NCBI GenBank assembly: GCA_051294905.1
Contig: CM119371.1
Span: 22,446,001 to 22,510,000, forward strand
Direction: 5' to 3'
DNA from: Botryllus schlosseri
Taxonomy: Eukaryota
DNA length: 64,000 nucleotides
Shown piece after piece: positions 1-64,000 of the stretch. Numbering within the stretch: the first letter of the stretch is position 1; every line of letters starts with the position of its first letter. The position numbers and the translations under genes are program-made. Below the pieces are notes generated by a model. The model worked only from the letters and a program-made list of their open reading frames with translations, searched no databases and was not told the DNA's origin.

Positions 1-1250
1 ATCGGTGTGTTGCTCGTCTTCGCTCCAGCGGAGTCCGAAAATAAATGTGGTTAATTTTCGCGAGCCTCGATGCCGAGATTTGTGCTTCGACGGCCAGTGC
101 AGCAACACAACTGAACTCGGAGATGTGGCGTTATCTTTTTCTTGGTAAGGAGCGGAATCCCTCTTCAGTACTCTGAATTTCGAAATGAATGAATTATTTC
201 AAGCGCGGGTATACGGCAGGAGAAACGGGACCTTCGCATTAATCAGTAACCAAGAAGTAGCGCTTGGTTTTAAAAAGGTTGTTGATCCTTGCCGTATAGT
301 TTATTTGTTTATGACTACCAACAATAGAGAGAAATGTGTCAAGGAGAAAAATGTGTCAGTGTTGCTTCTATGTATGCCGTTATGAGGTTCACCGACATAA
401 GATCAATAACATATTTAATCACAATTTAGTAGCCAGAGATACCACAAGATAGCGACACAGGGTAAACTGAAAAGACAGCGAGGAGTTGAATATACTTGAA
501 TAGTCTTTCAAACAAACCTACATATATTTGCAAAAGAACATGCTAATTAGAGGCATGTACATCGCACAGTGCACACTCAATGAAAAGTGCCATAAGATAT
601 CACAAAAAGTACACGCAGTATAATAAGGGAGTGGGAATGTGTCGGTATAGGTGAAGTCGATATGTCAGATTTCTGTCCGGTGATATCAGCCGCATAGCAG
701 TATTCATTCAGTAGAATCTGCTTATATTTTGTCTTGAATGTGAACAATGAATAGTTGAAAATGCTGTACGGCTGTCGCATTGCCCGTGAAATAGGGATTT
801 ATAGTTGTGGTCGATCATACTCGAAAGAGCGTGGCGTTCACTGGTAATTCCTACTGATCATAATTGGACGATGAGGAATCAAGTGTACTTGTACTTATGC
901 ACTAATGAGTATACAGTAAAATTCGAGTGTGTTATCGAACGCTGGTGTAGCCTATATATAACAATTCAATCTCGAACTTCGGAATATCATACACATCCAG
1001 GGGTTGAATAACTCGTTGTTCCTAACAGCACCGTGGTCATAATTCATGCTTCTTCGTCGTTCGACAGACCTGATCCGGTTCAAAACGGCTAATTCGAATC
1101 TCTCGCCCTCACAAATAGTTAGAATTGATTTCGCATCATATATTGACCATTGCTACATTCTCGACCGAAATGTAAATTTCGGAACTTCATAGTTTGAATC
1201 GTAATTTGAATCGGGTGTCTGGTCGTCGGTGGGATAGCCCATCGAGTTGC

Positions 1251-1322
1251 GCTGTGATCGTATAGTGGTTAGTACTTCACGTTGTGGCCGTGATAACCTA
1301 GGTTCGAATCCTGGTCACAGCA
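1251..1322 (+). tRNA. tRNA-His(GUG), copy 1
   Basis: 72-nt cloverleaf GCTGTGA...TCACAGC-A. Anticodon arm TCACG-TTGTGGC-CGTGA, T-loop TTCGAAT (one G-U in the T stem), TTTT Pol III terminator just downstream. Matches the eukaryotic tRNA-His pattern. Confidence 0.92.
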
Positions 1323-2437
1323 CGTTTTGTACTATCGTTGCGCAATATGCCAGTAACGATGGTGGGACGACGACGTCTACTACGACCGCGTATACAAATC
1401 TGACATCGGCAACGGCTGAGACGAGATGACCCGATGATGGGGGAAGATTTCCTTTATGAAAAATTTGATATTTTATGTACATATTTGAATAAACATCACT
1501 AAAACGGTATGAAGCCTGATTTTATTTCTTGCGAAAGTGGTTCTCAACCGGGATACCTCTTTCACTGAACAGGAGTGCCGCGAGAAAATGAGGTGAAGAG
1601 GTTTGCTGTCGACATATAGCAAAAATTTAGGACATCCAAATTCTGCGTAGCATTTGGGAAGCTCATGACTAAGAAGAAGGTGATCACCGGCCGAGATGGT
1701 GTGATTACAGGACCCATGTGATCAATTGCGACTTGCGAGCATGATCGCTTTTGAATCACGCGATTACGATTACGATCAAATCGAAACTCGAAGTAGTCAA
1801 TTGCGATAACGATTACATTGAAAAGTCAGGGATGTCCCTGGGAAAAGTACTCAGGAAAAACAAATCCAGTGCACAACTTTTTAGCTCACGATTTTCGAAC
1901 GATTTTCATCCGAACATGGTGTAAGCCAGGGGCGGGCAACTTCTCCAGCCGGCGGGCCGGATATATAGGAAAATTAAGTAATTGGCGGGCCGTATTGACG
2001 AATCGATACATTATTCGCCCATTTATCCTCATATACTGTACAATGAATAATTCGTATTTAGTGAATGTATTTCAACGACAGCAATGTCACCTCAAATCCA
2101 TTTCTCGCCAATGTGGATTTGAGAACAGCAATGTCGCACAGGCGCCGCCATGTCTACTTCTCTCTGATCAATCAACACACGGTGCAATCATAGCGTCCTA
2201 TATGGTGTGGATACAAGCAAATCTCACAGCTCTGTGAAATTGTCTACGTCACACTTTCCATTTGGTCAAATGCAATTTGACGGTAATTATTGACCGACTT
2301 GCCGAGTATTAAATTTGATAAAATTGGTATCAATCGAAAGCTATACCGTGGTAGGCTACTGATTGCGAAAATATCGATTATATTCTGCTCGTAGTCCTGG
2401 ATCCCCCCAAAACCAGCTTCAAATGTTGCATTGTAAC

Positions 2438-2804
2438 TAGGCTTACCATACGTCCTCTTTTAAGAGGATTTGTCCTCTTTTTTGACTTTTTTGAAAGTGT
2501 CCTCGGAGGACGCCCTTTTGTCCTCTTTTTTGAGATTTTGTCCTCTTTTTTGAAAATTTAGGTCAGATTTAGAGGAAATTGCGAGTGATATGCCGCAAAT
2601 TAGCGCAGAAGTGAAGCTCCGGCGGGTATTTCGGAGGGAAAAGTGGTGATTTCAGCTCTGAGCGAGAAGAAGACCTTTTTTTTTTTTTTTTTTTTTAGTC
2701 ATCCACCTGGCAATGTGGAGTGAAAAACGTGATTTCCAGTTTTGCATCTCTGAAATTTCTGAAAAAGTGTCCTCTTTTTTCATTTCCGAAATATGGTAAG
2801 CCTA
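2438..2804. mobile_element. hAT-type MITE (TAGGCTTACCATA TIR, GTCCTC subterminal repeats)
   Basis: TIRs TAGGCTTACCATA/TATGGTAAGCCTA; perfect 8-bp TSD ATTGTAAC. Confidence 0.9.
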
Positions 2805-4534
2805 ATTGTAACGGAGTTTGGTATCGTGATGCAACCATGCCGTCTTGGAGCAGGTGAGAAGCAGCGTAAACCGCAAGCGTATTGGCCATTGTTGCGCAAC
2901 CGATTTAGCATTCACACTCTCGCCATGGAAAACTGAATGGGATAGAACGGTAACTGCATGGCCTGTCAATCATTTACGGTCGGATGATAGTGAGCATGAT
3001 GCAAGGTCGCGCTAGTTACAAGACCTTGGCAAAGTCGGCATTGAGAAAGTTTCTGTTGTCTTTGCCGATCGGTTGTAGCATTTGACTTTATATCTGTATG
3101 TTTCGGAGATCTATATTGGTGCTTATTTACAGCTATCGAATATTGGAAATGCCTGCAAACAGTTGTGCCGTCCCTGGTTATAATACTGTTGGGAAAATAG
3201 TAATTGGGATCTGTGTTTTCATCATTATTATTTTAATTTCATGAGGTACACGGCTTACTCATTTACACAGTGAGCCTATGTCTATTGAAATTATGGCCTC
3301 GCACGTTAGTGGCGATGTTTAAGAATGATACGATATTATTCACAAAATCAAACGACAGGCTTCTCTCTGCCAAATTTTTACTTGAGCTCGTGGAAAGGAT
3401 AATTTATAAGGCCTATACTGGAATAAAGCCGCCTCAGCCAGAGTCATTAGTGTCTGCCATTATTTCTGAAAGGGAGAGTGATATTTTAGAATATATGGCT
3501 GATTTTACTTTTGAGAAAGGCGATTCGAAAATTCAATGACCAGTTAGACCAGGGGTGGGCAAACTACGGTTGCGGCCCGCAACACCGTTTTGTGCGGCCC
3601 GCGAGAGTCTCAAGAAACTTGTTCTCGAAGAAGCTAGTTAGTAAATTTCAGAAATAAAGGAAATCAAATAACGGAAGCCAGGGTATATGTGGTGATTTGA
3701 AGGGAAACCCTTGATCATAAATGATACCGCAGCGTTTCACAATGTTTGCAACTTCAAAATTGGTGGCATGAAGCGTACAATGTAGTTTTAGTGAATCTGG
3801 AAAAAACACTAACCTTACAGTAGCCTATATTGTAATTCAGCGCCAGTGTCCTTAAATAGTTTCTAATCTGGTATATTTTCAGATTTGACTAACATGCCCT
3901 ATCCACACTGCTTACTGTCTCTCTGCGATGCTAACGATTGACATCTCATTGCAAATATGTGATTGCAGTGTCGTCAAGAAATGTTATTACAAGAAGGACA
4001 GTTTGATTGCAATGCCTACCACAGTTAAGGGATACAACAGTAGCCTATATCACCACTATCACCACCATGCAGTCTTGCGGCATTGTTGACTGCTACTTAT
4101 ATTTAGGCATGCAATCCTTCAATGTCTCATCTGTTGAATAAATTATAAACTCCCAACAGTCATGTGTGGTATTGTATATATTTATCAGCCATTTGCTAGA
4201 TGGTATTCAGTTATGCAGAGCTATCCGGGCACAACTGGAAGTGAGCTGATTAGTGCATGAAAACATCAGGGAGACCAAAGTATGAACCCAGTTAGAATGA
4301 AAGATCTCCTCGTCGCCATGACCCTTTCATATCCAGCAAATGGGTTAGGTGACAGTCTTGGAGGTTCTTCATCATCGGATTTTGTGATCTGCTTACACGG
4401 TCCGTGGCGTTGTGTGGCTGGGCACGGGCAGTGATCATCTGTGATGCAATAATCTTGACCTGAGTGAAATTGTTTGTCTCTAGCTGCACCTTGATTGCTA
4501 CTTAGTAACAGTACAGCACAAATATTCCTACATG

Positions 4535-4933
4535 TAGGGTTACCATATATTTTGAAATCGGGAAGGAGGACACTTTGACCAAATCAGTACAGTTGGTTGA
4601 TCAATACTGAAAACAGCCGATTTCGCAATTTTTTGCTGTAAAATTTGGCGATTTTAATAAAAAATTAAAAAAATGGTCATCACTTTCGTTCGACTACCGA
4701 TTTACGCACTTTTTACTTAAAATTACTGGTGTTGACTAAAAAAAGGTCGTCACTTCTGCTCGAGCCTCCGTATTAGCTATTAGCGTCATTTATTCCCATT
4801 TTACCTCGGACACTGTCATTTATCTTAGCTTTAAAAGCTGTAAAGGAGGACGAATTGCCAAAAAGGAGGATATTTAGGCATCCTCGGGGGACATTTTCAA
4901 AAACCTAAAAAAGGAGGACGTATGGTAACCCTA
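4535..4933. mobile_element. hAT-type MITE, related to 2438-2804
   Basis: TIRs TAGGGTTACCATA/TATGGTAACCCTA; perfect 8-bp TSD CCTACATG; GAGGAC repeats. Confidence 0.9.
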
Positions 4934-6397
4934 CCTACATGTCAAGAAAACCTCGTAGGAAATTGACAGACTGACCAAGATATACCTTAAGAGTTAGACT
5001 GTGGCGATTACAGCTATATCAATATGGGGTAAAGGGGGAAAAATAGTATCAACTTGAATGGTCAGCATCCATGATGATCATCTATTGTGGTCATTGCGGT
5101 AATCCTTGGTCTGAATACCAGTACAGTTATGCAGTGGTATGCGAGAAAATAGAAGTGCCTATCACAATTTTAAACGCAAGAATTCTTCAACTACCTCACT
5201 TTGTGGTGAAATGACTATGAATTACAACACTTTCTTCTTCTTGACAATGGGTCCTTCATAGATATAGTCCAAACATTATTAGTGCTATGCGTGGAGGAGG
5301 AACCGGCATTTGACCCTTCAATTTTCTTCGGCAAACCCCATCCTGTAATGATAGGACAAAAATGATCAGAGTTGGCATAAACTGGTCACATTTTTGATAT
5401 ATATATATATAGGCCTATATAAATTGGTATAGAATCTATAATACGCTTCAACCATTTAGCCTACAGCATTGCAAAAAGCGTGGGAGCTGTTTGCAATTTA
5501 TAAACTTGCATTTGAAAGTAGCTCAAAATTTTTTGTAGTTCATTTATTTGTAGATGCCTGCTGGCCTTAAAATAGTAAATTCAAAACTGACCTAATGTTA
5601 GGTTTAATATGACCATTGACCAGCTTCCTCCAAATCAAGATATAAAGCTCTCCTTTCTTCTCATATTACAGGCTATCCAGCCACCTATTGAACAGTGATT
5701 GAGCCACAAATCAGCCTTCAACTTGATTATAAATTTGACCTACCTTGAGTATGAGATAGGTCCCTTTTTAATCGTGCAACATAAAAAGAGTTTTTTATCG
5801 CATGCGTTTCTGGACGCTTGCTCTTTCATTGGTGGGGAAGAAAATGATGTGGACTTTTGAGGCAAACTGGGGCAAGGTATCGGTCCCAACTTCAGCCGAC
5901 GTTTCCCAGAGGCCATAGAAGCACCTGCCGCTATATAATATCTTCTGGCCGGAAATATCGATCACATATTTCGGCTCTTGAAAACACAATAAATGGTCCA
6001 TAAAATAAACATAGCCTGATGCCAGTAACAAAGTATCAGTCACAGGATTGCATCAAATAAATATGAATATCTAGCTTTGATATCACCGGCACTGGTTGAA
6101 TTTCTATTTTTCTCACTAGCGACTAGTATTACAACCAGGGACTGCACAACTGTTTGCAGGCATTTCCAATATTCGATAGCTGTAAATAAGCACCAATACA
6201 GACCTGCAAAACATATAAAGATATAAGGTCAAATGCTACAACCGATCGGCAACACCCAACAGAAATCTCTTAATTCCAACTTTGCCAACGTTTTGTGACT
6301 GGCGCGACTTTGCTTCATGGTCACTATCATCCGACCGTAAATGATTGACAGGCCACGCAGTTACCGTTCTATCCCATTCAGTTTTCCACGCTCTCAC

Positions 6398-6987
6398 TAT
6401 AGAAATTAAACATGGAACGGCAACGACCGATTTTGCAGCTTCGTTCCGCTTCGCCGAGGCTGGAGTGGAGAGTGCTTTTGCGTAAGCGACTGTAGGATTT
6501 CTGGCAATCCAAAAGCTATCTTCCCGAGCACAGAAATTATTGAATATGGTCTTGATCGAAAGCCACTGCTGCACCGATTCCGAAAATATAAAGTAAAATA
6601 ATGATCAGGCACTGATCCACCTAGAATCCGTCCTCTAAGTCGAAATATCGGCATTGTTCGAACAATCGGAGAGTCGCAACGGGTCATTGTTATGGTCATT
6701 GTGTTGCGGTTACCCGATAGTTCTGAACAATGCCGATATTTCAGACTTGGAGGACAGATTCTAGGTGGATCAGTGCCTGATCATTATTTAAATTTATATT
6801 TTCGGAATCAGTGCAACAGTAGCTTTCGATCAAGACCAGTTTCAATAATTTCTGCGCTCGGGAAGATAGCTTTTGGATTGCCAGAAATCCTACAGTCGCC
6901 TACGCAAAACAATTCTCCTCTCCAGCCTCTGCGAAGCGGAACGAAGCTGCAAAATCGGTCGTTGCCGTTCCATGTTTAATTTCTATA
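6398..6987. mobile_element. Palindromic foldback MITE with 7-bp TSD
   Basis: Arms of about 280 bp (TATAGAAATTAAACATGGAACGGCAACGACC and its reverse complement) flanked by CTCTCAC on both sides. This explains the mirrored ORFs 6406-6699 and 6692-6979. Confidence 0.85.
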
Positions 6988-7396
6988 CTCTCACTCTCGT
7001 GCGCACTTGATCCTGAGCTGCTCAGACGGCATATCGTTGCGTCACAATACCAAACTCCGTTACAATGCCACATTCGAGGCTAATTTTGACGGGTCCAGAA
7101 CGACGAGCAGAATAAAAGGTATATTTTCGAAATCAGTACCATGATAGCTTTCGATTGATAGCCTACTTGTTTTATCAAATTTAATGCCCGACAAGCTGGT
7201 TCAAAATTACCGTCAAATTGCCTTTGGCCAAATGAAAAGTGCGACGTAGACCAATCTCACTGAGCCGTGAGGTTTTCTAGTGTCCATACCATATAGACCA
7301 CTATGGTGAAATCCTTAATTACGATTTCGAGGCGTTCGATTAGCCCGGTAGGCCTACCCCAAATTTACCAAGATATCAATTCATTAGGGTTGGTCA

Positions 7397-7630
7397 GGTG
7401 GCGAGATAGCGTAGTGATAGCCTATATTCCACAGCTACAGCACCAATGGGTTATGGGTTCGAGTCCAGAACTCCTACTTAAGAGTTGGAGGTTTATCTAG
7501 GCTTCTCCTCGCCATCTTATTCGCATAAGCGGTGTCTTACAAAAGCCTGGAAGTGTGCCGTGGTACAAGTCGGTGGTTACGGAAACAAATATAAGAAATA
7601 TGGGCCTGGTGTAAATGACCATTGTAGTCG
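7397..7630 (+). mobile_element. tRNA-derived SINE-like segment carried inside the CAGGGGCGGGCAAC MITE
   Basis: A-box-like TAGCGTAGTGA and B-box GGTTCGAGTCC. The body (GGAGGTTT...AAAAGCC...GTGCCGTGGTACAAGTCGG) is shared with 42232-42600 and 57190-57425. Confidence 0.6.
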
Positions 7631-7941
7631 TCAAACACAATGATTACCACGAACAACATTAGTGTTGAGTAGCCTACATCGTAAATGCCAATAATGCAAG
7701 CCTTCTCGCTTCGAAGAGCTTACGCGTAATCTCCACTTTCGTACACTGTTCACACACTATATAAAAACATACAGTAACTGAAATTTGACGTAGTTAGCAA
7801 GTAGTGGGGGATATCGGCAGACTAGGGCCGCTACGGCCACGTTATCATGTAAGACGGGAAACTGTCCGGGGGCCGGACAAAATCACGTCGCGGGCCGTAT
7901 GTTGCTGGCCTCTGGTGTAGGCGGATAGTATCTACATTTAA

Positions 7942-8537
7942 CACTTATAGATCAGTTAGGTGGGGGTAAAATTGACCCCAGACGAACAAATATGTGAGCG
8001 ATATTTTCATGTGCGGTCGGATTGCTCTTGCCAGACATGTAATCATAAATGATGTTATATACACTATCAATCGGAATAAAGCGCATTAGCTGATTATCGC
8101 TAATACCTCGCCGCTATGAGGTATTGAGTGGGCATGGGTCAGATTTTGAAGGTATAGTGGGCAGACTAAGTCATTATCTCCTCATTGTGATCGAATCGAT
8201 TTCGACTGTTTATGGCTCTTTCGCATTGCTTCTGTCACATGGAGTAAACTAGGCATTGCGCAAGCTTCTTTGTTGGTTCTTTGTTGTTATAATTAACTGA
8301 TGGGTTTGTTTGACCCCACCTCACCGTTCGTGTAATGGTGTTACGCCTCAGGGGGAACTTTGAAACATGTAGACAGTAGGGTTGAAAAACGGAAGATTCG
8401 TCGTTATAACGTCATGCAGAAGGTTATTAGACAGTTGTGTAACGAAATTAGTAAGAAAAAAAGCATATTAACTGAAAGGGTCAATTTGACAACACCTAAC
8501 CAATCGTGTAATGGTCTCCCACCTAACTGGTCTGGGG
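7942..8537. mobile_element. piggyBac-like non-autonomous element
   Basis: Flanked by TTAA on both sides; imperfect inverted ends AGATCAGTTAGGTGGG / CCCACCTAACTGGTCT. Confidence 0.5.
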
Positions 8538-8947
8538 TTAAAATTTAAATATGCAGTAAAGAATTGCAAAATAAAGATTGCTGGCGGTCTCAAGTGCGCC
8601 CATAGGAGAATAAGACAAAGTTAACATGAAATTCGGCCATTACGAGCCTATTTCCAAAGTTGAACATACGAACACCCACAATTTGCCTAATATGGATATT
8701 GCAGCAAACAATACGTTCATATTGTCAAATTTATTCCACTGTAAGATTTTCGACTGGCTCTCTTCAGCAGTGAACGCCAGTAAATGAGGTTAACCAAGTT
8801 CGAAATATAGAAAGAATTTTGTCGCTGTGACGTAATAATGACAAATTGACAAGTACACAAGTCGCGAACGGCCGTAAACAGCGCACGGTCACGGCACAGC
8901 ACACACTAAATCAGCTGTAAAACAGCCGAATGACAAAACAACGCTAA

Positions 8948-9905
8948 TGGAAGATTCCCAGCGTGTAGAGATGTACCTTCTGGCGGCAGAGGATTGGCCT
9001 TTGCAGCTTTATAATGGTTGATTCAAGGACCTTTAAATGAAAAAGAGAACGACCACGAGCAACTATGGAAAACTGATTGTTACTGTAATGTTTTGCACAC
9101 TCTGGGTGTTTCAATAGGTGCTCTCCGATGGCATAATTACATGCTGTTGGTCATAATCACTCGTGGTAACTAGGGACTGTGATGATGAAGCAGACATGTC
9201 ATCACCCTGCGAATTCCTAATTTGACGTGGGACGTGTTGACGAATTCTTTGTAGCAAGCGTTAAGATGTGCGACCGACATACCGACTGTCGCATCGGCAC
9301 AAATATTGGTAAATTATGTTACTCTGATCAATCGCAGGAAGCACATCCTTACGCGTTGCTGGTAGTACAGATTTCATAGTAAAAATGACACGGGGTTCAA
9401 CTTGTGGGAAATTATGACTCACGGAGGACTTAATCTGTTTTTCAAACCTGTTGCAAGCTGTGCCTATCCACGGAAGATGCAAATAAACTGGGCACCTTCT
9501 CGGTCCATACGGCTTATCTTTGTGGAAATCTTGTATTTTACGTTCAATAGTTACTTTGACAATATGCTCAGGATAGCCATTGGCAAGGAAGATGGATTTG
9601 ATAGTATTTATTTCAAAATCCAGTTTGTCATTACTGCAAATCATCAGGGCCCTGTGTACCAGGGTTCTTATCAAATTGATTTTACGTTTCACAGGGCAAA
9701 ACGAATCCCATGAAAGATACTGACCACTGAATGTAGTCTTACGGTAGACAGATGTAACAAAATTATTGTTCATCTTCTCAACAAAGACATCCACAAACGG
9801 TATCGAATTGTTATTCTCTTTTTCAACAGTAAACTTTTGAGAAGGGTGAAGGTTATTTAATTTGGCCAGAAACAAATCACATTGAGCTTTATTATCAAAC
9901 ATGAC
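8948..9905 (-). mobile_element. Penelope-like retroelement 3' fragment (RT C-terminus plus GIY-YIG endonuclease), 5' truncated
   Basis: ORF 9261-9902 has IPFVDVFV, TSVYRKTTFSGQYL, NGYP and NIIYQYLCRCDSRYVGRTS. After a premature stop it continues with RLLQRIRQHVP and later VLESTIIKLQRPILCRQK. Confidence 0.88.
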
Positions 9906-10061
9906 ACGTTTGCTAATATTATCAATAATCCAATCAATAGTCCAATGACTAAGGTCGATTCGAGTGCGGAAATCAGATAGACAAGAGTGCGGCCTCTATA
10001 CCTGATGTAAAAAATCTTTTGTCATGATAGTTTTTAGCGCAACTGGCATTATCGGCAAAAT

Positions 10062-10639
10062 CAGGGGCGGGCAACTTCTCCTGTCGTTTGGCCTGATATG
10101 GGAAAATGAAGTAGGCCTATACTTGGCGGGCCGTATTACAGAATCGATACATTAATTGCGTAATTATCCACCTATACAAGGAATTAATCGTATTTGATGT
10201 AAACTTCAAGTTCAAAGCATCAGAGACCAATAACAATATTTTTTGAATTATTAACCTAACCTATCGCCTACTTCAATAGGTGTTGAGGTCAATCAGACAT
10301 GTTTGGCCGATTACAGTTGTCAGCCGGTTCTTTGAACTCTGGCTGCATGCCGGGTGTAGTGAGGACTGCACGTGAACATCAGTTGTATTTACACTGGATC
10401 ACAGCCTAGCCTTTCTAATGTTTATGCCATGGTCGAAAATGTTTGGCCGGAAATGTATGTGGACCCGAACAGATCAAGTAAAGTTTCTGAACCATCTTTC
10501 TCAGATTGGCAAACTTGGATTCATTTTGCGACGCATAAAATTTGTCAGTACTTTCAGATTAGAGTGTCACTTTCAGGGCAGACACTCGCTGCGGGCCACT
10601 CAAAATCCCGTCGCGGGCCGTATGTTGCCCCCCCCCCTG
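10062..10639. mobile_element. hAT-type MITE, CAGGGGCGGGCAAC family
   Basis: Starts CAGGGGCGGGCAACTTCTC and ends TATGTTGCCCCCCCCCCTG; both ends match family copies. Confidence 0.65.
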
Positions 10640-10939
10640 GGCTAAATGCTTATCAATGGCAGAGTTCATAGCCAAGGCCTGATTGTATTCTAGCAACCGT
10701 ATATCAGTTACAATTGCATTTTCACGTATATGTATTGTGTGCTATCTAATAACACTCGGAATATGTTGTGTGATGCGTTCCTGTAAGCGTTGAGCTGTTC
10801 TACCAGCCGCGCAGTGTCAGGTCAGTACAAGCAATTTTTTCTCAGGCTACATATTGACCACTAGCTGTGCTCGAGGTTTGCCTGTCTGTACGTCATGTTG
10901 GAATCCGAGTACAATGGAAGCTAAGTAGTTCCACTAGTG

Positions 10940-11800
10940 CAGGGGCGGGCAACATGCGGCCCGCGAAGGGATTTTGTCCGGCCCGCAGACAGTTTTCCGT
11001 GTATTAGGCCTACATGATAATGTGACCCGCGGCCCCAGGCTTACGAGATTCCCCACTACTTGCTGGCATACGTCAAATTTTAGTGACCGTTTGTTTTTAT
11101 ACACAGGTATGCGCACTGCGCAGTGCGCGAGGGTGGTGCTTATGCGTAAGTTCGTCGAAGCGAGAAGACTTGCATTATCGGCATTTGACGATGTATACTC
11201 AACCTCATGCCATTTGTGGTAATCATAGTGTTTGTCGACTACAATGGCCATTTACACCAGGTCGATATTTCTTATTTTTGATTCCGTAACAGTCGACGGC
11301 ACACTCCTAGGCTTTTGTAATACACCGCTTATGCCAGGGGTCGCCAACTCGAAACGGACCACTTTCAAATTTCGTAGAGGCCGCGGGCCGCATGAATTCA
11401 AAATCGAGATAATATAGGTCACACAGTTGAACAATCACGCTATCTCGTCACCTACTAAACCCCAATGAATTGATATCTTGGTAAATTTGGGGTACCGGGC
11501 TTATCGAACGCCTTGAAATCTTAATTAAAGATTGCACCATGTGTTGATTGATCAGAGAACAGCAGACATGGTGGCGCCTGTATGGCAATGCTGTTCTCAA
11601 ATCCGCATTGTCTTCGTCATTATTGGCGAGAAATGGCTTTGAAGTTACATTGCTGTCGTTAAAATACATTCATTAAATACGATTTATTCCTCCTATATGT
11701 GGATAAATGGGCGACTAATTTATCGATTCAGCAATCCGGCCCGCCAAGTATTCAATTTTCCTATATCCGGCCCGCCGACTGGAGAAGTTGCCCGCCCCTG
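10940..11800. mobile_element. hAT-type MITE, CAGGGGCGGGCAAC family, compact copy
   Basis: Perfect 14-bp TIRs CAGGGGCGGGCAAC/GTTGCCCGCCCCTG; flanks CACTAGTG / CGACTAGTG. Confidence 0.85.
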
Positions 11801-11963
11801 CGACTAGTGCATGTATGGTTCTTAACCTTGCGTCCAGCGCTCCCCAAGGGGCGCTGGCGATTTTGAAGGGGGGGCGGGGGTGATATGGGGGGCGCTGGGC
11901 TCAGGAGGCGATATGGGGGGCGCTGGAGAAAAATAGCTTCACAGTAGATGATATGGTAGTAGG

Positions 11964-13056
11964 CAGAGGTGGTCAAAGTAGTCAAGAAATCTACTCAAGT
12001 AAAAGTAGAAGTAGCGACGAAAAAATCCACTCAAGTACGAGTAGAAGTACTTTTTCCATAAGCCACCTAAAACTACTTGAAGTAGAAGTAGAATTGACTG
12101 ACTTCAAATCTACTCAAGTAAGTAAGTAGTTTTGAAAACGATCGTAATTCGTTAGCATGGATTGTCAAAAGGTGCAAATTGAGCTATGCGAAAGGTGCCG
12201 AGCTTCATTCATATTGATGCAGACCAGGAGGTATCCGATTTTCGACAGCATAAGCATTCGTCCTCATCATGGGATGAAAATGCTAGTATTGATATGGAAA
12301 TGCGATACTCATCCTCTGTACACGTTTTAGAAAATATCATGGTGTCGCGCCCTCCCGCATATTATAAGGCCCGCCGTTTAGTCAAAGAGCAATACGGAGA
12401 AGTTGTATCGGATACGGTGTAAACACCTTGCGCGATTAGTAAACGTTCATAAAAAATATGGTGGATCGTAAAAATGCCATATATTTCGTAGCTTTATTTC
12501 CGAAATTAAAGGCATTACTACACTAGATTTTATATTTCAACATGTATGTTATCCATACAAAAGAACCGATATTAATATGATCAGTAAATGCTAGATTGCG
12601 AAACATCAGTTTGATGATGAGCCATATATACCGTGATGAAATATTTCATATGGGCGAAGGGCGACAATGTGGTGTGAACGGAACCACGCCAACCCGCTAC
12701 CTAAATTATATTCACCGATACTTTCGTGAAATCGTACTGGTTAGTGGTTACTTCGCATCCACAGCGCGCGAAGCGCGGCGAAAATTCTGGGCTTTACTCA
12801 ACTTTTATGAAAATTAGATGTTGATAATCCGTGAAAACAGCCCGGAATTCTTCAGCCTATCTTCCTGATTGGAGGATTAAACTACTTCTACTTGACAAAC
12901 TGAAAATAGCGAAAAGTAAGTAAGTAGATCAAAAAATATTACGAAGTAGAAGTAGAAGTAGTGAAAATCAGAACTACTTGAGTAAGTACCAGAAGTAGAG
13001 GAAAACTACTTGAGTACTTCTAAAAAGTAGAAGTACTTCGTTACCGACCACCTCTG
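11964..13056. mobile_element. Tol2-like hAT non-autonomous element
   Basis: TIRs CAGAGGTGGTC/GACCACCTCTG, AAGTAG/AAGTAC subterminal repeats, perfect 8-bp TSD GTAGTAGG. Confidence 0.88.
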
Positions 13057-13488
13057 GTAGTAGGGCATATCCTTAATGAGTATTCAGAGCGAATTAACAC
13101 TGAAAACGTCGTTATATATAGCCTACAAAGGACATATAGGTTTAATTGTCCATAGGCGCCTAAATGACTGATGGCACCGAATGTTCCTGTCTTGGCAATA
13201 TGAACCTCAGAAGACGAATTTCATCTGGCAGGTAAAATTTATATGCCAGTGAAGAAACACCAATTTGAAATCGTGTGCGTCTTTTAGTTTAGTACGATTG
13301 GGCGACAGGGATATATAGAACTAGATATCACTGTTTGGCGATATCCCTTTTGGGCGATTCTATATTTTTGGATATAGCAGACAGGAGGTCACGAAATAAC
13401 ATCATGCAACGAAGTCATACCAACGGGTCCGCCCACCCGATTATGTTTAGTTATTAGTTACGGGCCCTACAGTTTCCAAGACACCTCA

Positions 13489-13672
13489 CAATGTTCCCTC
13501 TACGTTTTGACGAGTCTGCGCACACTCACCAACTCACTGCGCAGACCATTGGACAACAGTGCGTAACGACTAAAAAAAGTCATAACTTCGGATTTGTTGT
13601 GCGCAACGTAGATTTTCTGTGCGCAGAGACCGTGTCAGCACTGCGCACGTGTGCAACTTAGGGGGAACATTG
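13489..13672. mobile_element. Small MITE (CAATGTTCCC TIR, TGCGCA repeats)
   Basis: TIRs CAATGTTCCC/GGGAACATTG with flanking CACCTCA duplication. Same family as 59224-60693. Confidence 0.75.
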
Positions 13673-15072
13673 CACCTCACTCAGCTCTGCCAGTAAATCT
13701 GGTAACGTGAGCAGAGAGGACAAGAAAGTGATAGCAATATATATGCAATTCCCGATCTTATTGACCGATGTTATCATGAATTATCGAAAATTTTCGTGCT
13801 TAGTACTGGCTCGGTAAACAGGTCAGCTGATTTCGTGGCAAAAGCAAACAACGTGATGGGGGGCGGTCGGTTTGTCACCCTATGGGAGCCCAAGACCCAA
13901 GTTTTTTGGGGGGCCTGACGAAGTGTCATTTCGTTCCTGCCAACGGGTATACGCACGAAGATGCATAATTATTATTGAGGAGCCCTACCTTTTCAATCAC
14001 ACATCACTCAGCTCTACCGGTAAATCTGTTTACGTGAGCAGAGAGAGGATAAAAATTGATATCAATATATATGCAATTCCCGATCATATTGACCAATTCA
14101 ATCAGTAATTCATGAATTTTTTCGCGCTTCGCGCGTCTAGGCGCGAACAGCTGGCTCAGTGAATGGACACCCAATGTAGATGACCAGTATCAGCAAATAA
14201 CGGATAACCGAGGGGGGGTCTTGGGGTGAAGCCACCCAGAAGTTTGGTTTATCACCCTATGGGGACCCAAGACCAACTATTTTGGGGGGGGGGCTGAGGA
14301 AGTGCTGTTACGGCCCTGGTAACGAATTAATTGTACCTACGGGCACGCCCCAATATGTTTAATTATTAATTACGTGCCCTATATTTTCCAATACAACAGC
14401 TCACTCAGCGCTACTGGTATTTCTGATTACGTGGGCAGAGAGGATAAAAAGTTTATAGCGACATATATATGTAATTACCACCTATTCATTCATGCATTAT
14501 AGAAAATTTTGGCACCTAGGTCGACCAGGCCACACAAACGTTGCTGACCATCGAAATCACGCTACGGGGTTCTTGGGAGCGAAGCCCTCAGAAGTTTGGT
14601 TTATCACGCTATGGGTGCGCAAGGCAATCGTTTTAGGGGGGTTGACGAAGTGCGGTTACGGACCTCATTGTTTTTATTACATTCCTTACAATATGAGGTT
14701 GGGGGCGCTGGAGCACGATAATCTTCGAAAGGGGGCGCTGGAGGAAAAAAGGTTAAGAACCACTGCACTAGTGCATGGTCGACAATGCAGCGGAACATAG
14801 CGACTTATCATTTTCGACCAGGTCGTACCAAAAACTACCAGGTATACGTTTATTCGAAAATATTATAGTCGTGTCCACCGATGACTCTTCGATCTGCTGC
14901 GTTAAAATCTCAGTCCAGACATCTCGTTTGGCGTATACCAAAACCGGTAGTAATCTGGGTATAATTGACCGTGAATGAATATATCGGTCTGCGTAATTTG
15001 TTTCAAGACTGGCTTAGGTAGAACTTGATTGGGGTCTCTATTACAGTTTCTGTCGTAACGCATTAGCTATAC

Positions 15073-16368
15073 CAGGGGTCACCAACCTTTTTGCAACCGA
15101 GGGCTACTTTTGCGTAATGATTGAAGCGGGGGGGCTACTATTTACTCCCGCCGTTTACCCGCACCACACTGAATTTCCGCTTTGATATTCATAGCACTGG
15201 GCATGACTGGACATCATGTTATCTGTTTCTATAGCAGTCAGTGAGAAGCCTGGCATTGTATGATATCAACTAGTGCGCTGTACTCTGGTATTTAACTTGA
15301 CACTGCAATTCTGAGTGACTGTTCCAGATGTGCATTAATTAAGCGTGTTTTGTGTCTGTTTTTGATGAAGTTCGTGTCCGAAAAGGCTGATTCACAACGA
15401 TAAGTTGAACCATAGACGCTTGCAACCTTCATAGTTGCTGCGCATACACCACTGTACTTTTCCGTATCAACAATGCACCAAATGTTTGCTGCAGACTGAG
15501 GTGGGGGTCATTTTGCATGCAGTGTTACAATTTCAATCTCCAACTGTTCAGCATCCGGAAATGACAAGATTTCATTATACCGGACAGCAGCAACGATTAC
15601 AGAAAGTTAGAAACATAGTATACAGAAACAAGCTGTGCCAAAAGGCTGATTCACAACGATAAGTTGAACCATAGACGCTTGCAACCTTCATAGTTGCTGC
15701 GCATACACCACTGTACTTTTCCGTATCAACAATGCACCAAATGTTTGCTGCAGACTGAGGTGGGGGTCATTTTGCATGCAGTGTTACAATTTCAATCTCC
15801 AACTGTTCAGCATCCGGAAATGACAAGATTTCATTATACCGGACAGCAGCAACGATTACAGAAAGTTAGAAACATAGTATACAGAAACAAGCTGTGCCAA
15901 AAGATGCAATACGTAATGGGTATACAGATATATAAAAATCTGCTAGTAGGCCTACTTCACGGCTATCTGACTCCGAATACTAATATTGTTTACTATACTT
16001 CGGCATTTTCCTGGTCGTCGAGCTATAATGGAACCCCCCACCATTTCAAAAAGACCGTGAACGGCATTCCGTCATGCCGCCTGTATAGGCAATGCGCCGT
16101 ATCTTGAATTTCTGGTGATTCTATCAAATACATCTATATATTACTAATTGTAATTGAAGATATTTCAAGTGTTTATAAGTTACATTAGTGTGTTTTAAAC
16201 AAGAATAGCTGAATCGACCAATCTATATATCTAAAAGCTCACTGGTAATAATCTGACGAATATTGGTAAATGCTGCTATTCCACCTATTTTCAGAACGGG
16301 CTCGTGGGCTACTCATCTAGTCCTCGCGGGCTACCTGGTGCCCGCGGGCACCGGGTTGGTGACCCCTG
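15073..16368 (-). mobile_element. hAT (Buster/Charlie-type) deletion derivative with transposase C-terminal remnant
   Basis: 15-bp TIRs CAGGGGTCACCAACC; perfect TSD AGCTATAC. Minus strand about 15240-15435 reads VYGSTYRCESAFSDTNFIKNRHKTRL...QCQASH*, a hAT dimerization-domain signature. Confidence 0.88.
15381..15903. repeat. Perfect 259-bp tandem duplication
   Basis: Two identical units starting at 15381 and 15640, with AAAAG microhomology at the junction. ORFs 15435 and 15694 begin identically. Confidence 0.93.
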
Positions 16369-16762
16369 AGCTATACTGTTTAACGACATCCCCGAACTCT
16401 CATATCCAAGATGTTTCCTTCAATTTTAACAGTGCCCAAAAACGTGTACATTTGCCGGTTTGAAACGATACTGTTGTATAATAATGAATATAAATAATAT
16501 ATAGTGGAATAATACCATAACCTACGAATAACCAGTTTCACAGCTTTATTGAGACTGGCATGTGAATCACAGACTAAATCGCTGTTTGAATTTAGGATAC
16601 ACTGCATGACACAAATCACAACGAGCGGATGGTTTATTTACACCAGTCTCTCTAGGTGTCGCCCTACTTTGAAATGAATGTTATTGATCGCGTGATTTGT
16701 TTGTGGACAAGGGTAATTAATTCCATCGGTTACCTCGTCGATGGGATAACATATCGCGCTGC

Positions 16763-17286
16763 GCTGTGATCGTATAGTGGTTAGTAGGGCTGGGCACAAT
16801 GATTCGAGTACTCGAATCTGAATCGAGTATTAATTTTAATGATTCGAGTCGAGTAGTAAAAGACGATTTTTTCGAGTAATGAAGTTACACGCTCCTCTCC
16901 ACTCAAAGGTAATTTATCGATGAGAATTATAGTTTCGATACTATTTTCCACTGAGAAAACCCTGAAACCTTGATTGGCCGTATCACAACGTACGAAACAT
17001 ATAGTACAAAGTTACGCGCGTTAGTGAAAATAACACTTTTCCGAAGTCATGTGATGGATAACCAGCATTATATTTTCTGTGGTTGCATAAAAGGTGCTCA
17101 TTTGATACTTGTCATATTACATTCTGTTATGACGTCATAATGAGCGATACTCGAATACTCGACTCGACTCGAAGCATTTTACGTGATTCAGAATCGAATC
17201 ACTCAGGTACTCGATTTTGCCCAGCCCTAGTGGTTAGTACCTCACGTTGTGGCCGTGATAACCCAGGTTCGAATCCTGGTCACAGC
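16763..17286 (+). pseudogene. tRNA-His(GUG) copy 2, split by a MITE
   Basis: 5' part GCTGTGATCGTATAGTGGTTAG (16763-16784). The sequence resumes at 17230 with GTGGTTAGTACCTCACGTTGTGGCCGTGA...TCACAGC. Confidence 0.92.
16785..17229. mobile_element. hAT-type MITE inserted in the tRNA-His D arm
   Basis: TIRs TAGGGCTGGGCA/TGCCCAGCCCTA; perfect 8-bp TSD GTGGTTAG; TCGAGTA/TCGAAT subterminal repeats. Confidence 0.93.
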
Positions 17287-18698
17287 TTATTTTTACGACT
17301 GTTACGAATTGCAAATGAGTTTCGCGGGGAAAACATATCACGTTAATACGACATTTCTTGACGACCGTTTGCTTTGACAATTTTATTCTGGCGGCCGCGA
17401 TTTGAATGTATACTAATATTTCGATGATAGTTTTTTTTTAGCACATGTTATCGTGAACGCATTATATCGCGCATTCGAACAGACATCGAATTACCGCGAC
17501 GCTGGATATTGACCGGCCAGATGTAAACCGACATCTAAGAACTAAACATATAAATCGACTGGAATCGTTCTGCGGATACCCTATATTTCGCAACGCTAGT
17601 AGGAATGAAATCATTCTATTAATGTGCCTAATGTATCCTCATTGCCGTCATTGTACAATGTACATAATGTGTCCGTGCAAGTGGCATAGCAATCTCAACA
17701 GTAGAAGTAAATGTAGCAAGCATTTGGTTCGGCCAGGCAGTTGTGAGTATCATCATCATCCTCATCATCATAAACATCATCTAATAAAATTTCGCCGGTT
17801 GGAAGACCACAAGATTGCTATACAGGACAAACTGAAAAGATAAGAAGAACTTTCAATCAAACATCCACAAGCAGATATTTTGAAAAGACCATTCAAATCG
17901 GAGTCATACACATTAAAGAGGGCTCGCCGAATGAAGAGTACCAGAGGAAAACATGAATATGACAAGAAATAAGCATATAGAGAGTAGAGACTCGTTTGCA
18001 TCGGTAGACGCGTAGGTGAAATCGATATATCAGGTCGAAGTCCGTTTATTTCAACAGTAGACTCATATTCATTTTAGTGCTAATTGATGTCTAGAGAAGT
18101 CAAATATCAAGCCAATATATCTTTATATCAGTTATATGTATATTGTAATCTATAGGACTACCAGTAGGCCTACAGCTAATTTGGTTGTGCAAGTGCAGGT
18201 ATTCCCGGCTTGCTTTTGCTTTTTACTATTGAACAATTGAACATGCTCGGCGACTGTCTGATTACCAGGGATATAGTGTTCTCCAGTCGATATCCGTCAT
18301 TCTTCACTAATCGTTGCGTTTGCTTATAATTCGTGCTGATTATATGTTAATTGAACAATGACGACTCAAGTGTCTTGTACTTATGCAGTAAAGCAGACAC
18401 AGTAACTCAAGTGTGATTGTGAACGCTTGTGTGTATATAACAATTTAATCGGGGACTTCGGAATAACTTGTACATTGATGGGCTGAGTCACCCATTGCTC
18501 CTGTCAACACTGTTGTCGTGATTATTGCTGTTTCGTTTCTCAGATCTGTTTTGAAACGCCTCATTCGAATCGTTCGGCAGCAACAAGTGGAATTGATTTC
18601 GAAACTACGACTACATTCTTGACTGAACGTGCCGATTTCCAGCCGGCTTTTATGATCTCATGAGCCGATGTTGTTGGTGGGATAGCCCATCGAGTTGC

Positions 18699-18768
18699 GC
18701 TGCGATCGTACGGTGGTTACTACCTATCGTTGTTTCCGGGAAAACCCGGTTCGATCCTGGTCACAGCA
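18699..18768 (+). pseudogene. Degenerate tRNA-His copy 3
   Basis: GCTGCGATCGTACGGTGGTTAC...GGTTCGATCCTGGTCACAGCA; anticodon arm is disrupted; upstream flank is the same as copy 1. Confidence 0.85.
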
Positions 18769-19398
18769 CGTTTTTTCCTCATGTTCATTTAGGAAGCTAT
18801 ATCGTCGACGACTCCTTTCTATCAAACCTATCTGTAAACTTGATCACGCATATGCAATATATTCCAGTACCAATACCTTTATCCATATTCGTTTATTACC
18901 TTGGAAAAATTTTCGCGCATGGCGCGATAAGTAAACAAATACACACTCATTTTGAAGACAATATTATTAGCGAGGCTGGTGCGTAGTTATAGCCAATAGG
19001 CATCAACAGCTATGTCATGCGTTCACCGGGAATCACGTGATGTCGAACTTGGGTTACATATAGAAAGAGCGCGCGTGTGTGTGGGTGTCACTGACTCGTA
19101 TGCACAAAGGGTAGTGATGGAACTGCCCGTAGAAAGCTTGAGGTTGTATTAATTCACGCTATGTTGGGTCCAAAAGCATCGCTTATTGTGGGCTAACAAA
19201 TGAGTGTTATGGCCCTGCTTGAAATCAACGCTTGGTTTCTTACTCATCAAATATTTGCCTCGCCTCAAGGCCTACTAGGCCATGCCCGCCTCCAAATCTG
19301 TTTTCTGGCTGAGCCGCCGTTTTACGTATGTGTGATACATCGTATACGCTTCAAACACGTAAATCTCCATTACGGGTTAAATTCACGGAACGGACAGT

Positions 19399-20076
19399 TT
19401 AAAGTACCGAAGGTTTCCTAAAACCAAATAATTCGAAATCGAGTTGATAACGCTTGTATATTTCTTCAATAGTTTTGGTAGAAACTGACGCTAAGTAGCC
19501 ATTCACTTTCTCCTGGTCTGTTTGCCTTGACGATTCGTAATTTGCAGGAAACGTAATGTTGTCCATGCTCACGAGCTTCATGAACGCAGCCATGTCGTCG
19601 TTGATTGTTTCGACATGTAAGATAAAGTCATACCGTATCGTGCATGGTAGACACAGTTCATGGTAAAAACTCCAATGACGATCACGTTCCTTATCCATGG
19701 CTGCGTACCCCAGAAATTCACCGAACGTCGCTGATATGTTACGGCGGCTGTCGCCTGATATAATCGTATGAATCATTCTAGAGAAATTTGTAAATTCTCT
19801 ATTCCACGGATATTCTCTTTCGAGTTTGGACCTGTAGGCGGACAAAAGTCTGTAAAGAGGATCGCGGACAATTATTAGTCTTTTGTAAGTCTTTAATTTT
19901 TCAATTATTTCCCTTGAGTTCCGTAGCTTTCTCAAATTTAAGTTGGCGTTGGTTAATTGGACAGCGAATCCCGACTCGACTTTTGACAGGTCTGATGCAT
20001 TCACCAACTTTTCGGCTGTAACGAGTACTTTCTTCATACTCGAACTTGCACACTTTGGTATCTCGCAGAGAATGAA
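19399..20076 (-). CDS. Carbohydrate sulfotransferase (CHST/HNK-1ST-like, Sulfotransfer_2) paralog A, exon 3
   Basis: Acceptor ctacag|TTC. Encodes FILCEIPKCASSSMKK (5'-PSB PAPS motif), IVRDPLYRLLSAY (3'-PB motif), HW...LCLPCTIRYDFI, and ends YQLDFELFGF. Confidence 0.9.
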   Translation of the reverse strand, partial: FILCEIPKCASSSMKKVLVTAEKLVNASDLSKVESGFAVQLTNANLNLRKLRNSREIIEKLKTYKRLIIVRDPLYRLLSAYRSKLEREYPWNREFTNFSRMIHTIISGDSRRNISATFGEFLGYAAMDKERDRHWSFYHELCLPCTIRYDFILHVETINDDMAAFMKLVSMDNITFPANYESSRQTDQEKVNGYLASVSTKTIEEIYKRYQLDFELFGFRKPSVL

Positions 20077-20539
20077 CTGTAGATAGAATTACCCGTTACA
20101 TAAGTTTGGCCATATACGTTGAACGCGGTAAAAACAAGAAGTCACCCCGTGAATCACCAGATCAGAAATAGTGAATCCAACTTGTTCGACATAAGTCCTT
20201 CCTTTACTACAAAATTTTATGTATTTTACGACTCAACAAAATTCGTAGTCTCTCGACCCTGGTTCGACCCTATACACATGACTCGGTGATCCAGTTCTGG
20301 GGCAACGGAATTGAGTCCACCAGCGATGTGCGGTCAGGCGAGGAGGGTGAAACTGTGCCTCGCCATTAGTCAGGGTAAGTAGATAAAAGCTTTGAAAACG
20401 TTTACCGGAATCTTTGGGATATGTCCCATGAGTTTTCTGCTAACGACTCTTGTAGTATCAATGACCATCGGTGCAATAATATTATTTGTATAATAAATAT
20501 TGAATTTAACGCAATTTAGCCGTCATCGATGTCACTCAC

Positions 20540-20797
20540 TTTATGATTATCCGAGTACAACAGCTTGACGCTCCGATGCAACAATCTAACGTCAAAATCA
20601 TCGCTGATGTTTCCCAAATTGTGACGCTTACATTCTTCCCGAAGCAGCGAGCGACGCTGGATTTGGAGTTCGTTAAACCTGCCTTCATCCACAGTCGGGT
20701 GGATCTCGAGCTGTGTGAAATGGGTCGTCATTTTGATACGTTCCCGCGGTCCCTTCATTACAGGAGCCGGGAATCTTGTCGAATAATAATAAGCGAG
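20540..20797 (-). CDS. CHST-like paralog A, exon 2 (stem region)
   Basis: Acceptor ttgcag|CTC and donor AAA|gtgagt, 258 nt, phase 0. Encodes RRSLLREECK...LLYSDNHK and splices in frame to FILCEIPK. Confidence 0.82.
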
Positions 20798-20900
20798 CTG
20801 CAACGAATTGAATAGCAAAGATGTCCGATACTGAGTAGCAAACAAAAGCTCGACCAAGCGTACCAACAACAAGAGTCAAGACAGAAAGGGTCAAATTATC

Positions 20901-21192
20901 GGTGTCCGGTTAATACCGAGAATGCTATTACCGAGAATGCTATTACAGAGAAGGACAATACCGAGAATGAACATTACCGAGAATTGACAATACCGAGAAT
21001 GGACATTACCGAGAATGGACACCACCGAGAATGGACATTACCGAGAATGCTATATATGCAATGCAGGCATGTTATGCGTATGAGCAGTGTCCATTCTCGG
21101 TAATGTCCGTTCTCGGTAATGTCCATTCTTGGTAGTAGTATTCTCGGTAATGCCCATCTTGGTAATAGCATTCTCCGTAATAGTATGGAACC
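20901..21192. mobile_element. Merlin-like (GG...CC ended) MITE with inverted 15-16-bp tandem arrays
   Basis: Arrays of GAGAATG(G)ACATTACC-like units and their reverse complement. 8-bp flanks AAATTATC/AAATTCTC. Absent at the paralogous site near 33848. Confidence 0.7.
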
Positions 21193-21229
21193 AAATTCTC
21201 GAGGAGCCCAAAATATACAGTGTCTAAAT

Positions 21230-22055
21230 CAGGGGCAGCCAACCTTTTCGGCCCATGGGCCGCACGAGATTTACGAACCATTGCGCGGGCCACTTGAACG
21301 TCAATGACCTTTTTAAGTCGTCGATAGTAGCGAACTCGATTAGGTAACGATGAAAACGAGACTTATTGTACTTCGCGCATTAAAATCGATAACAGTTATG
21401 TCATGAGATTTTCTGATAGCAAATGAATGGATGTGGTCAATAATATTTATACTTACATATATTGCGGGTCGGCTTTATAAACTGCTGGACTCATTTGCAA
21501 GGACATAATTATTCAACGCTTAGACATATCAATATCGAAGATTTCGGTGAACATGCGTCTATCATTTTGTGCAAAGGTTTCATCGCCGACAATCTTTCTG
21601 TGAGTGCAGAGCAGACGCGAAGTCACAAGTTGGACGACACGTTCTCTCATAATTGCGATTGTAGTTCGACTAAACTCTGTGGATTGGGGGTATTTTCATT
21701 TTTAATTTTCTGGAGGGAGCACCAATACTAACACAAAGAATTCGAATGACAAAAATTATCAACTCAAATAAATTTGCCACGAAATATTATACTATCTGGT
21801 CATATACAAAGATCTAGGAAAGAAGTGGCCGGCCACTGGCAACGCCAATTCGTCGGAACTGATATTTTAATCATCAACATCCGAAATTTCGCTGTCCGGC
21901 TAATCAAACCTTGGTTGGCCTTGCAAGTTCACAATAATTTACCTGGGTAATTCATTTATTTGGTATTACAAATAATCTCGGGAAATACCTTGCGGATCAC
22001 TCAAAACCTTCTCGCGGCCACATTCGGCCCACAGGCCACTGGTTGGCCGATCCCG
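21230..22055. mobile_element. hAT-type MITE in intron 1 of paralog A
   Basis: CAGGGGCAGCCAACC / GGTTGGCCGATCCCG; degenerate TSD GTCTAAAT/GTCTGAAC; absent from the paralog B intron. Confidence 0.65.
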
Positions 22056-22872
22056 GTCTGAACAGTACGTCATTCAAATAGGATATAGTGTCAAACAGTG
22101 CGTCTCATGATAGTCAGGCGATAATAATACTGATCCAGTCAAGGTGTCGGTTAAGGATAAATGGTGATGGTGGTTCTCACCCTTTAACAGCCTGGCTAAC
22201 CCTTGCGCCAAACTTGCGCCTTCAAGCCTATCCTAAATTTTCGCAGAGTCACAAAAACAAAGTCGTCTACAGAAATCTACCACAATTAGACGAAGTGGAG
22301 CAAAATGCCATTAATCTAACTACAATCAGATTTTTGCAAAGTTTGTATGCTCGGATTCTAAATTTAATCTGATTTGTGGTTATCCTGAAATACTACAGGA
22401 GATATGTATGGTGCGAAACGAGCAAAGCATGGTGTACAGACATTTGCCATTCTTATGCTTATGAAAATGAGCACTGATTTGATATGAACTAAACTTTTTT
22501 TGCTGTTTGCTAACTCGGGTCTGTAACCACGTTACGCACATAATACATTATCATAAAACACTGCTGCAAAAACCGAACTGTGCATCAACGACAGTGCCAA
22601 ATGAAAGAAATCAATATAACATGTTTGCACTATAAAACAGATATTTACTGCTTATCAGTGTGACTCCACTTGTATGACTCGGTTTTCATCTCCGCGGAAC
22701 CAATGGGAGAGTCGCAACAAACTTCTGGGATTGGTATCATTCCCGGTTAAGCATCACTGCGTTAATGTGGGGTTTAGAGCGATGTTAACTTGTGTCAAGG
22801 TTGTGATTAAAGGTGAGGTTCAGGATAGCTTATATTGTGGTTAGTGTGACGGTTAGAGTTAGATATACTTAC

Positions 22873-22968
22873 CAAATATCTGCTACATATAAATTTGTAG
22901 ATTACAACAGCCGCACCAAATGCTAGGATCCTATGTCTCACTTTAGAACTATTCCGTATTGCCGGCAT
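22873..22968 (-). CDS. CHST-like paralog A, exon 1 (cytoplasmic tail plus signal-anchor)
   Basis: ATG-started 96-nt exon MPAIRNSSKVRHRILAFGAAVVIYKFICSRYL followed by gtaagt. Length and phase are conserved in paralog B. Confidence 0.75.
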
Positions 22969-25215
22969 AACGCTGGTGATAAAGTAGCTTTAATCTTTAA
23001 TTATCTGCAATACGGAAGCACACAGTTATCAAATCGTGTTATGATACTACTAACCACAGTGTCACCATCACATCACACTATGGAATCAATACGTCATGTC
23101 CGATGCCATGGTCGCAGTACTGTGAAAAACCCACGATCATTTGAAACAGACTAAAATCACGCAAGCCAGTTCCCCATCAAAAGCCATCGCTCCTCGCAGT
23201 GCATAAATAACTGCCCAACTACTTCGTATAATCTCACAGGACACAATGAACGACACTTTCTAGAAATTCTGCCGACTTCGGAATATGTCCATTGATGAGC
23301 ACGATCATCATTGACCACAAAGAATGAACTTTTTCGGTAAACCGATTGAATAGATTGATGACCCCAAATTACCTTGACCGAATCGATTTTGCATTTTTAC
23401 TGAGTATTTGGCTGCTTTACACAGCAATCGTTTCAAAACTACGCTGCAGTTGCCTTCTAAACCTACACCGCACCCTTTGCTCTCACCGCCCAATTTTGTA
23501 GCCAGACCCCCCCAATCGCCCATTTCATGGTCAGCATCCCCTTCAAGCTCGTGAACGCCCCCAGGGGGCGCTGGACTACATCCACCTTTGCCTAACATGT
23601 TTTACTTAAATCCACTTACTCTTCGGACTTTGGATTATGTGAAGTCGAAATTAGTTTTGCAATATGGTCCCATCGATGTTACCTAATAGCCACTGTATCG
23701 TGGAGCCTGACTACTTGTTTGAAAATTGCATCTATATGTACTGGTATTTGTCATTTTGATTTGATCGGGAATATGCAGCCTGCAATTTCGAAAGTTTGCC
23801 ACGTCTTGACCGAATCTACTTTTAGAAACTCCTTACTTTGGTATTCTTCAAATCTTCAATTACTATTTTCTCTTGAGGTAGTTTTGAGATATCTGCGACA
23901 TCACTACTTTCGCTAGTAATTCAGTGAACATTTACGGCTTCACTTCTACTTCTACTCGAGTGCCAGTAATAACTTAGTTGGCCACCCCCGCATGTACATC
24001 CCTACCTTATATATCTGCTACTTGACGTATAGTTTACCGCGATAGCTGATATCAGTTCAAATGAAATCGCCTCAAAATTGAATATATTCAGGAGTTTTTC
24101 CATTGACAAAGTCGATATCTAAGAGCTCACTTTCTCTAATATATGTTGCAGACTTTCGGATAAACTGTTACTTCTGTTGTAAGCCGGAAATCTTTGTGTA
24201 ATATATATTGTTCAGCAATTAAATACTGGCCAGTCCGCACACGTTTTTGCTAGTCCCACCCTACACCGATTGTCTAATTACATCACCTCACATTGCAATT
24301 CTTTCTATATTGTGTGTAATACCGACACGAATGTATGTTTCTCGTTAAAAAATGCACAGAAGATTGCCGAAGTTGTCGATCCGCAAAATTGGGCCATGGC
24401 CCACTGGTTGAGAACCCCTGCTCTAAGCTAATGATTCACAACCTTTTTAATAGCTGTCTGTATTTCCATATCCTAATAAGTAACATCCATGTCGTTATAG
24501 TCTGTTGAAAATTATGTTATTCCTTGTCTGGCATTGCGAGAAACGTAAGATTTCCGCCCTGAACAACTATTGCTGGGAAATGCTGTAGCCTATGTCATGA
24601 ACATAGCTTTCTGATTCACCGTGGTCTATTTTCAGTTGTCATGACATCAATAGTGAACATGATCGCTTCCTGATATAAATGACGCATATCTATTCGTTGT
24701 GTGTACAAATCAAACTTAGGAACGAAAATATATTTCACAAGTTGCCAATCTACTGACTCTGTATAACTTGACGTAGCGTAGAGACCATTTGTAATGTGTG
24801 TATATTTGTGACTAACTGCATCCAGTAACCCTTTCCTCTTTCAATAGAACGAAGAAGAGTTTCAAATGCTGGTGGAGGAACGTCGAAAAGATGCATGATA
24901 GAAATGGGCGCATGTTTGGAAACGAGGCCTATACTATCGGTAAAATGTACTTGTTGTCTTGTTGATTTGCATTACATTTTTGTGGATGTCTTGAATCGCT
25001 GGAGCATCCTGCATCTTGAATTTTCATCCTAACTAATAGGTAGTACCTAATATAATCTTAACTTATTGCAGTGAAATGAAGCCAATGAGACTAAGAAAGG
25101 ACCACAAGAACTACAGGTTTCACGGAAACGAATATATTGTCAATCATGATTTGTCAGGTGAGTTCAAAGACTTGCTGCATGTTTGTTCTGGAACTTTTTG
25201 CGCATAGACATAGAA

Positions 25216-26563
25216 CAGTGGTCGGGAACCTTTTTTGTCCGAAGAGCCATATTGGCCCTATTATTTCCATCTTAACTCCCAAAGAGCCACATGTCGATCA
25301 ACTGTTACGTAACAATTGAAAATTCGTGACGTTATGGTAGCACTAATCCGAACTCACTACATGGGATTTTTCGTATTTTATCTGTAAAAACTGGTATTTA
25401 TTGTTCGAAAATAAAGCTCGAAACGAGAGGTAAGGCACAGACGGGCCAAGCCTCATCCACCATTGCTAACGCAATTCATCGTAAGTAGCTCAGAATTTAT
25501 AATAACTGATATTAATCGAATGTGACTGTCACACTATCGAATGTAACTGCCACATTCGATAGTCAGACTGATTCCGAAAATCTAAATACTTATCGACTTC
25601 TCAATCCTCAAAGTATTCGGTGGTAACATAAGGTTGTATGGCGCGCGCTATGGCACGCTACCTGAGTATGGACTATACGCCGCGTTCCCTCTAGGGTCCG
25701 CAACAGAGAGTCGGCGGATACGTTGGCCAGCACTTTATTGTACAACATAAACCCGAACAGACTAAGGATAAAACATCGGATAAAATAGACAGCGTCGGTC
25801 GATCATCATACAAAAAGCCGGCTGTCGTCAGGTAGAGAAGCCAGCACAGAATCGGACGAATGTCTGCTTTAAATAGTCGGAATAGAGGCAGGGTCGCGCA
25901 CAATGATCAGCAATGATTGGTAATTAGATGATCCGACGTCAAGAGGGTATGTGCGGTACACCAATCCGCCATAGTTGCGCTACACGCCTACATTTTATCG
26001 CCGGTACTACACAGAGCTATACTTACCAATCAAGAACACGGATTGCTATGACGTTGTTAGTAATTCGAGTTTGTAATTGTGAATGTCACATCCACAACAG
26101 TTCATTTCACGCTGTAGATAAGGAAGTCAATGCGTATTTGAAAACTGCATTTTAAAATGGGCGTCGCCATGTCTGCTATGCTCTTTGATTAATCAACGTA
26201 TCGCAGAATTCAAGATTTCGAGGAAGGTACATAGAATTGGCGAGTGATATTGGCCGCCGGCGTGAAAGTAACTTAAATTTGAAGATTATGAAAAGAGGGG
26301 GTCTGAGCCCCTAAACCTGAAGACGGCATTGTCTTTACCTCTCACAGACATGTTTATTGTTTATACTGCCACGACGGGGCCTACGATATCGTAGGCCCCG
26401 GCCACGAGAATAATTATTCTGGCCGTCATAAAAATTTACCAACACGTCGCTACAATATTGGTCAACCGTCAACCCAGTACAAAAATAAATTTTTGGCAAA
26501 GAGTCATATCGTATACCCAAAAGAGCCATATATGGCTCGCGAGCCATAGGTTACCGGCCACTG
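25216..26563. mobile_element. hAT-type non-autonomous element
   Basis: TIRs CAGTGGTCGGGAACC/GGTTACCGGCCACTG, GAGCCA subterminal motifs, perfect TSD ACATAGAA. Confidence 0.85.
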
Positions 26564-28172
26564 ACATAGAATATACCTTGTCATTGCATGGCCCACGAAC
26601 CAAATACGGCTGTGAACCTGACTATGGCTGCGCCTCGAAAGATTGCTGGGAATCTATAATATGAAATCTACATTTGAATGTCAATGCATATGCTAACGTC
26701 AATGCGTTCGCTTGACGACCTGTTTATTTATGAAAAGTGTGTGGTCGGTCTAAACGTAGTCGAAATCCATATTCATTATCAATTCATTGAAGTAAAGTAT
26801 GCCATGTAAGTTTTAATGTAAGAATAAAAAACATCATCTATTTAAAAACAATATAACGCTATTGCTGAATATGTTAAAGTAGACGTCGTTGCTACTCCAG
26901 TAGAAGTAGAAGTATCTCAATGAATTTCTATACGTAATTACAAGCAGTATTAGCAACTTCCAAGGCATGTCAAAATCTGTCAAGTGGAATTAGACAATGA
27001 AAGGTCAAAACTTATTAAGTTGGTGGTTTCAAAATTTTAATTTGGTTAACGGGTGACATACTTCAAGCCAGTGATCCTCAACCAGTATGTGCTGCGGCAC
27101 ACTAGTGTGCCTATTGTACAGCTTTGTCACCGCGAGAAAATGTGTTCTGTGGAACAAGGACGAAGCATAACAAAAATGATATATTGGTGAATAATCCTAG
27201 AATTATCAACGAAAAACTCAAATAACTCTGCTTGTGGTAGTTGGAATTGAGTCAAATTTGTTTTGCATCGTCTCTGAAGACACCTCAACAATTGCATGGG
27301 GTTGACAAAAAATTTAAATTAAAAAAAACAAATCCCTGATAAATTAAAATTTTAAATGGATCTGCGGAGCCTTATACTTATTATAATTGAACCAAAAATT
27401 GGTGTGCAGCGTTATTTATAGTGACGTGACAATTGAAACACTGAATAGCTGGAATCCAAAAAAAAGATATTTTTGAACAGCCCTACTGCACAGTTTCCAG
27501 TTAAAGTCTTGTTAACGCACTTTTTATAATAACTCTGTTTGGAGAGATCGAATGACTCGAATTGATAATATACTACATTTCCTCACTTTTAGCAGTTTCT
27601 GCTCGCATTTTCAAGTACCAGTACCAATAGACAAAATCTTAATAGTCTGGTTACTTTACTATTCTTCGAGATTACAATCAAATGTCGGCCTTGGCCGCCT
27701 GAGTCTTGAGTCATATTACTTGGTTCTAGTCAAGCGCAATAACTCGAGTGCAAGTCAGGTCAATAAACGGATTGACTTGAGTCCTGTTTAACATAACAGT
27801 GCACTATATAAGCAGTGCTCAGAAACGTGTAAATTTGCAGAATTTAAATGATGCTGCGGTATAATAATGTATATAGAGGATATGGTGAAATGAAGCACGG
27901 GAGCATTAACATAACCTGCGACTAATAAGTTTCACGACTTTATTTCGATACGCTGACTGACATGTGAATCACAGGCCAACACGTTGTTGGAATTTAGCAT
28001 ACACTGCATTACACAAATCACAACGAGCTTTGGAGGTTATGATTTATTGATATCACTGTTCCCTGTCGTCACCCTACTTTAGAATGACTATTATTGATCA
28101 CGTTGTTAGATTGTGGTGAAGAGGAATTAATTCTACATGAAGCCATGTCGATGGGATAACCTATCGCGCTGC

Positions 28173-28244
28173 GCTGTGATCGTATAGTGGTTAGTACCTC
28201 ACGTTGTGGCCGTGATAACCCAGGTTCGAATCCTGGTCACAGCA
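28173..28244 (+). tRNA. tRNA-His(GUG), copy 4 (consensus, intact)
   Basis: Intact cloverleaf, anticodon GTG, followed by TTTT. Confidence 0.95.
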
Positions 28245-29975
28245 CGTTTTACTGTTTTCGCTCATGTTATAATCAACGTCTGCAGGCTATATCACGCATT
28301 CCAATCGACATTGAATTACTCTGACGCTCGTTATTGCCTGGCCGGATATAAGGCTACGTAGAGGAACGAGACATATGCCTAGCAACTTGGTTGGAAGCAT
28401 TTTGTGTGACGCCCTACATTTCGCAACGATAGAAAAAGAGGTATTCTATTAAGGTGCCCCATATATGCCCATTTCTCCATATAGCCTCATCGTGTATATT
28501 GTGTCCGTGCAAACTGCATAGCAATACCAACAATACAAAGAAATGTAAGAAAAAATTGCTGCGGCCAGGCATTTATGAGTAGGTTTACCACATTTTGGGA
28601 TCCGAAAATAACGAGACTTTTCAAAAATTCTGAAAGCTCTGGTATACTGGAAAAAGAAAACTGGTGATTTTAGAAATTATTCGACCAATAGCACTGTGTT
28701 GCGTGAAAAAATGGTCATCTTTTCAACTCGACTCCTGAATTACCCGACTCTACCCCAGTTCAGCGGTGTTGACTAAAAAACGTTATCTTTTCCATATCAT
28801 CTCCCATATTACCCCTCCCGTCGTATTTTTCGTTGTTTGTCTTGGCACCACTGATGTTCGCCGCGTCATAGTCGAGTTTTTGATCGCGTTTCAATACTTT
28901 ATCTAGATAACGAGGACAAATTCCCCCAAAAGAGGACATTCCGGCGTCATCCGAGGACACTTTCCATTTATTGACAAAAGACGACAAATCTTATTAAAAA
29001 ACCCTAATATAATATAAGTTCACTCGTTCAAAGCACGATTAGATTGCTACGCGGGGCAAACTAGAAAGACAAGGCGTATTTGAAACCATTTGGAATAGTC
29101 TGTCAATCAAACATCCACCTCTATCTGCAGATATAGATATGAAGGAACATGCAAATAAAAGCCATACCCAATAAACAGTGCAAACCGAGTGAAAAGCACC
29201 AGATGCTAACATAAATATGTCAAGCAATATGGAAAGAAACCGACTGAGTCGGTAGGCGAAGTCGATATATCATGTCGAGGTCCGGTAATCTCGACCGCAG
29301 ACTCATATTCATTCAATAGAATCTGCATGTATTTTGTCTTAAAACGTGGGCATGCTCGGCGACTTAAGGATTGCCACTTGCCAGCAAGATAGTGCTCTAC
29401 AGTCATGGTCCGTTATACTTGATAGAGACTTGCGTTCGCTTGTATTTACTGCTGATCGATTGATAATTGAACAATGGCGACTCAAGTGTCTTGAACTTAT
29501 GCTGTTGTACTTGCGCTCGAGAGCAGATACATTGATTCGAGTGTGATTGCGAACGCTTGTGTATATATAAGTATTCAATCGAAGGCTTCGAAATAACTTG
29601 TACAATGTCCGGTACATTGATGGGTTGAGTAACTTTTCACACCGTTCGACATAAACAATGTTGCGAATTGATTTCTAATTGAAATCTGGACATCGCCGAT
29701 TAAACGCACAATTGTTCAAACTTGGAATAGTGGAATCTCATTGTTGTAGATACTGCCGCTACCCTGAAACCGTGGAGTAGGCCTACTTTATGGTCAGTTG
29801 TCCAAAATATGGTTTTCATCGGAAATTTCTTAAATATAAATCTGCTCAATGAAAGTGAATTTTTGTATTGCCGATTAACTCCTTGATTTTCAAATAAACT
29901 CTCATGTCGTTGAATTTGTGTTATCGTCGATTTCTCGGGTAACCCATTCCTCGGCTGGGTGGCCCATCTGGTTGC

Positions 29976-30047
29976 GCTGTGATCGTATAGTGGTTAGTAC
30001 CTCACGTTGTGGCCGTGATAACCCAGGTTCGAATCATGGTCACAGCA
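29976..30047 (+). tRNA. tRNA-His(GUG), copy 5 (one T-stem/B-box substitution)
   Basis: Consensus sequence except CCAGG-TTCGAAT-CATGG; T6 terminator. Confidence 0.8.
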
Positions 30048-30687
30048 TATTTTTTATTATCCCTAATTGAGATGCTATTGTATCGAAGACTCCATATCAT
30101 CAGGTCTGCCGGTAAATTTGTTCACGCATATGCAGTATATTCCAATTCCAATACTATTGCCCATATTCATTTATTCACTTTGAAAAATATTCGCGCTTGG
30201 CACGATTAGTAAACAGATACGCACTCATTTTAATGACAATATTATTAGCGATGTTGGTGCGCAGTTACCCAATAGTCATGAACAGCTTAGTCTCGCGTTT
30301 GCTGTGAATCGGCGTAAAATCGGACTTGGCTTCCATATAGAAAGACATGCCGCGTGTGTGTGCCTGTGTGGGTCTCACTGATTCGTTTGTACAAAGAGTA
30401 TTAGTGGTGGAATTCCCTGTAGAAAGATTGTATTAATCACCATATTTGGTTACAATGCGATCGTTTATTGTTGGTTAACAAATGGATGTTATGGCCCTTC
30501 ATGGAACAAACACTTTGTGGTCTCAAACTCATCCTATATATTTGCCCGACCCAAAACCTGGTTTCTGGCTACGCCCGCGTACTACATATGTGTTATTCAT
30601 CGTACAGCCTTTAACACGTCAATCACTATTACGGGGTAAATTCATAGAAATAATATATATGTGTGTATGCATTATTGTATATATATA

Positions 30688-31365
30688 TCAAAGTATCGAT
30701 GGTTTTCTAAAACCAAATAATTCGAAATCTAGTCGATAACGTTTGTATATGTCTTCGATAGTTTTGGTAGAAACTGACGCTAAGTAGCCATTCACTTTCT
30801 CCTGGTCTGTTTGCCTTGACGACGCGTAATTTGCAGGAAAAGCAATGTTCTCCATGTTCACAAGCTTCATGAACGCAGCCATGTCGTCGTTGATGGTTTC
30901 GACATGTAAGATAAAGTCATACCGTATCGTGCACGGTAGACACAGGTCTTGGTATAAACTCCAATGACGATCACGCCTTTTATCCATGGCTGCGTACCGC
31001 AAAAATTCACCGAACGTCGCCGATATGTCACGCCGGCTGTCGCCTGATATGATCGTATGAATCATCCGTGATATATTTTTATATTCTCTATTCCAAGAAT
31101 ATTCTCTTTCGAGTTTGGACCTGTAGGCGGACAAAAGTCTGTAAAGAGGATCGCGGACAATGATGAGTCTTTTGTAAGTCTTTAACTTTTTAGATATTTC
31201 TTTTGAGTTCCGCAGCTTTCTCAGATTTAATTTAGCGTTGGTTAATTGGACAGCGAATCCCGATTCGACTTTGGCCAGGCTTGATGTATTCACCAGCTTT
31301 TCGGCTGCAACGAGTACTTTCTTCATACTCGAACTCGCACACTTAGGTATCTCGCAGAGAATGAA
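30688..31365 (-). CDS. CHST-like paralog B, exon 3
   Basis: 678 nt, same length as paralog A exon 3. Acceptor ctacag|TTC; motifs FILCEIPKCASSS and IVRDPLYRLLSAY. Confidence 0.9.
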   Translation of the reverse strand, partial: FILCEIPKCASSSMKKVLVAAEKLVNTSSLAKVESGFAVQLTNAKLNLRKLRNSKEISKKLKTYKRLIIVRDPLYRLLSAYRSKLEREYSWNREYKNISRMIHTIISGDSRRDISATFGEFLRYAAMDKRRDRHWSLYQDLCLPCTIRYDFILHVETINDDMAAFMKLVNMENIAFPANYASSRQTDQEKVNGYLASVSTKTIEDIYKRYRLDFELFGFRKPSIL

Positions 31366-31573
31366 CTGTAGAGAGAATGACTCGTTAAGTTTCAACCAGC
31401 TAATGTTCTGTCATAGACGTTGAATGCGGTAAAGGCACAGAAGTCACCCTGTGAAATCACCAGAGATAGTGATCCAACATGTTACACATAAGCAAACGCA
31501 AAAAGATTCATATATTTCACGACTCAACGAAATTCCTAGGCTCCGGCATCTGTTTTGGTCGTACGCTCATACC

Positions 31574-32259
31574 CAGTGGTGGCCTTACGATTGGGGGGCC
31601 CTGGGCGATACTTCCGGGGGGCCCCTCCCTATCTAAATTATCGCAACCCAGACCCCCCTCACTAACTCTTGATGATACTTTTATTGTTCTGCACCTCGTA
31701 GGCCCTATACACTGTTCCGGTAGTGCATTGTCTGTACTTCATGATAAAGCTTTCAGCATATAAAATAATGTCATGCCACAGTACAATAAACGACTTGGCA
31801 TATTCGAAAACAAGTGACTCAAGCGAACTATAGCGCGTTTCGAGACCTACCTATTTAAAAAAATTATGGGATGTAGCTAAGGCCTTTAGCTAATGGCAAA
31901 ATGGATGGAGATCATCAAATCAAAGTGAGCTCTTGCAACTAGTGCAGAAATTTAATGATCGACTACTGCTTACGGTACCATATTCTACATTGGTGCATGG
32001 ATTTTTGTGGTTATTCATAAAATGATTACTAAAAAATGAGAATTGATGATTTGTCTTTACGGCACAATACCATATTCTTTATGGATACAAGGATTCCGCG
32101 GTTATTCAGAAAATGGTAATACTTGAAAAAAAAGCGCGTAAACCAGAGAAATAGTTGGGAAAAGCGCGTGAACCGAGGAGGGGGGGCTCGAAAGCGCGTA
32201 AATCAACCAGGGGGGCCCTAGGCGACCGCCTACCTCGCCTACCCCAAAAGCCACCACTG
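31574..32259. mobile_element. hAT-type MITE in intron 2 of paralog B
   Basis: TIRs CAGTGGTGGC/GCCACCACTG; perfect TSD CTCATACC; absent in paralog A. Confidence 0.85.
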
Positions 32260-33039
32260 CTCATACCCATGGCTCGGTGAGTCAGTTCCAGGGACAACGA
32301 GATAGGGATAGGTTCGGATGTTCAGGCAGTGCCTCGCCATTCGCCAGGAAAATAAGTGAATCAAGATTTTGAAACTTTCAATATTTATTGGTATTCGCCT
32401 GGTGATGCTCTTGAATTTTGGACATTTTTGACACTCCAAGTATCACAGAGACGAGACAAGTCTCACCTTTGATATCGTTGTTCAACCGAAACAACTATTA
32501 CATTTATGAATTGATATAAATTGAATTTTATTGTCGCACTCGAAATCCAGAATATTAAATAATATCTTTATAATATTTATTCGCAATAAAACTTGTAAAT
32601 AAACACGTAATTCGGGAAGCAATTTTCCCATTAAGGAACTGGAGAGATTGAGGTAACTTTTTAAATTTCAGTAATAGAGTCAAATTGGTATTCCTTTGCA
32701 ATACAGGAAGTGATTACAGAATTGCGGCAGATTAAGAATTGCAGAAGTAGAGATGATTGTAAATGATGAATTGCAGTTACAGATATTATGCTGTGATTTT
32801 CGAGTACAAGTGGTATTTATTCCAGTGGCGCATTCAAGGTGTTCCTAGGAATATGCGCAGTGCCCAATACTGTGATCCTTTGGATCATGTCGAATCGAAC
32901 GTTTCTCGGAATCTGTTGGATTTGTCTCATGAATCATTTGCTTGCGACCCCTGTAACGCGAGTGACTATCGGTACAATGTTTGTTTTGTACCGACACATT
33001 TTTCACAGTCTATTTTGAGATCTGCATTAGGGATGGTGT

Positions 33040-33370
33040 GAAAGTGAGGTTCACGTTTTTCTGATTCCTTTTGTTGAATGTTTTGAACAGCTTGCACGGC
33101 AAGTTCAATGAATAAGCATTCTCTTTCCGTCTTTAGTTTGATTATCATGTCCGTACGGTTGCTCCCTATTTCGCGGTCAGTTATGATTGGTACATCCCAC
33201 AGAATTTTCACGTGGTCGTTTTCTGTCAGTGGTACTGGACTGTAATCCTACCAATTTTCCTTGTCGAGATAGTAATGTTGAAATGATTGCATAATTCAAG
33301 ATGAATGTTGTGGCCGATTCTGTCGTGTCTCCATGTGCATTATTATATTCTTTATTCACAGTAGAACTGT
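33040..33370 (-). mobile_element. R4/Dong-like non-LTR retrotransposon fragment (restriction-like endonuclease)
   Basis: Minus-strand frames give RHDRIGHNIHLELC and ILWDVPIITDREIGSNRTDMII...CLFIELAV, typical of the REL domain. Confidence 0.7.
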
Positions 33371-33523
33371 TAATCACATACATAATCCGGGGGGCAACCT
33401 GCCCCCGGAGGAAAATGTCGGGATTTGAGTATTTTTTTCAAATTTCAGTAATACAGCCACATTTTTATTCCTATGCAATGCATGAAGATGTCAGATTACA
33501 GAATTGCGATAGATGTCATTCAC

Positions 33524-33778
33524 CTTATGATTATCCGAGTACAGCAGTTTGACCTGCCGATGCAGCCTTGTCACGTCAAATTCGTCACTGATGGTTCCCA
33601 AATTGTGACGCTTACATTCTTCCCGAAGCAGCGACCGACGCCGATTTTGTACTTCGTTAAACCTGCCTTCATCTGCAGTTGGGCGAATATCGTCCTGTGT
33701 GAAAGGCGTCGTCGATTTTATACGTTCCAGCGCTCCCCTCACTACAGGTGCCGGCGAGCTTGTTGGATAACAGACAAG
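33524..33778 (-). CDS. CHST-like paralog B, exon 2
   Basis: Acceptor tttgcag|CTT and donor AAG|gtgaat, 255 nt, phase 0; RRSLLREECK...LLYSDNHK. Confidence 0.82.
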
Positions 33779-34604
33779 CTGCAAAGAATGGAATAGGAAA
33801 GGTGTTCGGTACTGACTACCGAAGAGAAGTCAAAACAGAGAGGGTCAAATTATAGGGGTACTCAAAATATGCAGTTTCAAAACAGTACGTCATTCAAATA
33901 GGTAGTGTGAAACAGCGAGTCTCATGATAGGCAGCCAATAATGTTACTGAGTCAGTCAATGGTAGCGGTAAGCGATAAAGTCCGGTTTAGTAATCGGCTC
34001 AACTTGGGAAACCCTTGTGCTATCCTTGCCCATTTGGGTGAATCCCAAATTTTCTCTGAGTCACAAAAACAAACATCGACCACAGAAATATGCCACGATT
34101 ACGCTAATTAGAGCGAAATGTCATTATCCTAATTTTAATCTGACCTGTGGAATCTTTCTCTGCTATAATTTCTTGTTATCGTGAAAATGCTCCTGGAGAA
34201 CTGCGTGGTGCTAAACCAGCCGAGCTTGGTGTACTAACATATCCCACTCTCATACTTGTGAAAAGAATTTGATATGAACTTAACTTGTTATTTTGTTGCA
34301 TACTTCTTACTCATTCTGAATTTAAGTTAATTCAAATCATATAATTTCGAAAAGCAGACTCTGGTCTAACTGTGACCACGTTGTATACGAAATAAATTAT
34401 TTTCAAATACCGCTTCAAAAGAACAAACTGTGCATCAACGACAGTGTCAAAAGAAGGAAAAAAAGCATTCAAACATGGTTTTAATACAAAGCAACTATTT
34501 ACTGCGTATCAGTGTGACTTCAGCTGTATGACTCAGTCTTCAACCCTGCGTAACTCATAAGTGAGCCCCGGTTAAGAACGACGGCGTTACGGTGAGGGTT
34601 AGAG

Positions 34605-35903
34605 CAGTGATTCCCAAGTGCAGCCCCGAGGGCCGCATGCGGCCCCCAGATGGCCTTCTTGCGGCCCCCAAAAACATATTAGGAAATCGATTTATGACAA
34701 AAAATAAAATTTATATTTATAACATACTCATCATCTTGCTTGGCTTGGCCTCTGTAGTTTTTAATTACAGAATTGCAGCGTTGGCCATGACCGCACCACA
34801 ACTCACCAACACATATAAAGTTTTAGGCCATGTAGCATGTGACTCCAAGAAGTGTGCCAGAACGATCGGCAGCGAGAAAGCCTTGGCCGTAAAGGACTGC
34901 TTTTTTGCTGACCAAAAACTTTGAAATACCAAAAAATTCGTTTTAGATACAAAATACGTATAGGTTTAATTGTCCATATAGGCGCCTAAATGACTGGCGC
35001 CGAATGTTCTTGTCTTGGCAATCTGAACCTCCCAAGACAAATACCACCCCACAGGAAAGAAAAATATATGCCAGTGAAGAAATGCCAATCTGAAATCGTG
35101 TGATCTTTCAGTTTAGTAGGTTTAGGCAATTCTACATTTTTTGATATGGCAGACAGGAGGTAACGAAATAACACCATGTAAAGAAGTCATACCTAGGGGT
35201 CCGCCCGCCCGAAGATGTTTAATTTCACGGGGTCTGCAGTTTCAAAGACACTTCTCACTCAGCTCTACCGGTATATCTGATTACGTTGGCAAAGAGGACA
35301 ACCATGCAATTCCCGATCATCTTATTCACCGATTTTATCATGAATTATCGAAATATTCGCGCGTCGCGCTGTCTCACTATAAACAGTACAACTTTAATTT
35401 CGTGGCAAAAGCGAACAACGTGATGTGGGGTCAGTTTATCACCCTATGGGAGCCTGTAGTCCTGACGAAGTGCTGTTACGTTCCTGCCAACGGGTATACC
35501 GCCGGAGATGTTTAATTACTATTAAGGGGGCCAATACCTTTTCAAACACCTCACTCAGCTCTACCGGTAAATCAGTTTACGTGAACAGAGACAGAATGAA
35601 CATTGATAGCAATACATGCAATTACCGATCATATTGACCGATTCAGTCATGAAACTAAAGAAATTTCTCACGCTTCGCGCGTTTAGGCCAGGAAAGCTGA
35701 TTCACTCAACGGACAATCAATGCAGCAGATAAGTAGCGGTAAACAGTGAACAGTTTTGAAATCTCGCCAGGGCAATAAAACTACTCCGAAATAGCCACGA
35801 TGACTGTTTGGGTCCGTTTCATAGCCGTAGTATTCGTGCGGCCCCGACCGTACTCTGAAATTCTAAATTTGGCCCTCACACCGTAAAAGTTTGGGAACCA
35901 CTG
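34605..35903. mobile_element. hAT-type non-autonomous element
   Basis: TIRs CAGTGATTCCCAA/TTGGGAACCACTG; TSD GGTTAGAG/GTTTAGAG. Confidence 0.8.
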
Positions 35904-35992
35904 GTTTAGAGTGACGTTAGGATTGATTTACGTTAGGATTCAGGTTAGCCTTTATTGTGGTTAGTGCTACAGGTAGGGTTAGATATACTTAC

Positions 35993-36088
35993 CAAATGTC
36001 TGCCATTGATCAATATGTAGAATACAATAACCGCGCCAAATAGTATAAACATATGTCTCGTTCTAGGACTATTCCCTATCGCCGGCAT
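35993..36088 (-). CDS. CHST-like paralog B, exon 1
   Basis: 96-nt exon MPAIGNSPRTRHMFILFGAVIVFYILINGRHL followed by gtaagt; hydrophobic signal-anchor. Confidence 0.78.
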
Positions 36089-36158
36089 ATCGCTGGCGAT
36101 AAAGTCGCTTAAATCTTGAATTATCTGCAATACGTAAACACAAATCGTTCGCTTACAG

Positions 36159-38718
36159 CAGGGGCGGGCAACATACGGCCCGCGGGCCGGATCCGGCCCG
36201 CGAAGGGATTTTGTCCGACCGCGGAGAGTTTTCCGTCTTACATGATAATGTGGCCGGCGGCCCCAGTCTGCCGAGATTCCCCACTATACTCGCCTATATA
36301 TACGTCAAATTTTAGTGACTGTATGTTATTATTAGGGCAAGTTTTTGTTGCACTAAAATCGCGATAAGTTGCATTTATTTTTACCAAAAGTTGCTGTAAA
36401 AAGTTGTATTTATAATTTTTGTTGAATTATTGGGGTATGAGATACCCGAAAGGTTCCGTTGTATAACTTTGTTCCTGCAGAACTGTCAAATTTCTTACTT
36501 TATGGCCATTTAACGCAAGGTCTGGCGAAACCGCCCAAAAGTATATTTTTACCGGCACATAGCGGGAAAATTACGCAATGCGGGAATAATTTCCCCAAAC
36601 AAGTCAAACAGCATAGCTACAAACCCCTCCTCTAAATCAAGTCAAATACCACACCCAAAATCTCCTGCAAACTAGACCCAAGGCGTTGCAGAGAAACACA
36701 CTCTTGGCGACTTTAACAAAACATATAGCCTGAATAAGGTGACCTAGCGAAATTGTAATTTTCGGCGGTCCCGCCTGGGCGTTCGTGAAATGGGAAAATA
36801 TACCTCAAATTTAAACGAGAGTATTAATAAAGCGAGCTATTTACACATTGTTCGGACACGGTCGTGCTTGGATGGGGTATAGTTGAAGTTCTTACTTGCA
36901 AGCCATTGTGTCATAGATAACACAGTGATATGCAGCTAACCCTTCATATAGCTCTTTGTTATGCAAATCAAAGAGAATAGAACCATACTAGAAATAGTTT
37001 ATAGCAAGTTTTTAAATCACTCCTTTACATTTTGACGCAATATTTGATCAAAGTTGCAGTAAAAATTGGTATGAAAAATAGAGAAAAGTTACAAAAAGTT
37101 GCACTAGAAAATCCTTCCAAACAGCTTAAAACATCATAGTACAGTTTCTAAATATCTAGGGAGCTGTAGGATGCCGTAAAAAAAGTTACAGAAGTTGCAC
37201 AAAATTGCCCTAATCGTTATATACGTGTTTTGTATACGCAGCGTTGCGAGAGTGGACCTTACGCGTAAGTTCGTCGAAGCGATAAAATATGCATTATCGG
37301 CATTTACGATGCACTCAACCCTAATGTCGTCTGTGGTAATCATGATTTTTATCGACTACAATAGTCATTTACACCAGGCTGATATTTCTTACTTTTGATA
37401 ACGTAGCCGTCGACTTGTAGCACAGACTTGGACAACTAGAAAATTACAGCTTTTCCAACTTAGATTAGAATTAGAATTAGAGCTACACATTTTTTCCAAA
37501 TTAGATTAAAATTCGAATTAGAGCTACACATTTTTTTCCAAATTAGATTAAAATTCGAATTAGAGCTACACATTTTTTTTCCAAATTAAATTAGAATTAG
37601 GATTAGAATTACTGAAATCGCAAAAACCTGAAAATTGAATGAAATTATGAATGAGAAATGAATAGAGCCAAAAGTTCAGTTCATATCACGTCAGAGTGCA
37701 TTCACATAACCATGACAATGGTTATGGTTAACGTCTGTACACCAAGCTTGGTTCTTTTTGCTCTGTATACCAGGGGTCATCAACATGCGGCCCACGAGGT
37801 CATATTTTGCGGTCGGCGATCTGATTCGTGATTTCGGAAGAACGCGAAATAAAAGATTTTGAAAAGATGAAATTGATTTCATTTTCAAATTATTGTTGTT
37901 GTTTCAAAAAAGCTATTTGCCTGTGCCCAATAACACTATTCATCACTAGCTGAAATGGCTTCGGCGATGGCAACAGCATTCCATAGATTGAGAATCAGCT
38001 GATATGAACAAGCATATTTCCTTGACGTGCGATAGCTCGGACACTGCCAAGACCGAGACGCTTAGAAAACGGCCTATGGTCATGCCTACGAGTTCTCGAA
38101 CAGCAGCAGCCTTGAGATGAGGAAAATTTTTTTCTCTTTTCCAGTAACTCAAAACAACACACTCCATGATCACACTCTCTGCTGCGAAATATCTTTCCAC
38201 CTCATCCTCCAATATATTTTCTTTGGTTAGATTTGAAGTAACCACCCTCTTCTTTGTTGGTGTAGTTGAGGGCATGAAAGTGAACAAACTTGTCATTGCA
38301 CTTTTTTTCTTCGCTGTTGTACTGTTTGTGATCGAAACTAGAATGATGTTTGCAGACTACAATGCCAATATGGCTATCATTCGTCGCAAAATACCTACTA
38401 TTATGATCGCATACGGTGTAAATAATGCGATGGCGACTTGTCACTAGATTCCCTTTGCGAGAGGGATGTTCTTGTTAACTCGCTGCAAAATGCCGCGGAA
38501 AACCGGCATGTTTCAGGAAAACAATAAATTAGATTAGAATAAAAATTAGAGCATAGGAATATTTCGCAAATTAGATTAGAATTGGAATTAGAACACAACA
38601 ACAAATCGCAAATTAGACAAGAATTATAATTAGAGCATAGAAACATTTCGCAAAGTAGATTAGAAGTACTTAATTTTCCTATATCCGGCCCGCCGACTGT
38701 AGAAGTTGCCCGCCCCTG
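36159..38718. mobile_element. CAGGGGCGGGCAAC-family hAT element with nested insertions, 70 bp upstream of the paralog B ATG
   Basis: Perfect 14-bp TIRs; perfect TSD GCTTACAG. A nested segment has ATTAGA repeats and a hAT dimerization remnant (EVERYF...VLSYWKREKNFPHL, ORF 37946-38296). Confidence 0.85.
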
Positions 38719-39694
38719 GCTTACAGTGTTATGATACCGTTAACTAACAGATAAACGCCCGACAGCTGGTTAACAATAGTGTCACCACAAAGACATACTG
38801 AAATGGAGTCTAATTTGTCGATTTGCTATCAGAACACTACCGGGGTGCAAACTAGTACTGTACAACTATAGGTAATCGAATTCTAGTATAATTAGTGAAA
38901 TGTAATATATTTAGTAAAATAATTAGTGAAACTTCAATTCTAATTTAACTTTCTAGTTTGTCCTAAAATGGTACAGGACAATGGAGTATTTTCCGGAAAT
39001 ACGCAAAGAGACGCTTTGGAGTACAGAACCTCATAATATATTCTTATTTATTCGCGAAGCTTTTCGGCTGACACTCCTCAGGGGATACCGTCACCAACGA
39101 TGCGAGCATTCAGAAAACTATGTCCAACAACAATAAGCGTTACTAATTATGACGTCACACACGGTAAAATACAAAATTCCAAAAAACGAGAGAACTATAG
39201 CGCAGGCACGGAGAGAACGAAACGAAACAAGTTAGTGTGCGATTTATCAATGATACGTGAATTCTTTCTGTTGGCATATACTAGGTTGACGCATAATGAC
39301 GATGGTGGACTGAAGAACAGATAAATGGAATAAATTACGACCCTGTCCCACTATAGAGAACATGTCCTCATTATAATTGACAGCGCACGTTAGTTTTTCC
39401 AGCAAATGATCACCGATGGAAGACTTTGGACCGGTAGCCTGGTTGTCTTCGAGAGCAAACGGATTACTTAGCTGTTACTTGGAAATGTTCGATTTGATAG
39501 ACGGTGGAATGTGATCTTCAATACGTTCCTGCAACCGTTTGGAAGTTATCCCTACGTACCGACGATTACAGTGGCACTTGAATTGATAAATTACGTTACT
39601 TTGTTTTGATGCCGGGAGAGCGTTCTTTCGGGTTGCTGGAAACACTGGCAACTTAGTAAAGACAACATTGGTCTTTACTAGGGATGGTGTGAAC

Positions 39695-42063
39695 CAGACA
39701 TGGGGTAATCGCGATTAGTAATCGTAATCGATTACGACGATTACAGCATCTTCAAGTAATCGTAATCGCAATCGATTACATTCGAAAAAAATCCGAAGTA
39801 ATCGTAATCGTAATCGACTACTTCCCATATCTAATCGATTTCTTTGTGAAAGAACGATTACTTTTTATTTGTACAAGGACTATGTCATAAACTGAACATT
39901 CGCGAACAAGGAAGATGTCTTATACCTGGTTCATGATAACACTAACGTCTGATTTTTAAATGCCATTGCTCATTATTACGTCAGAGGTATAGCCTATTAG
40001 CTTTGCTAGTTATTGCGTAAGAAGTATCCACAGTAAATAGATATTCGATGTACGTCACGTGCATTCGTGCGATTGTAAGAACACCCGCCGTGCTGTATAT
40101 CAGGTTATCAACCCGTTCCACACGCCAGTACCCCGGAGCAGGACAATAATCACCACTCTGCCAAGTAACTTGTGTATTGATGGTTGGTTATGCAAACGCA
40201 GTTTGACCGTTGCTGCTTGGCGAGCAGTAGGCCTATGTAGTACGTAAGTACACCGGACAGAGATTTGAAATTTAGTACTAGTCTAATATAACATTACGGT
40301 TTCCACAACGAAGCAATCAACAGTTTTTTATATATATCACAACCGTGCCGTTTTTCGTAGCGGCAGCTTGCAGTACATTATCTGTATTAAGTTGAAGGCA
40401 GAATGTTATGTTCTCTTCATCTTATTCTCATATGACTCTACTCGAAACATTCGCTAATCGTTATTTCATAATTCTTTACTCAACATTGGGACCTGCCGCC
40501 ATAGCCATGGGCTTATATATCATGTTAGCGTGGGTTGTAGCTAGAATCAGGACCAAAACAGCTATTCGTCCCCCAGTCCAAACGTTAGTCTTTGGCCCCC
40601 ATAGGGTGATAATTTCAAGTTGAAGACTGAATTTCGTGAATAATATTGGTAATCGCATTACATTATTATTAATTTTATATTGATATTATTCCTCTCTCTC
40701 TGCCCCCGATGGTCAGATTTACCTGTAGAGCTGGGGGCATGTAATTCATAATTATAACGTCTGTTATCTTGTTATAATTACTTTAGTGTATGTTGTTAAT
40801 TCGTGATTTCCGGTATGTTATATAATCAAAAGATATTGTTGTATCTCTAACGTAGCAGACTAAAAGAAAAACTTTCGTGAGACGCACACACAAATTGTGA
40901 TGTCTTTAATCCTCTGTGGGTGTCCGGGTGGCATTTGCATTGTGGGCTCGGATTGGAAGGACTGGACTATTAGTCACGCCCACCCAGCGCGGCTATTGAC
41001 AATGGAACCATACCCTATGTTTCGGCCAAGGACTTTCTTTAGTAGCACACTTCGTGAAGTCGTGTGTTGGTCGAAATTGCATATGTCTTTTGGTGTGGCT
41101 TGGGACGGTATTGACTGGAACCTAAATGCCTATAGCTATAAATTAGGGTTTCATTTGAAACAAAAATAAATTTAAAGCGAGCACGTTTACAACATGCCCT
41201 TGTTTAAAACATGTTTTTTTTTTTTTTCAAGCCTTGACGTCACCAATGTGGATTGACATTGACAATTGAAAATATAGGTTAAATATAGCTCCTTTGACGA
41301 AATATCAGTACTATAACTGTTGAACCGACTATTTCGAGGGGTTCCAACCATATCTCATATCGATGTACGTCGGCCAAATCGGGTGGTAATTGTGGAAAGC
41401 ATTTAAACAATTATGGCATAATTTTACAACTTAAAAAACACAATTTAGTTTTTTTTTAAGCCTTTGTTTAAAACACTGCTTCAAACAAGTTATAAATAAT
41501 GTGTTTTAAACCACCATTAGTTTTAAATGCATGCCTAATATAGATTATGTATGATTTTTAGTTGAGGGGGAGACGTATGCATTCCAACATCAAGCTTATC
41601 TAGAGAGAATTTTCAAGTTAAATAAATCTTTCGAGAATACTCTATAATTTATGTTGGTTTACGAAATACTCTTGAGTCCCCTCCGAGCTCGCTCCCAACG
41701 CTATTGGGAAATTTAGGATGCGGCAGTCATGGACCTGGCAAGAATGCAATTGGTTGGGTGCGGTAAATCGTCCTCTATAAAAATAGGCAATGGGTACATT
41801 ATGACGCAACAAGCAAAAGACGCATATTTTTTAAAGAAAGTTTTGGCCTTTCAGCGCAATCCATATGTTGTCTTCCAATATAACTTCTAAAATGCAAAAT
41901 AGATGTAATCGTGAGTAATCGTGATTACTTTTCCAATGTAATCGTAATCGTAATCGACTACTTCCTGATTTTGCTGTAATCGTAATCGTAATCGTAATCG
42001 CGTCATTCGGAAGTAATCGTAATCGCAATCGATTACATTCATGAAGTAATCACCCCATGTCTG
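39695..42063. mobile_element. hAT-type element (CAGACATGGGGT TIR, GTAATC subterminal repeats)
   Basis: TIRs CAGACATGGGGT/ACCCCATGTCTG; perfect TSD GTGTGAAC taken from the host element's left end. Confidence 0.9.
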
Positions 42064-42231
42064 GTGTGAACCTCTGAAAGGTTCAGGTTCGTGTGAACGC
42101 GAACCTTTTTGATAGGTTCTGTGTGAACGCGAACCTTTTTGATAGGTTCTGTGTGAACACGAACGTGAACCTCATGACGTCATACTGCTAATTCCAGCCC
42201 TACATTTCAGTGAAAAGATATACATTTATAC

Positions 42232-42600
42232 GGGAAGCGATTGGCGCAGTTGGTTACGCACTGCAGTCACGACGCCAATGGATGGGGTGTCGAATCCCGG
42301 TTCTGACCAACATCTACGTGTCGGAGGTTTCTCTGGGCTCGTCATCCCACTGCTACGGTAGTGCGTTGAAAAGCCCTGACCGGAAGTGAGCCGTGCTACA
42401 AGTCGGCAGCTGAGACAACGCTGGGGGCGCGTGCTAGTGAGGGCGACTGAGGATTGACCGGGAGAAGAGAATGAAAGCCGTCCCCAAGATTACGAAAGAC
42501 AAAGACACTATGAACATTATCACAATTCATATCGTGGCAGCACATAGCTTGAAAAAGCGATAAGTGCCACTGTGTTGTACCAATAATAATAATAATAATA
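42232..42600 (+). mobile_element. tRNA-derived SINE
   Basis: A box TGGCGCAGTTGG, B-box-like GTGTCGAATCC, conserved body, (AAT)n tail. Confidence 0.75.
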
Positions 42601-44693
42601 TATATTTATATACACGATACCTGTAGCGAAGTCTCGGGCCACATAATGCCACAATGCTGAAGTACATACTGTCTTTTTACACATCGCCAAATGCATCAAC
42701 TGGAACAGTCAAATAATATTATAATTCCATGATAATCAATATCTTCCGTGGCTTTGCCAACAATTTTGACGAGGGCTTACAAGGGAATATAAGCTACACT
42801 CGAACGGTCTAGGCCAGACCGGACAATGCATTCGTCGTCTGAGTGTTGCTACGCTGATATTGAGCAGAGTGTGAAACGGGTGTTACCCCATTCACAAGTT
42901 ATACAGCAGTATAGCGAATACGCCAATCTCGTGGATTTAGTTCTTATGGTACAATAAACAAATGAAATCGAGATGGACCCAGTACGCTTGATAGATTTTT
43001 TACATCAGACAGCGATATCCATTTCATTGATTGGTTAAATAAGCATCATTCGCTAACTACCTACATGTAGCGTAGACCTTTGTCGTTCTTGATGCTGTGT
43101 GATTGCGGGTCAAGCTCACAGCAGAGAGTCAATAAATATTCAAAAAGAGAAAGCTGGATAATTTGAGCAAACTTTTGTAACAAAGCAGATAAAAATTTTC
43201 AGGTTGTCAAGGTGCATGCTCTTTTATTGTTGATTTTTTATGCTGCCATCGCCATGCATATAGTGACCCGCAGTTGAAATGTAATAAATTTCAACCAAAG
43301 ATGCTATAATTACGTGAAAATTGTAATAAATGAAAAAGGTTCACAGTGCAGAACCTACCAAGGTTCGTTTGTGAACGTGAACCTTTCAATTTCCGAGGTT
43401 CACACACAGAACGCGAACGTGAACCTCACGTTCACACCATCCCTAGACTCTTTACCATTGGATAACAATTAGGGACGGCTGAAGTTGGCTGTTTCTCAAA
43501 TGGATATGGAACCGGGCTAATCCAAGGTAGATAGATGTATAGATCCCTGCTTTCGCGAGAAACTTCCTCTGAAGATTCTTGTTGTTTGGTATCATTCCGA
43601 TGACGTAACCCTTGATTTATTATGCGCTTGATGATATACTCCGGGTATCCGTTTTCAAAGAAAATTTTGCGGATGTATTCAAGTTCTGAATTAAATTTAT
43701 CCTCAGAGCAACTCACTAGCGGCTGACGGACCTAAGTGCCGTTCAAATTCATTTTACGACCTTTTGAACTGAAACAGTTCCATCGAAGGTTGTGACCTGG
43801 GTTGAGAACGTAGGCTTCCTATAAACAGAGGTCAGGAATTCACCGGCTCCCTTTTCCACTAGAACTAGAACGTCAAGGAATGCCAGGCAGTTGTTAACTT
43901 CCTTTTCCGACGTGAATTGCAATGCCGGGCGCAATTTGTTCAAATTGTATACGAAACTGTCACAATTAGATTAATTACCGAAAATCACGAACGTGTCATC
44001 GACGTAGCGATGGTATAAGGCCGGTTTACTGCAAGAGGAGAAGAGCTGTTCATAGAGCCCCACACATATATTAGCTAAGATACGATAGGCCCCAATGGTG
44101 ATCCGATATAGCTACACCGTCAATATGTATATACATTGTATTGTTTGTAACTAAATTCAACGGGGAAAAAGCGTTTCTCAACAATTCAACATAGATAGCG
44201 CTCGAAAAAGTAGGGGTGAAGAGACACGCTTGGTGTACATACATTTACCATTCATGCTTATGATTGAATTCTGATTGATTCACTCATATCTACTCTTTGG
44301 CACTGCTTGCTTCTGAACTCTTCAAATCTTCCACTGCCAACAATAACTTCTTTGACCCCCTCTGGATGTAAATCCCTACCATATCTATCAGCTACTTGAC
44401 GTTTAGGTTGCCTCCATAGCAGATCTCAGTTCGAATGAAATAATAAACATATTTCATTTCACGATATCGCCTCATAATGAAGTAAACTTCTTTACAGGCT
44501 TATATCAGTCGATACCTTTGAGCCCACTATCCCAAATGTAGTACACACATTCGGATCAACTCTTACCAATGATGTGAGCCTAAAACATTCGAATGGAGAG
44601 TCTGCCTTCAGTAATTATATGCTACACGGTCATCACGCATCTTTTGCGTGTCCCAACTTACACCTGTTGTCAAATTACATCACGTTACTGGGA

Positions 44694-44870
44694 AGGGGAA
44701 TGGCGCAATGTGCTAAGCAAGACCGTCACGACACTAATGGTTGCTGGTTCGAGCTTTGGCTATGCTAATTTCTGTGTGTCAAAGGTTAATCTTAGCTCCT
44801 CATCTTGCATACGCGGTGTCGTGCGAAAAACCCAGATGGATCAAGCGAAGTCGAGCTTATAAAATCGACA
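44694..44870 (+). mobile_element. Degenerate tRNA-derived SINE fragment
   Basis: TGGCGCAATGTG...GTCACGACACTAATGG...GGTTCGAGC resembles the head of 42232-42600. Confidence 0.5.
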
Positions 44871-47800
44871 GTAATAGACACAGACGAGGACGCATGGAAG
44901 AGAGGAGAGTAAGTGCCTTATACACAGAGAGAGTTGAACCTTGACAATGATCAAAATCGCCTGATCGGCTTGCACCATTGTCTTACGAGAGGTAAACAAA
45001 GTTCAAGTTCTCTCGTTTTTGGGTGATATTTGAACCGCCACAGTCGGTGGTTCAAACCAAGGTCAACGCGAAAAATTGTTAAAATCTCGCATTTGCTCGC
45101 GGCGGAAATGGTCAGGCCGACAAGTAATTGATGTATAAAACGATTTAATGCGTTCTGGTGAAGAATATGATATAGGTATGTGTAATTCGGAAGCGGTGTA
45201 ATGCCGAATGTGATTCAAATATGTCGGCATAATATATGCATTGACTACCGGTAGGGTACAACAGAACCGATGATTTATATATCCCTAATCCTTTCAGTTA
45301 GCAGGTTTAGGATATATATTCAATATAGCCCGATATGACAGGATCGAAAAACTTTCGTCCAATGGAAAAATATATATTGGCGTCTCTTGTTGATAGCTTT
45401 GGCATAGTATTAAGGAGCGGAGAAAGAGTAAATGCACGGAAAGACGGCATTATACCAAGCTCTATCTGGAGGCGGCAGACCGACATCTTCAGAGGAGCCT
45501 TTGACAAGACTTATGGAATAATGCAGTCTGAAATTGAACAGAACGACAACCCATTCGACGATGATGACATTTTGGACAAGTCGTGCAATTCTAGTGTATC
45601 GGTTGAGATTGAAAGTACTGATAAATTATAGATTACTAACCTATGGGGTTATTAATCTATTGATAAATTCTCCCCGATCCAGACATCGAAATATATGTTT
45701 GCGCAAGTCGTCGCGACATCTTCGACTATGGATAAATCGAGGAGTGGTAGGTTTTTCTAGATGGCACAAAGCCGTACCAAATAACGAGCTGAAGTCTTGC
45801 TGTCCAGCAAAGCATAAACTTTTGCGATTTTGTTTTTAATATAGCAGCCCACAGCCTGTGTGTCGTAATCATGCTAGCCATTGTCTTTAACCTTCGTAAC
45901 AATCAGAAATTAGTTGAGAGTTGCGATGCAGGGTTAAAATTGAGCAGATGAACTTTCGGAGCGAGATCATTTGAACATTTCATGCGCGACAATGGTGCAA
46001 AGCGATCAACAATGATCTTGATCATTGATCACGGTAACGCAGGTCACGATCAGTTCTGGGCTGACAATGGTGCATAAGGCCCTAAGATGGTGAATGGACG
46101 CGTGACTTGAATTCGTCCGTAAAGCGTACGCAAAGATACATCGAACATTAACATTCAAGATCATGGCATATAGTTTAATCTCGTGAATGTTCAGAAATAT
46201 CAACGAGTAGGCCTATTGAAAGAGTCGACCCTAAACATAGCTGAAATTGTGTTTGTCTAATCTATATAATAGAAAAGCTTATTATTTTACAGCTTATTAG
46301 TTTACCAGCGTGGCTGGGAATAGGATGTTTAGTTATGGAGACAATAATCATCAATCCGTAGCGAGCTCGCTTGTGCACATGCACAATTGCACAGTCTGTG
46401 TAATCTACGCGCCGCTCTCTGTGGGTGTGGCGCGCGGTGAGGTTCAGGCTTGGTGAGGCATTGACCCATTTATATCATGATATGCAATCTTACTTTTTCA
46501 TATTTCATGAGCACACTCAGTAAGAATGCAATGTCGGTAATGTAATCCTAGTCTAATATGTAGAATGATGTTACGCTCTAATTTTAATTACAGTTTAATA
46601 TCTGGTTGTCCTGAAACAGCCACAGGAGAACTGTATCGTGCGACACGAGCCCCGCCTGCGCGGACATTTGCAATTCTTATGGTTAGGAGGATGAACTCTG
46701 ATTTGATGTAAACTGAACATGCTTTTTGTTGTACTCCATCTGGTTAGGAATTAAATTCAATTTCCAAGCTTTCGGAAATTCAGCAATTCTAATTGTAATT
46801 TAATTTGAAAAACAACTGCATGGGTAACTATAATTAAAGTTCTAATCTAATTTGGAAGAAACGCGTAGCCATATTTCTGAGTCAATTGTAATTTGGAAAA
46901 ACTGTGTAACAATAATTCCAATTCTAAACTCCTTCGGAAACGCTGAAGGTTTTCTATTCGTCAAACTCTATAGCCCGGCAAACCTTCTCTGTTGATATGT
47001 CTGGACGCCGAATAGTCCTGCATCTGTATCCCACGATACAAATTCAGCTTGCAGAGGGAAATAGTGTATCTTGTCAAGAAATGCGAAGTTACAAGCGCGT
47101 GCGTCTCACGAGATTTTATAGTTTGATATGATACGTGCGAACGATACCAACATCCTGCGAGTAGCAACCGTCTTTCCTATGGAGGTCCGAGATTATAACA
47201 TGCTTTCGCGGGCCCGCTCGAAGCTTATCAGCGAGAAACTAATGAATAAATAGTCTTATCCACGTGGCATGAACAGTGAACAATGAATATTTGAACAATG
47301 AACAATTAGCATAGCAAGAGCGACGTACATCGTGCAATGTAACCCTGTACAATCACATTCCCTTAATTTTCGAAGGCATCACCCCTAACATCTCTACCTG
47401 AGACTCTGATGGCATGGCCTGCGACAGCCGATACAAATAAATAAACAAGTCATGCGTTCACCGTTAACCATTCGGACTCGTTGGTAAATTGCGTAATGCT
47501 AGACTTAGTCCGTTACGGAAAGAGTAGGCCTGTGATGTAGGCGTTCAGAAACGCATGAACGGGAAACAATAAGACGAAAACAATGAGAAGGAACTGGCAC
47601 GTGTCGGTAGGTGAAATCCATATGTTGCTGCCCGGTAATCACCAGCGCTGAAGTATTTATTCAGTAGATTGTGCTTGTGTTTTGTTCGAATGTAAACATG
47701 CTTGACGATTGACGGATTGCATGCGAAATACTTTCTACAGCGGTCGATGCCAACCTGTTTTGGTGTGGGGACAGCATTTCAAATCTCAGAGTACCCACGG

Positions 47801-48062
47801 TGCCTCATGAGAATATTCAAATAGTTATAACGAATATTCAAATAGTTATAACGAATATTTTTAAGTATCTACCTCAGGATCAGGGATATCTAGAACGGGA
47901 CAACCCTGATCAGGATACCTCCATTCGGTTCATTCAAAACCATGCATTTATAGTATATACGTCTGAAGATTCTATGTCGGTTATCTTATCCTTGATATAC
48001 GCAGATTGGCGAGTACTATTCATTAAAACAAACATGTATCATTACGGCAACCTAATATTTAT

Positions 48063-48943
48063 TAGGGCAATTTTTTTTTGACATGTCAAAAAAAGTCAAA
48101 ATTAGGTCAAAATTGTAGCGTTAGGTCAAAATTTGTCAAAATTGTTTACAAAGTCAAACATTTTTTGACCTCTGCACTTTGTTTGTATCGTTGATTTTGC
48201 GCTGTCAGTGAACTTATCATTTGATATTTTACAGCTTGTAGCCTACTTTATAGGCCTACCGTTGTAAACGGACCATCGTCTGCTCATTGTGAATCATAAA
48301 TGGTCAAATGGAACAAATAGTGACATGGTTTTATGGTCAACGTACCGCAATATCCTAGCTGAAGCAAGACTGCTTGGACATTGCATGGTTCTTATATCAA
48401 GAAGCGCAAGCTGAAAAATTGTGATATAGACAACATTGTCAGAATGAAGCAACACGGTTTGTCACCAGCAGTGTGCACACAACTTGAGTGTTGTCAGCCA
48501 ACAAATGCTGCTGCTGAACGTTCTTTCTCCGTTCTTGGCAAGCTACGTAGTAAGGACAGACACTTTCTACCCGAGAATTTAGGAAAGGATCTTTCGTTGT
48601 ACTACAACAAATTTTAATTATTTCCACCAGAATACGTAATGTAACTACTGGAATTCTTCATAGGGCCAGATTTCGTTAAAATACTAGTTTTTCATGTAAA
48701 AATCTGTCAGTTTTTGAGCTAAAAACGTTTTTTCAGGCCAATCTACTTTGTAAGGACAAACAGTTCCAACCAGAAATGAAGATAAGTAGTGCAATTTTAA
48801 CATTATATGCAAAAACACCTAATTTGCATACGTGAGGTCAAAATCTGGTCAAATTTCAATTTTTTTAGGTCAAAAAAGATCAAAATTTAGATTTTTTAGG
48901 TCAAAAACCTCCTGTTTTTTAGGTCAAAAAAAAAATTGCCCTA
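48063..48943 (+). mobile_element. hAT deletion derivative with transposase C-terminal remnant
   Basis: TIRs TAGGGCAATTTTTTTT/AAAAAAAATTGCCCTA, GGTCAAAA repeats, TSD ATATTTAT/ATAATTAT. ORF 48381-48617 contains CQPTNAAAERSFSVL. Confidence 0.8.
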
Positions 48944-50355
48944 ATAATTATATATATATATGTTGTTCTTTGATACTCTTCAATCTTCATACATACAATT
49001 TCATAACCGCAAGGTTGTTGGAGAATATACGGTGAATTATATATGACTTGCTGCGATTTCTACTGGACTACCAGCCATTATGTTGATGTTATTAAAATTT
49101 TATGGGCATGTGCTCTCAATAGAAACAGTGTATTAAGATCTAACAACTGAAAAACTCAAGATATACCCTGATGTGACTGGGTTTCATCCATGCGTTTGCC
49201 GCTAGTCTGGATAGATTCTCCGCCCGGTTTTCGGAGGCGGCCTTGAGTAGCTTAGACGTAGTTAATCGCCGATATTTTAGCATGGATATACAGAAGCTGG
49301 TGACTTCTATTTATGGAAACCAGCTACAACTCTCTATGATTGTCTATCATGTTTTTGTGGAATGTTCAGGAGGAAATTAGATTCGCAAGAAGGGTAGCTT
49401 GGAGCCGCTGTTGGGAATCACTGGCTTACAGTCATGGTCTCTCGTACTTGATAGGGTGTCGCGTTTTCTGTAAATCATACTGATCACATGGTAATAGTAG
49501 TTATTATTGAATGATCAGGGCTAAATTGTGATGTCTGTATGCTCCGTTGGGGTTGTCTGTGCCATTTTGCGGATAACTAGTTTTACTAGACTCACTCGGT
49601 TTGATTGCATCGCTTTAAAACAAGTGCATTAACAGTGTGAGCAGTGAACTCTGAACAGTTGGCATGTAATAATTCAATCACGTATTTCGGAATACCATAT
49701 ACCAATGCTCGTCAAGCTATATGTATTTTCTTACGATGAGCCGCTAAAATTGTGACGAACTCATCCACCCTCAAGCATTCAATAGAGGTGATATCGTGCG
49801 CTAACCTTGCCAAAACAGTAACCAGTCCAGCACAAGCTCACCCCGGCATGAATATTGCTATAAAAATATGTAGTTAATGGAAAACGAGCTGGAAATTGAA
49901 TTCATTCTGGACAACATACCTGACTGCAAGCCTATGTAAAATCAAAGCACGATATTTCGTTGGCTGCGCGTGCCAAAACTACCGGCATACACACAGATCA
50001 CAATCATATATTTTATCAGGGTCTCGAACACTGTTGGCTCTCATCGTTCACTACCTCAACAATGCGAAGCTTCGGTATTCAATATATTATAAAACTAGTA
50101 TCCACCCGGAGAATCAGAGTGAAGGAAAGGGACCGAATCTTGCAGAATCATGTAGAATCCCATTCATTTTGCTAAATCCTCGCATTACGGCACACGTTCA
50201 CGGATTCGTAACTCTCCTGAATTCTATAAAAAAAAAACTACTTTTTGCTCGAAGATCATCGACTTCCCAATCGCTGGATTGATCAAACCACGTAAATCAA
50301 AGATCTAATTACCTAAGTTGTCAGTCTCCAATGTGCTTGGTTTGTGATGTAGCCC

Positions 50356-50952
50356 CAGGGTTGTAACCAAGTCACAAGGCTCCGAGTCACAAGTCAATCT
50401 CACTTTTATAGTTTTGACTCGAGTCAAGTGGAGTCATTTTCAGTTCACCACCGAGTCAAGTCCGAGTCCAAGTCAGCGATCAGAGGCTCGAGTCCGAGTC
50501 ATGATATTATGACTCGAGTCGAGTCCAAGTCATTGTGTTGACTGACCAGTTTCCAGTTTAGAGTCTTGTTAAATACACATTTTATAACGCTATTTGGTGA
50601 TATCGGATGGTTCACATTTATAATATACTAATTTTCCTCAATTTTAGCAGTTTCTGGTCGTATTGTCAAGTACCGGTACCAATAGAGGAAATCCTAATAG
50701 TGTGGTTACTTTACTATTCTTCGAAATGACAATGAAATGTCTGTCTTGGGCGTCTGAGTATCGAGTAATATGACTTGGTTCGAGTCATGCGCAATGACTC
50801 GAGTCCAAGTCGAGTCAATACACAAATTGACTCGAGTCGAGTCGAGTCATTTCCGCATTTTGAGAAAATGACTCGAGTCAAGTCGAGTCATCATAAAATC
50901 GTGACTCGAGTCAGACTCGAGTCGAGTCATGACTCGAGTCATTACAACCCTG
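50356..50952. mobile_element. hAT-type MITE with GAGTC subterminal repeats
   Basis: TIRs CAGGGTTGTAA/TTACAACCCTG; TSD TGTAGCCC/CGTAGCCC. The interior matches a decayed copy at about 27485-27800. Confidence 0.85.
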
Positions 50953-51243
50953 CGTAGCCCACACTTATATGCTTTTGATAGCGGTGATGTGTACACTAGT
51001 TGATGAGCGGTGCCAATTAAATTCCGGGATCTGAATGACGCGTTATCTTTAACAACAGTGTAGTTATATTTCATTTGGGGTAGTCATATGGAAAGACCTG
51101 ATCGAATTCGAATTGGCTCGATCGAATTGTTTTGAATAACCATCGATATATTATCGACAGAAAGTGTAATTTTGGCACTCTATAGTTTGAAATGTTATCA
51201 TTTCGACAGCTGTGGTCATAGGTGGGATGGCCCCTCGAGTTGC

Positions 51244-51315
51244 CCTGTGATCGTATAGTGGTTAGTACCTCACGTTGTGGCCGTGATAACCCAGGTTCAA
51301 ATCCTGTTCACAGCA
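51244..51315 (+). pseudogene. tRNA-His(GUG) copy 6, probably defective
   Basis: G1>C, T-loop TTCAAAT and a T-stem mismatch (CCTGT); anticodon arm intact; T5 downstream. Confidence 0.75.
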
Positions 51316-53316
51316 TGTTTTTACTATACTCGTGACGGTGTAATTTTTGTGTTTATGATTGAGATATATTTCATCCCGTGAGGTGGTACCTAGCGTTCTT
51401 CCTCTAAAGAAACGTTTCACATTAGGACTAAACAGCTATGAGGGTAGCAGCATAGAGTGCTGCGCCAACTGCTATTATTCCATTGCATACTGTAACGCTT
51501 TCTTGTTCAAAGAAGAAGGAAAGAAGATGGGAAAACACAACAACCTGGACGAAACAACAACGACCGAAGGAAACTGACGATGCAACAGAGGAGACGAGAA
51601 GGATGATGAAACAGAAAAGATACGCGGCGATATGCGAAAATGAAATGTGCACGTGTACTTGATGTATTTCATGCCCTTGTGTGATCGCGCGCGTAAGCGA
51701 ATTTGAAATCGATGTTTATTATTTGTATTGAAATTCTATAGGAGCAATAAATATTCGGCGGATAGCCAAAAGAAAAAAAATAAAGCCCGTGTTGCACATC
51801 GCGCTTCATCAGTACATATTTAAAGTTAACACACTGCACTACACGTTACTGCTAAACTCAATGGATTATGCGCAAATGCAGCTTACCATTTTGTTTATCA
51901 TTTTTAACTTCAGGAGCAGGCAAACTACGGCCCGCGAAAGCCTCAAGAAACGTTGTAGAGATATTGATAAAATACGTACTAAAAATCGAAATTGTGTTTT
52001 TTTAGTTGTAAAATTAAAAATTTTGCCATAATTGTGTGAATACTTTCAAAAAAAATTTTTGTATGAGCCTACAGACAATTATCACCCGATAGAGTCCACG
52101 TATATCGATATGGGATGGTTGGAACATTCAAAACAGTCTGTTCCACAGCAATAGTACCGATATTTCGTCAAAGGAGCTACATTAACCCTATATTTTTAAT
52201 TGCCAATGAAAATCCACTATGACGTCACAACTGCATATTAGTGACGTAAAGACTTAAAGAAACATTTTTTAAACGAGGGCCTTGTTTTAAACATGTTTGT
52301 TTTCAATTGATTTGTGTTTTAATTGCAGCTCTAAACATAGCATTTGGTTTATCCTGTTGATGAGGCTAAGGCGCCACCTCGCGGCCCATGCTTTTGTATA
52401 CGTTTCAATATCTAAACAGCAAAATGTGAAACGTATGACGGAAATTTGCTCCAGTTGATATATTTGGCGACGTTTAAAACGTCACTATGTCCTTCGAGAT
52501 TGTGGCAATATGTTGCCCGAGTCGTCGCTAGGTATCGTCTACAACTGTACGGGCTATCACTGCACTGAAATGTAGGACGGAAGATAGCAATATGACGTCA
52601 CGTGACGTCACGAGGTTCACGTTCGCGTTCACACAGAACCTATGAAAATGGTTCGCGTTCCCACGAGCCTGAACCTTTTAGAAGTTTACACCATCCCTAC
52701 AAAAGGTACCATCGTTATGATACTGTCTGCATTGTGTATCCTGGAGTTGAACCAAAATCACAATCAGCAAATATAAGGGATTGCTGCTCACATACTCAAA
52801 TTTACATCCAGTTGTAAGAATTGGGACAACCGATTTTCATCAATAATTTTGACAATGGGGACGGGCAGTTTATAAATTATCGTCCAGGTTTCTGACGCGT
52901 GTACCTTATAGCATCAAATCAATGACTCACTCGTTTTAAATACAGAAATTGTCAAGTGGATTCAAAAGTTGAATGCGGCCCGCGAACTAAAAAGTTTGCC
53001 CTCCTCTGTAGCTAGTACCAATAAATACTGAGAAGCACGCTGTCGTGTTGGAAGTGCGGCTATTGTCTAGCCATAATGTTCCGTGTCGCTGTTTGTAATC
53101 TGAGATGATACAGCTCGATGTATAAAAGAAACGATGTAAACCTGGATATAGGCTACTTTAACATGAATGTAGCTCTCGGCGAAACTTGCCATTGCGGAAC
53201 TTGATTCTAGTTGATGTTGGAGTTCCTGAATGTCGTTGATCTCGTTCTCTGACTATGCGCTCAAGTGTAATTAATTACACTTTCGTCCTTGCCGATGGGA
53301 TAACCTATCGCGCCGC

Positions 53317-53388
53317 GCTGTGATCGTATAGTGGTTAGTACCTCACGTTGTGGCCGTGATAACCCAGGTTCGAATCCTGGTCACAGCA
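53317..53388 (+). tRNA. tRNA-His(GUG), copy 7 (identical to copy 4)
   Basis: Intact cloverleaf, anticodon GTG, T5 terminator. Confidence 0.95.
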
Positions 53389-53483
53389 CATTTTTACGAC
53401 TGCGTTTAGCACGGCAGACTTTCCACGAATCAAACACCACATTTCTTATCAGCTTTTCCCTTTGACAATTTTTTTCTTACGGT

Positions 53484-54926
53484 TGTAGCGGCTCTACAAG
53501 ACGCGCTCGTCGATCGTGTGATTATTTGATTGCCAATTTGTGAATGTTTCCGCGTCCCTTTTCAATGCATGCATGTTGATGCGTTAACTCGTCAGTTACT
53601 AACTTCGCTCGCAATAAACGGAGCTCTCGCTTCATTGGTGACCCCGAAGTTGTACACGGACTCTCGCATCCTTCGATCAGAACAACACGAAAACTGGTGG
53701 CATCAAAATTTGTATGGCATGGGTTGAAGAAAGAGGTCGGATTATGGGCAAAACAATGTGTTCCGTGTCAACGCGCTAAAGTACACACACACATCCGGGC
53801 ACCGCTAGCGAATTATCCACCCACAACTTCTCGTTTTCAGTCGGTAAACATTGACATCGTGGGACCATTGCCAATGTCACAAGGTAAAACGTACCTGCTG
53901 ACAGTAGTAGATCGTTTCACTCGCTGGCCGGAGGCGATACCAATGGAGGACTCGACGACATTAACGTGCGCTAGGGCATTCATCGCCAACTGGGTGGCAC
54001 GCTTCGGTATTCCAGCACACATTTCCTCCGACCGAGGACCGCAATTTACTTCGCATTTATGGGCCCAACTCAATCAGCTGCTAGGCGTGATCCTACACAG
54101 AACGACTAGTTTCCACCCGCAAGCCAATGGCCTCGTGGAACGCTTCCATAGACATTTGAAAAGTTCCCTTATGGCAAGACTCACTGGTCCAAACTGGCTG
54201 GATGAGCTACCATGGGTTCTTTTAGGCATCCGCACAACACCCAAAGAGGATTTGGACGCCTCTTCGGCCGAACTTGTATACGGTGCTCCATTGACGGTTC
54301 CCGGCGATTTTGTTTCTTTTTCAGGAGAAAGCGCACATCGGGATTGGCCAACGTTACAGGAAAAGATGCGCAATCTCCTTCCACGTCCTATGTCACGACA
54401 CGGCACGTCAAAAACCGCAGTCCCCGGAAGTTTGAAAGAATGCACATACGTGTTCATTCGAAAGGATGCACACCGACCACCGTTGACCAAACCTTACGAC
54501 GGACCGTACAAGGTTCTGAAGAAATCGACGAAATCATTTACGATATCCATGGGCGGCAGAACAGAAGTGGTGTCCGTCGATCGTCTAAAGCCGGCGTATA
54601 TGGATCTAAACGAACCAGTGGAAGTAGCACAACCTGCAAGACGGGGCAGACCACCGCGGCAACCAAGTGAGATCGAGCAACCGCGCGATCTTCAAAATGC
54701 AAGAAGATCGAAACGCAACAGGCATCCTCCATCTCGCTACGGTTCCTGAGGATCCCCGCCGCTGGAGGGGGATGGTGTAGCGGCTCTACAAGACGCGCTC
54801 GTCGATCGTGTGATTATTTGATTGCCAATTTGTGAATGTTTCCGCGTCCCTTTTCAATGCATGCATGTTGATGCGTTAACTCGTCAGTTACTAACTTCGC
54901 TCGCAATAAACGGAGCTCTCGCTTCA
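53484..54926 (+). mobile_element. Internally deleted Ty3/Gypsy LTR retrotransposon, integrase only
   Basis: Identical 151-bp LTRs (53484-53634 and 54776-54926) with TG...CA ends and a 4-bp TSD CGGT. PBS TGGTGACCCCGA at 53636-53647 (tRNA-Trp-like); PPT GGAGGGGGATGG. Confidence 0.95.
53646..54749 (+). CDS. Gypsy-type integrase reading frame (HHCC, DDE core, GPY/F), with no upstream in-frame ATG
   Basis: The frame extends 5' of the annotated ORF start at 53697 as EVVHGLSHPSIRTTRKLVASKFVW...CVPC. Core motifs are NIDIVGPLP, SSDRGPQF and NGLVERFHR; C-terminal YDGPYKV. Confidence 0.85.
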   Translation, partial: EVVHGLSHPSIRTTRKLVASKFVWHGLKKEVGLWAKQCVPCQRAKVHTHIRAPLANYPPTTSRFQSVNIDIVGPLPMSQGKTYLLTVVDRFTRWPEAIPMEDSTTLTCARAFIANWVARFGIPAHISSDRGPQFTSHLWAQLNQLLGVILHRTTSFHPQANGLVERFHRHLKSSLMARLTGPNWLDELPWVLLGIRTTPKEDLDASSAELVYGAPLTVPGDFVSFSGESAHRDWPTLQEKMRNLLPRPMSRHGTSKTAVPGSLKECTYVFIRKDAHRPPLTKPYDGPYKVLKKSTKSFTISMGGRTEVVSVDRLKPAYMDLNEPVEVAQPARRGRPPRQPSEIEQPRDLQNARRSKRNRHPPSRYGS

Positions 54927-55040
54927 CGGTCATAATATCAATTCATCAACACTAATCTTGTCTGATCTCGTTATCTGATTGCATTTAACAGCTATTATGC
55001 CCGTCACGGGTTTCGCCGATGAGATGTCTCATCGCGCTGC

Positions 55041-55106
55041 GCTGTGATCGTAAAGTGGTTGGTACGTCACGCTGTGACATCCCAGGCCCGAATCCTGGTC
55101 ACAGCA
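55041..55106 (+). pseudogene. Degenerate tRNA-His copy 8 (anticodon loop deleted)
   Basis: GCTGTGATCGTAAAGTGGTTGGTACGTCACGCTGTGACATCCCAGGCCCGAATCCTGGTCACAGCA. Confidence 0.85.
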
Positions 55107-55637
55107 ACTTCTTCAAGACGTGTACGACGAGCTGTATTATTGGGAAACTCCCCACTATCCAAAGATTGCGTCTCTTTTCAACTGTTTTTGATTAGAAATT
55201 CTTTCTTGCGGTCGCGATAAGAATGGAATGTATCAATAAATTGCTAGCATGATATGATATGATACGGCAGCACGCGAATCGATTTCGAATTACTGCGGTG
55301 CCAGATTTTGTCCTGCCTGTTTCACACCCACAAATGACAACGGAAAATATGTCTAGCATCTCGACGTAATATCCTTCATTTCGCAGCGATTATTCCCTAA
55401 ACTAAAAATCTCTTTTATAGAGTCCATAACTCAGGCAAGTCGTTCCTAATTGGACAAAAGGAAAGCTTCTAATGCGATAATAAACAAATTCTCCGACTGG
55501 AACGATTGGATTAGAATCATCAAATATCATCCAAGAATTCCCTCCAAAGTGTGTCATCGAGAACACATCTTTTCTACTCGTATCCGCTAACCATAACATA
55601 GGGACATACGAGATCGATCATTTGATCGTGTATAGTT

Positions 55638-56358
55638 CAGGGCCGGCCAAGCCGTGACCCGCGGACCACATGTGGCCCGCCAGAAGGTTTTGAGTGGCCG
55701 TTGAGGTAATTTCCGAAATTAGTAATATTATTAAAAATGGATTGCACAGATTGTGAACTAAAGAAAGGCAAAGGAAATTTGATTAGTCTGGCCGCAACAC
55801 TTGAGACGTGATGACTAAATTATTAGTTCCGACGCATTGGCAGATCCATGAGCCCGTCACATTTTGTTAGATCTTCGTACACTACAATGAAGCAGATTAA
55901 TTTGCGATAGATTTATCAAAAGTAAAAATTTTCTACACGCTTCGCGCAACATGTTGTCACTCGATTTCTTGCTTTTAATATTGTTACCCCTTTGTGAAAA
56001 TAAAAGAACGCCCAGATTGAGTCTAACTATCTTCGATTACGAGACAAAGTGTCGTTCAACATATGCGACCTTGCTTATGCGCTCGCAGAAATACCGTCGA
56101 CTATGAAACCTAGGCACAAAATGATTGACGCATGTTGGTCGAAGCTTTCCATATCGGTATGTCCATTGTCCAGGCGCCGAATAGTCCAGTTCTTGAAAAC
56201 TGAGCCCAGCGATATATAACAGGCCCGCAATATAGTCAAGTGAGAATATTATTGACTTATGTACTTCGAAAGATTTTCGCGCCTCGCGCGGCTACTGGTC
56301 TGCGCAATAGTTCATCAAACGAATGTGGCCCTTTGCCTGAAAAGCTTGGCTACCCCTG
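55638..56358. mobile_element. hAT-type MITE
   Basis: CAGGGCCGGCCAAGC/GCTTGGCTACCCCTG; degenerate TSD GTATAGTT/ATGTAGTT. A related copy starts at about 61685. Confidence 0.65.
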
Positions 56359-56443
56359 ATGTAGTTGATCGCGATTTTTGATTACGGTAAACAGTAATTA
56401 TATTAGGAATTCGGTCTGTCTGCTGTGTGCACCATCGCGCCGC

Positions 56444-56515
56444 GCTGTGATCGTAAAGTGTTTAGTACCTCACGTTGTGGCCGTGATAGCCCAGGTTCGA
56501 ATTCTGGTCACAGCA
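56444..56515 (+). pseudogene. tRNA-His(GUG) copy 9, variant or probable pseudogene
   Basis: 72 nt with anticodon GTG intact; substitutions in the D arm (GG>GT) and B box (GAATT). Confidence 0.75.
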
Positions 56516-56975
56516 CTGTTTTGTGAGCTCTTCTTTTTCCGGAAGCCGTGACGATAGCCATTACGGACGAAATCAATTCAGTCGATGATGTGTAGATGGT
56601 ACTTCATGTCGATTTCCTCTCACCTATCATGTGTCTGAGCCGTAGTAAACAGTAATGAAAAGTAATTATGAATGGTGGCACTCGTTCATTTATCATTGCA
56701 ATAACAATCCGTTTATTATTAGATTGTTTCGCAGTCAAAAGGCCTGCAATATGTAGATTTCATATAATAAAGAATTTGGAACACGGATACTGTGGTACCC
56801 ATGACAATTTACTGTATATTAGAACCACGAGTCTCGTTTAGCGTATATTAAAACATGTTGGCTTTAATATTGCGGTATCTGCTTTGCCAATAAAGCTAAT
56901 GGGGGCGTTTCTGATTGACATAAACGTATTTATGACCGCGCTCACACGCGCCGATGGCTTGTTCCGTCGCGCTGT

Positions 56976-57047
56976 ACTGTGATCGTAATGTGATTAGCAC
57001 GTCACGTTCTAGCCGTGACAATCCAAGTTCGAACCCTGGTCGCAGCA
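56976..57047 (+). pseudogene. Degenerate tRNA-His copy 10 with CTA in the anticodon position
   Basis: Anticodon arm TCACG-TTCTAGC-CGTGA; A1:C72 mismatch; damaged D arm and T arm. Confidence 0.75.
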
Positions 57048-57189
57048 TATTTTAGATTGATTTTATTTGTAAACATTTGGGTCGACTGAGTATACGCATA
57101 ATAAGTAGCATTTTTTTCATCTGAATAATATTAATAATACCATATCTTTGTTTTTATGGTTTTGTGGGGTGGGGTATTCATGGTATTAG

Positions 57190-57425
57190 TCGGCTACTAT
57201 GGTCATTTACACCAGGCCAATTTCAATCATTTTTATTCCGTAGCTGCCGACTTGTTGCACGGCTCACTTCTAGGCTTTTATAAGACACCGCTTACACGGA
57301 TGAGATGGCGAGGAGGAGCCTAGATAAACCTCCAACACTTGAGTAGGAATTCTGGAGTCGATCTCGGCCGGAGTCGAACCCGCAACCCATTGGTGTTGCA
57401 GCTATGGAATATACCACTGTAGCAT
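57190..57425 (-). mobile_element. tRNA-derived SINE copy
   Basis: Reverse complement of the 7397-7630 SINE, with B box GGTTCGACTCC. Confidence 0.65.
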
Positions 57426-59223
57426 TTAGAAATTATTCGCGAACCACCTGAAATAGCTTCGCTACCCACAGGATGGGAAGCCATGATGAAATTGATAATA
57501 GTTATTAGGAATTAACTTACATGAGAGATATCTACGATATCATACTGCGTTGGCGACACATGGCGGCAATAACAGAGTACAAACGACCTCTATGATGACA
57601 CATGATATCCAACGAAACAATGCAATGTGCGTGGCTGAAATATTCGTGACAAAGAAAGCATTCCCCCGAACAAAGAGGCATATCATTGTCCATTGATGAG
57701 ATTTGTTGAATAATCGTATAACGAACTGAAGGGGGATACTCGCAAATGAACGATGTTGTACATGTGTCTTGGCTTTTTCAGGGATTGAATGCAGTGTGCG
57801 ACCGCAGTGAAGCACTAAATCAAGGAATAGGCATTATAAAAAATCCTCTAGTTTAGATGCGTGTATCATTAGCATAGAGGTGCGCGATGGAGCCGACGGT
57901 CTGACTGAGATAGACTGCTCACTGTGAGACGATTATTAAGATTGATCCGTTGTATATTATTTCATCCTAATTTATATACATTTCTATACTGTCGCAACAT
58001 ATGAAGGTAGTGACGCGTGTTGCGTCGACACCATGTTCCGTGCTCTGTATGCGAACCTTACTTGATCAGACGTCCGTTCGACGTTCGGAATTTATGTTAT
58101 AGCTTCTACGCTGTGAACGTCTTTAGAAAATGTGCAAACTATAGGGAAATCTGGACATTATTGATCAAATTTCCTTGAATTTTTACTGATAAAAACTTGG
58201 TGCTTTAGCGTGTAAACAACAATGAAAATTCGGAAAAAAACTAAAATAAAATGTGTATCAACAAATACTGCCTCTGGAGAATGTAGCCTAAAATGCCACT
58301 CTTCTCTGGTTAAAACTTATAAATACCCGTCCTCATAACGGGCTGACTGAGAGCAAACGATGTTCGACACATCCGTCAATGATACAGACGCATTGATGCA
58401 AAGTATTTCCTGGGTCGCGAAGACGCTCCGATTTCCTTCCCATAAAATCATGCTGGAATTAGATTCCCTGAATGTCGGTACCCTTATATAGATATATTAG
58501 ATTGTAATCACAGATTGCTGGAAGAAAATGATAGGACAGTTCGATCAAATAACTGCATATACTCTGATAAGTGACTACCGCACTCCGTCAACATACAGGG
58601 AGGCGAATTTTCCCTTTAATGTTTATTTTTGACGTGATGTAACGTCATGTGTTCGTGTTCCATTAAACACGCGTGGACAAGTACCCTATTCTTAAAGGGG
58701 CACACAGCATCGCGATTAGTTAGAACAGTTACGGCTAGAACTGAAGTATAACTATTGACAACACCTTTAGACGGGCCTTGGAATCAACTAAGTGATGTTC
58801 GGATAAGTCAAAAACTATTATAGTTACAAGGCGAAAAACGGATGCCCCCAAACCGCCTCATGGCCGAGGGTGGATCGAACAACGTCGTATCTTTCGATGG
58901 GATGAAAGTTGAGAACTTGCACATTTTTATGCCGGGGGGAAATGGAAGGTGACTTATAGCTGAGTAACATACAATTAACAGCTAACTGTAAATAATGTCG
59001 ATTATCAGAGAAAGTCCAGGAAGCAACAACAGAAGCGACAACAACCGAGCCAAGCTGGGTAGGTAACTTTATTATGTTAAAATACAAGGATACCGGTACT
59101 TTGATTCACTCGAGGAATGGATATCTAAATTGCTGTGTATCCGGAAACCTTATCATATAGGGCAGGGGTGTCAAACTCAACTCGGGTCTCTGGCCGGATT
59201 GAAACCTTCAAATTGCTCGCTGG

Positions 59224-60693
59224 CAATGTTCCCTCCAAGCTGCGCACGTGCGCAAATGCGCAGTGCTGACACGGTCTCTGCGCACAGAAAATCTAAGCTG
59301 CGCACAAAAAATCTGAAGTAATGTTTTTTTCTAGTCGTTGCGCACCATGGTCCAACGCGGGCGCGCAGACTCGTGAAAAATTAAAGGGCAGATTGCAAGG
59401 GGCAAATAGCGTTATCCCTGAAGTCTAAAACCGAGGTACAATTGCGACCGGCATATAGGTAAATATTGCGCTCCGTGAAGAAATGAGGATTTGCAATTAC
59501 GTGCGTCTCACGAAAGAGATTTTTCTTTTAGTATGGTCTCGTATGCACGATCGATACTGATATCATTTGAATAGCGCATTATTTTCTTGAAATGGCGAAA
59601 TAAAATGGTTTAACGAAGTCATAAATAGCAATGGACTGGCTCGAAGTTAATCTGCGAGAAACTCACGAATAGTCTACTCCACGTGGCATGAACATGGCGT
59701 AAGATTTACTCAGGGCATTAACTGCCGCACCCCAAATCCCCCAATTGGAGGGGCCGAGCTCAAAGGGGGCCCAAAATTATTTCGTGAATTAACACAAATC
59801 ATGGTGCATTTATTCTGTCAAATATCTTAATTATTGGGTACCCTTTCCCAAACAAAAAATATGCACGATTTATTGAAATGAGCACTTGGGCGTCGGCCAT
59901 TACCGCGCCACGACGCACCAAGACAGAGGGAGTTATAGGCTATGTAACATGCGACTCCGAGAAGTGCGACAGAACGATCAGCAGTAAGAAAACCGTGACC
60001 AAAAAGGACTGCCCTTGTGCTAACCGAAAACTTCGATATATATACATACATATATTTCTAATTATCCATAGGCGCCTAAATGACTGGCGCTGAATGTTCC
60101 TGTCCTGGAGATCCGAGTCCCAGAACAAGACAAATGCCATATCGAGGGAACATTATTTGCCATTACAAAAAGTACCAATTTGAAATCGTGTACGTCTTTT
60201 AGTTTATTATACGTTTGGGCGATTTCAAATACTTTTGACATAGCAGATAGGAGGTCACGAGATACCATCATGTAACGAAGTCACTATACCAACGGGTACG
60301 CCCGAAGATGTTTTATTATTATTATAGATGACCTACCTTTTCTAACACACCTCACTCGATCAGCTCTGCCAGTAAATTTGATTTTGTGAGCAGAGAGAAG
60401 ATAAAAATTGATAGCAAAATAGGCAATTCGCGATCATATTGACCGATTCAATCATAAATTATATAAATTGTTCGCGCTTCGCGCGTTTAGGCTAGACAAC
60501 CACTAAACGGCCCCCCAGTGTACATGACAAGTAGCGGCAAAAAGGCGAAGATCTCGACGGGGGTGTGGGGGCGAAGCCCCCCAGAAGTTCGGTTTATCAC
60601 CCTATGGGGGCCTGGTTGCGCACTGTTGTCCAAGGGCCTGCGCAGTGAATTGGTGTGTTTGCGCAGACTTGTGAAAAATTAGAGGGAACATTG
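59224..60693. mobile_element. CAATGTTCCC-family element with large captured interior
   Basis: TIRs CAATGTTCCCTC/GAGGGAACATTG; TSD CTCGCTGG/CTCGCGGG; interior homologous to 34780-35740. Confidence 0.72.
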
Positions 60694-63189
60694 CTCGCGG
60701 GTCATACCAGTCACATGATTCCAAAATGTTACCTCAACATCCATGTCCTTACTTTCCACTTGCATACTTTACGATCAACCCTATACCCATAATAGTGTAT
60801 AACATTATATTGCGGATCATAGGGATTATATTCTAGCAACAAGATTATTCGCAAACAACGGTATCGGCAGAAATAAAACTATTGACCGAATGAATAAAAT
60901 CATTAGCCGCTAAACAGGAGCTCAAATAAGATATTTCTATGCTCTTTATGATTTAGTCGTAATCTGGTGTTATCCCTGCAAATGCGTTGTGAGTAATATA
61001 CAGGAGATTTACCTCAAAACGCGGACGTTGGAATTTAGTTTAATATCAATAAATCGCGATTCGGGTTTGTCAGGAGGCCGGGGACTTTTCAAGTCAGAGA
61101 TGACCAGACATAATTAAAATTATATTTTTTTGTGAATATAATATTCTCAATGTAACCTACATATGACGGAATTATGTTGGCGTTTCTGGTCTGTGGATAA
61201 CTACTTTTTGGTCCATTTTCCAATAAAACGCTGAACTCAGTATGTCCTTTATTGCCTTCTAGAACAGTGGTTCTCAACCGCCGATCCACCGACAGGCACC
61301 GATTCGTAGGCAGAGCTTAGGGGCGTGAAAGCATCGTAAGGAGGGCGCGGTTAACTGAAAAATATTTTCGCGCTTCGTGCGATTTACCTCTGATTAATGG
61401 TTGTTGCTCTGTGTATTGTCTGCATTTCATATTTGAAAATTATCTCATCAACAGTCATAACCTTCCATGCCATCAAACTATCCGTTGTGATTGCTAGCAT
61501 TCTGGTTGTATTTTGTGATATGACGATAAGGGGGCGAGGATTTTTTCACTATCATAAAAGGGGGCATGTCTAAAAAAGGTTGGAAACCACTGGAATAAAC
61601 GATAAGTGACACGCCCAGAGAAAATTATTTCCTTGCAACCATATAACTTGACCATGAAAAGCTTGCTAAGACCTAGACCTGCATCAGGGCCGGCCAACCC
61701 ATGACCCGAGAGAAGGTTTTGAGTGGCCCGCGAGGTAATTCTCTAAATTAGGTATATTATTAAAAAAAAAACCAGTTAATATATTATGTACTGGCAAGGC
61801 CAAGCAAAAATTTTATTGACCTGACCGCGAAATCTGGGATATTAATAACTAAAACATCAGTTCCGACGCATTGACTGGGCCAGCCGTGTTTTTGTAAATC
61901 TATGTATATGACCATAAAGTAGAACATTTCGTCGCGGATTTATTTGGCTTGAAATTTTTCTTGGCACTTCGCGCGATTTATCGTCACTCGATTTCTTGCT
62001 TCTAGTATTGGTACCACTCGTGAAAATGAAAAATAAAAAATACGCTAAATTTACGAAAATGAGTCTAAATATATTCACACTTTTGAGTGAACATGTCGTT
62101 TAACACAGTGGTTCTCAACCTTTTCGTCTTCGCGGACCCCTTTTGGACCATCACGGACCCCCGCGGACCCCCAAAAATATTGTTCAAATTTAGCTCTATT
62201 ATCGTGCAAACGTCATCTGTCCTGTGCAAATATCAGCTGTATAGGCTCGTGATAAATATCAACAAAATGACCATTCTTGAAAATAACATCATAGCCTATA
62301 AATTGGCAATACTTTTATTATTTCGAAGCGAATTCTGGAGCTAAAATTCTTGGAATACGCATTCGTGTCTTGAGAATACGCGCCGTCTATTCGATACGAA
62401 CGAAAGCCGCAAATCCATTTCCAAAAAGATAGGTGGTGGCGAATGTCATTATAACGCGCAACGCTTCCGACGACATATTTGGATCCGATCGCAACATATA
62501 TCAAAATTGAGAAACAGATTTTGAGTGAACATATAACGTCCACCATAGTCATTTCTATCTAGCAGCTCATCTTATTGTTATTCTGGAATAGCAGTTATGC
62601 ATATCACAGGAGAAGATTGATTTTTGCAGGCACATTTGAACCAAAACTCCCAACTAAACATCTCTGAATGTTGCCCGCCCCTGGCCTACGGCCTAGGCCA
62701 TGGTGGGTGTCTGATTTCAAAGACTTATAGGTTACTCCATGTCGGTTCGACGCATTCCTATCTTTTCATTGTATCGCAATTTTGTGGTGTTTTGAAACGA
62801 TGAAAATATTAATAAACTGATACTGATACTGATAGCATTCAGCAGATACATCCGAATGCATGCTTCTAGTTTTTGCTTCCTTCCGTGTCAAATACTAACA
62901 ATTAATCACAAGGAGCGCTTTGATTGCGATGCGGCGAGTGCTGCGTCTCGAATTGCAACAGTTTATGTGGGTTCGAACAGCCCGCTTGGCCGCATAATGT
63001 CTATAAATACTAATATCGGCACAATGAGGTAATCGCACTGGAGAGCGCTAATTATGCGGTATAACAAAATCAGAAGTATATGCTGTTTGCCCTGATTATT
63101 TTATTGCATGTGGCTAATTTTGGAAGGCTGATTCCGAAAATCTAAATATCTTTCCGCTATCATCGATCATGAACCCCCAATGGTGTCAG

Positions 63190-63772
63190 CATAGTGCCCT
63201 ATATGGTGTCGACACAAGTAAATCTCACGGCTCAGTGAAATTGTATCATGTCACAATTTCCATTTGGCTACAGGCAATTTGACGGTCATTTTTGACCGGC
63301 TAGCCGAGCATTAAATTTGGTAAACGGGTATCAATCGAAAGCTGACTCTGCACTGATTACGAAAATATGAATTTTATTCCGCTCACCGCCCTGGAACCCC
63401 CACAATCAGCCTCGAATTTTTCATTGTTATGGAGATTGGCATTGGGACACAACAATGCTGTCTGGCGAAACGAGAGAGTAGCTCAAGAGAAAAAGAGCTG
63501 ACAGCATTGTTGCGTCCCAATGCCAATCTCCATAACAATGAAAAATTCGAGGCTGATTGTGGGGGTTCCAGGGCCGCGAGCGGAATAAAATTTATATTTT
63601 CGTAATCAGTGCAGAGTCAGCTTTCGATTGATACCCGTTTACCAAATTTAATGCTCGGCTAGCCGGTCAAAAATGACCGTCAAATTGCCAGTAGCCAAAT
63701 GGAAATTGTGACGTGATACAATTTCACTGAGCCGTGAGATTTGCTTGTGTCGATACCATATATGACACTATG
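63190..63772. mobile_element. Near-perfect palindromic foldback MITE, same family as 2189-7305
   Basis: Inverted arms of about 270 bp around a loop of about 37 bp; ends CATAGTG...CACTATG; 7-bp flanks GTGTCAG/GTGTCAA. Confidence 0.88.
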
Positions 63773-64000
63773 GTGTCAAACTGGAGATGGCGTTTGGATA
63801 GGGCTGAACTGCGCGACAATATGGATGGCACGAGTCCCTATTTGAATTGTATAACCATTGTTGAGCTGTGGTTTCATGCTTTTTTTATACATAATTAGAA
63901 GGACAGAAGGAAGTCGAAAGCTCAGTTAAGTCTAACATGTTGTAATGTTGTTGCCACCCGTATCATAAAAGTCAAATAGCGGGTTTTACTAATATCGCAA

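Follow-up and report, generated by a model that had tools for sequence, protein, structure and literature searches.

Short words in which two TA dinucleotides enclose GGC, GCC or GGCC recur along the window (the whole stretch of 64,000 nucleotides analysed), raising the question of which process places the same few letters at a TA again and again. The initial annotation had described eight such micro-insertions between 948 and 11012 and a recurrence through the rest of the stretch; the motifs are present at all these coordinates, and 27 occurrences were counted from 948 to 62298, with flanks differing among all 27. TAGGCTA occurs 4 times, TAGCCTA 13 times and TAGGCCTA 10 times, against Markov expectations (orders 0-4) of 2.0-4.2, 2.3-5.7 and 0.5-1.3, respectively. 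In the window, TAGCCTA and TAGGCTA rank first among the TA-N3-TA words and TAGGCCTA among the TA-N4-TA words; both there and in 200 kb elsewhere, no words of these two types are more over-represented than TA-GGC-TA, TA-GCC-TA and TA-GGCC-TA. Twelve of the 27 fall within the first 11 kb (permutation p ~0.02, best 11-kb window). Elsewhere in the genome, three scars lie inside 58 bp at G000:C1:6751360.

The paralogous repeat copies, retrieved by a self-BLAST of the window and then from the window plus 20 other stretches, revealed an exact absence of 5 or 6 letters at a TA, clean or nearly so, at six sites (all coordinates are given without strand). Both paralogs of the TA-GCC-TA at 948..954 (~18230-18779 and 29041) lack exactly five letters, and three out of four paralogs of the TA-GGC-TA at 2352..2358 carry a gap of 5-6 letters (catgg-----tactga). 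Opposite the TA-GGCC-TA at 7349..7356, the copy at ~11490 reads cccggTA------cccc and the copy in L017 likewise lacks the insertion, while the TA-GCC-TA at 7670..7676 faces GAGTA---TACATCG and GAGT-----GCATCG (TATA and TG). The two remaining sites are of the TA-GGCC-TA form: at 10112..10119 all three paralogs are gapped, and at 11005..11012, where the insertion comprises two further letters, both paralogs are shorter by 8 letters (ccgtct--------TAcatg). For two TA-GCC-TA sites the alignment is ambiguous, yet compatible with an insertion, i.e., 7159..7165, where four paralogs read ATTGATACC... and the gap adjoins the motif, and 7418..7424, with a gap of 4-5 columns in two of four paralogs (L017 and L012). 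At 948, 2352, 7349, 10112 and others, as well as between the two pogo B copies described below, the TA is single at the empty site and double around the extra letters. These alignments (window and L001-L020) bear out the claim that TA anchors the insertions and that, compared with the paralogs, they are derived.

The other occurrences are more heterogeneous. The TA-GCC-TA words at 24586..24592 (a 5-column gap in one 64%-identical paralog) and 39990..39996 (a gap in the L020 paralog) are probable insertions, and the one at 62292..62298 aligns ambiguously with a single 69%-identical paralog, with no clear gap. Some motifs were transmitted with the repeat that carries them: the TA-GCC-TA scar at 13119..13125, lacking in older paralogs, is inherited in a repeat subfamily that displays the same scar in 335 copies genome-wide, and the TA-GCC-TA at 48239..48245 is shared by the L013 and L008 copies of its family. 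The TA-GGCC-TA at 40228..40235 is either inherited or ancestral (the L020 copy reads AAGAGGCCTACGTA, ungapped), and the one at 48251..48258 faces ungapped paralogs reading TAGGCTTA and TAGTCCTA. Three TA-GCC-TA words have no paralog in the sample (3821..3827 and 4041..4047, with G..T flanks, and 5457..5463, with T..C flanks). A unique context surrounds the TA-GGCC-TA words at 5410..5417 (within a TA run, A..T flanks), 15947..15954, 18165..18172 and 29778..29785 (all G..C) and 46208..46215 (G..T), the TA-GGC-TA at 53149..53155 (A..C) and the TA-GCC-TA at 58284..58290 (G..A). Lastly, two TAGGCTA words are probably no scars, being ungapped in 8/8 paralogs: 59936..59942 (TTTTAGGCCATGT), which we thus attribute to a point change, and 60488..60494 (TTTAGGCSNGA).

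In principle, such words might reflect chance, hitch-hiking on repeats or an assembly artefact. The detailed sample examined in this respect covers 264 kb (the window and 20 random 10-kb stretches, L001-L020) of a 495-Mb genome, for which the genome-wide figures are pattern counts. In the sample, seven-mers number 66 where 18.9 would be expected, and eight-mers 23 where 1.9 would be. The three-letter forms prevail about 2:1 over the four-letter one. Genome-wide, GTAGGCCTAC occurs 10,508 times versus 119 for the reversed control, TAGGCCTA 43,701 times versus 9,854, and RTAGGCTAY, on both strands, 76,921 times versus 12,496; these counts are not all separate events, since scars hitch-hike on repeats, as the 335-copy subfamily demonstrates. 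Moreover, the 44 paralog-covered motifs of the sample comprise 6 with a gap in every paralog, 11 with a gap in part of them and 27 without any gap, the ungapped ones including inherited copies and chance words (e.g., 59936 and 60488). Against these two points, 83 of the 89 motif occurrences have distinct sequence contexts, and the enrichment persists over Markov orders 1-4; the k-mer excess anticipated by the initial annotation was recovered in the window, in the 264 kb and in the genome counts alike. Short-read contigs of other runs contain the motifs, spanning 10112-10119 (X1, 0 differences) and 3821-3827 (X17, 0 gaps), which argues against an assembly artefact. With regard to polymorphism, reads of four runs were compared with positions 1-20000; the resulting tables were swamped by repeat copies and had no row at the scar sites. 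Explanations of this sort are largely excluded already, and we consider them extremely unlikely. A full-text literature search for TAGGCCTA retrieved only unrelated primers and oligos.

A tabulation of indels across repeat copies pointed to the same letters, as the initial annotation had proposed: of 72 five-letter insertions between copies, 12 duplicate a TA, and 9 of these 12 are GGC or GCC. Furthermore, the insertions take only the three forms that 3-nt GGC overhangs predict, whereas no enrichment is seen for forms containing GGG or for 2-nt, 1+1 and 3+3 forms. In the 264 kb, TAGGGTA and TACCCTA together number 16 versus 20.3 expected, TAGCTA 50 versus 46.7, and TACCTA plus TAGGTA 104 versus 101.7; TAGGGCCCTA was not found, and TAGGGCCTA and TAGGCCCTA occur once each, which is no enrichment. 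The word TAGGCGCCTA (6 versus 0.1 expected) was considered as a 3+3 scar and rejected, all six copies belonging to one repeat family. The flanks are also specific, R-TA-Y surrounding 65 of the 89 scars versus 30% of all TA dinucleotides; this context corresponds to the insertion preference of pogo elements, in which R was found at 8/8 outward flanks over four families.

On the whole, the micro-insertions are probably excision footprints of a cut-and-paste ITm (Tc1/mariner/pogo) transposon, most likely of the pogo type, with putative termini 5'-GGC...GCC-3'; we hold this reading, built by analogy, with moderate confidence. What leads to it is observed directly, namely the TA anchoring, the derived state, the restricted forms, the flank preference, the TA-duplicating pogo elements and the pairing of a CCG-ended element with a CCG scar (see below). 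What we infer is that the GGC element exists and has such ends, that the stagger is 3 nt and that repair follows the route given below; Sleeping Beauty and mariner serve as the model in all four of the following steps. The element would insert at R-TA-Y, duplicating the TA; on excision, the non-transferred strand would be cut 3 nt inside each end, leaving flanks with TA and a 3' GGC overhang; joining of the fully overlapped ends, with a central G:G mismatch, would give either TA-GGC-TA or TA-GCC-TA; and TA-GGCC-TA would result when the ends pair through their self-complementary terminal GC and are then filled in. The GGCC form would be expected to be common, since the terminal GC pairs with itself, and the ratio of about 2:1 between three- and four-letter forms fits a 3-nt overhang. 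Scars, some of them multiplied by inheritance as repeats were amplified, might then have accumulated to ~10^5, with the element rare, lost or unsampled.

The initial annotation had indicated a Tc1/mariner-type source. In the genome, no match was obtained for the transposases of mariner (PF01359) or Tc1 (PF13358), whereas the pogo DDE_1 domain (PF03184) retrieved 72, many of them in open frames. The ITm transposases detected are of the pogo type only; hence, an ITm source stands, and "Tc1/mariner" applies only in the wide sense that includes pogo. Pogo elements at L027, L029, L031 and L034 show TA duplications and intact ORFs. The pogo B copies of L029 and L030, 96% alike over the compared stretch, differ by AAGTA[GGCTA]ATTGC, which might be counted as recent activity. 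The four families with readable ends begin with GGG, GGGG or CCG and never with GGC, about one third of the DDE_1 loci having been inspected and pogo D (L032) being a single copy. Pogo F and J terminate in TA|CCG, and a second, weaker scar word, R-TA-CCGG-TA-Y, was counted 5,664 times genome-wide versus 1,680 (3.4x control); TACCGGTA occurs 12 times in the sample, 6 of them in one repeat family, and one repeat copy carries a private CCGGTA insertion. These elements and this word match as a parallel element/scar pair within the genome.

The resident pogo families with G-run ends (TA|GGG... and TA|GGGG...) might themselves be the source, if their non-complementary overhangs were trimmed and filled to G(1-2)C(1-2). 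Such families are present, their ORFs intact, with TA duplicated and R..Y at the flanks, and TAGGCCTA, as TA+GG+CC+TA, is formally a possible product. Trimming, however, predicts a spread of products, and none of TAGGGCCCTA, TAGGGCCTA, TAGGCCCTA, TAGGGTA/TACCCTA, TAGCTA and TAGGTA/TACCTA is enriched; the ~2:1 ratio also speaks for a 3-nt overhang instead. We therefore regard this origin as improbable. The GGG scars expected from the GGG-ended families not being enriched, not all resident pogo families leave such marks.

The initial annotation had seen no full GGC...GCC element in the window, and the search for terminal inverted repeats likewise retrieved none: no TA|GGC...GCC|TA element emerged from ~360 kb (the window together with 20 random stretches of 10 kb each and 14 targeted loci), nor from three genome pattern searches. 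TIR scans for TAGG/TAGGC...CCTA at several stringencies and spans gave only hAT-type elements, long palindromes and chance pairs. About 15 nested insertions between repeat copies, i.e., hAT-type elements with 8-bp duplications, an element flanked by CTAAG and others, included none that duplicates TA and none with GGC ends. Among the 100 copies listed of the 335-copy subfamily, 4 deviate after GGC, inconsistently, as compared with ~5 expected from the control, and no unexcised element was recognised among them. Three further candidates were discarded: TAGGCNAGAGTGGG, a guess at how the pogo A/C inverted repeat would read with GGC, has 14 exact matches, scattered and without pairs; mini-elements of the form RTAGGC-N20-50-GCCTAY (4,215 versus 3,959 in the control) are mostly two adjacent scars; and the excess of RTAGGC-N5-8-GGGGT (641 versus 326) consists largely of scars followed by hAT ends and of an unrelated repeat, with no pogo-like terminus among the matches. 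Since no TA|GGC-ended element was found, it is by inference that we connect the letters of the scars with the ends of an element. Of the proposal that a GGC...GCC element explains all forms, the fit of the three-form set to GGC overhangs is retained, and the element itself is missing from the ~360 kb; the "very high insertion/excision turnover" is a conjecture drawn from the scar-to-element ratio.

The window does contain TAGGC-ended elements, at 2438-2804, which the initial annotation had missed and which are hAT MITEs. Remnants or footprints of hAT elements whose inverted repeats begin with TAGGC or TAGGG would in fact share five letters with the scars, as these MITEs (TAGGCTTACCATA...) do. 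Nevertheless, the MITEs were rejected as the source on account of their 8-bp duplications, which match in 8/8 letters at 2438-2804, 4535-4933 and 16785-17229 and at 5948-6376 of L013, whereas 0/89 motifs have an 8-bp flanking repeat (at least 7/8 matching). In addition, hAT elements target Y-TA-R at the centre of the duplication (35 of 42 with TA), opposite to the R-TA-Y of the scars, and TAGGG-type words are not enriched. A hAT origin is, accordingly, highly unlikely.

Elements of the PIF/Harbinger superfamily (PHIS) typically end with GGCC, so that an undescribed group might be envisaged that duplicates 2 bp (TA) and excises imprecisely. They are very abundant here (of 891 candidates for PF13359, 151 matched, many of them with open frames), their target duplications vary widely among groups (PMC4482050), and a two-gene Harbinger at 4304-8779 of L009 has the ends GGCCCGTATT. 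This sole Harbinger with readable ends (those at L021-L026 are single copies) is, however, flanked by a TAA duplication; T[AT]A-GGCC-T[AT]A is absent from the 264 kb, position -1 being T in 1/23 and position +1 being A in 0/23. The PHIS target duplications described in PMC4482050 are TWA, AT, none, ANT, CWG and TNA, never TA; mPing-type excision is reported as precise (PMC4561436). Taken together, these data make a PHIS source very unlikely.

The scars might also have arisen with no transposon at all, through a sequence-specific break at R-TA-Y with stereotyped fill-in or through a self-propagating palindrome (AGGCCT), by a route left unspecified. The products form palindromes or come close to it, they cluster locally (12/27 in the first 11 kb, three within 58 bp), and no source element emerged from the ~360 kb and the pattern searches. 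On the other hand, we know of no repair process that adds GGC at TA; the TA duplication and the three forms match staggered transposase cuts exactly, the CCG counterpart scar has its element in the genome, and local hopping fits the clustering too. To this possibility we assign a small likelihood. A bolder reading, unlikely in our view, would be either a hit-and-run TA-inserting element or transposase, with few copies, ~10^5 scars and none resident in 360 kb, or an undescribed element-free break-and-fill at R-TA-Y. If the hit-and-run reading held, the element would account for a noticeable part of all 5-6-bp insertions, and excision scarring would be one of the major mutational processes of a chordate genome, and one that can be dated.

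If the footprints are those of a pogo-type ITm transposon, they would represent the recognisable signature of one transposon family across a 495-Mb chordate-lineage genome, amounting to ~235 independent-looking sites per Mb of the sample and to 9 of the 72 five-letter insertions that distinguish repeat copies. The scars could date repeat subfamilies (one being common to 335 copies), record the past activity and target preference of the transposon, and gauge the share of small-indel variation due to excision rather than replication error. They also create new C-TA sites, which are used by the Buster-type hAT elements of this genome.

The mark is of a known kind, a textbook phenomenon, and it is its density that is unusual. 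The canonical Sleeping Beauty/mariner footprint consists of TA, the letters of the 3-nt overhang and TA, e.g., TA-C(A/T)G-TA. As in those systems, the TA duplication is kept, the net insertion is 5 bp, and the three letters, the middle one of which varies (GGC/GCC here), presumably correspond to a 3-nt end; unlike them, the letters are GGC and not CAG, the four-letter GGCC is also common, mariner/Tc1 transposases were not detected in the genome and the source is putative. Overhangs of 3 nt and footprints of Sleeping Beauty and mariner are treated in PMC7827188, and footprints of 0-4 bp left by the pogo element Passer in PMC9976928. According to PMC4561436, Mariner/Stowaway excision leaves the target duplication and TIR letters, whereas PIF excision is precise; the Stowaway/Mariner footprints of rice have been catalogued genome-wide. 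The scars described here would be a comparable genome-scale record of small insertions from TA-duplicating elements (PMC4423477, PMC4561436), with the difference that the rice MITEs are abundant and can be matched to their scars, while here ~10^5 scars face no matching element in 360 kb. Finally, the pogo families read in this genome end with GGG, GGGG or CCG, unlike the GGC of the scars, but they share with them both the duplication of TA and the R-TA-Y context.

The k-mer counts bear out the motif recurrence reported by the initial annotation, with enrichment over Markov expectation in the window and in a 264-kb sample, and over reversed-word controls genome-wide. In the window (G+C content of 41%), the three words expected from micro-insertions at TA sites (TA-GGC-TA, TA-GCC-TA, and TA-GGCC-TA, hereafter scars) were found where claimed: TAGGCTA occurs 4 times, TAGCCTA 13 times, and TAGGCCTA 10 times, with different flanks at all 27 motifs. 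The eight-mer, expected 0.5–1.3 times (Markov order 0–4), is the top-ranked TA-N4-TA word, and TAGCCTA/TAGGCTA the top TA-N3-TA word. In the sample (the window plus twenty 10-kb stretches, six contigs, counts strand-merged), 66 seven-mers were observed vs. 18.9 expected and 23 eight-mers vs. 1.9, i.e., an excess of about 47 three-letter and about 21 four-letter forms (about 2:1). These 89 occurrences represent 83 contexts, with a distinct-site excess over Markov expectations of about 62 per 264 kb. Genome-wide (495.5 Mb in 219 contigs), TAGGCCTA occurs 43,701 times vs. 9,854 for its control, GTAGGCCTAC 10,508 times vs. 119, and RTAGGCTAY (R, purine; Y, pyrimidine; both strands) 76,921 times vs. 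12,496. Scaled to the whole assembly, the sample excess amounts to roughly 10^5 scars, in agreement with the pattern counts. Moreover, two window sites are found unchanged within contigs from short-read runs of other samples; thus, the motifs are not an assembly artefact.

Paralogs were compared by BLAST of the window, and of the 264 kb, against itself. Exactly the five or six letters are absent from the paralogs at 948, 2352, 7349, 7670, 10112, and 11005 (where two further letters are also absent), and the alignments at 7159 and 7418 are ambiguous, compatible with an insertion. The 44 paralog-covered motifs are gapped in all paralogs (6), in some (11), or in none (27); inherited scars are among those without a gap, as are chance words (e.g., 59936 and 60488). 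Indels in repeats were also tabulated: comparison of repeat copies yielded 72 five-letter insertions, of which 12 duplicate TA, and 9 of these 12 are GGC or GCC. Hence, counts, paralog gaps, and TA anchoring confirm that the micro-insertions are recurrent.

One scar, TTTTGTA[GGCTA]TATATAACG, is shared by 335 near-identical copies (181 + 154; control, 18) and is missing from older paralogs. This subfamily is a young, very uniform repeat, with the scar at window positions 13119–13125 and at position 70 of the sampled stretch L001. Scars are therefore inherited when the host repeat amplifies, so that genome counts overstate independent events, and a scar can mark a repeat subfamily as a shared derived character. 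Furthermore, AAGTA[GGCTA]ATTGC represents the difference between two pogo copies that are 96% alike over that stretch, which implies that scarring was active after that pogo family spread.

The sites share a common anatomy. TAGGCCTA is preceded by a purine in 21 out of 23 cases and followed by a pyrimidine in all 23; R..Y flanks surround 65 of the 89 motifs of all three forms, vs. 30% of all TA dinucleotides. Among the words counted, enrichment is limited to GGC, GCC, and GGCC: in the 264 kb, TAGGGTA + TACCCTA (16 vs. 20.3 expected), TAGCTA (50 vs. 46.7), and TACCTA + TAGGTA (104 vs. 101.7) are not enriched, nor are TAGGGCCCTA (0), TAGGGCCTA (1), and TAGGCCCTA (1), and all six occurrences of TAGGCGCCTA fall within one repeat family. 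Clustering is modest, with 12 of the 27 window scars in the first 11 kb (1–11012; permutation p 0.02, best 11-kb window) and three TAGGCCTA inside 58 bp at G000:C1:6751360-6751417 in the whole assembly; it may reflect local hopping or hot spots.

These forms can be read as excision footprints. An element with 5'-GGC...GCC-3' ends would leave two GGC overhangs on excision; their full overlap, with a central G:G mismatch, would yield GGC or GCC, and annealing through the GC at their ends, which is self-complementary, with subsequent filling-in would yield GGCC. The predicted product set is exactly the observed one. We regard this mechanism, already put forward by the initial annotation, as the best-supported explanation, with somewhat better than even confidence; under this reading, both the element behind the scars and its 3-nt stagger are inferred, as is the "very high turnover" suggested by the initial annotation.

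A TAGGC end is also carried by a MITE at 2438–2804, and a TAGGG end by two others, at 4535–4933 and at 16785–17229 (inside a tRNA-His-like unit). Their perfect 8-bp duplications outside the TA (ATTGTAAC, CCTACATG, and GTGGTTAG, respectively) identify them as hAT MITEs; read ends accumulate at 2438, 16785, and 17229. None of the 89 motifs is surrounded by an 8-bp flanking repeat, and hAT ends in the sample lie in an nnnTAnnn target (TA in 35 out of 42) whose central TA is flanked as Y-TA-R, the opposite of the R-TA-Y rule of the scars, so that TAGGC-ended hAT MITEs were rejected as the source. The hAT elements with this target have CAGKGST...CA inverted repeats (L001 1587–3226 and stretch L011; 42 ends in 264 kb). 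Three of the 42 ends are placed on the TA of a scar; the duplication of the L001 element is GCCTATAT, and the scar thus preceded the hAT insertion. About one quarter of the RTAGGC-N5-8-GGGGT matches listed consist of a scar, three letters, and a hAT end.

Numerous repeats occur in the window, along with many hAT MITEs and tRNA-His-like units. Seven tRNA predictions in 64 kb (1251–1323, 28173–28245, 29976–30047, 51244–51315, 53317–53389, 56444–56516, and 56975–57048) comprise six tRNA-His(GTG) genes and a tRNA-like sequence whose anticodon is CTA; they are either clustered tRNA genes or repeats derived from tRNAs. Two paralogous Sulfotransfer_2 open frames (19402–20088 and 30691–31410, minus strand; E about 1e-39) lie 11 kb apart within a segmental duplication. 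In stretch L018 (932–4546, minus strand), reverse transcriptase and RNase H domains are encoded in a 1,205-aa open frame whose last domain is an RNA 2'-phosphotransferase (Tpt1/KptA, PF01885; E 6.6e-10), an unusual retroelement passenger.

PIF/Harbinger elements, which typically end in GGCC, are very abundant (PF13359, 151 matches from 891 first-look candidates). The only one with readable ends, a two-gene element (Myb-like ORF and DDE_Tnp_4) at L009 4304–8779, has GGCCCGTATT ends and a TAA duplication. T[AT]A-GGCC-T[AT]A does not occur in the 264 kb, the PHIS duplications described are TWA, AT, none, ANT, CWG, and TNA (PMC4482050), i.e., other than TA, and mPing-type excision is described as precise (PMC4561436); on these grounds, PIF/Harbinger is an unlikely source. 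All but a few of 150 PF13359 matches scored have no stop codon, which, with the 891 candidates, suggests a very large, probably recently active population. A 4.4-kb insertion at L005 3855–8288, which has GCTGCGTTCATCG inverted repeats and is flanked on each side by CTAAG, resembles the NuwaII group of PHIS (C-TNA-G).

The genome profile search retrieved no Mariner (PF01359) or Tc1 (PF13358) transposase and 72 pogo-type DDE_1 (PF03184) matches, many with long open frames. Ends were readable for four pogo families, where TA is followed by GGGTAGAGTGGGG (A, L027 1702–4597), GGGAGACCGGGG (B, L029 1274–4195), GGGGAGAGTGGG (C, L031 1116–3957), and CCGTCAATCGGGG (F, L034 96–2624, G000:C1:32380095-32382623, with an intact 548-aa ORF at 265–1908); in family J (L033, about 1208–4129), TA is followed by CCGTAAACCGGGG within its repeat. 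F and J ends share TA followed by CCGT.AA.C.GGGGT. The postulated GGC...GCC element was retrieved neither in TIR scans covering some 360 kb, nor among nested insertions, nor in three genome pattern searches.

The idea that a scar copies the end letters can be checked on CCG-ended pogo, for which the corresponding word is enriched: R-TA-CCGG-TA-Y occurs 5,664 times genome-wide vs. 1,680 for its control (3.4x), despite its CpG, and a private CCGGTA insertion at TA is carried by one member of the repeat subfamily with 335 copies (G000:C3:15528251). GGG-ended families have no detectable scar word, which is understandable since G overhangs cannot pair; the rule is thus not universal.

As for known systems, Sleeping Beauty and mariner nick 3 nt within the element, and the flanks of the donor site keep 3' overhangs of 3 nt, whose letters remain between the duplicated TAs after end joining (PMC7827188); Mariner/Stowaway scars are described as TSD plus end letters (PMC4561436), and the pogo element Passer as leaving 0–4 bp on excision (PMC9976928). 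All pogo families read here duplicate TA, and their outward flanks are purines in 8 out of 8 cases; the R..Y flank rule and the TA duplication are therefore common to pogo and the scars. Of the proposed Tc1/mariner excision, the footprint mechanism is retained as the best explanation, and the source family is likely of the pogo type, not Tc1 or mariner in the strict sense. As probable excision footprints, the scars belong to a known class of marks and are here unusually dense, with a clean sequence logic.
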